Under the pieces are notes generated by a model. That model was not told the origin of the DNA and made no database searches. It saw nothing but the letters and a program-made list of their open reading frames with translations. DNA of 64,000 bases from Eledone cirrhosa (Eukaryota). Where the stretch lies: NCBI GenBank assembly GCA_964016885.1, contig OZ024740.1, positions 69,440,001 through 69,504,000 on the forward strand, read 5' to 3'. The position numbers and the translations under genes are program-made. Positions 1-64,000 of this stretch are shown one piece after another (position 1 is the stretch's first letter; every line of letters begins with the position of its first letter).

Positions 1-972
1 GTTAAGAAGGTCATATGATACTGCTACAGTATGAAACTGCTATCACTATCAACGTGATGTATCAGCTTGACTCTCCCTTTGGATTAGGACTGGACTTCAT
101 TTGAGTATGTGCTACGTGAATCCTACTTATGTAATATTTGGAAATATTGCATCACGTAACACTTGCTGATGCAACTGTGGTGCACAGGGCGTGGCCTTGA
201 AATAGTATAGTTCGGGTCTTTTAATTGTACCCTGAGTAAGCCGTTTAACTACTATTTAGCGTATAGTGTCCACACGAGGTTACAAGTTCATAAAAACGAC
301 ATAAGAATTTTTCTAAATCATCGAATGAGAAGATAGCGGCCGATCGAGACGAATTGTAAACGGCTAGCTGGGTTAAACTTAATATATGTGTGTGTGGGGG
401 GGGGTCTGTCTGTATGTGTCTGTGCCTGTGTGTGTGCGTATGTATGTGTTATGTGTGAGCCGCTTTGTATGTGTGTGTAAATGTAAATCTGCCTATAAGT
501 ATTTTTCTTAGATATTTTTGGTTTTCGTTTATTATTATTTTTTTATAAATTTTCAAAGCTGTTCATGTATTTGTGATTAAAGCGAAAAGTTGTTCTCAGA
601 TTCTTCAAGAATATTGCACTTGACTTCAAAGGAATTTTGCTACCAATAAAAAAAGTCTGATTCTTTATAATGTTTCGAAACTATTTTGTGACTATTCAGT
701 AATATGGTAGTTTCCAAAACGAAGGGAAATTAGAACTCGTGTAGCTTAAAGCAGCATGAGGTTTTCATGATAACTTATATGATGAATATCTCTTTCCTAA
801 GTTCTTTTTTTATATGTATTTCTAGACGACAAGTAATCAAAGGAACACGTATACAGCCCTCGACTGTTATCTTTAACTTAATATTATAGAAATATGCTTC
901 CACACACACACACACACTCACAAATATTCATCTCGCCCTCTCTCTCCATCTCCCTCTCCCTATCTATCCCTC

Positions 973-1072
<100 letters not shown>

Positions 1073-1362
1073 CAAATAACGAAACGAAATTAAATTTCGT
1101 TTCGTTTGTAACTCACTTTTGTATGACTGACGCTTAAACAATTAAGTTAAAAATGTACATCTACATATGCATACTGAAATACTAGTCTGTATATGAATAC
1201 ACACACGTATACATATGTAGGTGTACCAAGTCTTTCACTGGTCGCTTTACAGTGAGCGGCCCAGCTATTCTGTACGTAAACACACAGACAAACCGGTTTT
1301 TAGAGTCATACTGGTTTTCGGGGGGAACACCTTCCCTCCATTCTCCAGAAAGCCAGACAAGG

Positions 1363-1407
1363 AATATTGGACTAGTTTCGTTGTTGTTACAACTCATCAG
1401 CAATATT
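1363..1407 (-). ncRNA. Minimal type I hammerhead ribozyme (further copies 1831-1875 and 2299-2343)
   Basis: Minus strand reads AAUAUUG-CUGAUGA-GUUGU aaca ACAAC-GAAA-CUAG-UC-CAAUAUU: canonical core, 7-bp stem I, 5-bp stem II, palindromic ACUAGU stem III, GUC cleavage triplet. Confidence 0.92.
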
Positions 1408-2877
1408 TACCTATCTACCGGCCTTTCTGGAGAATTGTAAAAGCACATATCGTTATATGCTTTTTCTATGAAAATTAGTAGTGGGCAGACTAATTTGCAT
1501 AGAGTGTGAGTACGCACCGGTTCAGCGGAGACGATAAAAACAAATAACGAAACGAAATTAAATTTCGTTTCGTTTGTAACTCACTTTTGTATGACTGACG
1601 CTTAAACAATTAAGTTAAAAATGTACATCTACATATGCATACTGAAATACTAGTGTGTATATGAATACACACACGTATACATATGTAGGTGTACCAAGTC
1701 TTTCACTGGTCGCTTTACAGTGAGCGGCCCAGCTATTCTGTATGTAAACACACAGACAAACCGGTTTTTAGAGTCATACTGGTTTTCGGGGGGAACACCT
1801 TCCCTCCATTCTCCAGAAAGCCAGACAAGGAATATTGGACTAGTTTCGTTGTTGTTACAACTCATCAGCAATATTTACCTATCTACCGGCCTTTCTGGAG
1901 AATTGTAAAAGCACATATCGTTATATGCTTTTTCTATGAAAATTAGTAGTGGGCAGACTAATTTGCATAGAGTGTGAGTACGCACCGGTTCAGCGGAGAC
2001 GATAAAAACAAATAACGAAACGAAATTAAATTTCGTTTCGTTTGTAACTCACTTTTGTATGACTGACGCTTAAACAATTAAGTTAAAAATGTACATCTAC
2101 ATATGCATACTGAAATACTAGTGTGTATATGAATACACACACGTATACATATGTAGGTGTACAAAGTCTTTCACTGGTCGCTTTACAGTGAGCGGCCCAG
2201 CTATTCTGTATGTAAACACACAGACAAACCGGTTTTTAGAGTCATACTGGTTTTCGGGGGGAACACCTTCCCTCCATTCTCCAGCAAGCCAGACAAGGAA
2301 TATTGGACTAGTTTCGTTGTTGTTACAACTCATCAGCAATATTTACCTATCTACCGGCCTTTCTGGAGAATTGTAAAAGCACATATCGTTATATGTTGTA
2401 ACAACAACGAAACTATCGTTATATGTTGTAACAACAACGAAACTAGTCCAATATTCCTTGTCTGGCTTTCTGGAGAATGGAGGGAAGGTGTTCCCCCGAA
2501 AACCAGTATGACTTTAAAAACCGGTTTGTCTGTGTGTTTACATACAGAATAGCTGGGCCCCTCACTGTAAAGCGACCAGTGAAAGACTTGGTACACCTAC
2601 ATATGTATACGTGTGTGTATTCATATACACACTAGTATTTCAGTATGCATATGTAGATGTACATTTTTAACTTAATTGTTTAAGCGTCAGTCATACAAAA
2701 GTGAGTTACAAACGAAACGAAATTTAATTTCGTTTCATTATTTGTTTTTATCGTCTCCGCTGAACCGGTGCGTACTCACACTCTATGCAAATTAGTCTGC
2801 CCACTACTAATTTTCATAGAAAAAGCATATAACGATATGTGCTTTTACAGTTCTCCAGAAAGGCCGGTAGATAGGTA

Positions 2878-2922
2878 AATATTGCTGATGAGTTGTAACA
2901 ACAACGAAACTAGTGCAATATT
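2878..2922 (+). ncRNA. Hammerhead copy in inverted arm with GUG triplet, probably inactive (also 3346-3390)
   Basis: aatattg ctgatga gttgt aaca acaac gaaa ctagtg caatatt; C17 is changed to G. Confidence 0.8.
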
Positions 2923-3816
2923 CCTTGTCTGGCTTTCTGGAGAATGGAGGGAAGGTGTTCCCCCCGAAAACCAGTATGACTCTAAAAACCGGTTTGTCTG
3001 TGTGTTTACATACAGAATAGCTGGGCCGTTCACTGTAAAGCGACCAGTGAAAGACTTGGTACACCTACATATGTATACGTGTGTGTATTCATATACACAC
3101 TAGTATTTCAGTATGCATATGTAGATGTACATTTTTAACTTAATTGTTTAAGCGTCAGTCATACAAAAGTGAGTTACAAACGAAACGAAATTTAATTTCG
3201 TTTCGTTATTTGTTTTTATCGTCTCCGCTGAACCGGTGCGTACTCACACTCTATGCAAATTAGTCTACCCACTACTAATTTTCATAGAAAAAGCATATAA
3301 AGATATGTGCTTTTACAATTCTCCAGAAAGGCCGGTAGATAGGTAAATATTGCTGATGAGTTGTAACAACAACGAAACTAGTGCAATATTCCTTGTCTGG
3401 CTTTCTGGAGAATGGAGGGAAGGTGTTCCCCCCGAAAACCAGTATGACTCTAAAAACCGGTTTGTCTGTGTGTTTACATACAGAATAGCTGGGCCGCTCA
3501 CTGTAAAGCGACCAGTGAAAGACTTGGTACACCTACATATGTATACGTGTGTGTATTCATATACACACTAGTATTTCAGTATGCATATGTAGATGTACAT
3601 TTTTAACTTAATTGTTTAAGCGTCAGTCATACAAAAGTGAGTTACAAACGAAACGAAATTTAATTTCGTTTCGTTATTTGTTTTTATCGTCTCCGCTGAA
3701 CCGGTGCGTACTCACACTCTATGCAAATTAGTCTGCCCACTACTAATTTTCATAGAAAAAGCATATAACGATATGTGCTTTTACAATTCTCCAGAAAGGC
3801 CGGTAGATAGGTAAAT

Positions 3817-4060
3817 CTGTTTGCTCTGATCAGAGCAAACAGCACGGACACTCTATCTCAAAATTATTTTTGAAAAGCATTTAGAAATGCGCAACCGGTA
3901 AAAACTTAAAAACTTAAAACCACAACTGAATACTAACCCATACAATCACTAATACTCTTTTATTCCTAATTAAACCATTTTTCAACTGTGAACAATTTGT
4001 CAGCATTTTCTATTCCGTTTACCAATATATAATAACTTGTGTGTTACACCTCTATTCTTT

Positions 4061-4066
<6 letters not shown>
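3817..4066. mobile_element. Short dispersed element beginning with a perfect 26-bp palindrome; related copy inverted at 56126-56318
   Basis: ctgtttgctctgatcagagcaaacag at 3817-3842. 3830-4025 matches the reverse complement of 56126-56318. Ends at (TA)n. Confidence 0.7.
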
Positions 4067-4119
<53 letters not shown>

Positions 4120-4216
4120 GTGTGTCTGTTTGTATGTGTTTGTGTACACTTTTATTTCAATTCTGTATATAACCAGATATAAGTTAATAATATACTCCGA
4201 CTGCTTAGAACACTTC

Positions 4217-4292
<76 letters not shown>

Positions 4293-4559
4293 ATTTGCCT
4301 ATAATAATTTACGTTTTTATTATTTTATGTCATGCCCTACATATTACATATAAACTAGACATAAGGTCATCTCCTACTTGCACTTGATAGGTTGGATACC
4401 AAGTGCTGTATAGCTGGAATGAAAATTTCTGCTGCAAAAACTGTGCCACTGCTCCGCTCAAGAAATCCTGTGCAGTGCACGCTACACGTGAATGGAGTTC
4501 CACTGAAGTAGGTGGAGAATTTAAAGTATTTTGGGGCCTTGTTCACCAGGGATGGAAGG

Positions 4560-4989
4560 CAGGGGGCATAATCTTGAGAAATTATTAAAAGAATACGATC
4601 GCGAATTCAAACGGCCAAAATCGGGTTCCCACGAAATGACGCTGGAGTAACGTTACTCGATAGAGTGCGTAGAATGGAGATCAGAGAATCGCTCCAGGTA
4701 GAGCAGCTACTTCTCCGAGTTCGGAGTTCACAGCTCCGGTACTAAGGGCATGAGGTTAGCATGTCCCAGGAAAAAATAACTCGACATATTTGCGGGCAAA
4801 GCCACCTAGAGGGAGGCCCAACGGTAGACCCCCGAACAAGATGGTTGGGCAGCATCCATGGTCTCGGCTGGTCTGGCGTGGGGAACCAGCTGGATCAGTT
4901 GGAAACGGTTGCTTCTGACAGGACAAACTGGAATGAGCGTTTGAGGAATCTTCCCCAATGACACGCTCAGAAATAAAGGACAAGAAGAA

Positions 4990-5036
<47 letters not shown>

Positions 5037-5212
5037 AGAAGAAGAAGAAGAAGAAGAAGAAGAAGAAGAAGAAGAAGAAGAAGAAGAAGAAGAAGAAGAA
5101 GAAGAAGAAGAAGAAGACGACGACGACGACGACGAAGAAGAAGAAGAAGAAGAAGAAGAAGAAGACGAAGAAGAAGAAGAAGAAGAAGAAGAAGAAGAAG
5201 AAGAAGAAGAAG

Positions 5213-5242
<30 letters not shown>
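4560..5242 (+). mobile_element. RTE-clade LINE 3' fragment with (GAC)n/(GAA)n tail
   Basis: Degenerate translation EIRESLQVEQLLLRVRSSQLRY*GH...RGRPNGRP resembles RTE ORF C-termini. Followed by a trinucleotide tail at 4981-5242. Confidence 0.7.
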
Positions 5243-5243
<1 letters not shown>

Positions 5244-5689
5244 TCAAGGTCGTTTAATGAATACAAATTGTTTATCAAAGAAGGCCTTTATAGGAGGAGC
5301 GGAATGGAAGAAGGACTTTATGTTGTCTTTTTAGCTGGCAGAAATATTGGCTGAAACTTCCTTTTGGAAGCGACCTCCGTTTGTTTTAATGATGACTGCT
5401 TCAGTTAACTCTTTCAGTTAACACCCTACCCATAACATTAACGCGTGTGTGTGTGTACTTGTCTTTGTGTTCTGAGTTAATCCAACAGTGGTCCACTTTG
5501 CGTTTCATCATTTTAAGATCGATAAATCTAGTACCAGTTCAGGGTTTGTGCAGTCCTCTTTTCTTCCAGCTGTCACAAGTTAGCTGGTCAAGTTGATCAA
5601 ACGAGAGAGTGTCAAGATGGTATCTGCATGAGCATCCAACCCTAAGCGAAAGCATGTTAGATACTATCAAATCAGACTCGAATACGAAT

Positions 5690-5870
5690 AATATGAAGGA
5701 TTCTGGACCCCGACGCCTTAGCTCCTGCCATTTCCCAACTATTTCCGAACGGAAATAGCTGTTGAAACAGTAGGAACTCAGCTGTCGGCGTCCCGAATCC
5801 TTCATATTACCACACTCTACTCCCCCCAGTATCGAGTACTGTGGTAAGTAATGGTCTAACAGTTTTCTTT
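5690..5870. mobile_element. Diverged fold-back PLE terminus remnant (family of 47716-51410)
   Basis: Imperfect inverted repeat aatatgaaggattc...ctatttccg aa cggaaatag...gaatccttcatatt, plus tail ccacactctact...gtaatggtc similar to the 47716 element tail. Confidence 0.6.
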
Positions 5871-6159
5871 ACTGAATCGATTGCGATTTATATATATATA
5901 TATATATATGGACGGGGCGGGCGTATATGTGTGCATATAAATACACGTTCGTATTGTTTTGGTTCTTCCTGTGTGATTAGGCATATTTCTTTACATTCAA
6001 ATTCTTTGTGAAATGTCAGGAATCAAATTTGATTATTATAAAAAATACCTATCACATTTAGTTTTAGAGTTAATTTTTCCTTGATCTTTATTATCTATTT
6101 TTTTTTACATATATATTCAATTTCCAAGCATAAAAGTTGCTGCTGAAAATAATTGATTC

Positions 6160-6330
6160 TACTTTTTTGCACAAGGCCAGCAATTACCCAGTGTATTACT
6201 GATACTTTATTTTATCGACCCCACAAGGATGAAAGGCAAAGTTAACCTCGGCGGGATTTGAACTCAGAATGACAAGGGCCGTAACTCTATGCGTCAAAGC
6301 ATGGCGTCCGACACTCTACCGATACTGCCA
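6160..6330 (-). mobile_element. tRNA-derived SINE (family A)
   Basis: Minus strand has A box TGGCAGTATCGG, B box GTTCAAATCC and a central GCCTTTCATCCTT..GGGGTCGATAAAATAAAGTA block repeated many times in the window. Confidence 0.85.
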
Positions 6331-7249
6331 GAAAATAATGTTAGCTTATGTGACAACGTGTCAAATATCTCTGTCCATGGACTTTGTAGAGATTAAACAC
6401 ATTTTCATAAATCACCTTCTCGCATAGTCATAAACATATATTCTTACTATTAAAACTGTTTTATGTAAGTAGCAGTAACGTTGCATAGTAGAGGTTTCCT
6501 TTTTTTTTCAAAATTTGTTTAACGTGTACTACTTAAGTAATGAAATATAATGGTTAAACTACACACATACATCGGATAATTTTGAACTTTGGCGAGGCGG
6601 GTGTGCAGGTCTGATGAAATAGACAGTTCCCACGACCCATACTGAATTGAGAGAGATTAACGTTATGAGAAATTAAGTTCTTGCACGTCGACTACTGCAG
6701 AAATATCATGAGCAGGGAAGGACTTTCAGAAAGCCGACGTTCGTGACAGGACGGTCTGGAGGAATGTACTCTGCCTATAAATCAAATGTCCAGACATGGC
6801 ATATAATTTTTCGCCCTTATTCGACTCCGAATATACTGCAAGGTCATCCGTATTTGTAAAATACTCAGCCACATATATTAATTTTTGGGTTGGACATTCG
6901 GTTGATGGATCAACTGAATGCTTATTCTCAAATTCGGCCGTGGATTAAAAATTGTTGAAGCAACACTACGTCATCACATATATATTACACACAAGCCAAG
7001 GGATCATTTATCTTCTTACCTAATATGATTTGGGTAACTGTTAAATCTTCCTTAAAACACTTTTAAAAGCATATGATGCATTAGATAATGTAATCTTAGT
7101 AAATCAACGTAAACAAATACATTTGAACATAGATTTGCTTGTTTGGGGATAACAAGAGGCTAAACAGCAACAACATCGCATAATGCTGCAGTTAAACACG
7201 CATAGGCACACTCACACACACATATACACACACACAAACAAACAATAAT

Positions 7250-7460
7250 AGTTTCTGATTTGGGCACAAGGCCGACAATTTTAGAAAATGGCAACTTTGA
7301 GTAAATCGACCCAGTGCGTTACTGGTACTTTATTTTATCGACCACGTAAGGAAGAAATACAAATCTAATCGCGAAGGGATTTAAACTCAACGTAAATGTT
7401 TATAGATATATGCAACAAAGCACGTTGTCCGACGCTCAACCGATATTACGAATCTGCGGC
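7250..7460 (-). mobile_element. SINE family A, diverged
   Basis: ggcacaaggcc...actggtactttattttatcgacc...gggatttaaactca. Confidence 0.75.
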
Positions 7461-10400
7461 GCACACACACACACACAATAATAAAATGAAGGTACATAAA
7501 ATGATAACAGAAAAGATTTGATGAGACTGATATATTCAAAAGATGCCTATTTGGAAATATTCTTCAAAATCTAAACAGAAGAGAAACAATTGTCATGCGC
7601 ATTGCTGTATTCTAATCATTTCTCATTATATCTTAAAACTGAAAATATCAAGTTAAAGAGAATTTCTTATTCCCGGCCATGCCCATAACTTGCAAATATT
7701 TTTCATATGCTGCTTGTGTGTTGTAGTTCTTTAGTCCTAGTGTGTCTTTTAATTAGTTTTTCAATTTAGAGATGAAAATATTTATGATTATACGCCTGTA
7801 TTACTGAGAATTTCTCGCTAAAATTGGTTGGGATTCACTTAAATTCCGTGGTCTGTGATTATGTTATATATCATGGAACTGCTAATCATCTTCGAAAATG
7901 TTACACAATCGTAAATTCTCATCTTTCCTATGGATAATATTATCGCTGTATTATTAAAAATACAATACTAAAAGTGATTGGTTTTTCATTGAAAATCCTT
8001 GGCCTTGAGCCTATATCAAGCACCATTTTATGGAGCAAGATTACTTTATGGATTCAATCCAGTTGCATTCCTCACAAAGGCTAAACTTCATGATGAATAT
8101 TTCATCATCATAAATATCTTATGCTCATTTCCTATGAAATATAGCTTCTTTATGATTGGTTCAAACAGTCTATTATTTATTTATTCTCCATAGATACGTT
8201 GGTATAGAAGATGCTGTTTTATGAAACGAGCTTATCTTACGACGTGCTATTAATATTATCGCTATTAATTTTCACAAACACACACTTAAAAAGAAAGATA
8301 GTAAAATAAATTTGTAAATTAAAATACATAAAATTATAAATGAAGCGATTTTCTAAGACAGATATATTCAAAAGACAGCTATTTATTTTGAAAATATTAT
8401 TGAAATTCAAAGAACACTGTGCCATACGCATTGCCGCCTTCTAATCATCTCTAAATATCCAAAATGTATAGATTTCTTAAAACTCAAATTCGAGAGAAAC
8501 ATTCTAATTATCTAGAATTTTCCTTGAAATCCTTCTTTTTTCACTGTAATATTATCTTTATTATTGTTGTTGTTGTTATTATTATAGTTGTCATTTTATT
8601 TAATATATATTTCACTTCAGTAGCGACCATATTTCGTAAATTTTGTATAATGACAGAGGAAAGGAAATTCAGAGAATCTATTCATGTTCTCTTAAATCTG
8701 TACCATTATTTGAAAGTAAGATGTTTTCAAACATAATAACAACAACAGTAACAACATCGTCAACAACTACAACAACAACAAATGGTGAATTTCTATAATG
8801 ATTCAAGTTTGCGAAAGAATAACTTAAACCATTTACATGCAACATTATTATATTTATGCAACTTTAATTATATTACCGTTTCTGTCTGTTTTTCTGCCTA
8901 TGTATGTATGTATGTATGTATGTATGTATGTATGTATGTATGTATGTATGTATGTATGTATGTATGTATTATGTATGTGTGTCATTGTGTGCATATATAT
9001 ATATAGGTGTTTGTGCCTGTGTGGGTGTTTGTGAATACGTCTGTATATGCTTGTCTATATTCTTGTATATGAATCTGAGCGTATGTATATATGTGAAAAT
9101 GTATGTATATATGTATGCATGTATATATGCATGTGTATGGTGTGTATGCATGGCTCTGTCTTCATACATACGTGCGTAGTTCACACATTGCGCCTTCCTC
9201 ATAAGATTTCCATTACTCGAATGGATTGTAAGATATTTGAATTAGGAATATTCCTTTAAATAGAAGTCTATTTCAGAATATGCTGTTTTCACTTAGACTC
9301 CTAATAATACACTTCATTCTATTCATGTGTTCCTTTCTAATATTTAAATAACGGAACTTGACCGACTGCTCCCTTTTTAGGCCTCTTCCTGTCGAGAACT
9401 CCAGTCCTCTTGGTATTCGTACTCCTGTTTTCCCCCGCAAAATCAGTAGGAATGCATGAAAAACCCCCCCAAATCCCACCCACCCCAAAAAGCATGTGGA
9501 GTGGAAAAATTGATGCAGCGACTGTCACTGACTGTTCTAAGCTGCAACACTTTACCATCTTGTCCATAGCTAAGATATATTCTCCAACAAAGCCATTTAG
9601 ATTACCCCCCCTTCCCAATTTCCCTTGTTCCTTATTGGCTGGACTTTATTCTTTCCACTCTTTTGTATTTTTTCTGTCTTCGAAGGATGTTCTGCTAGCA
9701 TGGGTAGTATGCATATTGATATTATACGTAAATATATATATGCATGTAGATATGATACGTCAAATAAAATCGTAATTGACAATATGCACAGAAATTGAAG
9801 AGAGACTGGGTTACACTGTCTTTTGTAATCAATAAAATAATCAATGATACATTTAAAAAAGATCATATATATAAACTGCATTACGGCGAAATGTAATGAA
9901 AACGAAAAAGGAAAAAAATTAACGACAGGAATGTAAACGTTATGATGCAAATATATGAACGTTTATATAAGCGATATGATATAGCATCCGTTATATCATA
10001 ACCAGAAGTATTGACATTTGAACATTTTTAAAGAAATTAATCTTAAAGTAAGTAATCATTATATATAAAAATATTTATATCTAATCAACAGCTACGAAAT
10101 TTAGTACATAAGTTACATAATATTCATTCATGATTTATTCAAAGTAATCCAACATATTTTAATAACGTGTTCAGAAAAAATATCGCTTACCAGACTCACA
10201 ATCCTCCAATTATTATATATAAGATTTTTCCAATACTCTCAATATTGCGTTTATACTCAGAACTATTTATAACACATGCTTTTTTGTTATACTCAAAACT
10301 ATTCATAACTCATGAATTTTTGTTGTTCAGGAAATACTATGGTAATCTATTGAAGAGAATCTTTGGAAATGTTATTAATCTAATATTAATCCTAAAAGAT

Positions 10401-10614
10401 CATACCTACCATCAAAGAACTTCCAACCATGATCATCTCGTCATTTCGTATATTCAGTATCACTTTATCGTTTTCTTCCCTTTTCTTTTCTTGAAAAGGT
10501 TGTGTTATGGCTTGATCCCAATCCTAGAGCCTTATTACGTCCGTACTTATCTAGGTTTTGCATTAAGCTATTGAGATTAGAGTTTGTGGCTGGAGTAAAC
10601 CTCAGTTGAAGGAA

Positions 10615-10720
10615 TGTGAAATGGAATGACTTGCTGAAGGACACAACGAGCTAATATATCGCGAAGAATCGAACCTACGACTATGCAATCACGTACACAT
10701 ACTAAACAGCGACACGGCTT
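10615..10720 (-). mobile_element. tRNA-derived SINE family B fragment
   Basis: gacttgctgaaggacacaacg...gaatcgaacctacgac, similar to 18115-18220. Confidence 0.55.
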
Positions 10721-11079
10721 GCTTTCACTTCGACTATGATATTGCTGATATTTCTTATAAGTTGACGGAGCACAAAGAGATGTTTCCCCGCTAGGTTCGT
10801 GTTTCGGCATCATATTGTGATTATTGTGAATCTCTTATCCGGCTGACTTTATACATTATGGTTTAATATATCATCGCGGATAATAAGATATATTAGTGGT
10901 TATAACATTTGATTCTTAATACAATTTAGCATTATAATTGTTTAACTGCAGTAGCAACGAATAGCAGTCTCAACCAATTGAATCCTTATGTAGAACTTGA
11001 AACCAAAACGCAAAGTGCCGGAACAGATATTGCAATGCGTATCATTCCACCTTCTATCAATTTCACCAATCCAAATCTT

Positions 11080-11190
11080 TATTCATCAACACCGAAGATA
11101 TAAAAGGTAAAGTTGACCTTGACGGGATTTAAGTTCAAATCATAGGAGCCCGAGTTAAATTCAGCAAGCCATTGAGTTCAGCACATTGAT
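11080..11190 (-). mobile_element. SINE family A fragment
   Basis: aaaggtaaagttgaccttgacgggattt. Confidence 0.55.
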
Positions 11191-14004
11191 GACGATTATG
11201 CGGTGATGTATATGCGGACGTTCGAACTTGATAGGAATTTTGTCGTAAAGGTTTACTTTATAACACAAATCTGTTCAATAAAAGGAGTGCCCAGATCTGC
11301 ATTAATTTTAATTTAAATGTTTTGATATAAAAGAATAAACACTTTCCAGAAATATAGTAAGGAAATCATTTTTTTCTCGAAAATTTACTCAACTATCTAG
11401 TTTTTGTTTCTTTTTCTCTGGTTTTAGTATATAATTTTACTTTTACATAAATTTATGAATATTATTGATATTAATATAAACAATAATCTTATTCATGGAG
11501 CATAGTTGATATTGTTTAGATAATGGAATATCTGATTCTGACGTCATAGGAGTAGCAAAATGAGTGAAGATAATTAGATAGAGAGTAAATTGAAGCTAAT
11601 CTCAAAATAATGAATTAATTTGGCATAGTGCTCTACTCCTAATATATATAAAAAGCTGACTAAAAATAAATACGCTGTGCGAAAAACAAAACTGTATTAT
11701 TTTCATTATGTTGTCAAGTACGTCAGAAAACCTTTGGGTGGTTTCAGTTTTATTACGGCCTCATCAGCCTGCCTTAATTTACACCCCTTCGTCTTCATAA
11801 AAATGGTACAATCCTCTGAAATTCCCTTCCTGTCAACGTTTTTCTAGAAAGAAAGACATAGAGATATTACCCTAAACATCAAATTCCTCAGCCTCGGTAA
11901 AAGTCATGAGCTATACATCTGTTACTTTGGTTATTTTAAATAGGAAATCCAACAGGTCTTACCAAGCCCGATAGTAAATGATATTCATGTACATATGAAA
12001 TGAATAATGGTCTCACATTCATATTTAAAAAGGGCGATCTTGTCACAGATTCTTTATATGGTTTAGTCAGGTGTGGAATTAGCAGTGTCAGGACTTTCTT
12101 TGTGATTGGTGAAAGAACGGAGGTTCGTTTCAAACAGGAAACCTGATCCGTATGATTGCAACTGCAGCAGAGGAAACTCTTGGTTGTGTTGTTAGACTGG
12201 GAAACATGAGACAAATTTTATATCAGAGAAAATGTAGTTTTCTTTGCACGTATGCCTCTATCATTCTATGTTCAAATACTACTGGTGGTAACTCTCCATT
12301 GCTATAGTGTAAAGTCGATAAGTTAAACCATTAATCAAGTACATGGTTGGTCTAATCCAATGTACCATTTCCCTACATATATGACTATGTAACCCAGTAT
12401 CATTGAATCCAACCTTTGAATACGAATCAATACTTGTAATCAACGAATTCAATGAAAGTATACTGTATGATTTTTGTCAGTATTCTCAATGATTTACAGC
12501 GTGAGATTAGGATGGTTACACACTGTACAAGGAAACCGGAATACAGGTTCAACATTCAAGAATATTTCATCTTTTCTAAAGCTACATACATGACAGTACT
12601 TTAGATTGGTTTTATTCTGATTCTTTTTTCATAAATATACGCTTATGTTTTTCTATAGCGAAGAAATAGGTCAGCGTTGTACAAACTCCTATTTAAAGCT
12701 TATAAGAAAGGCTCAAGGTTTCGTAAAATAATGTTAATGAATCATAGATACTAGGAATGAGATTTAAGAATATTGTCATTCTAAATCACATATATCAACA
12801 CGATAACATTATCCTGTCTTAAATCTAAATAATAAAATAACTAAAAAAGCAAATAAGCTCTATCTTAATGGATATTCTCACGATCGATCGAGAGATAAAA
12901 ATATTCTCTCTCAAAGTGAAGATGATGTCATAAGGCTGCATTATGTTTCCACCAAATGTCAACGTAATGTCTATCTTGCTCGTCATCAAGGATCACCAAC
13001 AGCATGGACGGACGTCTACGCTTTGAGAGTTATCTTAACAAAAACTATATATATATATATATATATACAACCCCAAACCCCAAACTAATCAGTTGAGGAT
13101 TAAAATTATTGTGCGGCTTAATTAATCGGTGAAATGAGTATTAGTTAGAATAAGGCAAATGGTATAATCAATGCACACTATCTCAGCAAAGATTATCCCA
13201 TTCAGATATGTTCAGAATATAAAACGTTATACTTCAAGTCAAAATTTAAAATATTGCTTCTTTTCTGAAATCAATAATACATTATTATTTGATATTTATT
13301 TTCTTATTTTCGCTACTTTTATTCGATTTTTTTTATTATTATTATGTGTATCTTTGTTTTGTTTTATTCCTATTCGGATCTTGAAATATCCTTGACTCAT
13401 CATAAGTTAAAAGAAAGAGAGAAGGGAAATAGAAGAGAAATGGTTATTTTATCGATTGTTTCTATAATGTGTAAGTTATAATAATGTATCGCTGTTATCT
13501 ATGGTTTTGCTTGAGATTTGTAACTGAAATCTTTACATGAGAACCTGTATAAGGATATAGGCCAATAGCTTCATGTAAAAGAAGGTGTCACTTTGAATAA
13601 TAGTGAAAACAAAGAATTTTGAATAGATATGTACATTAATTTTGAGAGGGGGACTAATATAATTCTGTTTTATAAGGTAGGCATTTCTGAGTGGTATTAA
13701 AATGTTCCGCTTCGGAATCCCATATTTCTTAGTTCGAGTCTGCAGTGAGTTACTATGAGCATGTCTTCTACTTTAACGACGGAATGAGCGATGCTTTCTG
13801 CATGAAATTTGGTAAACGAAAAGTCCCCAAATTAATCATTCAGAAACCCGACCGCGCTTAATGGTTCTGATATTGTTTACAAACTTGCTGACTTAATGAT
13901 AAAGCTTAAAATAACGGACAATATTCGCCTGTTTCAAATCCAATATAACAGGTGTGGACTATAGTGCTACGTTCTGCGTTGTACAAATATTTTCCGTATT
14001 CAAT

Positions 14005-14112
14005 AATTGTTTCTACTTTTGGCACAAGGCCAGCAATACCCAGTACATTACTGGTACATTATTTTATCGACCCCTTAAGGATGAAAGGCAAAGTTAACAT
14101 AGACGGGATAAT
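14005..14112 (-). mobile_element. SINE family A, partial
   Basis: ggcacaaggccagcaatacccagtacattactggtac...ggatgaaaggcaaagttaac. Confidence 0.75.
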
Positions 14113-14254
14113 CCCAACTTGTTAGACAGTCAAAAACGTACGTTGAAACTGCTAGTGTTAAATTTGAATGAAAATTTAAAATTGGTACCTCACTCAGAAG
14201 TTCGAAAAATATATTACTTATACACACAATCACACACACAGACACACACACACA

Positions 14255-14312
<58 letters not shown>

Positions 14313-14317
14313 ATATA

Positions 14318-14396
<79 letters not shown>

Positions 14397-14734
14397 ATAT
14401 GTGTATTATGTATGTGCGTATAAGTGATGCCTACCATTGCATGTCAGTGTGAATTCCTTTTTCATTTAATTGCAAATTGAATGAACATTTAAAAAATGAC
14501 TCAACCGTAATATTAGCCAATCGATTAATATAACTCAATATAACTGAATACCCAGCTAAGTACCGTTGTTGATATAATTGCCTAAACCCATGAAAGGCTA
14601 TGTTACATGGACGATATTATGTATCCTTTATTTGTTTCAAATTTAACAATGTAATTTTCACTGTTGTAATTATTTCTTCCATTCCAGAGGGTTCTGCTAT
14701 TCTTTCGTAAGTGGTTTTGTAGAATAGATGAAAT

Positions 14735-15112
14735 AATTGTTTCTTCTTTTGGCACAAGGCCAGCAAGTTTCACAGTACATTACTGGTACTTTATTTTATC
14801 GACCCCGTAAGGATGAAAGGCAAAGTTATCCTCGGCGGGATTTAAACTCAGATCGTAAAGGGACGTAACTATGCTGGAAAGCATGGCGTCCGACCTTCCA
14901 CCCATACAGCCAATCCAGCGCCCTCGTAATTGTTACTACTTTTGGCACGAGGCCAGCAATTACCCAGTGCATTACTGTACTTTATTTTATTCACCCCGTA
15001 AGGATGAAAGGCAAAGTTAAACTCGACGGGATTTGAACTCAGAATGGCAAGGGCCATAACTCTATGCGTCAAACCATAGCGTCCGACCCTCTACCGATAC
15101 TGACCGCCCCTA
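14735..15112 (-). mobile_element. Two tandem SINE family A copies
   Basis: Two consecutive units of about 185 bp. agaatagatgaaataat flanks the pair on both sides (about 14721 and 15113), consistent with a target-site duplication. Confidence 0.85.
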
Positions 15113-16939
15113 AGAATAGATGAAATAATGTTGCTAAAATGTGAATGTATTGATGGTCGGCAATTAGTTGAAACCGGAGCTCGCCAAATATCTTTCCTTA
15201 GATACATTCATATCTCTACCGAAAACAGACGTGTTATTCTATTATACTGATCTGAACAAAATACGAAGCATTAATATAATCACTCCACTCAAACGACTAT
15301 AGCCCACTTCTAGAAAGCCTTACAGTTTGGAAAAATCAATAATTTAAAATGAAAAATATATTTTCGAGCTACATGATAGCTCTGTTTTATCTATTCACTT
15401 CCCGAGCATGTTTGAAGTTAAGAGCTTGCTCTAGAGCAGGACAGCATTAGTGATCAAATATTCTTTAACAGCTGATACAACATGCTGCAATTTAATGTCT
15501 CCTAATTTTATAACTTGAAAACCCTAGTCGACAAATCCGTTAATTATAGAGCGAGTGGTATTTTAATTTCATGACATCCTTTTACAGTACTTCCGACATA
15601 CTACTTTACCTAGCTATCCCATTGTCCAGTTTTCAGAGTGCTCGTTTACAAAATGGACTCCGCTATGTTTCATGACAGATGATTATTTGACTCGTCAGCG
15701 TTCTTTATATATCATCAGCCTTATACAACGGTTCTTGTACGATTTAGCGGCAGACAGTTGACAGTGTGATTGACTATTAGTCAGGAAAATGACCTCTTTG
15801 GTTGTTTCATATCAGATATATTTAGCTTATCGTTCAGCAAGCTATAATTGAATAGAAGATCATAGTGGAATATAGCTATAAAGCTTTATTATCGAAACAT
15901 GTTTTCAGGGAGTTTTCTAAGACAAGAATTAAAGACAAACACGCTTGCTTCACCAATTAACGTTTCTGTAGATGTACTCCGTCTATGGAATGTGATTTAA
16001 CATTCGCATTCCATCGATAACAAATTATTTTTGTAAAAGGGAAATTATCAGTAGAGCAGTACGTTCCAGGACAGCGAACATGCTATGACTAATGTTGTTG
16101 TCATTGTGGTGGTGGTGGTAGGGTGGTGGTAGGGTGGTGATGTTATTATTGCCGTTGCTTTTGTGGTTTACACCCAGGTTAGTTCTAATAAAATTGATTT
16201 ATGGTTAAAAAGGGTTTGATTTTAACGTCATTATTTTTCTCATACATTCTACATAAAATCACCCATCCAATGCCAACTATCATTTTTAAAATATTAGTTT
16301 ATTATTTGAAAGATATTTAACTGATATGTGTATCAAATCGATTGCCCTCGTAGACGATCTTATGTTGGCTTATTAGGCCTATTCACCAATAGGGGATCTA
16401 GTGTTTTCGTGGCATCGATTTTGGTTGTACCTTTCGAGTTGATAGATCGAAGCAATGTCAATTCATAGTAGGGCCTCCAAGAATGGACGTATAAACACAG
16501 CTAACTACATACTAATAGAAATGTCATTCATTTTGAACTGTCTTGTGGCCAACCATTGTTTAAGAAAACATCAATGGTGGAGATTCAGACAGGTGCTCTT
16601 CTGGGAAATAACATTTAAGAAATGTGTGTGTTATGGAATTCAGCGTATTCGTCTCACTTCATTGTTTCTTTTCATGGCTCAGGAATGGAAGACAAAGCTA
16701 ATGCCTTTTATCAGCTCATCGCAGATTGTCGGAATGAAGAAAAAAAGATATACTCGGACGGGGACCTAACAAGAGTACTTGAAACAATGGGCTTCGGCTA
16801 TAAGACTATTAACAGATTGTGTTTTATACTTGTCTTGTTTTATCTTTTGTCAAATAGAACCAAGAACCATGCCGTAGGCATCACCTAACCCGATAATTAT
16901 TCGATTCATATGGCATTATTTTATCATTATATCTCTGAA

Positions 16940-17150
16940 ATTGACAGTATCGGTGGAGGGTCGGGCGCCATACTTTTCAGGATAGAGTTACGGCCCTTTA
17001 TGATCTGAGTTCAAATCCCGCCGAGGTTAACTTTGCTTTTCATCCTTACGTGGTTGATAAAATAAAGTACCAGTCAGGCACTTGGGTCGATTTGATCGAC
17101 TTCCCCTCCCCCAGAATGCTGGTCTTGCGCCTGTATAAGAAACCATTATA
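16940..17150 (+). mobile_element. SINE family A, full length
   Basis: tgacagtatcggtggag...gagttcaaatcccgccgaggttaactttgcttttcatcc...gataaaataaagtaccagt. Confidence 0.85.
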
Positions 17151-18114
17151 TTTCTGAAAATTAGTAATTCCTAGTGCATCTGTTTCTCTTATGTCTACTA
17201 TGATCGTTGAGATTTATGCTCCGGTTCACCCCTTAAGACTAAGTAGTATTAAGAAGATCCGTTCGAGTTTCTCAGCCGTAGACACTATTTTGGAGATGCC
17301 TAGAAAACAACAATATGAATAGATTATCTGAAACTCCAGAATTATTCTACATTGTACATTAATAGTAGTCAAGAATGAATAATTGCTAAGACAGTCTATA
17401 GTTTCTGTGTTAGTGTAAATTGTATATTATTTTCACAGATAATGTTGATGCATTTTATCATTTTGTTAGAAAATCATGAGACATGTTTATACAGATTTAA
17501 TAATTTTGTTTCATTTTTAATGAATTAGTGAGCGGAGGAAGAACAGCATCTATGACTAACTTCAGATACTGAACGGTTGGTAAGAATGAAAAGCTAAAGA
17601 ACTATAAAATCGAAGATGTGCTTCGAATAATTGCAACAAAATGATTTCCACTTAACTCAACAAATAAATCAGCTGGTGACATTAAACAGATAAGGCTACC
17701 CCTGAATAAAAAGAACTCGGCAGGCTTCCACACAGTTACTGTCTACGGCATTTCATTCATAACTTTAACGTTGTTACATGGCTTTGATATATTTGCCGAA
17801 CATGCATCATTGTGGGATTGGAAAAAAAACAACATGTTAGAACTGTTTAACAACGTTGACATGCTTACCCCCATTGTTAAGGTCACATCTATGTTTGCGT
17901 CCATTGCTATAATTGAATTAAAGCACATTTTAGATATACATTTTATTAGTTAATAAATACTGTAAAACAATAAGATTTTTCTCGAAATTGACATTCAGTC
18001 GATCAACAAGATCACAGACCTCGTCAAATTTGCTCCGAGGAAACAATGTTTCCATTGGTTTTTCAAATTGCTAATACTATCTACCGGTCGCAAGTCCAGG
18101 AAGGACCAACGTGA

Positions 18115-18220
18115 AATAAGGGGTCTTGCTCAAGGACATAATGCATCAGTTGGTCCAGGAATCGAACTCACAACCTCACGATTGTGAATCCAATTCTCTA
18201 ACGACTCAGCTATTCGCGTT
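18115..18220 (-). mobile_element. tRNA-derived SINE family B head
   Basis: cttgctcaaggacataatgc...gggaatcgaactcacaacctcacgattgtgaatccaattctctaac; B box GTTCGATTCC on the minus strand. Confidence 0.7.
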
Positions 18221-18694
18221 TCAACGCATAAGGCTCGTAATAATATCTGGAAAAGTTAAATGGTCTTCTAAACGCTTCTTTGGTGTTCAGAAATTGCTAG
18301 TTGTTTAATATATGTGTGTTTAGTTTGCTGCAAAAGATAAACAGCTGCTAAATATATCTACTTATTTATCATACATACTATCATGTAGATATTTCTCATA
18401 ATTTATTTCAATGATTTTTTTTTTTCCTACATAGATATAGGTTCTGTGCTGGAGATATATATGTTAAGTATTTATACATACTTGTGAAAAACAAGTATTA
18501 ATGTTAAGTAGTCTTGGTTTTGTATAGACGTCTTTTTCTTTCTCTTACAGACAATTCTGTTGTAAGAATGAATCTACATCACCCTATCCTTAGTTTTGTA
18601 TCCATAAAGTATCATACTACAGAAATCTTAGCTTTTGTTAGAAATGTTTAAAACAATATAAATTACAACATACATTGAAATGTGCTGATTTTAA

Positions 18695-18860
18695 GAACGG
18701 TGAATTAACTAGATCATTAAAACGCCGAATTAAATGCATCAATATTGGGTTTGGATCTCTGCGCTCTGAGTTCAAATTCTGACGATGTAACCTCGTTTTT
18801 CTCCTTTCGAGGTCAATAAATAAAGTACCAGTCAAGTGATGGTGTAATTGGTAGAGTCTT
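18695..18860 (+). mobile_element. SINE family A, diverged
   Basis: ctctgagttcaaattct...ctttcgaggtcaataaataaagtaccagtc. Confidence 0.65.
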
Positions 18861-19884
18861 ATATGGGATGGTTTGGAATTCAATTCTTTCTGCTATATTT
18901 GCAAGGGGTAGATAGTATCAGCAATAGAATCATTAATTCTTTGTTTGGAACTGTCAATTATCTTATTCCCTTTCTTCTTCCATCAACTTAATTACAAAAT
19001 ATATTTGAATCATTATTGATACTTTATGATAATGTTTTATGTGGGAGATTACATGGAAGAAAACTTATCAAATAAACTCCAGCAAATTTATCTTCCATAT
19101 ATTATAGGGCAAAATTACTTCTGCAATTACAATTAGAAGTACTAATTGCAAATAGATTGTTAACTATAATTTTAGTCTTTCTGCTGTGTAATATCTAATA
19201 ATATATGTGTTCATATTTTGAGGGTATATAACATCATTATACATTATGAATATTAAAGATAAATTATCTAATGCTAGAGTTAAACATATTTACTTTCTTC
19301 TAGACTAAAGAAATATATAATTTCGAGCGTGTTTGTGGGTATTTCTAAGGGTGCAAACGTAATTTAAAACCAGGTCATTATATCGATTTACATGTCACAC
19401 ATACATTGTTCGCTACTATTCTACTGCTATCATAATGAAACAGCCAATTAAGTAACTGGTATCGATCGCAGGAAAATGTAAATCAATAACATTTGATGTT
19501 AACATCTTCCAAATTACAAATGTAAGCAGTGAAATATAACACGATTTTTATGGTTGGCAGATATAGGTTAGATCATAAACAACTAGTTTAACGAAATGAT
19601 ATATTGTGGTTCCATCAAAGAATAGATGTACGGAAAAATTAAACTACAATAAAATGGATAAAATTCCGATTAGATTTTAGGTATAACGTGTGCCCTTCCG
19701 TGACGTAGAATACTAGCAATTGCTTTAAATAAACTTCTTGCCATTTTTCTGTCAATGATTTTAATCTATAAGTAGACACAGCCATAATGTTACTGATTCG
19801 TATCTAGAACTTACATATGAAATAATATAGATTCTTCCAAATATAGCATATCTGTAATTCTCTTCAGTTATAAAACATCGAAAT

Positions 19885-20092
19885 GGAGGCCATTAGAACG
19901 TCTTATTAGATGCTATGTCTATGTGTTTCCGCTTTCTGCACTCTGTGTTAAAATCCTCCCATGTCAACTCTGCCTTTCATCCTTTCGACAATATTTTTGA
20001 GCGGTAACTTAACAGAATTGTTGAAGAGTTTTATGGGATGCTTTGCAGTGCCTGTTCAAGTTCTGTGTATTCTGTGTTGAAATCCTGCCTCT
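19885..20092 (+). mobile_element. Two diverged SINE family A heads
   Basis: tctgtgttaaaatcc...caactctgcctttcatcctttcg and tctgtgttgaaatcctgcc. Confidence 0.55.
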
Positions 20093-20789
20093 TATCATTG
20101 GACGAGTTGGAACACATCAGCAACAGATGGACCAATTGAAATATAATCTGCATTGTTCGTTCTGACGATTTATTTCCTTTTCTATTATTTACAAAATATA
20201 ATACCATTGATTCAGCATAATTATAAAGGTAACCTATGGTGTTAATAAATGACTGTATGAAAAACCTTCATCACCGTTAAAGCACATCTGATAATGCTTA
20301 CGGTGATATGAGTGTGGGGCAAGGGTAAATACTTATTCATTCGAACAGAAATTTGCTACGGCATTTTTACCTGAATGGGTTATCGCTATTAAGTACATTC
20401 TCATTTGTATTGCACGTGAACAAGAGAAAACAGCAATGTCCATGACAAATTTTAGTGCCTGGATTTTGAGAAATTCGTGAGAAGAAGAACAAGGTATTCT
20501 CAAACATGGTCCGAATGGTTGCAAAAAAATGGACCCCATTAAAGGAAACCAAGCGCTAGGTTCCTTTAAGAGGGCAACAAATTAAGTCAACTACCCAAGA
20601 CCTAGGTATCCGAGTAAATCTTTCAATAAAGCGCCCTAACTTGGCAGCAGTCTAAAATAAGATGCCAGTAAAATATTGATAAAATAAGATGTGAAATATC
20701 TTAAATAAAGACATATTCAGTATCCGTGGATAAAAAACAATGCTCAATCTAATACAAGAGAGTTTATTTAGTTTATATTAAAATTTCAT

Positions 20790-21680
20790 ACACTTAAGAT
20801 ATATGCGCGACCTTCGTTTTCGGGGTCCATTTATAGCTAAAACTGTATAGTGGAGGAGCCGTTATAAAAATGGCCTCTCTGCTCGAGTTCAAGGACAAAA
20901 TTTAAAGAACAACCGTTATTTCACGGAATACGGAGAGTTTTCCTCGTGAACAAATGGGCTACTTCAAGCCACCACCCAAAAAACTAAATTATAATACTAC
21001 AGCACTACATGCTTTGTATTGATGTGTATTTGTGTGGTTTAAGTAATAAGTTAATCTATGTGTATGCATAATATGCGAGTAACTTGAGTTGTAAATTATT
21101 TATAAAACACCTTAAAGGACCTTAAAGGAGCTCGTTACAAAACACAATGGATCGTATATCGTAAACTGCTCATCCTTAAAAACCAAGCAGATGATACTCT
21201 TTGGGAAATATTGGGGTGCTGGACGAAGTATTTCTTCTCTCATAAGCGCACAAAGAATTTTGTAAAGGTAGGGTTGAATAGAAATGTAAGTATGTTACCT
21301 AGTTTGTAACGTATTTTGTAAAACTTAAACCACTTCTAAGATCTTACTAAGAAATTAAAACCTGAACTCTTAAAAATATGAAGGGCTTTGTGATGTGGTG
21401 TATATCTTGTGTGTGTTTGCTTGGTGTGTGTTTGCTTGTTACAGGTGTATTGTTCAGGCGTGTAAAGGTGAGAGAGAAATAAGATATCTTCTAAAAGCCA
21501 TCTCCTGTCCAACTGGAAAGCCACACCCTGACCTTATTGCGTGAAGTAACGTATTTTTTTTAAAGATTGTCCTTGCGCCTGACGAGAGAGGCCAGTTTTA
21601 GAACGGCTCCACATATATACAGTGGGGGGCCTTAATTAATCCACGAAATCTAAGGTCGCGCATACATGTTAATTGTGTGG
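20790..21680. mobile_element. Non-autonomous DNA transposon/MITE with imperfect TIRs of about 90 bp
   Basis: tatgcgcgacctt...ctgtata..ggagccgttataaaaatggcctct on the left mirrors agaggccagttttagaacggctcc..tatacag...aaggtcgcgcata on the right. No internal ORF. Confidence 0.7.
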
Positions 21681-22350
21681 ACTGTTAATATATACTATAT
21701 TCATGCGCATAGAAATCATGCATATGGGATCTGTTATAAGTGTTGTGCGTGAAGGATATCTTGATTTTTTCTTTATCATTTTTGTATCTAATTTATAGTT
21801 CATGTCACGACACTATTTGACTTTTCTTCGGCATCAGCTAACATAAGAAAACATTCATTGCAATACAAATATACAAATTAATATAAAAAGTAAAGCGTCT
21901 AAAGAATTTTAACTATTTGTCATAACATCCCTAAATTCACTGAAAAGACTGGATTTAAATTTCTTTAAGATTATGTTATATTTATTTTTTTCTCGGAGTG
22001 CTTTTAACTGTAGTCTAAGTGTGTGAGTGTGTATGTCGTATGGAGGTATTACTATCTGTATTTTTTATAACTATAACACATTTGTTATATTGGTGTGCAT
22101 ATAGCTTTCATAAAACCATTCGTTGACAGTTTATATTGCCTATTTAATAGTATAAAAGCATTTTCTCTACGCGCGCAGACAAATAAATTGAAGTAAAGAA
22201 TGTTTCCAGTGGAAGGGGCATCAGGCCAATATATTTATGTATTACGTTTTACATAATTTTACGTGAATGACATTTGGTTTCAAATTCACCTTCTCAACTG
22301 TCACATAAATTGAAAATATATGAAATTAAAATAATTGATTGCATGTGTAA

Positions 22351-22421
<71 letters not shown>

Positions 22422-22508
22422 TATATATATATAAGTATATATATATATTAGTATATGTATAAGTATATATATATATATATTAGTATACATATATTAGTAT
22501 ATATATAA

Positions 22509-23226
<718 letters not shown>

Positions 23227-23794
23227 AGAGAGATTGACAGAGAGATACATACCTATATATATATATATATGTGTATGTATATATATGTATATATACACAT
23301 CCTGCAGGACTAAAAACAAAACCTGTCAAAGGGCAAAGGAGCTCTTAAGAGTCAATGGCCATCCAAAATCACCGGGAGAGATGACCCCTTAGCCTATGTC
23401 AAGGCAGAATTCTAGGAGAAGGAAAACTCTGATATAACACCTGCAACTCTGATGGTATCCAATGATGTCGACTTGTTATTCCTTTTGGTAAATATCATCT
23501 TGGTTAAGAGAGTGGGACTGGCTTTGTGCAGTGCCTTTGCTCACTATAAAAGCTTCACGGCACAGTCATTGCTTTATATCTGGAGATCTCTCTGCGCTTG
23601 TCGTCACATGGTACCAAGGGCCCAGCACTATGTGTCAATAATTGTCACAAGTGTAGTGTTTGTACCAGAGTTTTCAAGTCGCTGGCTGGACTAAAAAGTC
23701 ACACTTGTTCAGCGCATCGGTAGGAGTTCTCCTACATGGATATAAAATAGTGACCGTACTCGCAAACGAGTTGGCAGCCACCGTATATATATAT

Positions 23795-23857
<63 letters not shown>

Positions 23858-24579
23858 GAGAGATACATACCTATATACATGCGTGTGTGAGTGTGTGCGT
23901 GTTGTGTGCGTGTCTGTGTGCGTATGTTTGAATGCTGTGAGAATGTGTGTAAGTGATTACTATGTTGTTTTGTGAATATGTGTATTTATATAACAATTTA
24001 TCTAAAGTCTATATATACGTTTTATATACGCTTGGATGAATGTTATATATGGCAGAGTATACTGGATAATTTACTCTCATATACCTGGAACTGAATATAA
24101 TTTGAATATTCCTCACTACTATGTCATTGATGAATTCATATATGCCTCTCACACCATCTCCATCTCATTTTCTTTATCTCATATTTCTATATGTCTATAT
24201 ATATATTTTTTCCAAAATGGCTAACTTATTACATTCGTGCTTTTTGCTCAAACTGTTTATCCATTCCTTCCTCTTCTCTGTCTCTATCTTTCAATTTCAG
24301 CTTTTATTCCTCATTCTATCTTCTGATGAATGACTACTTTCCGAGATGTAACAAATCTCTTCCTACATTAACAAGCCCTAAATTAATATATTTCGTCAAT
24401 ACACTTTGCTCTTTGTGTTGTTTGATTCTGATACTTTCAGATATACGTGCGTGTGTATGCATGTATATGCGTGTGTGTGTGTGTGATTGCATGGTATGGG
24501 CGTGTGTGTATAAATATATGTATATGTATATGTATATATATACATTCACACACACACACACATATAGATCTATATATAA

Positions 24580-24758
24580 TTGTTTCTACTTTAGGTACAA
24601 GGCCAGCAATCAACCAGTTCATTACTGGTACTTTATTTTATCGACCCGTAAGGATGAACGGCAAAGTCAACCTCGGCGGGATTTGAACTCAGATCGTAAA
24701 GGGACGTAACTATGCTGGAAAGCATGGCGTCCGACCCTCTCCCGATACTGCCAATCCA
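24580..24758 (-). mobile_element. SINE family A
   Basis: Near-identical to 14735-14920. Confidence 0.85.
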
Positions 24759-24759
24759 A

Positions 24760-24945
24760 TAATGAAGAGTCGGAACAGGACGGCTAAGCTCTTGCCATTT
24801 GAACATATTCTGAAACTAGCCCGTTGAAACAGCAATGGCTCAGCTGTGGGTCCCGATTCTTTATAATATAGACATACTCTACTACCCCAAGTATCGGGTA
24901 ATCTTTTGAGTAATGGTCTAACTAGTTTCAAACTGGTTCTATATT
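24760..24945. mobile_element. Diverged fold-back PLE terminus remnant (same family as 5690 and 40892)
   Basis: aagagtcggaac..cggctaagct...gttgaaacagc..ctcagctgtgggtcccgattctt, plus tail actctactaccccaagtatcgg...gtaatggtctaac. Confidence 0.5.
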
Positions 24946-24962
24946 GATACACACACACATAC

Positions 24963-25101
<139 letters not shown>

Positions 25102-25640
25102 AATATGTAAACATTTTGAAGGCTATGAATTTGAAAACTGATTGCGTAGCGCCATCTAGTCTATGCCAGAAGAAACTAAGGGCGGGTAACTGCTGACGAC
25201 AATGACGCCATCGTTTCTGACTATGGTCGTTATCAAGCCAGTGCAACTATCCTGCTGGAACTCCATAAAGGCGAAAACATATAATTTAGAACCCTATGTA
25301 CATGGGCTGGCTCGGCCGGAAAATAAAATGAAGGTGATAGTTCTAATATAGCTGTGTATACGAAGTATGTGATTTTTGTATATCTAGCGATGTACGGCAT
25401 GTTTGTGAATAAACATCTTAAAAGCTTTATGCTATGAATTTGGACATGGCTATGTCTCCAAGCAATCCCAGCCGGGCTTCTGCCGCTTGTTTTTGCCTAT
25501 AAAATATGTCCAGTAATTCTTTCCTGAGAAATTCTAACTGTGGTCTGTTCATGAGATATGAAGATTGTGAACAGGATAGGTGACAGTACGTACCCTCGGA
25601 ATGACCCGGCACCACATTTAAGGGTTCGACGCATCACGAT

Positions 25641-26500
25641 TTATCTGAACAAAAATACTAAAACATACTCATAGAGACATAATGGCAATAAGAATCTGTC
25701 AATCGATCCCAATCTACTGCAGGTCAGTTCAGAGCTCAGCCTATCTTTTAACACGGACTTCCAACAGAAGATCGAAAGATAAAAGACAATAACAAAATCA
25801 ATTATTGAACTCTCTCTCTGATTTCCCTTATCATACCATTTGCGTTTATGAATGCCACTGTGCTGGAAGAAGGTGTACATAATAGAAAGTCCATTACTAG
25901 AACAGAAATCTAATAAGGCCTCTTCGTTCGTATTTAGATCTGGATCGCTGTTGCTTCCACTCACTCCTTTCCATGTCAGGTGACCAGTGCCAACCCAGGC
26001 ATTGCAGTCTCCAGTTAGGATAAATATCTTAATTAGAACTAAAGCTCCAGTGACATCACCATGGAAGGATCTGTATTTGGACCCATGGCTAGTTCATAAA
26101 CTTGCACCACCCACAGATAGCTATATTTCAACCTAAGCTTCAAGAGAGAAATTCTTCATCCTAATGGTATCCAGTCCATTCTTATAGCCCTTGACTTGTA
26201 AGTATCCCTACTTCAAACTATGCAGTCAAGTCTGGCGCTACACTTGAATAGTGAAGTTTCCACCTTCCATCTAAATCTACAGGACCATATACACGGATTT
26301 TCTTCAGGAAACTGCGACTATATCTAGCTGGTAGCATCTAGCTTCCTCCACTAGATTTTATCCTTACCTTTAAGAGTTGTAATATTCCAGCTTCCAATTT
26401 TTATGGATTACTCTCTTCCAAGCCCTCTTTGGGGGACTCAGAATTCTCAAACTTTGTACGTCCGTCTCACGCCTCCAAGGAAAGGTCGCAGCCCCATCGC
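25641..26500 (-). mobile_element. LINE (RTE-like) AP endonuclease fragment, degenerate
   Basis: NEEALLDFCSSNGLSIMYTFFQH...W...SIIDFVIV, plus upstream IGSWNITTL and LTGDCNA motifs typical of APE domains. Confidence 0.8.
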
Positions 26501-28921
26501 CAGTTTTTTACAGAAATGGAGATCGCAATATGATTTTTTGTACAGGTCTGGAAATGTTAACCCACACGTAGGATGATCTGGTATGGTTCTGTTTGTTACA
26601 CCACATTATATTATAGTTTTGCTCACTCAATAAACTGCTACTATTCTCAGACCCATGAAACTATACTCACTGACTTATAGCTACATCAGTGGGTTTGGAA
26701 AGTTTCCTTGGGGCTTACACATTGATCCATCTCCCCTATTATTTTACCGCTGTTAGTCCAGGGTTGCTTATTCGTCCGACACATGCCCGTTTCTATCGCA
26801 ACTATCCATTATATCTGGTGACCATGTAGCTATCTGACACCTGCGATAATAAAAGATATATATTATATATAATCAGGCGTATGGCATATATGTATTATTA
26901 ACTCGTGGTTATGTCTCTATACGTGAAGTTATACAAGGGATAACTCAACCTATATCATGCAAAATAAAAGTCAATTTCCTTTCTTGATATAAATTTCAAT
27001 AATTAATAGTTAATCATGTTTGAGATTTTAAGATATCAAGAAGTGGAGCATATAATCATGCTAATAATGCAATCAGGAAACATCAGCAACTGTATCAATG
27101 CTGTAGGGCTGCTTTGAACAAAACTTCTTATTTTAATAGCCAGAAAATCTAACAATAATCTGATGCGAATAGATTTCTAGTATATTTAAATTTAAGATAT
27201 AGATAACTACTTTGAATCCAATCGGCATTGTACACATCCTTCAAAATACATGTGATGATGGTTGATACGCAGGAGCAAATATTTCGAAAGGTTTTTATTT
27301 ATCTGAAGATGCAGATGATAATTCAAAAAACATACTCTTTTCATCCAATGCTGTCAATGTTTACTCGAGAAATGAACCTTCTCGTCGAGATGTATTTAAA
27401 TAATAACTAAAAGGAAATAGCAAAATTTGGCGCTGTTAATTTTGATATGTTGAGATTGCTTAACAATACAAACATATAAATAGATATTTCTATTTCTAAA
27501 GAGATAGAGGGAGTGTAGAGTCTGTGAATACATGAATTTGATTTGAACATGCGTGAACAAGTGACCATATATATGTATATGTTTGTTTGTATATATTTAT
27601 TTATGTTCGAGTATAGAGAGAAGTGTTTGGGATAGAGATAGATAGATAGAGAGGGGGGGGAGAGGAGGGAGAGAGAAAGAGGTAAGCAGACAATTAGACC
27701 TACATGTAAACCAACTAAATACCGACCATGGTAATGATGGAAAATTTACAACATGAAATATTAAACATTACAGAATTTTGTTTTTTTCATATAAACACTC
27801 TGACAGATGAAAACATTTATATTGCTATGCAATTAAATTAAAGAGAATGTAGTTTGAAAATATATTTAGCAGAAACATAAAAATATAATTTACAAGCTTT
27901 GTTTCCAGTAATCAAATTTTATTTCTTTACAAATCTAAAGTTTAAGACAAAACAAGAACAGAAAGAGAAGTGTTTGCGATAAATTCGATGCTCTTGCTGG
28001 AGGCGATGATTGTGACAATAATGATTTGTTTTAAATAAGAAACATCTAGCAAAAAAGAATTTTAAATGAATTGGTTCGTAATTTTGTCGCAAATCCCTTA
28101 CAGCCATAACAACACTTTAACAAGAATATTTGCATTAAATCTATTTATAAAGTGGACGTCTATGTATCTATTTTGAACAAGAGAAGAACTAAAATAGATG
28201 TTTTTTTTTCTTAGAGTGGGCCAGTAAGACAAAAATATAATAATCTCACTAGGCAAAGGTTATTTGAATAAAATTATTTTTTTAATATGTACCAATAAAG
28301 CTAAATTTAAATTATATTTTAAATACCCAAACAAACACGCGAAACTTATTAAATAAAATAACGTATCACGATATAAATAAATATAAAAAAATGTATATAA
28401 TTTGTAAACAATTCTTTTGGAAATAATTGTCTCCAAAAGACATTGTGATTTGCACTACAAATTTTAAATCAAACCAAATTCCATTTAGCTTTGGTATTGT
28501 TTAGAATCCAACTCACAAACTCCTGATAATGAATCCGACTGTCTAAGCCCAAAGCCATGCGCATTCACTGTACTACAAACACAAGAATTATGGATTTTTT
28601 CATCTCACCCTCTTTGGTTTCGATACTGCCTTAATATTAAAAAATGTAATCGTCTCTATAATTTTGTTCGCTGCTTTATTGTCAAGATTAAAATAAAGAG
28701 TATGCTAATATATTATTTAATCGATTTTTTGGTTTACAAATATAATTTTCTATTTGTTTACGCAAACGTTCTTTTGTAACCAAGTCAAAACTGAATGATC
28801 TCTACTAATAAATTTACTTAACCTTCGAAGGTAATTTTTTAAAACACTAACACAACAAACGTTAACCGAATTTTGCATAGTTTTTCAAATAACATTTGTC
28901 AGATCAAGTAGCGTTGTCTGA

Positions 28922-28975
<54 letters not shown>

Positions 28976-28978
<3 letters not shown>

Positions 28979-29715
28979 TATTTTTATATGAGTCCCCAGT
29001 GTCCGCGCATTGCCTGGAGACTTAGCTGAGAATAGACTCCCTGATGACGCAATGAATTCTCGACGGTTATATTACGTAACTGTCTATATCCCATTGCAGA
29101 AACTAATTAGTTGGAGTGAAAATTTTAGTAAGTTAATTTTTTATTTTTTTTTTATTTTCTTATTTTACGTCTTTTATATTATTGTTCTGCATCCTCCTGC
29201 ATTGAACCACCTAGGTACTATGACATAACTTATGTATTTGCTAGCATTAGCGTACATCTGTACGCATATGTTAGTAGATATACTAAATTCTCTATATTTA
29301 TCTCCAAATTATTTATTTGTTGAGCAAACCTGCCAAAACTACTACTAATTTATTGGTGTGGTAGTAGGCTTCTGTCATCTTACCATCCCACTCCTCCCGA
29401 CTAGCCTCAGCGTCACGTGATTGATTCTTTAGAATCGGCCATTTGACCAGAGACAGCGAGCTTTTCAGTGCATGGAATCCAGTCCCCGCTAGCTGTTCCA
29501 TCTACCGAATTATTATTATTTTTATATGAGTCCCCAGTGTCCGCGCATTGACTGGAGATTTAGCTGAGAATAGACTCCCTGATGACGCAATGAATTCTCG
29601 ACGGTTATATTACGTAACTATCTATATCCCATTGCAGAAACTAATTAGTTGGAGTGAAATTTTAGTAAGTTAATTTTTTACATTTTTTTTTAAATTTTCT
29701 TATTTTACGTCTTTT
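28976..29715 (+). mobile_element. Partial tandem (538-bp period, about 1.4 units) PLE-terminus or retrozyme-like element between microsatellites
   Basis: 28976-29175 is repeated at 29514-29715. Flanked by (CT)n and (TA)n. Confidence 0.8.
29036..29117 (+). ncRNA. Type I hammerhead ribozyme (second copy 29574-29655)
   Basis: ACUCC-CUGAUGA-cGCAAUG...CAUUGCa-GAAA-CUAAUUAG-UU-GGAGU; palindromic stem III; GUU triplet. Confidence 0.85.
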
Positions 29716-29725
29716 ATATATATAT

Positions 29726-29858
<133 letters not shown>

Positions 29859-30154
29859 GAGAATTAGATAGATAGATGGATAGATAGATATGTTTCTTTT
29901 ATTTGCCACCAGGGCATCAAAAGTGGGACAAGTACAATGGGGGGAGTTTACACAAAAAGGCGTCCTCAATAAGGAGGAGGCAATAACAACATATAAAAAT
30001 AAAATAAAATATAACAAAAAATAAAATTTATAACAAAATCCTCAATAGAGAGGAGGCGCCTTGGGGGGTCGCACACACCCCCGAAAAAAGTGTGCAACCC
30101 TTCTCCTCAGGAGCACAGAGAGGGGGTACTCCCTCGTTCCTTCCTCTTTTCCAC

Positions 30155-33100
30155 CTACAGGCTTATGTAAAGAGAAGGCCCATTCACACGGGCCATTCTC
30201 GCCACTTTCACCCACCTTTCATAAAAACGACTGGGGTGGAGCACCTCTCTCTCCATCCTGATCCTTCTTCTGAAATGATATCGGAAGAAACGGACCAGTT
30301 GTTGGCCAGAGAGAAAGGTGCCTGACCTCAGTCCTTTCAGACGCGTCCACCACACAACTTCTTTCACCTTGGCTATTACGCACAGAAACACCGCCTCTCC
30401 TTCATCTTTGAAGGGGGGAGGCGGATTGATCATTACAATAGACTCGGTGGTCAACCGGATCGGTCCCACCCTTGACAGCAGTTGTTCGACATAGCCCCAC
30501 AGATCGGCTACGCCCGAGCAGTGTACCAATGCGTGTGCAACGGTTTCCTCGTCGCACACGCATCTGGGACAGATCTTTTTGGCGGGGTCCCTACCCGGGC
30601 GCCCGTGTCTGTAGAGCTTTTCTCGAACGGGTAGAGCCCCTCGGTAGCACTGCCAGGCCAGGGACATCTGGAAGTTATCCATAGGTCCCGGGCTGAATGT
30701 CCTACCGAACATGCTGGCCAGTTCGTCTTCCTCCATGTCTAGGGCTTCTCCGAGGGCGTCGTCGCACCTGCTGCGTACCAGCCCTCTATAGAATGTTGCG
30801 GTGGAGTCTCCACTGATAACCGGATCCGCCTACCAAAGGGCGGTGAGCGCCTGGGCACACTCGGTGTGCCAGGCGCCCAGTTTTCTTGGTCTTTGCTTGA
30901 CCCAGGATTGCAGCTCGGTAAGTGAGACGAGTCTGGGAAAGGTTCGTCTCACAAACGAGGCCCACACCGGTTGACCGGTGAGGAATACGTGGAGGTGCCG
31001 TATCCTTAATGCGTGTTTACGCATCATTAGCCACGGCATCCCCATCCCTCCTTTCGAAGGGTGTTGACAGCAGATGGATCACCTCACCAAGGGAGCCCGC
31101 CTCTTCCAAAGGAATTGGAAGAGCTCGCGCCGCTTCTTGGCGAGGGTTTCCCTTGGGCAAGGCACTACGGTCAGGCGGTAGTAGATGACGGACGCTATAT
31201 AGGTGTTCGCCACCTACGCCCGACCTTTCAGGGATAGTTTGCAACTGGCCCACTTCTGGGTCAGTGTAAACACACTGTCCGTAACCTCCGCGCAGTTCTT
31301 CTCCACCTGGAGGTCTGGTCCGAACCAGACCCCGAGCAACTTCACCGGGCCCTCCGTCCAGCGTCCGACGACGCCATCGGAGGGCATCGGTCTGCCCCTC
31401 TACGTGCCGAGTTGCAAACCCATCGACTTGTCCCGGTTCAGCTTATCCCCTGTGAACCTTTCGTACTCCTCCGGTAAAGTGCCGACCGCCCCGATTTCGG
31501 AAGCCGTCGACACCATTACTGTCACGTCATCGGCGTAGGCCGACACCGCTTTCCGCAATCCCGGTTCCAAAGGGATGCCCTGCAACAACTCCAACTTCCG
31601 CAGTAGTGGCTCGAGAGTCAACACATACAGAAGGGAGGAGAGAGGGCACCCTTGTCGGATGGACCGCGCGATTTTGAACGGCTCCGAGAGGTAGCCGTTC
31701 ACCTTGACCCTAGAGCAGATGCGGTTGATGTGCATAGCAGTGATCCAGCCCCTGAAAACGGGTCCGAAGCCTGCCGCCGCTAGCACCGCATCCAGGTACC
31801 ATGGTCGACCCTATCGAACGCCTTAGATTGATCCAAGTTGATCAGAGCCCCACCAAATCCGGGTTCGTTCCCAACCTTCTCTATGATGTATCGCATGAGG
31901 GGGAGGTTCTCATGGATGGACCTGGATGGGATAGCACATGTCTGCGCATCTCCCACCAGGTTGCCCACGACAAGCGCCAACCTCTTTGCTAGCACCTTGG
32001 CCAAAATCTGTAACTCTGTATTTAGCAGAGTTATGTGCCTGAAGTTACTTATTCGTCCCCCTTGTTCTCGTCCTTCCTCACTAGCGTGACTACGCCCTTG
32101 GTCACAGTACAGGGAATTCTCCCGTTCTGTTGCCAGTTGCAGTAGACCGCCTCGAGGAGATCGGGGAACACGTCCGGCATAGCTAGATATAATTCGTATG
32201 GAAGACCATCAAGACCCGGGGATTTGCGTTTGCCGCACTGGCTCAGCACGTCCTCTATCTTAGCGGCAGAAATCGGCTCCTCGCAGGACTTCGCCTCCCT
32301 GTCCGAGAGACGCGGCAGGCCGTCGAGGTATGGACCGAAGTCCACATCCCCAACCGGCTCCCCGTCCCTTCCGAACAGTCGGGCAAAGGGCCTTTGAAAG
32401 GCCACACACATCTGCTTAGGCTCAAGAATCGCCCGTCCATCCTGGTCTCGCAAAGACCGGATGGTGGATTTAGTTCCACTGTTGGCCTCTGTCACGCGGG
32501 CCCAGCTAACAGCTTTGGTCCCCTCGTTCCCTAGAGCCCGTATTTTACTTCGGACAACGCAGCCTTCGTGCTTCGCGTCGAAAAACTGGCTCAAAGCCGT
32601 TCTTGACGCTAGCACTCTGGCCACGTCGCCGCTTCTAATTGCCTCTTCTACTCTATCTATTAGCTCCCTTTCCTTCCTATTCCTATCTGCAGCTAGAACC
32701 TTACTAAATTCTATCGAGACTACGCTAATCTCTCTCTTTAGAGATACCCACCACCTGCTGTTGACGATCGCTCCTGTCAACCGTTCCTTAACTAACGGAC
32801 TAATGCGATCCTGTAAGCTCTACTTGCCGGCAAGGACAAGTTGAGCTTCCAGTAACCGGGGCCCTGTCTATGCGTTCTATCAAGGTTGACCATGCAGGTC
32901 ACCAACTTGTGGTCTAAAATAGCCAACCATGAGCATTTCTGGACAACTTAAAAAGTCCCTGTCCTTATTTCTAACTAAAAACCTATCTAGGTACGACCTA
33001 GATGACCCGCTGCGATTTGAACAAGACCAGGTTGGCACTGTCGGAAAATCTAGTCGAAATCTATCGGCCAGGTCAAATCGGCCGAGTAACCCCTTGAGGC

Positions 33101-33590
33101 TGTTGCACCCCTCTCTATCGGGACATGCCCCTGCATAGTCCCAACGTGCATCCAGGATACCATTCCAGTCCCCCACTAAAAGCAGGGAACGGGACGTCCC
33201 TAGAAAAAATTCCAGACGCTGGACAAAGTCGGGCCGCTCTGTCCCAAAAGGGGCATATGCGGCTACCAGCCTAAAGGCTCCACCTTCACCACTGCCAAGG
33301 TCCAGCACCACCAGTCAACCCCCTGGGTCCAAGTGAACTATCTGTGTGGCAAGACCCAGATGTTTTTGCAGCAGAAGGACAACCCCACCCCCACCTCCGG
33401 GCTGACAGAGAGATGCGTGCATCTCAAAGTCGTCAAAGGTGGGGGCTAGCTGTCGCATGCTGCTGATCCGGGCCTTGCAGATAACCATCACATTTATAGA
33501 TCGTGACCTGAGGTCATTTAGAAGCATTGCTTGCTTCCAAGATGGGCCCAGGCCACGCGCATTTGGACACCCTACTCTTAGCACAGCCAT
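30155..33590 (-). pseudogene. LINE ORF2 (APE, reverse transcriptase, C-terminal zinc motif), multiple frameshifts
   Basis: Fragments: CPNARGL, LVAAYAP, VGDWN, SYLDRFL, KSPGLDGLPYE, LDQSKAFDRVDH, IRQGCPLS, AYADD, CPRCVCDEETVAHALVHC, spread over seven or more ORF pieces. Confidence 0.92.
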
Positions 33591-33769
33591 GTTGGTGGTA
33601 AAGAGGAAAGGCACTTACCTCGTCCCGGGAAGCGGGTCGCTCAATTTCCATGCTGGTTGGGGATGGGTTGTTGGGTGGTGGTTTGTGGAAGTGAAGGGGC
33701 ATCAGTGTGTTGTGTGGTTGGGGTGTTTGTGGTTGAGTGGGTGTCTGGGTGGGGGGGGGGTGATATTTT

Positions 33770-35422
33770 TTAGGAGGACGCAGTTGATTGGTTTACGCAG
33801 GGGGGGCCCACGTCCTCCGTGAAATTTATTTTCAGTGTTTTATAAAAGTTCATTGGAACTTTAATCATTTTTAAATGAGGTAGTCCCACAGCAGTTATAA
33901 AGTTAGGCCCTTCAGTTTTGACCGAAGGGTTTGATGAAATTGTTTTCAGTAGTTCTTTGTTGTCTGTGTTCATGTATGTATATTGTAAAGTCTTTTTTTG
34001 TGTAGCAGTTAGTGTTGTGTGACGGGGAGGGGTGGTTTGTATATAGTTTGTGTTCTCTTGGGGAGGGTTAAAGTTAACAAGTGTGTCTGTGGTGCGCCTC
34101 CTCTTCTTTCTTTTTACTGTTCGGAAGGGATCTTTTTCGCCTTGCGACGAAAGGGATTCGTCTTCCTTGTTGGGTGGGAGGGGTATGTTTTCTGGTAGTG
34201 TTTGCGGTGTGTGTGTTTTTGTATTTGTTTTGGGTGAGGAGGGGTTGGGTGGGACAGTATTCTGTGTTGTTTTTTCACGTGTTTGTTGTTGTTGTTGTGC
34301 TGGTGGTGGTGTTGTTGTTGTTGTGGTTGTTTTTGTTGTTGTTGTTGGGGTGGTGTTGGTGTTGGTTGCAGTGTTTTTTTTCTGTGTGAGCTGGGGACAG
34401 GCAGCCCTCAGGTGACCTCTATTGCCACAGAGGTAACAGGAGGGACGCCTACCCTCCACAATAATGTTGAGGTGGGTACGGTCATCCAGCATGACGCGCT
34501 CAGGGATTTGGGCGATACGTTCTGGTCTTATTTGTGTCAGAACTTCGATACTCGTTCCACTGAACGCGTCGCCGGATGCCTTCCCTATTGAAATGAGGTT
34601 GTCCTCGTCTAAATTGAGGAATCCGTTTAGTAACCACCAGTAGTAAATGTTTGGGGTGATGGTGGTTATCAATATTCTCTGGGGTTTTTTACCCATGTAG
34701 GTGGGGAATAAGGTGTAGTGTGTGGAACGAATTGGCGACACAGAGTATTTTTTCGCCGCCAATTCGTCTTTCATCAATATGGATAAACTCCCATAGAGTT
34801 TATCCTTTTGTATGAAAGTGATGTCTTTCATCGCTTCTTTCAGTACTAACTGAATTTCAGCTTGAGATGGTTGTGCTGTTTTTTTTGTTTTATTTAAAAT
34901 TGTACGGAATACGACAGTTCGTATTTCCGTCTGTTTTTTTAGTTCTGGAGGTGAATTTATAGAAAACGAACCGTTTTCGCCAAAAGATACATATTTTTTG
35001 GCTTTTTCCAGCATTTCTTTGGCTTTTGAAATATCTTCAAGCACATAAGTGACTGATAATTTAGCCGTTTGTGCAAAAGATATTTTGTTTTCGTTGTTGG
35101 TGTTTGTATTGTTTTGTTTCTCGTCGTTTGAGTTGTTTTCATCTTTGTTGTTGTTGTCTTTCTCGTTTGGTGTGTGGATACTTGTGACGTTTGTGTTGTT
35201 GTTGTTTTTGTTGTCTTTATTGTTGCTGTTGTTGTCGTTGTTGTTGTTTTCAGTTTCTTGTATAGTTGTGGCTACATCAAGTTGTCGGTCAACAGGTGAA
35301 GAAAATTCTTCCTCTGGCTGACCTCTGCCTTTGGCATCTGCTGCTGTGACAGTGGCAGGGGGAAGCTGTGAGTATGACTTCCCTTTTCTTCCTTTGACTG
35401 TTGGTGAAGATGCTTCAGCCAT
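33770..35422 (-). CDS. LINE ORF1 gag-like protein with CCHC zinc knuckle
   Basis: 550-aa open frame containing CYLCGNRGHLRAAC (CX2CX4HX4C), directly upstream of ORF2. Confidence 0.85.
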   Translation of the reverse strand: MAEASSPTVKGRKGKSYSQLPPATVTAADAKGRGQPEEEFSSPVDRQLDVATTIQETENNNNDNNSNNKDNKNNNNTNVTSIHTPNEKDNNNKDENNSNDEKQNNTNTNNENKISFAQTAKLSVTYVLEDISKAKEMLEKAKKYVSFGENGSFSINSPPELKKQTEIRTVVFRTILNKTKKTAQPSQAEIQLVLKEAMKDITFIQKDKLYGSLSILMKDELAAKKYSVSPIRSTHYTLFPTYMGKKPQRILITTITPNIYYWWLLNGFLNLDEDNLISIGKASGDAFSGTSIEVLTQIRPERIAQIPERVMLDDRTHLNIIVEGRRPSCYLCGNRGHLRAACPQLTQKKNTATNTNTTPTTTTKTTTTTTTPPPAQQQQQTREKTTQNTVPPNPSSPKTNTKTHTPQTLPENIPLPPNKEDESLSSQGEKDPFRTVKRKKRRRTTDTLVNFNPPQENTNYIQTTPPRHTTLTATQKKTLQYTYMNTDNKELLKTISSNPSVKTEGPNFITAVGLPHLKMIKVPMNFYKTLKINFTEDVGPPCVNQSTASS

Positions 35423-35646
35423 TTTTATAAAAATAGGATTTTTCGAAATTTTTCGAAAGATAAAATGTTTACCACACTATTTCGCCTAAAGGCGTAGAAT
35501 ATTTTGAGAGACTAACCAGATCAAAATTTGACCTGGCAGTCCCCTTACAACATGGTACGAAAATGAAAGTTTACAGTTCACAATTTCCAGATAAATTTAA
35601 ACGAAACTTACCGAGCGAGCTCAGCATATGTGTCCATCGTAAATAT

Positions 35647-35730
<84 letters not shown>

Positions 35731-35734
35731 CTTT

Positions 35735-38700
35735 ACCAAAATAAACTGTCCAATCCGTATGAAGAACTCAATGTAATCCAAATATAGAAGATATCATGAA
35801 AAGAGAAAATGCATTCAAAATTTAACGATAAAAATCATAGGAAAACAGTCAAGATAAATTAATAAAAACAATGAAATAAAAACAAAGAACAGGTTCCTTA
35901 TATTTAAAAAAATCATCATTTTACGATCGTTTCTGGGATATATGTGTGTATGTTAGTATGTATATCATATAAAGAGCTATGTAAAAAAATATTGCAAATT
36001 ATCAGAGGAGATATACATACCTTCACTTATAAATGCAATCTTCAGAAATGATGAAGTATGTTTATTGAAAGAAAGTATTAATACAAAAAGTCTGTTTGGG
36101 AACAGGTTTTGAATTGAGCAATAGAAAAGTTAGTGGTCAAGTTGATAGAATAACCGTAGTAGAAACTTTATGCTAGGAGTGGAGGAATGTAAATTAATGC
36201 TCTGAATGAAAAGAATGGGGAAGAGAAAGGTAGGGGTTAAAATGAGGTCAAGTTAATGAGATAGTGAAGGATTCCCCAAAACAAAATTGATGTTATTAAA
36301 GAATGTTGTTAAAAGTATAGGGAAAAGAATTGTATGTGGGATGAGAGTGTTAGTGAGAAATACTACTCCTGTTTAAATGTTAAGGAACCTAGATACATAA
36401 AAGTAAATTAAATTAATTGATAGGTATACTTACAGAGTTAAAATTATATCAATTCTTATGGAAGTGATAAATAAAGAAGTAAAAGAAATTAAAAAAATAT
36501 ATATATATATAGAAAGACTGAAATAGTTAAAATTGTATAACTATCTAAACAACCGTAATATTAAAGATATTAATTATATTTACTAATCCTAGGTATTGAA
36601 TGTGATAGATAGGGGATACGGTTAAAAGAAGTAGTGAGGTAAAGGATAACTTAAGGTAAAGTGAGCTGCAAGAGGGAAATAAAATTATGAAATACTTTGT
36701 AGTAAATATTTAATTATAGGTAAACTAAATTATTAAAAAATTATACTAATTTGTAGAATATAAGAGTGTGGTATATATTAATTAAGTGTATAGTATTTGA
36801 AGTTTTTTCTAATTCTATGATTCCATGATATAATTAATTCCTGTCGTTTATTTAATAGGATATCATTAGATTTCATGATTACAAATAGTTCTTGGGAGCA
36901 TAACCTACACTCATATCTACTATTTTGATAAGGAGTGGCCCTTTTGGGCACGCTCCAGGTCAGGTTATAATCAATATCTTTCTTTCTATAATTATTAATT
37001 GCTTCAGCCAACGAGGTTGTATTAGCTAATGCGGCATTTTTTAAACTATGTTTGTGGGTATTAAATCTTACTTTAAATTGGTAAGACGTAGCTCCTATAT
37101 AGGATTGAGTGGAGTCCTTAGTCCTAACTACACATGTATAGACTATATTATTAATAAGACAATTTCCCTTTAATGGGCTATTTCTTATGATTCTACAGCC
37201 ATTCGTAAATATTGTGTCAGGAGAGTTAATTGTGTTATCTATAGTGGTATTAGTGTTACTATTTTCATTAATGTATGGTTTAGAATGGGTTGTAATTAGA
37301 TTAGTATGGTTAGACAGGTTGTTGGTGGGTTATAGTTAAGGGGAGGTGGAGTTAGTAGAACACTGTTTGTTTTGGAGATTATTAGTCAAAGTTGGTGTGG
37401 AGTTTGAAGAAGAAGATGGTTTGTTTAGATTTACTTTAGTATTATTATGGTTAGTTTGATGTGTTGGTGGTATATTTATGATTTTTTACACTTATATGTG
37501 TTGTACGCACTTATATTCTGTTGTATATTCTTGGTAGTGGAGTAGGAAAATTTGACAGTAGATCTGTTTAAAATTTGATGATATTTATGGTTTGGTGGGA
37601 AATTTTTCTCTAGGATAGCAAATAATTTTTTAGGGATATTGTCTTTAATCTGTAGATTAAATGGAGCATTATACCAAGTGACCCGTCTATTACGGTTTCG
37701 ACATTGTTTCTTATATTTATATGATGTATGTGGTTTATTTAGATTAAGTGATGTTTTAGTCTGATTACTAGAAATGTTGTTAGTTATGTTGTTGACGTAT
37801 GCAAGAGTTTTATGGTGAATAATTTTCTGAAAGTCATTATCTTTTATGTGAGAAGAGGTAGAGAAATTAAGTTTTGTGTTGGTGTTTTTAGGTGTAGTAT
37901 GAGTGGCGTTTAGGTGTGGGTTTTTCATTTGGTGTTTGTTGGTAATATTAGGTTGTATGTTTGAAATATTATTAGTGCAAGGTATATAGACTAATTTGTT
38001 CTTATGGCCGCATCAAGCTAAAGCTTCATTATAAAAGGGCGCGTTTTTATCGAATACATTATGATTTGATGAAAGGTTAGAGATTCTATGCTAGGTTTTT
38101 AAGGGTGGATTTAGCGCGATTAGATTGTGAGTGTATGTAATGCAAGTTATGTTTAGGTTTATGGTAAGGTTGGTAGATACCTGTAGATAGGTCCATAGTT
38201 ATATCTAGGAAATTGACTATTTTACTGGTGTTTTCAAATGTAATAGTGAGATTATAATAGTCTTTGAGGAAAGTTCTAATAAGTTTTTTATTTATTTCAA
38301 TTTCAATTTATTTCAATTTCCGAGAGGCTAAGATTAGTGGATAGAAGAAGACAGTCATCACGATATAAACCACCTTTAAGGTGGGGAAAAGATGAATTAA
38401 TATTAAATAGGAGAAAAAGGCCCACAACATCGGTAATTTGGCCAGAATCACTAGAGCCCATAGTTATGTCGAAGAGATTACTATATGTATTTCTGGTCCA
38501 ATACTCCTTCTGAAATTAAAGTAGTGTTTGTCTAGCGTGCGTGATAATATTGATGTCATCCATAGTTAAGTCTGATCTATTTTTGGCAAATATCAAGGCT
38601 TTGTTCAGGAGTATGGGTGATATAGAGGAATAATATGCATCTATATAGAATTGTAGAAATGAAGCAGAGGATTTATTTTCAATATTAGTAAACCAAGTAA

Positions 38701-38904
38701 TTACTTGGGATGTGTTTTCCCAGAGTGGTAAATTAACGTATTTTCTTAATTGTGAGATAATTTTATCCAGAATTTGTTTGCTTATGATGCCAATGTCTGA
38801 TTTGGAAGGGCATATAAGTCTTATAGAAAGATTAAAGTTGAAATTAGATTTGTGATCCTTCAGGTTAAAGTGTGGTTTTTACAGTGCCAGGGGTTCAACT
38901 TTCT

Positions 38905-38905
<1 letters not shown>
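35735..38905 (-). mobile_element. 5'-truncated, degenerate Penelope-like element (RT plus C-terminal GIY-YIG)
   Basis: RT motifs QFYIDAYYSSI, TMGS and GLYRDD (38352-38371); VTWYNAPF...NFPPNHKYHQILNRSTVKFSYS; GIY-YIG IVYTC..YIGA..CRLC..LLNKRQEL. Confidence 0.88.
35914..36053 (-). ncRNA. Hammerhead motif in PLE 3' terminus with long stem II insert
   Basis: CAUCAUUU-CUGAAGA-(about 105 nt)-GAAA-CGAUCG-UA-AAAUGAUG; 8-bp stem I; palindromic stem III. Confidence 0.75.
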
Positions 38906-38963
<58 letters not shown>

Positions 38964-39439
38964 GAAAGTTGTCAGGAGTAGCATAACTTTCCCTATTAGT
39001 ACTGATTGCATCTCAGCGTACTCAATAAGTAATGTTATGTAAAAATTTCAGAGTAGACACAAAGTTAGTTGCTTCAATACAACACACGGAAATGGGTACC
39101 ATAGATCTATACCCGTACTCGAGGTTCGGCTATACTTCATGTAGCAAGAGAGCGTACAGCATCTACGGTCTGCAACAATGCATTTGGCTTCATCAGCGGG
39201 TCTCGCCTAATCAATAACCAATCGATCGACAGATTTCGATTCCTGTCCATGACGCCTATAGCAGTGAATGCGACTGGCGGCACAGTACATTAGTATACTG
39301 ATATCATTATGCGTCATCAAAATACTGTCAACCGATTGGCCACTGGTTCAGAAATGTATGTGATGTTAGGAATCGAAATTCTAATAATTCCGGCCCCTCA
39401 TAAGGACTCACCTACACAGTTTGATTCGATGTTTTTAGA

Positions 39440-39920
39440 AAATACACGAGATTTCTTCAAGAGCAGGTAATTTAACTATAAATAAGCTGCGTCAGGGTGA
39501 AGGGGGATGACTCGGACAGGTTCCTCAACAACACGATGGTCAGACATGGTTGAGTGAGGGCCAAAATACGATAGTCGTCGACTACCTGATGACCAAAAGT
39601 TTGTGGTCTGGTTTATGGCAGTTCCTAACTGACCTGGAGTACACAGACGACACCACCCAATTTAGCATCTCGATCAATCAGGTCAGAGACGCACTGACCA
39701 TATACCAGAAGGAAAAAGCAAAGCTTGCTCATCAAGTAATTTGGGTAAAGACAAAACTGATGCTTGTCGGCAATGGCCCAGATACTCCTCCGCTTTATAT
39801 TGGCGTCGACGCTGTGGAGTTTGTCACCTCCTTCATTTTCCAGGGCTCGACACTCATTAGCAATGGAGGCCTGACCCCGGAGATCAACCGTAAATGTGGC
39901 CTGGATGATGGTAATCCAAT
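39440..39920 (+). mobile_element. RTE-like LINE RT fragment
   Basis: LTDLEYTDD...KTKLM...VEFVTSFIFQGS...EINRK. Confidence 0.75.
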
Positions 39921-40006
39921 AATTGCACGGGTGAAACCTCTCATCACGTAGTCATAATAAAAATATTCCACTTTCTTAAGGTATTAAATACTAGTTTTCC
40001 CCCAGG

Positions 40007-40070
<64 letters not shown>

Positions 40071-40271
40071 CTAACAAATGCAGTTCTGTTTACATTGCAA
40101 CACAAGAGCAAAAATGGGGGTGGGGAGCTCATTCTACTAATAAGGCTTTAAAGAGGTTGTTTGCATAATTGCAGACGATTCAAATATTATTAATATTCGA
40201 AAAACTCAGATTACATTTGAATTGTTATCTCGTGTGTTTGTAACTTCGATTTTACTAAATTTCCACTTATG

Positions 40272-40380
<109 letters not shown>

Positions 40381-40753
40381 GCTTAACGTCTATAAATTAC
40401 TGTCTTGTCTTTCTTCTCTCATTCCTTCGCACAACGTTTGGATTTTGTCAGACCCTGTGCCCCCAGATGGACCAGCAATACCTTTGGAGGGGGCGACACT
40501 GTCACGAGTCCATCTTATCGGCCGATGACCATGGGGTTATGTGTCCTTCGTTTGTATATATATTTTTAAAGTTTAAGGTCTCCCCTTAAAAAAATTGGTT
40601 TTCGCTTGTTTTATTTCCCTTCATTTTCTTGTCCTTTCTTTGCTAATTTTCTTAAGATTATATATATATATATATATATATGAATATAATTTCAGCGAGA
40701 TTCGTATTTCGGCTATGGTTGAAGACAAAGCGAAACCCATGCATATATATATA

Positions 40754-40813
<60 letters not shown>

Positions 40814-40830
40814 TACATATTTATATATAC

Positions 40831-40891
<61 letters not shown>

Positions 40892-40894
<3 letters not shown>

Positions 40895-41080
40895 GGTAAG
40901 GAACCAGATGGACCATAACGCACCAAAGTTCTCAATAATTAGGGTTGTAGAATGGGTAATAGGAACAAGTATGACCCTGACGGCAGAGCTCAAGTCATTT
41001 CGATGGCCATTTCTGGACTCAGTCCAGAAATAGCCAGCGAAACGGCTGGAGCTATGCCGTCGGGGTCATACTTGTTCCTA
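40892..41080. mobile_element. Short fold-back PLE terminus (family of 47716-51410) inside (TA)n
   Basis: About 60-bp arms taggaacaagtatgacc...ctggact c agtccag...ggtcatacttgttccta, plus about 70-bp tail homologous to 47730-47795. Confidence 0.8.
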
Positions 41081-41100
41081 TATATATATATGTATATGTA

Positions 41101-42005
41101 TACATTATGAAGAGAGAAGAAACATTTAGATATAATTAGTAATAAAATGTATCATACCTAAACTGTTCCTAAATTCCTCGACTACGTAGTTTCGTGGCAT
41201 AAACAAAAACAATATATCAAATATATAGAGTCCCTGCGAGGTCTGCCGACTTATCAAGAGGATACCTCATTTTACTAGTCTCAAGAACGCGTCTACACGA
41301 CGTGAGAAAGAATCCCAAAAGGCGGAGGGGGAGATAGTCACGCGATATAATGGTCGAGAAACAGAGCTAAGCCTCTTATAACCACGAAGAAAATACCACG
41401 GAGGCGGAGGGGGTATTCATATCGAGGCCGTAGAAGAGGTAGTGAAGAAGGCGAGAAGTATGAGTAATGGAAGCTTTCCAGTTGTCCCCACACTTCAAAG
41501 ATTGCTCGACCAGAGGGAGTTATTAATATATTAAGAAACACAGATACATGCGGACACACACATATATACATGAATGCATCCGCACCCAACTGTGAGTTAA
41601 GGGTGCCAACTTCACCGATGTTGCTCAATGAATGACTGGGACAGACCAATTCAGTTTGAACCAGACTGAACCAGTATCAGAGTTAAAAATACATTATGAA
41701 GAGAGAAGAAACATTTAGATATAATTAGTAATAAAATGTATCATACCTAAACTGTTCCTAAATTCCTCGACTACGTAGTTTCGTGGCATAAACAAAAACA
41801 ATATATCAAAGATATAGAGTCCCTGCGAGGTCTGCCGACTTATCAAGAGGATACCTCATTTTACTAGTCTCAAGAACGCGTCTACACGACGTGAGAAAGA
41901 ATCCCAAAAGGCGGAGGGGGAGATAGTCACGCGATATAATGGTCGAGAAACAGAGCTAAGCCTCTTATAACCACGAAGAAAATACCACGGAGGCGGAGGG
42001 GGTAT
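41101..42005 (-). mobile_element. Partial tandem (589-bp period, about 1.5 units) hammerhead-bearing element inside (TA)n
   Basis: 41101-41416 is repeated almost identically at 41690-42005. Confidence 0.85.
41175..41262 (-). ncRNA. Hammerhead ribozyme, U3-A8 core variant (second copy 41764-41851)
   Basis: UCCUC-UUGAUAA-GUcGGCA...UGCCAC-GAAA-CUACGUAG-UC-GAGGA. Confidence 0.78.
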
Positions 42006-42008
42006 TTG

Positions 42009-42048
<40 letters not shown>

Positions 42049-42052
42049 TATA

Positions 42053-42431
42053 TATATCACGATAAATTAACGGAGCCATAGACTCTCGCTATTCTCTGTA
42101 AAAAATGTGCTCAAAGGAGAAGGAATCCTGAGCTCTTTAAAATAAAATATGTTGAAAAGATAACACATTAGAGAGAGATAGTGCGACATCAATAAAACGG
42201 AAAAACCACCATCGTATGGAATCTATAACCTATGAAAGGCAGGGTAGACACACGATAATAAAAATATAAATTAAAGTGTATATACATATCTCTATAACTA
42301 TATAACACACACGTACAAATCCAAAGAGATCTGTTTCGCCAGGAAGATGTTGACAGAAATGAAATAGCTCATGGTTGATCAGCGTGTGTAAGGTCATACA
42401 TTTGATGGCTCCGTTAATTTATCGTGATATA
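42053..42431. mobile_element. About 380-bp element with 27-bp perfect terminal inverted repeats inside (TA)n
   Basis: tatatcacgataaattaacggagccat ... atggctccgttaatttatcgtgatata. Confidence 0.75.
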
Positions 42432-42432
42432 C

Positions 42433-42532
<100 letters not shown>

Positions 42533-43716
42533 CTATGCATAATAGGGGCGTATATCAAAGTATGTACAACACGTTTATATCTAGTAAGTATACATAAATG
42601 TAAGAGTTAAATTAAATCAAATTTAATAATATATATATACGTGTGTATGTGTGTGTGTTTGTGTGTGTGCGCGCGCGAGTATGCGTGTGTGTGTATGTAT
42701 GTGTGTGTGAGTGGGTGCGTGTGTGTAGTATGATCTGTAGTGTTAAAAATTAGAATCATGATATTCACACCCAATCAGAATAGCCTCGATAAGCTTCTTT
42801 TGATAATCTACTCATGTCACATTTTCGATATCATTTGCGTAACGAGTTACAATATGGCTTCTCTCTTAAGAGCGCGCTACAGAAGGGCTTCATCACTACA
42901 AAACACTCGTTCAATATAAAATTCCCTTGAATCATTTCATAATACTTCATTCTCTCATTGGCTATATTTCATTCTCTCTCACTCGAGTACTGTGTGCTTC
43001 ACAGCTTCACAGAAACATACATTCGTTCTCTCTCACGCTCTCTCTCATATATATATTACATGTAATAATATCTAATAAGGTAATTAAAGGCTGCAAAGAT
43101 ACAGAATTATGCTCGGATTTATGCCTTCTAGTTTTTCTATAACTCCCATAAATAGTAACAATCTAATGAAGGAAGAAAATTCTATAAGTAGGATTTGAAA
43201 TTTTCGAAGATTATTTAAGAATAAGGTTTTGTTTAAAGGAAGTAATTCATTAAAATGGTGAACATATTCTTGCATTATATTCGTGTTGAGTTAAAGTTGT
43301 TGTCGAACCTCCGTCGCTTCGGACGATCACTATTACAGTAATTCGAACCAGGGAGGAGCCAGCTCACCAAATCAACGTGCAAGTAGCTGAACATTACATG
43401 GACACATGTACTCTTAACGTAAAACTCAGGGAGGTTCAATCTGACGCAAGGTCCTTTGAATTACATATACAACTCATTTTGCCAGCTGCTGTACTGACTG
43501 GAGAAACATGAAATAATGTGTCAGACACAAAGACAGGATGTGCAGCGATGAATATAACTAAAGTTAAAGTGAAAAAGAAGTGAAAAAATCCTTGATGCAA
43601 AAACCTATTTAGAAAATTATGTAATAATACTGGACTATCCTCACATGAAATTTGTTGTATATTTGTAGAATGATATAAAAACAATACAAGATCAAATTAA
43701 AGATAAGACTGACGTA

Positions 43717-44960
43717 CGAGGTTTGTCCCAAAATTAAGGCTACTGATGTATTATTTATATGTATATTGGACGTATAAGAATTTACAAATATCTCCTTCAG
43801 AATACGACCCTTTGATCGTAGCAGTACAGAAGTGATTTTCTGTTCATTTCCTCGGTTAGAATTGTTTGTACAATTTCCACAATCCCAAAATGCTGATCTT
43901 TCAACTTCGATTTCAGCTTAGGGAAGTGCTAGAAATTACACGATGATAGGTCTGGGCTGTAGCAGGGATGTGGAAGAGCTGAAAGTTTTTATCGGTAGAA
44001 ATTCTCAATTGAAAGTGCTGTATGAGCTGTCTCATTATGGTAGTGCAGTACCCAATCACCTGCAATGTCCTTTCAGACACGCTGAACCCGGTTTCGAAGT
44101 CGTCTTTATAAAAGGTCCAAATAAACTGTATGTTCTGTAGGTAAAAATTCTTTGTGAAGAATACCACGACTGTAAAAAAAAAATGATTATAATCGTTTTC
44201 ACCTTGGATCTGCTCATGCATGCTTTCTTCGAAATAAAATATTTCGTATGCCACTCCTCGCTTTTGCGTTTTGTCTGGATTTTTTCTCCAGCACCAATGA
44301 TTCATCTCCTATTATTACCTCATCCAAGAAATCTGGCTGAATTTCGAATCTTTCTCACATCTAACAAATTCCCCAATAGTTCGCTTTTGCTCCACACACT
44401 AGGTGTTTGTGCACTAGTTTTGTACAAGTTCTTCGTATATGCAAATGAACTGTTAAAATTCTGTTAACTGGATTTTTATCTAAGGCTGTTGCCTCTGCTA
44501 ATATTCCAACACTTAATCGGCGATACTTCGCCACTACCGCTCGCAAAACTTGTTCATTTGTTGACGAGATTGTCCTTCCATATTGAGGTTCGACTTCAAC
44601 ACTTTCTTGGCCAGCTTGGAGTGTCTCGTACCACTTAAAAACCTTACTTTTCGGTGGCGTGGCATTTCCATACGCTTTTATATAAAATTTAAATATTTCG
44701 ACGGCAGATTTGTTGAGTTTCACAGAATTTTTGATCGCGTACTGTTGTTCGATATTTTCTTGAATCTCAAGGGTAACAGATTATAAACACGTTTGTACAT
44801 AAACAGCAATAACTCACGACTGCCTCAATCAATCATGTTGAAACAAGTATGTACGGGCTGCCAAAGTCATACCCACTTAGTCTATATACATCACCGATGT
44901 GGTGTGTTAACATGTCGTACATAGGAAAATCAGAACCCTTACTTTCGGAAAGAAACCTCG
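43717..44960 (-). mobile_element. Degenerate mariner (Tc1/mariner) transposon
   Basis: TA-flanked imperfect TIRs cgaggtttgtcccaaaattaagg / ccttactttcggaaagaaacctcg; about 1.24 kb; transposase remnant KAYGNA..KSKVFKWY..GQESVEVEPQYGR. Confidence 0.85.
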
Positions 44961-45842
44961 TATACTGTTTACAAATTAACTATTTTTCAATGGAAGTGCC
45001 ATTCTATATTAGTTACAGAAAATGAAAACATATTTCTAATGCCGTTGTCTTATGTACAATGTGTTTCTGAGGACATTAATATCTGAATGACGCGTAATTA
45101 AGTTAGTGCAATTGAAACTGCTATTGCTATTTTAATTTCTTTCTGTGTTGTCTATTTAGAGTTTATGGTTTTACAGCATTAGACTTTTGATGTAAGTTTA
45201 TTAAAGGTAATATAATATTTGTATTGTAAGGAAATGTTTCCTTCATAGTTTGAAACTAGTGTCTGCATTTGTTGGACTAAAGCTAAGTTGAAAGGTGGAT
45301 GAAACTACATTTTTTATTTTCAGTTAGATGTTCTAGTTTTCTACGTAAGCCATCAATAATTTATAATCTCTTGTATTGCAATTCGGAAGATGCCATTATA
45401 TTTCGAACTAATCTTATTTATTTTCATGAAAATATGCTTGAGTCGGGGAAATATTCTTAAGAAGATTACTATAGTGACTGGAACGTATTTAATCCAAAAG
45501 CAATGGTCTCAAATTCATGTAGAGAAATATCTATTTCTAATGATGTGATGTTTGTTACAAATTTAGCAACCAGACACACAAGCACAAAAAACCCGTGTGT
45601 GTGTGTATATGGAAGCAATAGTGCATATGCCATGATATTATACACCCAGTAGGCTTTGTAAAACTGTAAGACTTTGGAAAGGCTTCTTGCCATGCCAGAA
45701 ATGAAACGGTTGAAAATGGCCTGGTTCTCCGAAACATTCAGATTCAGGCCATGACATCCTGTCCAACATATGAGAGCATGGAAAGCGGTCATAAGATTAT
45801 AGTGATGAGGATAATGATAATGATAAGTATATATATATATAT

Positions 45843-45906
<64 letters not shown>

Positions 45907-46342
45907 GTTTATACATGTATATGTGTGAAACACAAAATAAAAGTCGGATACACATGTGCGTGCGACATCACGTACATTCTCACAGACAAGCGCATTCATT
46001 TTTTTTATGATTGGTGGCATGGATATTTTACCAAAGAATTATTTTCGTACATATGTTTGCATTTATTCCTAAACATGTGTTAATATGTGTTAATATTTAC
46101 ATGCATGTAGAAAATTTACTCAGTCGATAACTGCGAAAGTGATTTATGGGAAGCTATATATTCGACAAGTTGTAATTTATGATATCTAAGAGAATTTTAT
46201 ATACACATATTTTGTCATTTTCTTCAGAGTAACAGGAAACGCACTGTTTCAATGAGCTGCTACACCTGCAAAATTGCGAAGTCACTGTTAATAAAATTGA
46301 AATAGATATGTGTGTATATAATCATCTGAATTGCATATATAC

Positions 46343-46381
<39 letters not shown>

Positions 46382-46411
46382 CACACACACACACACATAC
46401 ACACACACACA

Positions 46412-46497
<86 letters not shown>

Positions 46498-46776
46498 CAT
46501 ATATACATATTTATATATACATATATTTATATACACACATATATATATACATATATATACACTTATATTTATATACATATATATATACATATATATATAT
46601 ACATATATATATGTAGATAAATCTACCAAAAGTTTACGGTAGTGTCCAATCCGTATATATATACATATATATATATACATATATATATACATATATATAT
46701 ATACATAAATATATATATATATATATATATACATATATACATGTGTGTTTGTGTATATATATATATATGTGTGTGT

Positions 46777-46819
<43 letters not shown>

Positions 46820-46932
46820 GAAAACAGAAAAACCCAACAAAATCGGTACAGTATATGGGATGAATATATTAGTTTAACGCTTGAAATAGCAGGAATAGGG
46901 ACTTAACGTTTTGGACGATAGTCCTTCATCAC

Positions 46933-47677
46933 AAGAAACGATGTATATATATTATTAAATAGTTCTATGGACATGCTTTACTTTGTAGTATTTTGCTCTG
47001 ATTATTTAATTTATTAATTATTCATTGAGCCACATCGTGAATGGTTGCCAAAACATATATATCTGTGACGTTGTTTAATTGGTCTATGTGTAAATATTTA
47101 TATTTAATAATATCCCGTAAGGTTGAGTGAGATCCAATTTGGGCGATATTGGGCTGCGCTTTCTAGCAACCAACCCACTCGCCATAAGCAACCAATCACA
47201 CTCTTTCTGACTTGACCACAGCCACGTCAGAGTTCTTAGCCATTTTGAATTCGTGTTTAACGGGGGCCACTTCAGAAAAAAATTTGTCCTAGCGAGTTTG
47301 TCCCCTGAAGAGTTCGAAACTCGAGATTTATCCTTAATAGGATATCTCAAAACGAGAACGACACCCATGGATCGGATTTAGTGATTTAATCCTGGTATGA
47401 ATATAAGCATTTCTAACTTGAATTGTATACCTAATTGTGTATGGTTGACCGTATATTTAATTAATTTCCACGTGCTGTTGAAATGTTGGGTAGATATTCT
47501 ATAGCGGTTGGCCGCGAAGACGCTGCTATCGTATATTTCTTTACTGTTTCTTCATAGGTGCCTTTTAATCTTATAGCCTGGTCTAATTGATTTTTTGTGT
47601 GGTTAATTATGCTAATTGGGAGAAGAAATGATGTATATATATTATCAAATAGTTCTATGGACATGCTTTACTTTATA

Positions 47678-47679
<2 letters not shown>
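46933..47679 (+). mobile_element. Old partial-tandem element (about 57-bp terminal direct repeat, period about 690 bp) with degenerate hammerhead-like motif
   Basis: aaatagttctatggacatgctttacttt at both ends; tccc-ctgaaga-gttc...gaac-gaca-cccatgga-tc-gga at about 47301-47376. Confidence 0.5.
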
Positions 47680-47717
<38 letters not shown>

Positions 47718-47808
47718 CGGAGGAAATGTGGCAAGGAACCAGGTGGACCATAACGCACCAAAGAACTCAATACTTAGGGTAGTAGAGTGGGTAATAGGAA
47801 CGAGTAGG

Positions 47809-47904
47809 ACCCCGACGGCTGAGCTCAAGCCGTTTCGACGGCTAATTCTGGACTAAATGAAAATGTTTATCCTGGTATTTGAATAGCCGAGCTTCTCAAG
47901 AGGT
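47809..47904 (-). ncRNA. Hammerhead ribozyme, U3-A8 variant; mutated mirror copy 51301-51396 on plus strand
   Basis: ACCUC-UUGAGAA-GcuCGGCUA...UAGCCGuC-GAAA-CGGC uugagcuca GCCG-UC-GGGGU. Confidence 0.72.
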
Positions 47905-49689
47905 AATTCCATATATGGTAAAAGTGATTGTCACAAGGATTGGTCAAAAGTTTGTTGTTGAGACATAATAATTCTATCATGGCAATTTATGGAGGGAAGG
48001 GGTAGCTGAACCTGCCATTAGGAGACAGAGGGAGAGGGGGTGGAGGATACCCAGTCATGCGTTGATAGTGCCGACTACAGCTGGGCATGAGGTCGAAAAA
48101 GATACTAGGGAGGGGGAGGGGGAGGAAGTCGAAACAATAAGTAAAACAATATGGAGTAAATATATAGAAAAATACCGAGAGTGTTAAAAAGCAATTCAAA
48201 TTTTAAAAAAAAATAAACAATTTCTGGTTACTACGACTTAAGGACAGCTATCAAGTATCTCAGAGGTACTGCTAGGCGAGAGAAAGGTTTACTAGGTGGG
48301 GCGGAATTATAATGAGACCATTTTAAGAGGTATAAGTAATAAACCGAGTATATATTACGGTGACGGGTCAACAAGTGAGGGGCCAAAATACTAAAGAAAC
48401 TACCACAAAATAATAAATAAAGGTTTCTACCCCAGGCACAAGGCCAGCAACCACCCAAGTGCAAAAAAATAAACTAATACGAAATAATAATTCAGAATCT
48501 CGAAAAATAATACTAATACTATCTCTAAGGGTGCCGCCCTGATACAAACATTTCTAGTGCAAACTACATAAATGCTCGTACGAAGTATATGTAAAATTTG
48601 ATACGGAAAATTAATTCAGAATCCCCCCCCCCCCCCCCCCATAAAAAAAATTTATACTGATATACGAGAAATTAAAGCAAAGATACCACTAAGAAATATA
48701 GAAAGCACGGAAAAGGAGCAGCGATCGGATAAGAAGGCAAGTATCCGGGGTCTAACACATCTGCTATAAAAAGCGGAGTCGGCCAAATCATAGAATAGGG
48801 GAAGGGTGGGGTGCTGAGGCTACAAAGGACCGAGGGGCTGCCTCGGGTGGTCGAGAAAATGAAAAGGATGACGACAAAGAAAGAGGACTGGGGTGGAAGG
48901 ACTAGGGAGGGATGGGGGGAAGAAGGAAATATAGAGGTAGCGATAAAAAGATATAAAAGAAGATCTTACGTCTACCTTTGCAAGCGGGGGGTACCCACTA
49001 CAAAATCGGCAAGTAGGGTGTTATAGCCCTAGTCTACCCCTCCGGGTCATTATGGGGTTTGAGGGCGAGGTAATTCCTGCGCAATCTGTGTTTACATACA
49101 GTAACCACTTCATCTTTCTTGTTTAGGAGTTGGTCCGTCGAAAACAGCATTTGTAAAGTTTCCTCCGAGCATAAATTGCACGGACGGCATCCTCACGTGT
49201 AAGAGTTGGCTCTGCACAGTAAGCTCCAAGTGAGATGATAGGTAATGTTGTTATCCTTGAGGTCCCATATGTGGCCCTAAAGTGTAGTGGCGTGACGCCG
49301 AGCCGGGTTTCGGAAGGTATGTCTGTGTTGGTATAGCCGGGTCTTGAAGTCACATGCGGTTAATCCTATATAAGCTTTGTTGGAGGTGTCCGTCCTCACG
49401 TTGCACTGGTAGATAACATTACGATCTCTGCATCTGTTGTCGAGGGGGCAAATGGATCCATCAGGACAGTTGCACCTCCTGGTCGGCTCTCCACTGCTAT
49501 TTAGGTTATTTCTTCCATAGGGGTTGAGTTTTTTGTTGTTAGAGGAGACGATGTTTTGTGCGAAGTTTGGTGTGGTGCTGTAAGAGAGTTTGATGGTATT
49601 TTTGTTAATTATGTTGTGGTAGCGGTGTTGTAGTGGGAAGTGTTTTTCAATGAGCCTAAAGAAGATTTTCCCGATAGGAGTTGTCACCT

Positions 49690-50206
49690 CGTCTCCTCTA
49701 ACAACAAAAAACTCAACCCCTATGGAAGAAATAACCTAAATAGCAGTGGAGAGCCGACCAGGAGGTGCAACTGTCCTGATGGATCCATTTGCCCCCTCGA
49801 CAACAGATGCAGAGATCGTAATGTTATCTACCAGTGCAACGTGAGGACGGACACCTCCAACAAAGCTTATATAGGATTAACCGCATGTGACTTCAAGACC
49901 CGGCTATACCAACACAGACATACCTTCCGAAACCCGGCCCGGCGTCACGCCACTACACTTTCGGGCCACATATGGGACATCAAGGATAACAACATTACCT
50001 ATCATCTCACTTGGACCTTACTGTCCAGAGCCAACTCTTACACGGGAGGACGCCATCCGTGCAATTTATGCTCAGAGGAAACTTTACAAATGCTGTTTTC
50101 GACGGACCAACTCCTAAACAAGAAAGATGAAGTGGTTACTGCATGTAAACACAGATTGCGCAGGACTTACCTCGCCCTCAAACCCCATAATGACCCGGAG
50201 GGGTAG
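49690..50206 (+). pseudogene. PLE GIY-YIG endonuclease domain, 5'-truncated; mirror copy at about 49030-49687 on minus strand
   Basis: CNCPDGSICPLDNRC..VIYQC..AYIGLT..FKTRLYQH..CNLC.EE..LLNKKDE..CKH. Confidence 0.88.
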
Positions 50207-51413
50207 ACGAGGGCTATAACACCCCACTTGCCGATTTTGTAGTGGGTAACCCCCGCTTGCAATGGTAGACGTAAGAACTTCTTTTATAACTTTTTATCGC
50301 TTCCTCTATATTTCCTTCTTCCCCCATCCCTCCCTAGTCCTTCCACCCCAGTCCTCTTTCTTTGTCGTCGTCCTTTTCATTTTCTCGCCCACCTGAGGCA
50401 GCCCCTCGGCCCTTTGTACCCTCAGTACACCCACCCCCTTCCCCTATTCTCTGATAGATTTGGCCGACTCCGCTTTTTATAGCAGATGTATTAGACCCCG
50501 GATACTTGCCTTCTTATCCGATCGCTGCCCCTTTTCCGTGCTTTCTATATTTCTTAGTGGTATCTTTGCTTTAATTTCTCGTATATCAGTATTAATTTTT
50601 TTTTCTGTATCAAATTTTACATATACTTCGTACGAGCATTTATGTAGTATGCACTAGAAATGTTTGTATCGTGGCGGCACCCTTAGAGATAGTATTAGTA
50701 TTATTTTTCGAGATTCTGAATTATTATTTCGTATTAGTTTATTTTTTTGCACTGGGTGGTTGCTGGCCTTGTGCCTGGGGTAGAAACCTTTATTTATTAT
50801 TTCGTGGTAGTTTCTTTAGTATTTTGGCCCCTCACTTGTTGACCCGTCACCGTAATATATACTCGGTTTATTACTTATACCTCTTAAAAGGGTCTCATTA
50901 TAATTCCGCCCCCTCTAGTAAACCTTTCTCTCGCCTAGCAGTACCAGTGAGAGACGTGATAGCTGTCCTTAGGTCGTAGTAACCAGAAATTGTTTTTTTT
51001 TTTTACTTTTAATTGCTTTTTAACACTCTCGGTATTTTTCTATATATTTACCCCATATTGTTTTACTTATTGTTTCGACTTCCCCCTCCCCCTCCCTAGT
51101 ATCTTTTTTGACCTCATGCCCAGCTGTAGTCGGCACTATCAACGCATGACTGGGTCTCCTCCACCCCCTCTCCCTCTTTCTCCTACTGGCAGGTTCAGCT
51201 ACCCCTTCCCTCCACAAATTGCCATGATAAAATTATTATGTCTCAACAACAAACTTTTGACCAATCCTTGTGACAATCACTTTTACCATATATAGGAATT
51301 ACCCCGTAAGAAGCTCGGCTATTCAAATACCAGGATAAAAATGTTCATTTAGTCCAGAATTAGCCGTCGAAACGGCTTGAGCTCAGCCGTCGGGGTCCTA
51401 CTCGTTCCTATAT

Positions 51414-51486
<73 letters not shown>

Positions 51487-51612
51487 ACAAATATACAAAT
51501 ATAAATATATATACAAATATAAATATATATATAAATAAATATATACATATATATACACATATAAATATATATAAATTAATATATATAGATATAACTATAT
51601 ATATATAAATAT

Positions 51613-51669
<57 letters not shown>

Positions 51670-51674
<5 letters not shown>

Positions 51675-52672
51675 ATACTTTGGGAGGGTCATGTTGCCAA
51701 TAAGAAACACACGCACCAGTTACTTTCACTTCAATTTATTATATATTTATAAATTTATAAATTTACAAATGTACAAACTTATAAATTTCTGGTTGGTTGG
51801 TTGGTTCCACAACCAGATAGTTGTTTATATATAGTCATAGTCCTTTCGTCACACACTCTGTGACCTCTTCAGTGACTGGGGATTCCTTTCTTTGTTTCTG
51901 TGCCTTTCCTTTCTTCTATCCTACGCCATTTTGTTTCTGTGTGCGTGTTGTGTGCTCAGTTTGCGCATGCGCCACATCCGGGTGTCTGTGTGTGTTTGTG
52001 TTCATTTATCTATTTGTTTATTTATTTATTTATTTATTTATTGTTGGTTGGTTGTTTGTTCTATGTGTGTGTGTGTTTTCATTTTGTCCTGTGTGTGTTT
52101 TCATTTTGTCCTTAATTGTAAGTTGTGATGTTGCTGTTCCACTCATATTTTCTATTTAATTTTTGTTGTAATTCTTTTATGCTTACTGCCTCTGTAATTT
52201 GCCTAAACACACACACACATAGAACAAACAACCAACCAAGAATAAATAAATAAATAAATAAACAAATAGATAAATGAACACAAACACACACAGACACCCG
52301 GATGTGGCGCATGCGCAAACTGAGCACACAACACACACACAGAAACAAAATGGCGTAGGATAGAAGAAAGGAAAGGCACAGAAACAAAGAAAGGAATCCC
52401 CAGTCACTGAAGAGGTCACAGAGTATGTGACGAAAGGACTATGACTATATATAAACAACTATCTGGTTGTGGAACCAACCAACCAACCAGAAATGTATAA
52501 GTTTGTAGATTTGTAAATTTATAAATTTATAAATATATAATAAATTGAAGTGAAAGCAACTGGTGCGTGTGTTTCTTATTGGCAACATGACCCTCCCAAA
52601 GTATAACAATATCGGTTTCAACACACGATTTCAGATAAAGAATCTTGCTAAACAAATTCAGAAACGAAATGT
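51670..52672. mobile_element. Fold-back PLE 3' end: about 410-bp inverted arms around a GIY-YIG C-terminal stub
   Basis: 51670-52079 mirrors 52206-52612. The spacer encodes RQITEAVSIKELQQKLNRKYEW on the minus strand, matching the R.I.EA..I.....LN end of PLE endonucleases. Confidence 0.85.
52402..52446 (+). ncRNA. Minimal hammerhead ribozyme (mirror copy 51833-51877 on minus strand)
   Basis: AGUCA-CUGAAGA-gGUCACA gagua UGUGAC-GAAA-GGAC-UA-UGACU. Confidence 0.82.
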
Positions 52673-53227
52673 ATATATATAAATATATATATATATAATA
52701 ATAATAATAATAAAATCTGGAGAGGAGGCACACGAGTTAGGATATATATATATATATATGAAAACAGGGAGAAAGAGACGATTATGAGGAAGAAAAATAT
52801 ATTATTTTCCTTTTTTCTGTCTCTCACTCTCTCTCTCTTTTCTTGGTTAGAAAATGATTAAAACGAAATGTTTTAATTTGTGTGAAGTGTTAAGGCATTA
52901 GTTGATTTATTTATTATTTAACAATGGCATTTATTTATCTATTTATCTATTTAATTATTGTCTATTACAGGTTTCTCCATTTATATGCATTATCAAATGA
53001 TAGTGAAATGTATTAGTGTGATGTCGCACATGTTAAACAGAAGGTGCAGAAAGAATAATGTTATATACAAACAAGTTTTAAGAACTGAAAAGAAAAAAGA
53101 AAAAGGAAAAAAAACGTGCATAATGTGGAACGTAAAAAGTCAATGTAGAAGAAAACATAATAATGTTATTTACAAGCACAGTCATTGAGGTTAAGCAGTT
53201 CAAAATGTGTTAATATCGCAAGAGTGC

Positions 53228-55760
53228 TTAGTTGAACCATGGTTCCGTGAAGGAGGCAAATGGTGTACTGTGGTTTGGTATGATTTCCCTTTTTAGAGAG
53301 TTAATGTGCAGGGGGAAGCAATTCTTGCTGGGTGATATTTTAGGTAGGATGTGATGGAGGTAACTCTTGTAAATGTTTGATGGTTTGTTGCAGTTTTGGA
53401 TTGGTCCGATTTTTAAGGCATTGAGTAGTGTTTGAAATTTATTAATGAAATGTGTTACCTTATTGGTGCGTTGGGTGAAAGTAGCATTGTCTATGAATTT
53501 GTAAATGGAGAAAATTTTAAAGTTTGGATGTTGGTTGAGAGCACAATTGGCGATATGTTCAGTAAATGCAATCTTTCTGTATTCCTGTATTTTAATTTGT
53601 GATTTATGGACGGTCATACGTTGACCGAGGCTGTTTTTTGTCTGTCCTATGTAGTGCTCTTGACAAGCTGAGCAGGTCAAAACATAGATAAGGTTTTCAG
53701 ATGCACATGTAAAGTTGTGTTTAACTGTGAAACGTTGTCTTTGTTTAAAATGGAATGTTGAACCTTCTATTAGATTTATGCATATGCCACAGTTGGGCCT
53801 TCCGCATTTTGTTACTGTAGGCTTTATTGTGAAGGTTTGTTGGATTTTGGTTTGTGTGCGGATGTTTTTTATGGATTTGGGTTGTCTTTTGCTCTTTATG
53901 ATGTTGTGTGTTTGGAGGATATTGTTCATTCTTGGGTCTCTTTTTAGTAAAGGAATGTTCTGGATGATGGTATTGAATGCCTCATTGTTGAGGGGGTTGT
54001 GTGTGGAGATGTATGGTAGAGTTTTTGTTGCGGTTCACTCCTGGGTTTGGAGTGTCTGAGTTCCTGGATGTCTAGTTTTAGGGCACGTTGGAATCCATTG
54101 GTGATTAGGGATGGTGGGTAGTTTCTGCTGATAAGTGTGTTTTTTAAATTCTTCTAGTTGTGTGTAGCATGTGTATTTATCTGAAACTATTGTGCAGATC
54201 CTTCTGGCTAGGTTATAAAGAATTGCCATTTTGGTGTGTCTAGGGTGGCACGAGTTGAATGGAAGGTATTGTTTGTAGTATATGTCTGTTTCTATTGTGT
54301 TTCTTGTTTTCTTGATGAGGATGTCGAGGAAAGGGAGTTGTTCATGGCTGTAATCCATTGTGAATTGTAAGTTAGTATTGAGTCCATTTAGAAGGGTTTT
54401 AAACTCAAACAGTCTATCTATACTTTCATGCCAGAGGATGAAGGAGTCGTCCAGATATCTCTTCCAGTTTTTTTCTGTGTAGGTAGAAGTGGTTACCGTA
54501 TTTGTCTAGAACTTTTCGGTAGAGAATGGTTTCCAAATATCCCATGACAAGGTTGGCGTATGAGGGGGCTACTTTCGTGCCCATGGCAGTCCCAGATTTC
54601 TGTCTGTAGTATTTGGCATTGAATTCGAAGAAATTGTTGAAAAGATGAATTTGAGTCCTTCCAACACAAATTCTTTAGGGATGCGTTGTGGAAGTTCACT
54701 AGGGAAATGTTCCATCCAGAATTGCATTGCCTCTCTACCTAGGTTATGTGGGATATTGGAATATAAATTGATGACATCAAAGGTTACTAGTAGTGTATGT
54801 TCTTATTGAGTGTTGTTGGGAGGTGGTTGAGCATGTCAAGGTCGTCCCTTATGAAGCATTTTATATGTTTTAGGAAAGGTTTAAGCAGAATATCTAGGAA
54901 GTTGCTAAGGCGATGGGTTTCACATGTGGTGCCTGCTATTATGGGTCTTAATTTAAGGTCATCAGGAGGGGCTATATTGATGTAAACGTCTGTGGCTTGC
55001 TTGCAGGCCCTGCCTATTACTTCGCTTTTGTGTGTCTTGGGGATACCGTAGAAGAAGCTGGTTCTGCTTTTGAAATTGGTGATGTAGTTATATTCATTGT
55101 CTGTAAGGCCTTCTTTGTAAAGGGTCGTTAGGGATTTTAGGTTTCTCATTAATTTCTCTTGTGTGTAGTGTTGGGCCTTTTCATAATATGTTTGGTTTTC
55201 TAGAGTTGAGAGTACTAGAGTTTTGTAATAATCTGTCTCCATAAGGACTACTGCACTCTCTTTATCTGCCTCTTTGATTGTTAGGGTTTTGTCGTTTTTT
55301 AGACTGTTAAGACCATTCCAATCGTTTTTGCTTAGGTTTGGTTTTTGTTTATGTCTGTGTAGGTGGTGGTATGAGTAATTAGTAATGTGTTCGTAGAATT
55401 GATCGAGGAATTTATTCTTGCCTTTTGGTGGGTATAGTTGCTTCTATTTCTGGCTATTGAGTCATCCTCATTGTATTTGTTGTATAGTTGTTCGCTGAGT
55501 CTTAGTTTTCTACAGAATTCTGCAATATCTTCCTTCATTTCGGAGCAGTTTGGTTGTTGGGAAGTTGGTGTAAATTTTAGACCTTTGGAGAGTATGTTGA
55601 TTTGGTCTGTTGTTAATTCTTTGGAGATTAAATTGAAAATGTTTATTGCATTTTGTGTCTCCTGTGTGTTTTGTGTTATCTTGTAATTCTGTGTCTGTGT
55701 GCTGTGTCTAAAAAATGATTACGGAAGTTGTGATGGCTGTTGAAGTTTGGATGTCTCTTA
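53228..55760 (-). mobile_element. Penelope-like element, Neptune-type (RT, Cys-rich linker, GIY-YIG), frameshifted
   Basis: [38 protein letters not shown] (about 54447-54467), LPFLDI, CGRPNCGIC, TCASENLIYVLTCSACQEHYIGQT. Confidence 0.9.
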
Positions 55761-56047
55761 TAGTTGTATTGGCTCCTGCTGTTGTATATATATTTATATA
55801 TTTATATAGATACATATATATATATTTAGTTATATATATATGTTTATATATACATTTATATATATGTATGTATACATACATATATATATATCTATATACA
55901 TATTTATATATATATACATATACATTTTTATATTTATACATATTATTACATTCAACGTAAAGGGTTTTATGGATAATACAAAATCAAACGTATCAAACAT
56001 TATGCCGTGTTTCTAAATACAAAATACCATTCAGAGAATAGAATCAA

Positions 56048-56125
<78 letters not shown>

Positions 56126-56129
<4 letters not shown>

Positions 56130-56318
56130 TAAACGGAATAGAAAATGGTGACAAATTGTTCACAGTTGAAAAATAGTTTAATTAGGAATAAAAGAGTATT
56201 GGTAATTGTATTGGTAAGTATTCAGTTGTGGTTTTAAGTTTTTACCGGTTGCGCATTTCTAAATGCTTTTCAAAAATAATTTTGAAATAGAGCGTCCGTG
56301 TTGTTTCCTCTGATCTGT
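56126..56318. mobile_element. Short element inside (TA)n, inverted homolog of 3830-4025
   Basis: tggtaaacggaatagaaaatg...accggttgcgcatttctaaatgcttttcaaaaataattttga...ctctgatc. Confidence 0.7.
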
Positions 56319-56365
56319 ATATATATATATATATGTATACATATATATCTCGATATATATATATA

Positions 56366-56436
<71 letters not shown>

Positions 56437-56955
56437 TTAATATAGATGAGATTCTACAGGACTAGAACTGTTTCATTATTTAGAAATCATCAGGAATCTG
56501 GCATTCCTAAAATGAATGTTGTGGTATTTATATATTTTCAGGTGGTAGAAGAGGGAGGGGAGTGGGATGGGTGGCGGTCATTGGGTGAAAGAAAAGGGGA
56601 TTCATTAAAAGCTAATTCTTTAAGGCTATAATTTCTATTTAGAGTTACAAAGGCAGAAAGAATTCTATAAACAAGTTCAGAATGGGGTACCACTCCTTAT
56701 TTTTAAGTTTCTCTTGAGCTAACAATGCCTATATTTTAGGTGCCTATAAAATGGTTGGGGGCCGGTCATGTTGATGTATTTAAAGATAAGGGAAATTCAT
56801 TAAAATCTTATTCATTAAAGCTCTACTTAGAGTGACAAAGGCCAAGAGAATTCTATAAACTAGTTCAAAATATTGGGTGCCTCTCATATCATCATTGTCA
56901 TATTTCTCTTAAGCTATATTCCAGGTGTCAACAAACACATCCACACAACTACACG

Positions 56956-57061
<106 letters not shown>

Positions 57062-57111
57062 CATATATATACACATACACACACATAGACACATATACAC
57101 ACAGACATATG

Positions 57112-57143
<32 letters not shown>

Positions 57144-57168
57144 CAAATATATATATATATATACAAAT

Positions 57169-57223
<55 letters not shown>

Positions 57224-57225
57224 TA

Positions 57226-57268
<43 letters not shown>

Positions 57269-57273
<5 letters not shown>

Positions 57274-60200
57274 CAAATAACGAAACGAAATTAAATTGTA
57301 TGTAAACACACAGACAAACCGGTTTTTAGAGTCATACTGGTTTTCGAGGAAACACCTTTCCTCTATTCTCCAGAAAGCCAGACAGGAATATTGGACTAGT
57401 TTCGATGTTGTTACATCTCATCAGCAATATTTACCTATTCCGGCCTCTCTAGAGAATCGTAAAAGCACATATCGTTATATGCTTTTTCTATGAAAATTAG
57501 TAGTGGGCAGACTAATTTGCATAGAGCGTGAGTACGTACCGGTTCAGCGGAGACGATAAAAACAAATAACGAAACGAAATTAAATTTCGCTTCGTTTGTA
57601 ACTCACTTTTGTATGACTGACGCTTAAACAATTAAGATAAAAATGTACATCCACATATGTATACTGAAATATTAGTATGCATATGAATACACACACGTGT
57701 ACATATGTAGATGTACCGAGTTTTTCACTGGACACTTTACTGTGAGTGTTCAGCTATTCTGTATGTAAACACACAGACAAACCGGTTTTTAGAGTCATAC
57801 TGGTTTTCGAGGAAACACCTTTCCTCTATTCTCCAGAAAGCCAGACATGAATATTGGACTAGTTTCGATGTTGTTACATCTCATCAGCAATATTTACCTA
57901 TTCCGGCCTCTCTAGAGAATCGTAAAAGCACATATCGTTATATGCTTTTTCTATGAAAATTAGTAGTGGGCAGACTAATTTGCATAGAGCGTGAGTACGT
58001 ACCGGTTCAGCGGAGACGATACAAACAAATAACGAAACGAAATTAAATTTCGCTTCATTTGTAACTCACTTTTGTATGACTGACGCTTAAACAATTAAGT
58101 GAAAAATGTACATCCACATATGTATACTGAAATATTAGTATGCATATGAATACACACACGTGTACATATGTAGATGTACCGAGTTTTTCACTGGACACTT
58201 TACTGTGAGTGTTCAGCTATTCTGTATGTAAACACACAGACAAACCGGTTTTTAGAGTCATACTGGTTTTCGAGGAAACACCTTTCCTCTATTCTCCAGA
58301 AAGCCAGACAGGAACATTGGACTAGTTTCGATGTTGTTACATCTCATCAGCAATATTTACCTATTCCGGCCTCTCTAGAGAATCGTAAAAGCACATATCG
58401 TTATATGCTTTTTCTATGAAAATTAGTAGTGGGCAGACTAATTTGCATAGAGCGTGAGTACGTACCGGTTCAGCGGAGACGATAAAAACAAGTAACGAAA
58501 CGAAATTAAATTTCGCTTCGTTTGTAACTCACTTTTGTATGACTGACGCTTAAACAATTAAGTTAAAAATGTACATCCACATATGTATACTGAAATATTA
58601 GTATGCATATGAATACACACACGTGTACATATGTAGATGTACCGAGTTTTTCACTGGACACTTTACTGTGATTGTTCAGCTATTCTGTATGTAAACACAC
58701 AGACAAACCGGTTTTTAGAGTCATACTGGTTTTCGAGGAAACACCTTTCCTCTATTCTCCAGAAAGCCAGACAGGAATATTGGACTAGTTTCGATGATGT
58801 TACATCTCATTAGCAATATTTACCTATTCCGGCCTCTCTAGAGAATCGTAAAAGCACATATCGTTATATGCTTTTTCTATGAAAATTAGTAGTGGACAGA
58901 CTAATTTGCATAGAGCGTGAGTACGTACCGGTTCAGCGGAGACGATAAAAACAAATAACGAAACGAAATTAAATTTCGCTTCGTTTGTAATTCACTTTTG
59001 TATGACTGACGCTTAAACAATTAAGTTAAAAATGTACATTCACATATGTATACTGAAATATTAGTATGCATATGAATACACACACGTGTACATATGTAGA
59101 TGTACCGAGTTTTTCACTGGACACTTTACTGTGAGTGTTCAGCTATTCTGTATGTAAACACACAGACAAACCGGTTTTTAGAGTCATACTGGTTTTCGAG
59201 GAAACACCTTTCCTCTATTCTCCAGAAAGCCAGACAGGAATATTGGACTAGTTTCGATGTTGTTACATCTCATCAGCAATATTTACCTATTCCGGCCTCT
59301 CTAGAGAATCGTAAAAGCACATATCGTTATATGCTTTTTCTATGAAAATTAGTAGTGGGCAGACTAATTTGCATAGAGCGTGAGTACGTACCGGTTCAGC
59401 GGAGACGATAAAAACAAATAACGAAACGAAATTGAATTTCGCTTCGTTTGTAACTCACTTTTGTATGACTGACGCTTAAACAATTAAGTTAAAAATGTAC
59501 ATCCACATATGTATACTGAAATATTAGTATGCATATGAATACACACACGTGTACATATGTAGATGTACCGAGTTTTTCACTGGACACTTTACTGTGAGCG
59601 TTCAGCTATTCTGTATGTAAACACACAGACAAACCGGTTTTTAGAGTCATACTGGTTTTCGAGGAAACACCTTTCCTCTATTCTCCAGAAAGCCAGACAG
59701 GAATATTGGACTAGTTTCGATGTTGTTACATCTCATCAGCAATATTTACCTATTCCGGCGTCTCTAGAGAATCGTAAAAGCACATATCGTTATATGCTTT
59801 TTCTATGAAAATTAGTAGTGGGCAGACTAATTTGCATAGAGCGTGAGTACGTACCGGTTCAGCGGAGACGATAAAAACAAATAACGAAACGAAATTAAAT
59901 TTCGCTTCGTTTGTAACTCACTTTTGTATGACTGACGCTTAAACAATTAAGTTAAAAATGTACATCCACATATGTATACTGAAATATTAGTATGCATATG
60001 AATACACACACGTGTACATATGTAGATGTACCGAGTTTTTCACTGGACACTTTACTGTGAGTGTTCAGCTATTCTGTATGTAAACACACAGACAAACCGG
60101 TTTTTAGAGTCATACTGGTTTTCGAGGAAACACCTTTCCTCTATTCTCCAGAAAGCCAGACAGGAATATTGGACTAGTTTCGATGTTGTTACATCTCATC

Positions 60201-63200
60201 AGCAATATTTACCTATTCCGGCCTCTCTAGAGAATCGTAAAAGCACATATCGTTATATGCTTTTTCTATGAAAATTAGTAGTGGGCAGACTAATTTGCAT
60301 AGAGCGTGAGTACGTACCGGTTCAGCGGAGACGATAAAAACAAATAACGAAACGAAATTAAATTTCGCTTCGTTTGTAACTCACTTTGTATGACTGACGC
60401 TTAAACAATTAAGTTAAAAATGTACATCCACATATGTATACTGAAATATTAGTATGCATATGAATACACACACGTGTACATATGTAGATGTACCGAGTTT
60501 TTCACTGGACACTTTACTGTGAGTGTTCAGCTATTCTGTATGTAAACACACAGACAAACCGGTTTTTAGAGTCATACTGGTTTTCGAGGAAACACCTTTC
60601 CTCTATTCTCCAGAAAGCCAGACATGAATATTGGACTAGTTTCGATGTTGTTACATCTCATCAGCAATATTTACCTATTCCGGCCTCTCTAGAGAATCGT
60701 AAAAGCACATATCGTTATATGCTTTTTCTATGAAAATTAGTAGTGGGCAGACTAACTTGCATAGAGCGTGAGTACATACCGGTTCAGCGGAGACGATAAA
60801 AGCAAATAACGAAACGAAATTAAATTTCGCTTCGTTTGTAACTCACTTTTGTATGACTGACGCTTAAACAATTAAGTTAAAAATGTACATCCACATGTGT
60901 ATACTGAAATATTAGTATGCATATGAATACACACACGTGTACATATGTAGATGTACCGAGTTTTTCACTGGACACTTTACTGTGAGTGTTCAGCTATTCT
61001 GTATGTAAGCACACAGACAAACCGGTTTTTAGAGTCATACTGGTTTTCGAGGAAACACCTTTCCTCTATTCTCCAGAAAGCCAGACAGGAATATTGGACT
61101 AGTTTCGATGTTGTTACATCTCATCAGCAATATTTACCTATTCCGGCCTCTCTAGAGAATCGTAAAAGCACATATCGTTATATGCTTTTTCTATGAAAAT
61201 TAGTAGTGGGCAGACTAATTTGCATAGAGCGTGAGTACGTACCGGTTCAGCGGAGACGATAAAAACAAATAACGAAACGAAATTAAATTTCGCTTCGTTT
61301 GTAACTCACTTTTGTATGACTGACGCTTAAACAATTAAGTTAAAAATGTACATCCACATATGTATACTGAAATATTAGTATGCATATGAATACACACACG
61401 TGTACATATGTAGATGTACCGAGTTTTTCACTGGACACTTTACTGTGATTGTTCAGCTATTCTGTATGTAAACACACAGACAAACCGGTTTTTAGAGTCA
61501 TACTGGTTTTCGAGGAAACACCTTTCCTCTATTCTCCAGAAAGCCAGACAGGAATATTGGACTAGTTTCGATGATGTTACATCTCATTAGCAATATTTAC
61601 CTATTCCGGCCTTTCTAGAGAATCGTAAAAGCACATATCGTTATATGCTTTTTCTATGAAAATTAGTAGTGGACAGACTAATTTGCATAGAGCGTGAGTA
61701 CGTACCGGTTCAGCGGAGACGATAAAAAAAAATAACGAAACGAAATTAAATTTCGCTTCGTTTGTAACTCACTTTTGTATGACTGACGCTTTAACAATTA
61801 AGTTAAAAATGTACATCCACATATGTATACTGAAATATTAGTATGCATATGAATACACACACGTGTACATATGTAGATGTACCGAGTTTTTCACTGGACA
61901 CTTTACTGTGAGTGTTCAGCTATTCTGTATGTAAACACACAGACAAACCGGTTTTTAGAGTCATACTGGTTTTCGAGGAAACACCTTTCCTCTATTCTCC
62001 AGAAAGCCAGACAGGAATATTGGACTAGTTTCGATGTTGTTACATCTCATCAGCAATATTTACCTATTCCGGCCTCTCTAGAGAATCGTAAAAGCACATA
62101 TCGTTATATGCTTTTTCTATGAAAATTAGTAGTGGGCAGACTAATTTGCATAGAGCGTGAGTACGTACCGGTTCAGCGGAGACGATAAAAACAAATAACG
62201 AAACGAAATTGAATTTCGCTTCGTTTGTAACTCACTTTTGTATGACTGACGCTTAACCAATTAAGTTAAAAATGTACATCCACATATGTATACTGAAATA
62301 TTAGTATGCATATGAATACACACACGTGTACATATGTAGATGTACCGAGTTTTTCACTGGACACTTTACTGTGAGTGTTCAGCTATTCTGTATGTAAACA
62401 CACAGACAATCCGGTTTTTAGAGTCATACTGGTTTTCTAGGAAACACCTTTCCTCTATTCTCCAGAAAGCCAGACAGCAATATTGGACTAGTTTCGATGT
62501 TGTTACATCTCATCAGCAATATTTACCTATTCCGGCCTCTCTAGAGAATCGTAAAAGCACATATCGTTATATGCTTTTTCTATGAAAATTAGTAGTGGGC
62601 AGACTAATTTGCATAGAGCGTGAGTACGTACCGGTTCAGCGGAGACGATAAAAACAAATAACGAAACGAAATTAAATTTCGCTTCGTTTGTAACTCACTT
62701 TTGTATGACTGACGCTTAAACAATTAAGTTAAAAATGTACATCCACATATGTATACTGAAATATTAGTATGCATATGAATACACACACGTGTACATATGT
62801 AGATGTACCGAGTTTTTCACTGGACACTTTACTGTGAGTGTTCAGCTATTCTGTATGTAAACACACAGACAAACCGGTTTTTAGAGTCATACTGGTTTTC
62901 GAGGAAACACCTTACCTCTATTCTCCAGAAAGCCAGACAGGAATATTGGACTAGTTTCGATGTTGTTACATCTCATCAGCAATATTTACCTATTCCGGCC
63001 TCTCTAGAGATTCGTAAAAGCACATATCGTTATATGCTTTTTCTATGAAAATTAGTAGTGGGCAGACTAATTTGCATAGAGCGTGAGTACGTACCGGTTC
63101 AGCGGAGAGGATAAAAACAAATAACGAAACGAAATTAAATTTCGCTTCGTTTGTAACTCACTTTTGTATGACTGACGCTTAAACAATTAAGTTAAAAATG

Positions 63201-64000
63201 TACATCCACATATGTATACTGAAATATTAGTATGCATATGAATACACACACGTGTACATATGTAGATGTACCGAGTTTTTCACTGGACACTTTACTGTGA
63301 GTGTTCAGCTATTCTGTATGTAAACACACAGACAAACCGGTTTTTAGAGTCATACTGGTTTTCGAGGAAACACCTTTCCTCTATTCTCCAGAAAGCCAGA
63401 CAGGTATATTGGACTAGTTTCGATGTTGTTACATCTCATCAGCAATATTTACCTATTCCGGCCTCTCTAGAGAATCGTAAAAGCACATATCGTTATATGC
63501 TTTTTCTATGAAAATTAGTAGTGGACAGACTAATTTGCATAGAGCGTGAGTACGTACCGGTTCAGCGGAGACGATAAAAACAAATAACGTAACGAAATTA
63601 AATTTCGCTTCGTTTGTAACTCACTTTTGTATGACTGACGCTTAAACAATTAAGTTAAAAATGTACATCCACATATGTATACTGAAATATTAGTATGCAT
63701 ATGAATACACACACGTGTACATATGTAGATGTACCGAGTTTTTCACTGGACACTTTACTGTGAGTGTTCAGCTATTCTGTATGTAAACACACAGACAAAC
63801 CGGTTTTTAGAGTCATACTGGTTTTCGAGGAAACACCTTACCTCTATTCTCCAGAAAGCCAGACAGGAATATTGGACTAGTTTCGATGTTGTTACATCTC
63901 ATCAGCAATATTTACCTATTCCGGCCTCTCTAGAGATTCGTAAAAGCACATATCGTTATATGCTTTTTCTATGAAAATTAGTAGTGGGCAGACTAATTTG
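57269..64000 (-). repeat. 463-bp tandem array with 15 hammerhead copies visible; runs off the window end; subfamily of the 468-bp repeat
   Basis: Period 463 (one unit 462). Clearly homologous to 1068-3816 with fixed differences. Confidence 0.95.
57387..57431 (-). ncRNA. Minimal type I hammerhead ribozyme; copies about every 463 bp up to 63868-63912
   Basis: AAUAUUG-CUGAUGA-GAUGU aaca ACAUC-GAAA-CUAG-UC-CAAUAUU. Confidence 0.92.

Follow-up and report, generated by a model that had tools for sequence, protein, structure and literature searches.

Hammerhead repeat arrays in Eledone cirrhosa: a retrozyme family with Penelope-like insertion anatomy and a probable footprint of RNA editing

The window, the whole stretch of 64,000 nucleotides analysed here, contains two arrays of one repeat: array 1, at 1066-3816, has units of 468 bp, and array 2, from position 57267 on, has units of 463 bp. 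The units of the two arrays are about 92% identical. A hammerhead-like motif at 1363-1407 differs between them in ways that keep its helices paired. The question raised by this locus is whether these differences record selection on an RNA through which the repeat has spread, or changes made in that RNA before it was copied back into DNA.

The hammerhead motif and its family

The motif at 1363-1407 is a type I hammerhead of the minus strand, identified by its sequence, by Rfam HH9 and by covariation, and it belongs to a non-LTR retrozyme family; its cleavage is predicted. Read from 1407 to 1363, the minus strand contains AAUAUUG, CUGAUGA, GUUGU/ACAAC, GAAA, CUAG, UC and CAAUAUU in this order. 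Stem I pairs 1401-1407 with 1363-1369 and stem II pairs 1389-1393 with 1380-1384, while CUGAUGA lies at 1394-1400, GAAA at 1376-1379 and the CUAG cap at 1372-1375. All parts of a type I core (CUGANGA, GAAA and NUH with stems I-III) are present. Cleavage would occur after GUC, between 1370 and 1369, and the cleavage triplets within the family are GUC, GUU and GUA. Stem I is open, and stem III is a single A-U pair under the palindromic CUAG cap. The axolotl motif HHR_Amex1 shares the one-pair stem III and palindromic tetraloop, a form described as cleaving as a dimer (PMC7229834); among Xenopus dimers, 8 of 9 are reported to show no cleavage (10.64898/2026.07.22.740005). At the gathering threshold, Rfam gave no match in the whole window. 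Hammerhead_HH9 (RF02275) matched the minus strand at 1347-1418 over its full length with 41 bits (E 7.7e-9), below its gathering score of 52, and stem III is much shorter here than in that model.

A 12-bp helix on the minus strand (1341-1434) encloses the ribozyme by pairing 1341-1352 with 1423-1434. The unit between two predicted cleavage sites (1370-1837, minus strand, 468 nt) folds into a branched, highly paired structure of -163.7 kcal/mol, with a z-score of -11.2 relative to shuffles. The plus strand also folds far better than its shuffles (z -9.85). Folding energy is therefore uninformative as a strand test, and the strand is assigned by the catalytic core. Units of the divergent subfamilies C and D fold into a branched layout similar to that of A/B, with an identity of about 70% for C.

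The repeat has no LTR, is dispersed and multicopy on many contigs, and occurs in tandem runs of two or more units, every one of which holds a type I hammerhead. It is non-coding, and its sole frame is a chance ORF of 131 codons that spans a head-to-head junction. Exact-pattern searches, which miss mutated cores and returned 0 in reversed controls, count at least 35,763 cores in the 3.0-Gb genome, 9,290 of A/B type and 26,473 of the divergent C/D type. C/D units are 420-502 nt long and about 70% alike to A/B in alignable parts; the A/B subfamilies form a nested ladder. We conclude that the repeat is almost certainly a newly found family of an established class. Animal non-LTR retrozymes are likewise described as tandem non-coding units that carry a type I hammerhead, have a GC content under 50%, are highly self-paired and co-occur with Penelope-like elements (PMC7229834, 10.64898/2026.07.22.740005). 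At 420-502 nt, the present units slightly exceed the range of 170-400 nt given in 2020 (PMC7229834).

Covariation and selection on the fold

Between the arrays, stem II changes from GUUGU/ACAAC (468-bp units) to GAUGU/ACAUC (463-bp units) with core and stem I identical, exactly as a sequence-only reading of the window had described. Its two changes in the enclosing helix are also present. They lie at 1429, where C409U gives G-U, and at 1425, where A413G gives U-G at a recurrent A>G site, and both are A-C on the plus strand. From these differences the reading deduced a minus-strand hammerhead fold, selection on that fold and propagation of the repeat through RNA. The fold and its strand are supported by the core and by covariation across 21 representatives.

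The same reading proposed an alignment of genome-wide copies as a check. Across the genome the swap holds, and the second pair of stem II is mismatched in 6 of 9,290 A/B-type cores (3 U-U, 3 A-A). On a tree of 105 insertions, however, column 461, where the swap lies, changes once. The stem II swap is one evolutionary event and more than a local accident, and such linkage is expected in clonal subfamilies. Insertion L114, with U-U in both cores, takes a tree position between the A-U and U-A groups.

Covariation is stronger in the divergent subfamilies than in the swap. Among the 21 representatives, both partners have changed in 7 of the 16 hammerhead pairs of stems I and II. Pairing is kept in 94% of cells, against 80.6% for shuffles and 34-50% for slid controls. 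With the representatives treated as unrelated, the paired cells and the covariation score are above 500 of 500 shuffles; two pair-count measures on the same 21 sequences are not above shuffles (143/500 and 454/500). This count covers stems I and II and omits the enclosing helix, where A/B and C/D are aligned out of register.

Selection on the fold is real but modest. We mapped substitutions by parsimony on FastTree trees and defined the helices without G-U and on both strands. Lineage changes end paired in 24 of 40 cases and single-copy changes in 64 of 214. With A>G excluded, the ratio is 15/30 to 45/194 (p 0.004), yet the substitution rate is not lower in paired than in unpaired columns (p 0.76).

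Insertion anatomy and the Penelope connection

Propagation through RNA is supported mainly by the anatomy of the insertions. This anatomy is Penelope-like and gives better support than the stem II swap. We collected 110 merged regions with 68 head-to-head pairs, one duplicated locus being counted twice. Fifty pairs join one long and one short fixed 3' end, 1 joins two short ends, none joins two long ends, and 17 have an atypical end. In a replication with 39 further loci (a 40th was dropped for overlap with an earlier one), 22 of 26 pairs are long plus short and 4 have an atypical end. Where both ends lie at defined sites, 72 of 73 insertions combine one long with one short end (50/51, then 22/22); many loci were picked by likeness to the window units, which favours one long end and not its short partner. 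The fixed ends lie at unit positions 301-304 and 224-236 in A/B, 328 and 270 in C, and 273 and 217 in D. In the unit described above, the long end corresponds to 1534 (position 304) and the short end to 1602-1614 (positions 224-236), both on the minus strand, and these would be the first and second starts of reverse transcription. TA repeats abut 157 of 172 fixed ends in the 110-region set. The 5' ends are scattered across the unit without favouring the cleavage site, and arms read through that site.

Both arrays of the window can be read in these terms. The left arm of array 1 (1066-2395, minus strand, 2.8 units) has its long fixed end, at unit position 304, against (TA)n at 1007-1068. A head-to-head junction at 2384-2445, a feature of neither strand, contains a 30-bp duplication and leads into the inverted right arm (2425-3816, plus strand, 3.0 units). 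This arm has GUG in place of GUC in both full cores and an atypical end at unit position 433. Joined to it are the 3'-terminal 246 nt of the Neptune-like Penelope family N4 (3817-4070, plus strand), which end in (TA)n and are 98.8% and 99.2% identical to copies L250 and L285. A deletion between two adjacent insertions is the more likely origin of this arrangement, because it fits the long-plus-short rule; a template-switch chimera would result in two long ends and is disfavoured. The main arm of array 2 (57267-64000, minus strand, 15.7 units of 463 bp) runs about 545 bp beyond the window and includes a 6-unit higher-order duplication. Its long end at 57267 stands against (TA)n after a short deletion, and its inverted arm of 2.6 units, with a short end, lies just outside the window.

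An inverted 5'-truncated copy, a tail at one end and a microsatellite target are all present, and these are described as marks of Penelope-like insertion with its (TA)n bias (PMC8557442). For the Penelope-like reaction, AT-rich cuts and two internal sites of initiation are reported (PMC11167929). As far as these two sources describe Neptune-type elements, the likeness extends to random 5' truncation. The present family differs from them in having no protein frame, a tail of about 56-75 nt instead of 30-40, arms that are many-unit concatemers, and a full-size rather than minimal hammerhead. We regard the head-to-head arms with fixed ends as genomic evidence, read from sequence, for a Penelope-type reaction; each end would be primed at a different internal site, and the family may offer a trace of that reaction. 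Tandem arrays and higher-order repeats would also suit a DNA satellite that spreads by recombination and carries its ribozyme as a relic. We give this idea almost no credence, as it is contradicted by the strand-polarised fixed 3' ends, the long-plus-short rule, the dispersal over many chromosomes and a strand-asymmetric substitution spectrum.

Candidate enzymes exist in the genome. Neptune-like frames with reverse transcriptase and GIY-YIG domains span 636-1096 aa, the clade label resting on the CX4CxxC motif described in PMC8557442. Families N2 and N4 of this type also have two 3' ends in (TA)n. A pLTR origin of non-LTR retrozymes has been argued by Li et al. 2026 (10.64898/2026.07.22.740005). 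Xenopus families have a homologous pLTR element, whereas a survey here of 80 endonuclease loci (30 + 50), taken from more than 10,000 candidates, turned up no autonomous element that shares the repeat sequence. The Neptune-like family present in the window itself was rejected as partner: 30 copies, with protein identity to the query of at most 92%, contain neither a hammerhead nor shared sequence. An endonuclease frame beside a subfamily D array at L108 is no pLTR but a Penelope-like frame into which the array had inserted, with a 9-bp duplication; the array (L108:1409-3261) is apparently carried in an inverted copy of that element.

Several smaller observations concern the same surroundings. 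The long 3' end of N2, a hammerhead-bearing Neptune-like family (L273/L284), shares 15 nt with the antisense of window 1403-1417, a stretch just upstream of the ribozyme; the match was seen by eye and may be chance. At L022, L053, L114, L135 and L138, members of different subfamilies have accumulated with Penelope fragments in shared (TA)n tracts. At L209, the insertion lies outside a TA tract and has an apparent 6-bp target duplication, with flanks read by eye.

A>G changes and the template of the arrays

The wobble argument of the sequence-only reading has to be judged from the substitution spectrum. We scored changes from the parsimony parent, which also sets their polarity, and separated those carried by all copies within an insertion from those in a single copy; base pairs were derived from the same sequences as tested. 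In the discovery set of 66 A/B insertions with a full unit, paired all-copy changes comprise 18 A>G, 0 U>C, 1 C>U and 3 G>A, with no unpaired A>G; the single-copy counts at paired sites are 21, 20, 39 and 35. The independent set of 39 further insertions gives 7, 1, 0 and 0 for all-copy and 8, 11, 18 and 25 for single-copy changes. Combined, the 50 all-copy changes include 25 A>G, 1 U>C, 1 C>U and 3 G>A at paired sites and a single unpaired A>G, and the 542 single-copy changes include 29, 31, 57 and 60 at paired sites. The all-copy A>G excess is significant by Fisher test against both U>C (p 9e-6) and C>U (p 6e-9). A>G makes up 25 of 35 paired all-copy changes and 29 of 336 paired single-copy changes. 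By site, all-copy A>G occurs 25 times at 96 paired adenosines and once at 52 unpaired ones.

Counted as template-level events, 33 A>G changes fall on 15 sites, 8 of them at A347 in a UAG context, and 8 of the 33 are covered only once. Their 5' neighbours are U in 16 cases, A in 14, C in 2 and G in 1, and ADAR is reported to prefer U>A>C>G at this position (PMC11019741). A preference for 3' G (5 of 15 distinct sites) owes most of its support to a single hotspot. The paired A347 (window 1491, minus strand) is the strongest hotspot, with A>G in 8 of 105 insertions and 8 parsimony steps. Further hotspots on this strand are A270 (1568) and A5 (1833). The A413 column has 5 steps and is among six recurrent A>G sites, and array 2 carries G at two of these, including the A413G change named above. 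In C/D, the excess is weak in 24 older insertions (paired A>G 9, U>C 4, C>U 4, G>A 3). Editase domains (PF02137) occur at 4 places in the genome.

We consider these genomic A>G changes likely to be RNA edits that were copied back into DNA. The sequences show what an ADAR substrate should show, namely RNA-strand A>G in duplex that is depleted after G, weakly so in C/D. Recurring sites and one clustered triple agree with editing as described in PMC11019741. The changes differ from it in being read in genomic DNA alone and in every unit of an insertion, and in being selective rather than hyper-edited. In the literature within reach, we found no report of edits fixed in retrozyme or Penelope copies. 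No sequencing run on record is labelled as RNA, and contigs from four runs of unrecorded kind carry no weight in the argument. As a mere lead, contigs of one of these runs from another sample (X3) have RNA-strand A>G at A347 in 168 of 212 depth at window 1491, where run X1 has about 1%, and at the paired A152 in 40 of 133 at window 1686, where X1 has 0.

Symmetric mutation filtered by selection on the minus-strand fold, without editing, would yield G-U wobbles as the sequence-only reading proposed. The compensatory changes in stems I and II, the excess of non-A>G changes that end paired, and the distribution of all-copy U>C (7 unpaired, 1 paired, p 0.005) are consistent with such a filter. As stated, the argument from wobbles to selection fails, because a C>U change also makes a wobble and would pass such selection as easily as A>G. 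C>U is twice as common as A>G in single copies, yet stem changes at the template level number 25 A>G and 1 C>U. Tolerance alone also cannot yield the contrast between paired and unpaired adenosines, and we judge selection without editing a very unlikely source of the bias. Viroid-like RNA-to-RNA replication, raised as a possibility for the heterogeneity of mussel retrozymes (PMC7229834), or polymerase wobble errors would make both A>G and U>C, of which selection would keep A>G in stems. The 7 unpaired all-copy U>C changes would fit this origin. It predicts at least as many unpaired as paired A>G, against the 1 and 25 observed, and neither the neighbour preference nor the hotspots that we see, and it is highly improbable. 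Editing is favoured because selection alone admits C>U, polymerase error ignores pairing, and DNA mutation within the same arrays is symmetric. From an A>G excess confined to paired, all-copy changes, the G-U bias would come mainly from editing, with weaker selection that removes pair-breaking changes; we hold this to be probable. A bias of G-U over A-C, often read as strand-specific selection, can thus stem from editing, which is a caution for covariation work.

The distribution of edits over copies bears on the template. In multi-copy insertions, hotspot A>G is present in every copy for 17 of 20 events, often on both arms, and in only some copies for 3. A haplotype with three clustered A>G, at first thought unique to one insertion, turned out to mark a young clone whose 69 units are spread over 7 loci. 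This clone has arms of up to 17.6 + 8.0 and 6.9 + 12.9 units; their fixed ends are intact, and they are essentially identical within and between these loci. Arrays of 20-25 units with zero divergence occur on different chromosomes, and this clone appears to be moving now. From such patterns we infer a monomer bottleneck followed by regrowth of long arrays in one step, most simply by rolling-circle copying. The circle is best stated conditionally, because all-copy changes may come from unsampled donors and because duplications of 5-6 units in older arrays indicate that DNA-level expansion also occurs. The GUG common to two units of the array 1 right arm and the 3 partly shared hotspot events also weigh against this picture.

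Penelope-type retrotransposition could also start from long uncleaved linear multimers, with donor arrays regrown by unequal exchange, so that editing is possible and no circle is needed. In vitro, unprocessed RNA is reported as the dominant substrate of one Penelope enzyme (PMC11167929); the arms are indifferent to the cleavage site, and older arrays have their higher-order duplications. Linear multimers are nevertheless unlikely, because unit-by-unit editing would put new edits in single units, where A>G shows no excess over U>C, while 17 of 20 hotspot events are in every copy; the zero-divergence arrays on different chromosomes also argue against them. At L199:1265-6306 (G000:C744), one arm passes from young-clone sequence into a B-type unit without loss of register, and the switch falls somewhere between the cleavage triplet and unit position 72. 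A junction at the cleavage site would fit this single case, which lies on a small contig.

The reading that we prefer, with a probability of roughly two in three, is that a ribozyme-made, ADAR-edited circle is copied repeatedly into (TA)n by a Penelope-like reverse transcriptase. Minus-strand RNA would cleave itself into a folded monomer of 420-500 nt, which would likely circularise and have its paired adenosines edited, likely by ADAR. An enzyme would nick both strands of a TA tract, and each nicked strand would prime synthesis at its own internal RNA site, the two sites being separated by about 70 nt. A Penelope-like reverse transcriptase would likely roll round one circle, copying it into the (TA)n DNA and reading inosine as G in every round, until the two cDNAs meet head to head. 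On balance we favour seeing ADAR as the main mutator of the stems and an array as the many-fold print of one edited circle, written into the germline through a borrowed Penelope enzyme.

Copying from circles and the supply of a Penelope-like enzyme were both proposed by Cervera and de la Pena 2020 (PMC7229834), and the present family adds genomic evidence for both. Head-to-head arms with paired fixed 3' ends and the A>G footprint are not among the features described in the accessible parts of PMC7229834 and 10.64898/2026.07.22.740005. What the family newly contributes is evidence in the genome for a Penelope-type reaction and, with less certainty though still probably, for ADAR-edited circular templates. 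If the edits are real, genomic copies are a record of the RNA circle so far only proposed as the retrozyme template. The family also points to specific positions for direct tests, namely two start sites and several hotspots of editing.

Other elements share the window with the two arrays. Two unrelated short inverted elements with hammerhead-like cores, at 51672-52640 and 22560-23110, also lie in (TA)n, and the former apparently has two 3' ends about 60 nt apart. Broken Penelope-like elements occur at 53228-55718 and 36778-38878, both on the minus strand, and at 48400-51000; one of the three is Neptune-like, and two are of another type that we take to be Nematis-like, one of these as an inverted pair. 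A broken LINE at 30155-35476 (minus strand) has, judged from translations, a gag-like frame and pieces of an endonuclease and a reverse transcriptase.

Follow-up and report, generated by a model that had tools for sequence, protein, structure and literature searches.

Two-armed insertions of a hammerhead-bearing non-LTR retrozyme family in microsatellite tracts of the Eledone cirrhosa genome

The array and its neighbourhood

The window analysed here is a stretch of 64,000 nucleotides of Eledone cirrhosa DNA (contig OZ024740.1, positions 69,440,001 to 69,504,000), and its right-hand end is occupied by a tandem array with a period of 463, 14.5 copies and 98% matches (TRF, 57297-64000). A first-pass annotation, made from the letters alone, had described a minus-strand array of 463-bp units with 15 hammerhead sites, 13 of them with an intact core, and TRF and a motif scan confirmed both the array and the counts. 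The features on which the following account draws are listed in window coordinates.

56975..57266: (TA)n microsatellite (TRF), forming the left half of the insertion's target
57267..64000, minus strand: long-ended arm of a retrozyme insertion (locus L001), about 15.7 units
57267..57297, minus strand: fixed 'long' 3' end (unit positions 433-463)
57556..58018, minus strand: a complete 463-nt unit in the phase of the element (57556 being unit position 463)
57556..57629, minus strand: 'tail' segment of about 70 nt between two fixed ends, from end classes and variant distribution
57515..57522, minus strand: octamer ATGCAAAT, once per unit
59237..59287, minus strand: a typical copy of the canonical type I hammerhead, with cleavage predicted after the C at 59246 (GUC)
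57424, 57887, 58350, 59276, 59739, 60202, 60664, 61127, 62053, 62516, 62979, 63442, 63905, minus strand: starts of hammerhead cores
58775..58824, minus strand: hammerhead copy with a CUAAUGA core (G5A) and a stem II mismatch
1066..2395, minus strand: long-ended arm, in (TA)n, of a second insertion (468-nt subfamily) with a compensatory stem II change
2427..3816, plus strand: inverted arm of the second insertion, ending at unit position 127-129
53231..55718, minus strand: broken PLE (RT motifs, Cys linker, GIY-YIG)

The array is one arm of a longer structure (G000:C1:69503001-69512000). The long-ended arm runs on to window-equivalent position 64545, 545 bp past the window, and is followed by an inverted plus-strand arm of 2.6 units that stops at 65740 with a short end (unit positions 389-391); both outer ends of the locus sit in (TA)n. 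At 57297 the terminal unit omits unit positions 260-432, a skip of 173 nt, and the omitted region contains a long hairpin according to fold prediction. The borders of the tail would correspond to two start sites of reverse transcription. Within the family, which we call R1, lineage variants fall on 7 of 64 tail positions and on 136 of 339 positions elsewhere. The GC content of the 463-468-nt units is about 36%, and the earlier impression that they have no real coding potential holds: in the unit of the L010 copy the longest ATG ORF encodes 29 aa in sense and 68 aa in antisense. The hammerhead copy at 58775..58824 has a twin 2777 bp (6 units) away, near 61590; the G5A core change inactivates a hammerhead.

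A second array of the same family, at 1066-3816, has a 468-bp unit about 92% identical to that of the first and a similarly inverted layout. Its plus arm is joined at 3816 to a PLE pLTR family at the latter's 3' end (about 3817-4064), and this join, like one in locus L110, could reflect a template switch or a deletion. The arrays in the window carry GUC at the cut site except for two GUG copies and one truncated copy, all in the plus arm 2427-3816. The broken PLE at 53231..55718 shows the kind of enzyme present in the genome and is not an established partner of the arrays; the named eukaryotic relatives of its protein are from bivalve molluscs, at 45-46%. LINE remnants are common within the window.

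Architecture of the hammerhead

The minus strand carries 15 GAAACUAGUC sites, with the core CUGAUGA in 13 and CUAAUGA in 2 (58792, 61569). The motif is laid out as AAUAUUG CUGAUGA GAUGU AACA ACAUC GAAA CUAG UC^CAAUAUU, with a stem I of 7 bp (6 bp in one copy) that carries on past a UAA bulge, a stem II of 5 bp and the palindromic ACUAGU. The first-pass annotation had called it a minimal type I hammerhead; type I, the GUC site, the stems and the palindrome all stand, but 'minimal' does not, by the definition in the accessible text of PMC4209133. Canonical metazoan hammerheads are described there with a helix I of about 6 bp with loop 1, a helix II of about 4 bp and a helix III of 1-2 bp with a palindromic loop, active as dimers, and the min-HHR of PLEs with a helix I of 4-5 bp, an ill-defined loop 1 and a helix II of 7-8 bp. 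R1 shows the canonical set of traits, and its 7-bp helix I with an extension beyond the bulge and its helix II of 4-5 bp depart from the min-HHR. Since stem I continues past the UAA bulge, the motif counts as a type I hammerhead of the canonical metazoan form rather than the minimal one of PLEs.

A scan with Rfam models had a divided outcome: there were no hits in the window at the gathering threshold, and by E-value Hammerhead_HH9 (RF02275) ranked first (E=2.4e-5), with an alignment that takes in the stem I bulge and loop 2. R1 resembles this model in topology, stem I bulge and hexaloop 2, but scores 30.1 bits against a gathering score of 52 and has a stem III reduced to a palindrome. Matches to miRNA families by E-value were traced to the AT-rich hairpin and rejected. 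Variation in the R1 hammerhead is lower than elsewhere (7 of 44 positions), a figure that is partly circular because the loci were chosen by the hammerhead pattern.

Insertion anatomy across the genome

At least 9,101 exact matches to the R1 hammerhead are spread over many chromosomes of the 3.0-Gb genome. A classical satellite would form a few long local arrays with arbitrary ends; we find at least 2,239 exact, fixed long-end junctions and a median arm of about 1.5 units (about 700 bp). Of the initial description as a satellite array, the tandem structure thus survives and the local satellite does not: the array in the window is a single insertion, later partly expanded locally, of a non-LTR retrozyme family dispersed through the genome.

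The 60 R1 loci that we compared are top genome-search hits, a single locus met by chance, and clusters drawn in their order from the list of exact-pattern matches. This set is biased to GUC copies because it was drawn partly from that list, and the statistics on ends and uniformity rest mostly on GUC loci. Two arms lying head-to-head, with their 5' ends facing inward, are present in 45 of the 60. Complete two-arm loci number 43, and 39 of them pair an arm that stops at 460-465 of a 465-nt reference with an arm that stops at 382-410, the short end being at 391 or 396 in 31 of these 39; the remaining 4 have one non-standard end, and long/long or short/short combinations are absent from all 43. 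The loci taken in order gave the same picture (long plus short in 15 of 17), and the R1 tail measures 69-74 nt. An independent check by end coordinates on chromosome C1, 0-122 Mb (100 long and 53 short ends), found long plus short in 29 of 31 inward-facing pairs, with one long plus long and one short plus short (p=1.5e-8). Such strict pairing implies that each target strand uses a different start site.

Exact end patterns across the genome number 2,239 long against 1,057 short and so depart from 1:1, the short end being more variable; a number of short arms extend for just a few bases, and two seemingly single-armed loci bear a micro-arm with a short end. More than one unit is present in 32 of 39 long arms and 26 of 39 short arms, and in both arms of 20 of the 39 loci. 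The inner junctions (n=45, BLAST-level estimates) show an overlap of 1-12 nt in 25 cases, are blunt in 7 and contain 1-31 extra bases in 13. Standard outer ends are adjoined by (TA)n in 86 of 97 cases; such targets make any target-site duplication unreadable.

The same anatomy is known from PLEs. The accessible text of PMC8557442 lists among their features a 5'-truncated copy in inverted orientation, a tail of 30-40 bp at one of the ends and a bias to microsatellite targets, and that of PMC11167929 describes a PLE protein, predicted to be a dimer, that in vitro cuts and extends both strands and starts reverse transcription at two internal RNA sites, the tail being the sequence in between. In R1 the inverted 5'-truncated copy is seen in the 45 two-armed loci, and the tail is confined to one end in 39 of 43 loci and in 29 of 31 pairs on C1. 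PLE families of this genome likewise show two end positions about 35-70 nt apart. The inverted two-arm structure with its tail and the (TA)n targeting bear out the earlier proposal of mobilisation by PLEs, and judging from these footprints it is almost certain that PLE enzymes made the R1 insertions.

L1 twin priming also yields inverted arms with microhomology junctions. The likeness of the R1 junctions to its products, together with the frequency of LINE remnants in the window, might suggest a LINE enzyme, or else a DNA-based mechanism (MITE-like or through extrachromosomal DNA circles). Both ends of R1, however, are fixed internal sites about 70 nt apart, the two termini are unequal, the insertions have no poly(A) or LINE-like 3' end, and the PLE families of the genome show a matching two-end pattern; routes of this kind appear extremely improbable.

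Sister families and covariation

Two sister families share the insertion anatomy of R1. R2 has a 475-nt unit, identical to R1 in 254 of 445 aligned columns (57%) and of equal phase, with 24,602 exact matches to its core pattern and with ends at 475 and 410-417 in an R1-like pattern; R3, with a 310-nt unit, was seen as one two-arm array in (CA)n. In an alignment of 12 hammerheads (6 from R1, 5 from R2 and 1 from R3) 93.6% of cells are base-paired, and at 10 of the 17 pairs both sides are altered across the three families. This level is reached by 0 of 500 shuffles, a figure that is not a probability because the lineages number only three, and slid controls score far lower. Core, loop 2 and palindrome are kept throughout, with CUAG replaced by CGCG in R3. 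Stem covariation across the sister families and dispersal over many chromosomes strengthen the retrozyme reading put forward at first pass.

Each unit of R1 and R2 has a single copy of the octamer ATGCAAAT, which is absent from R3. It is possibly an snRNA-type promoter element; the newt satellite II promoter is of snRNA type in the accessible text of PMC2220036, a parallel that serves as a lead only.

A lineage with GUU at the cut site

Approximately two-thirds of the 9,101 exact matches have GUU at the cut site (5,980) and the others GUC (3,121). A tree of 29 loci, built after masking the cut site, places the 4 GUU loci in a single clade (support 62), which also takes in two GUC loci and the compensatory stem II change. 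GUU is thus the state of a lineage that went on transposing. Cleavage of GUU hammerheads is slow. Either slow cleavage would favour the circle, or cleavage would matter less than assumed, as in the anole PLE considered below. GUU is among the cleavable NUH sites listed in the accessible text of PMC3138052, and the literature searched yielded no measured GUU cleavage rate and no dominant GUU lineage. The lineage lends itself, as a natural experiment, to asking how active the ribozyme of such an element has to be.

Nature of the template

What RNA was copied into these arms? The cleavage site is crossed by 35 of 39 long arms and 34 of 39 short arms, and of 90 inner ends a single one falls within 5 nt of it, so the template RNA was continuous at this site—either a circle or an uncut multimer. 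Linear cleaved monomers, on which reverse transcriptase would jump from end to end at the cleavage site to produce tandem cDNA, would likewise be expected to give uniform arms and single-unit bottlenecks, and jumps of the enzyme do happen, as in the 173-nt skip at 57297. Yet no seam shows at the cleavage junction: of 256 covered hammerheads 193 are identical to the reference, the changes do not cluster at the cut site, and just 1 of the 90 arm ends stops nearby. We consider linear monomers very improbable.

The uniformity of the units bears on the choice between circle and multimer. Units of one arm diverge by 1.08%, those of opposite arms at one locus by 0.96%, and those of separate loci by 3.2%. 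Ranked against about 80 arms, an arm finds its best match, alone or tied, in its opposite partner at 23 of 37 testable loci (without a tie in 13), and does not in 14. In locus L189, with arms of 4.35 and 3.71 units in 9 fragments, the 3,642 bp contain no singletons, and both arms carry the 2 SNPs private to the locus. R1 subfamilies that differ from the reference by 8-10% stay internally uniform, which implies single-unit bottlenecks. Because the median arm is about 1.5 units, long identical arms would arise most simply from a circular monomer. For a unit taken from the window, which ends in one mutated core, the predicted fold has -147 kcal/mol (z=-8.7 relative to 100 shuffles), and in the predicted circular monomer stems I and II form with a probability of 0.64-1.0. 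Contigs of 4 sequencing runs of unspecified kind cover the unit and are uninformative on strand, ends and circles; thin matches in organisms B-D were set aside.

The long arrays have a further history. In the window array, units that stand 6 apart share variants (6 alleles in 3 pairs), as do units at other distances, and loci L011, L100 and L191 are mosaic, with partly shared variants. Because of these shared variants some of the tandem growth cannot stem from single-pass reverse transcription, and long arrays, to judge from their variants, also grew or were converted locally.

PLE priming at two sites on an uncleaved linear multimer transcribed from a parent array, with the ribozyme acting secondarily or late, would accommodate these periodic shared variants. 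The larger size of the GUU lineage points the same way, as does the anole PLE, for which hammerhead cleavage is dispensable for insertion in vitro and uncleaved RNA is the main substrate (accessible text of PMC11167929). Without a circle, however, the heterogeneity of units should be passed on and short parents should give no long daughters, whereas diverged subfamilies are internally uniform and arms with a median of 1.5 units coexist with the identical arms of about 4+4 units and private SNPs in L189. The compensatory stem II change, moreover, arose within the GUU clade. An uncleaved multimer is, on this balance, unlikely.

R1 reads best as a young non-LTR retrozyme, non-coding and non-autonomous, and its template was probably a monomer circle around which the PLE enzyme would roll. 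The arrays would be transcribed, and the type I hammerheads, probably dimerising by way of the palindromic stem III, would cleave the RNA into single units. Ligation of the monomers would then yield circles of about 465 nt with a high degree of pairing. A PLE RT/GIY-YIG protein would bind the circle, cut both strands of a (TA)n tract and prime one cDNA on each strand, starting at two fixed positions inside the template that lie about 70 nt from each other, a step strongly implied by the ends. Each cDNA would circle the template for about 0.1 to several turns, and the two would join head-to-head, often at microhomologies of 1-12 nt, to form the two-arm insertion. Long arrays, the window array included, would later be partly expanded by local duplication or conversion. 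Weighing against this model are the Xenopus retrozyme dimers, of which 1 of 9 was cleaved in vitro (accessible text of bioRxiv 10.64898/2026.07.22.740005), the anole PLE with its uncleaved substrate, the predominance of GUU, the partly shared variants of the long arrays, the lack of a homologous pLTR among 76 PLE-anchored loci, the unequal numbers of long and short ends, and a tail that exceeds the published 30-40 nt.

We venture a more specific version, which is possible though doubtful: that a PLE protein dimer starts both cDNAs on a single circular RNA, that the dominant lineage weakened its ribozyme (GUC to GUU) and thereby keeps the circle closed, and that R1, R2 and R3, with their different tails and (TA)n or (CA)n targets, each parasitise a different PLE. 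If this is true, the genome itself would offer direct evidence, in these insertions, that PLEs reverse-transcribe animal retrozymes in a target-primed, rolling-circle fashion, and a lineage with a weakened ribozyme would spread more through a closed circle.

Origin of the unit and candidate partners

The genome contains young PLEs with a Cys linker, a C-terminal GIY-YIG domain and open RT+EN frames of 938 and 1096 aa, which by their motifs appear to be of Neptune or Nematis type; copies of family A are about 98% identical. Among 10,596 GIY-YIG candidates (PF01541), 150 were scored, and the endonuclease of the neighbouring PLE served as an additional query. The first-pass annotation had itself raised the idea that the unit is merely the pseudo-LTR of an autonomous PLE. 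In the 76 PLE-anchored loci, a small sample of the PLEs of the genome, there is no pLTR homologous to the R1 unit, and the unit has no ORF, in place of a frame for RT and GIY-YIG, which an autonomous PLE carries between its pLTRs.

The unit might also be the orphaned pseudo-LTR of an undiscovered autonomous PLE, its truncated ends amplified by unequal crossover, a scenario set out in bioRxiv 10.64898/2026.07.22.740005. R1 does show every end feature of PLEs, the PLE complement was sampled in part (the 150 scored candidates), the PLE 3' region in L110 is fused in sense to an R1 arm, and the 6-unit periodicity of the window array demonstrates local duplication. Direct joining of an arm to a PLE coding region, however, is found in 1 of the 60 loci, and the PLE family concerned has a different pLTR. 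Many arms measure 1.0-1.9 units, with both arms above one unit in 20 of 39 loci, which is not expected from unequal crossover of a single pLTR, and the youngest loci already hold multi-unit arms with zero differences. An orphaned pseudo-LTR is accordingly improbable as an account of the present insertions; ancient descent of the R1 unit from a pLTR may nevertheless have occurred.

Two resemblances were noted, and no partner is named from them. The R1 tail of about 70 nt is similar in length to that of one PLE family and the R2 tail of about 62 nt to that of family A, and a T-rich TTTCG.TTTC motif is common to retrozyme and PLE.

Relation to known systems

By its sequence features R1 is a metazoan non-LTR retrozyme, and each feature open to testing was found: a hammerhead in every unit, a short non-coding unit with GC below 50%, dispersed loci ranging from monomers to multimers, and a self-paired monomer predicted to leave the hammerhead free. 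As far as the accessible texts describe the retrozymes of coral, mussel and axolotl (PMC7229834) and of Xenopus and others (bioRxiv 10.64898/2026.07.22.740005), R1 has in common with them non-coding AT-rich tandem units, one type I hammerhead per unit, a highly paired monomer (in R1 by prediction), many dispersed loci and the presence of PLEs in the genome. Its unit of 463-468 nt lies above the range of 150-450 given in the former and within that of 51-972 in the latter. It is set apart from the retrozymes described there by its predominantly GUU cut site, its inverted two-arm insertions with paired long and short ends, and its (TA)n targets. The accessible main text of these two reports describes no inverted two-arm insertions with paired long and short ends.

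With PLEs that have a C-terminal GIY-YIG and a Cys linker (Neptune/Nematis type, accessible text of PMC8557442) and with Poseidon PAc (PMC11167929, as far as its text is accessible) R1 shares the inverted 5'-truncated copy, the one-end tail, an AT-rich or microsatellite target and a hammerhead in the repeat, and its ends match two internal RT starts and the priming of both strands. It differs from them in having no ORF, a tail of 69-74 nt as against 30-40 nt, arms that are both whole-unit multimers, and a canonical hammerhead in place of the minimal pLTR type. Newt satellite 2, Schistosoma Sm-alpha and the cave-cricket repeats, compared by description only, are tandem repeats with a dimer-type hammerhead like that of R1.

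R1 belongs to a known class as a new family with an informative insertion footprint. In keeping with the first-pass impression that the family was undescribed, we found no description of it in the literature searched, nor of a retrozyme with two-armed, paired-end, microsatellite-targeted anatomy; supplements, Repbase and Dfam lay outside the scope of that search. The two-arm anatomy may be general and unreported. Retrozyme repeats have been said to show no motif that reveals their partner enzyme (PMC7761336, a review, in its accessible part), and the link to PLEs has been argued from co-occurrence and pLTR homology, with arrays ascribed to local amplification (accessible text of bioRxiv 10.64898/2026.07.22.740005). 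The ends of R1-type insertions carry the two-start-site signature of PLEs at thousands of loci in three families. They yield exact positions of RT starts on a small RNA and a way to tell circles from multimers, and their strict pairing informs the mechanism of PLEs itself. Among cephalopods, an octopus repeat annotation does not mention a ribozyme in its accessible text (PMC13282606), and 235 hammerhead hits were counted in the giant squid (PMC6962438, accessible text).

Sister families of the R1 retrozyme

Two further hammerhead retrozyme families stand beside R1 (locus numbers, prefixed L, denote extracted genomic loci with internal coordinates).

L091:7730-8501 and L115-L144: R2, sister family of R1
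L114:5600-9000: R3, third family, 310-nt unit

The R2 units are 420-550 nt long and carry GUA as the cut site, and the basal pair of stem II is a U-U mismatch; their core pattern has 24,602 exact matches in the genome. R2 insertions share the two-arm anatomy of R1, that is, head-to-head tandem arms, with a tail of ~62 nt between the long and short ends. The R3 array likewise consists of head-to-head, near-identical units (3+8), with a CGCG hammerhead tetraloop and a tail of ~40 nt, and its target is (CA)n rather than (TA)n.

Termination of R1 arms

The long arms of three loci (L014, L018 and L180) end 0-4 nt from a whole number of units and hence at their own start site, against roughly 0.5 such cases expected, although these cases are few. 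Among the 90 inner arm ends of 45 two-armed R1 loci, 11 cluster mildly at unit positions 206-220. A stable hairpin has its 3' base at these positions, which suggests that the reverse transcriptase stalls there.

Associated elements and shared targets

Remnants of Penelope-like elements (PLEs), other elements with hammerhead-like or CUGAUGA-containing motifs and a LINE also occur in the window.

3817-4064 and 56127-56310: PLE pseudo-LTR 3' ends, both from a single family (L093 type)
30155-35476, minus strand: broken GC-rich LINE retaining endonuclease and RT, plus a 568-aa frame resembling ORF1
36778-38878 and 49277-50206: remnants of a second PLE type, with CNC..CP..C linker
51670-52610: further element present as a short inverted pair; hammerhead-like motif with its cores at 52407 (+) and 51872 (-)
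56433-56920: element end with CUGAUGA-containing motif at 56493 (-)

The L093-type ends occur with and without a tail, and a 26-nt palindrome connects the one at 3817 to a retrozyme arm. At L110, an R1 arm is joined directly to the 3' region of the second PLE type; in the window, remnants of this type form an inverted pair at 49100-50200.

The pair at 51670-52610 is flanked by (TA)n, and its element recurs next to other loci; the element end at 56433-56920 is found again within L195, as an inverted pair, and in L093, where it forms a short palindrome. In the (TA)n tracts flanking L001 (the main window array), L007, L010, L011, L012, L016 and L018, PLE-related ends of several different kinds lie together in one tract, and these microsatellites therefore act as insertion hot spots. 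Hammerhead-like variants are also present in the PLE pseudo-LTRs of L081, L093 and L035, where, read by eye, a U3-A8 pair appears to replace C3-G8.
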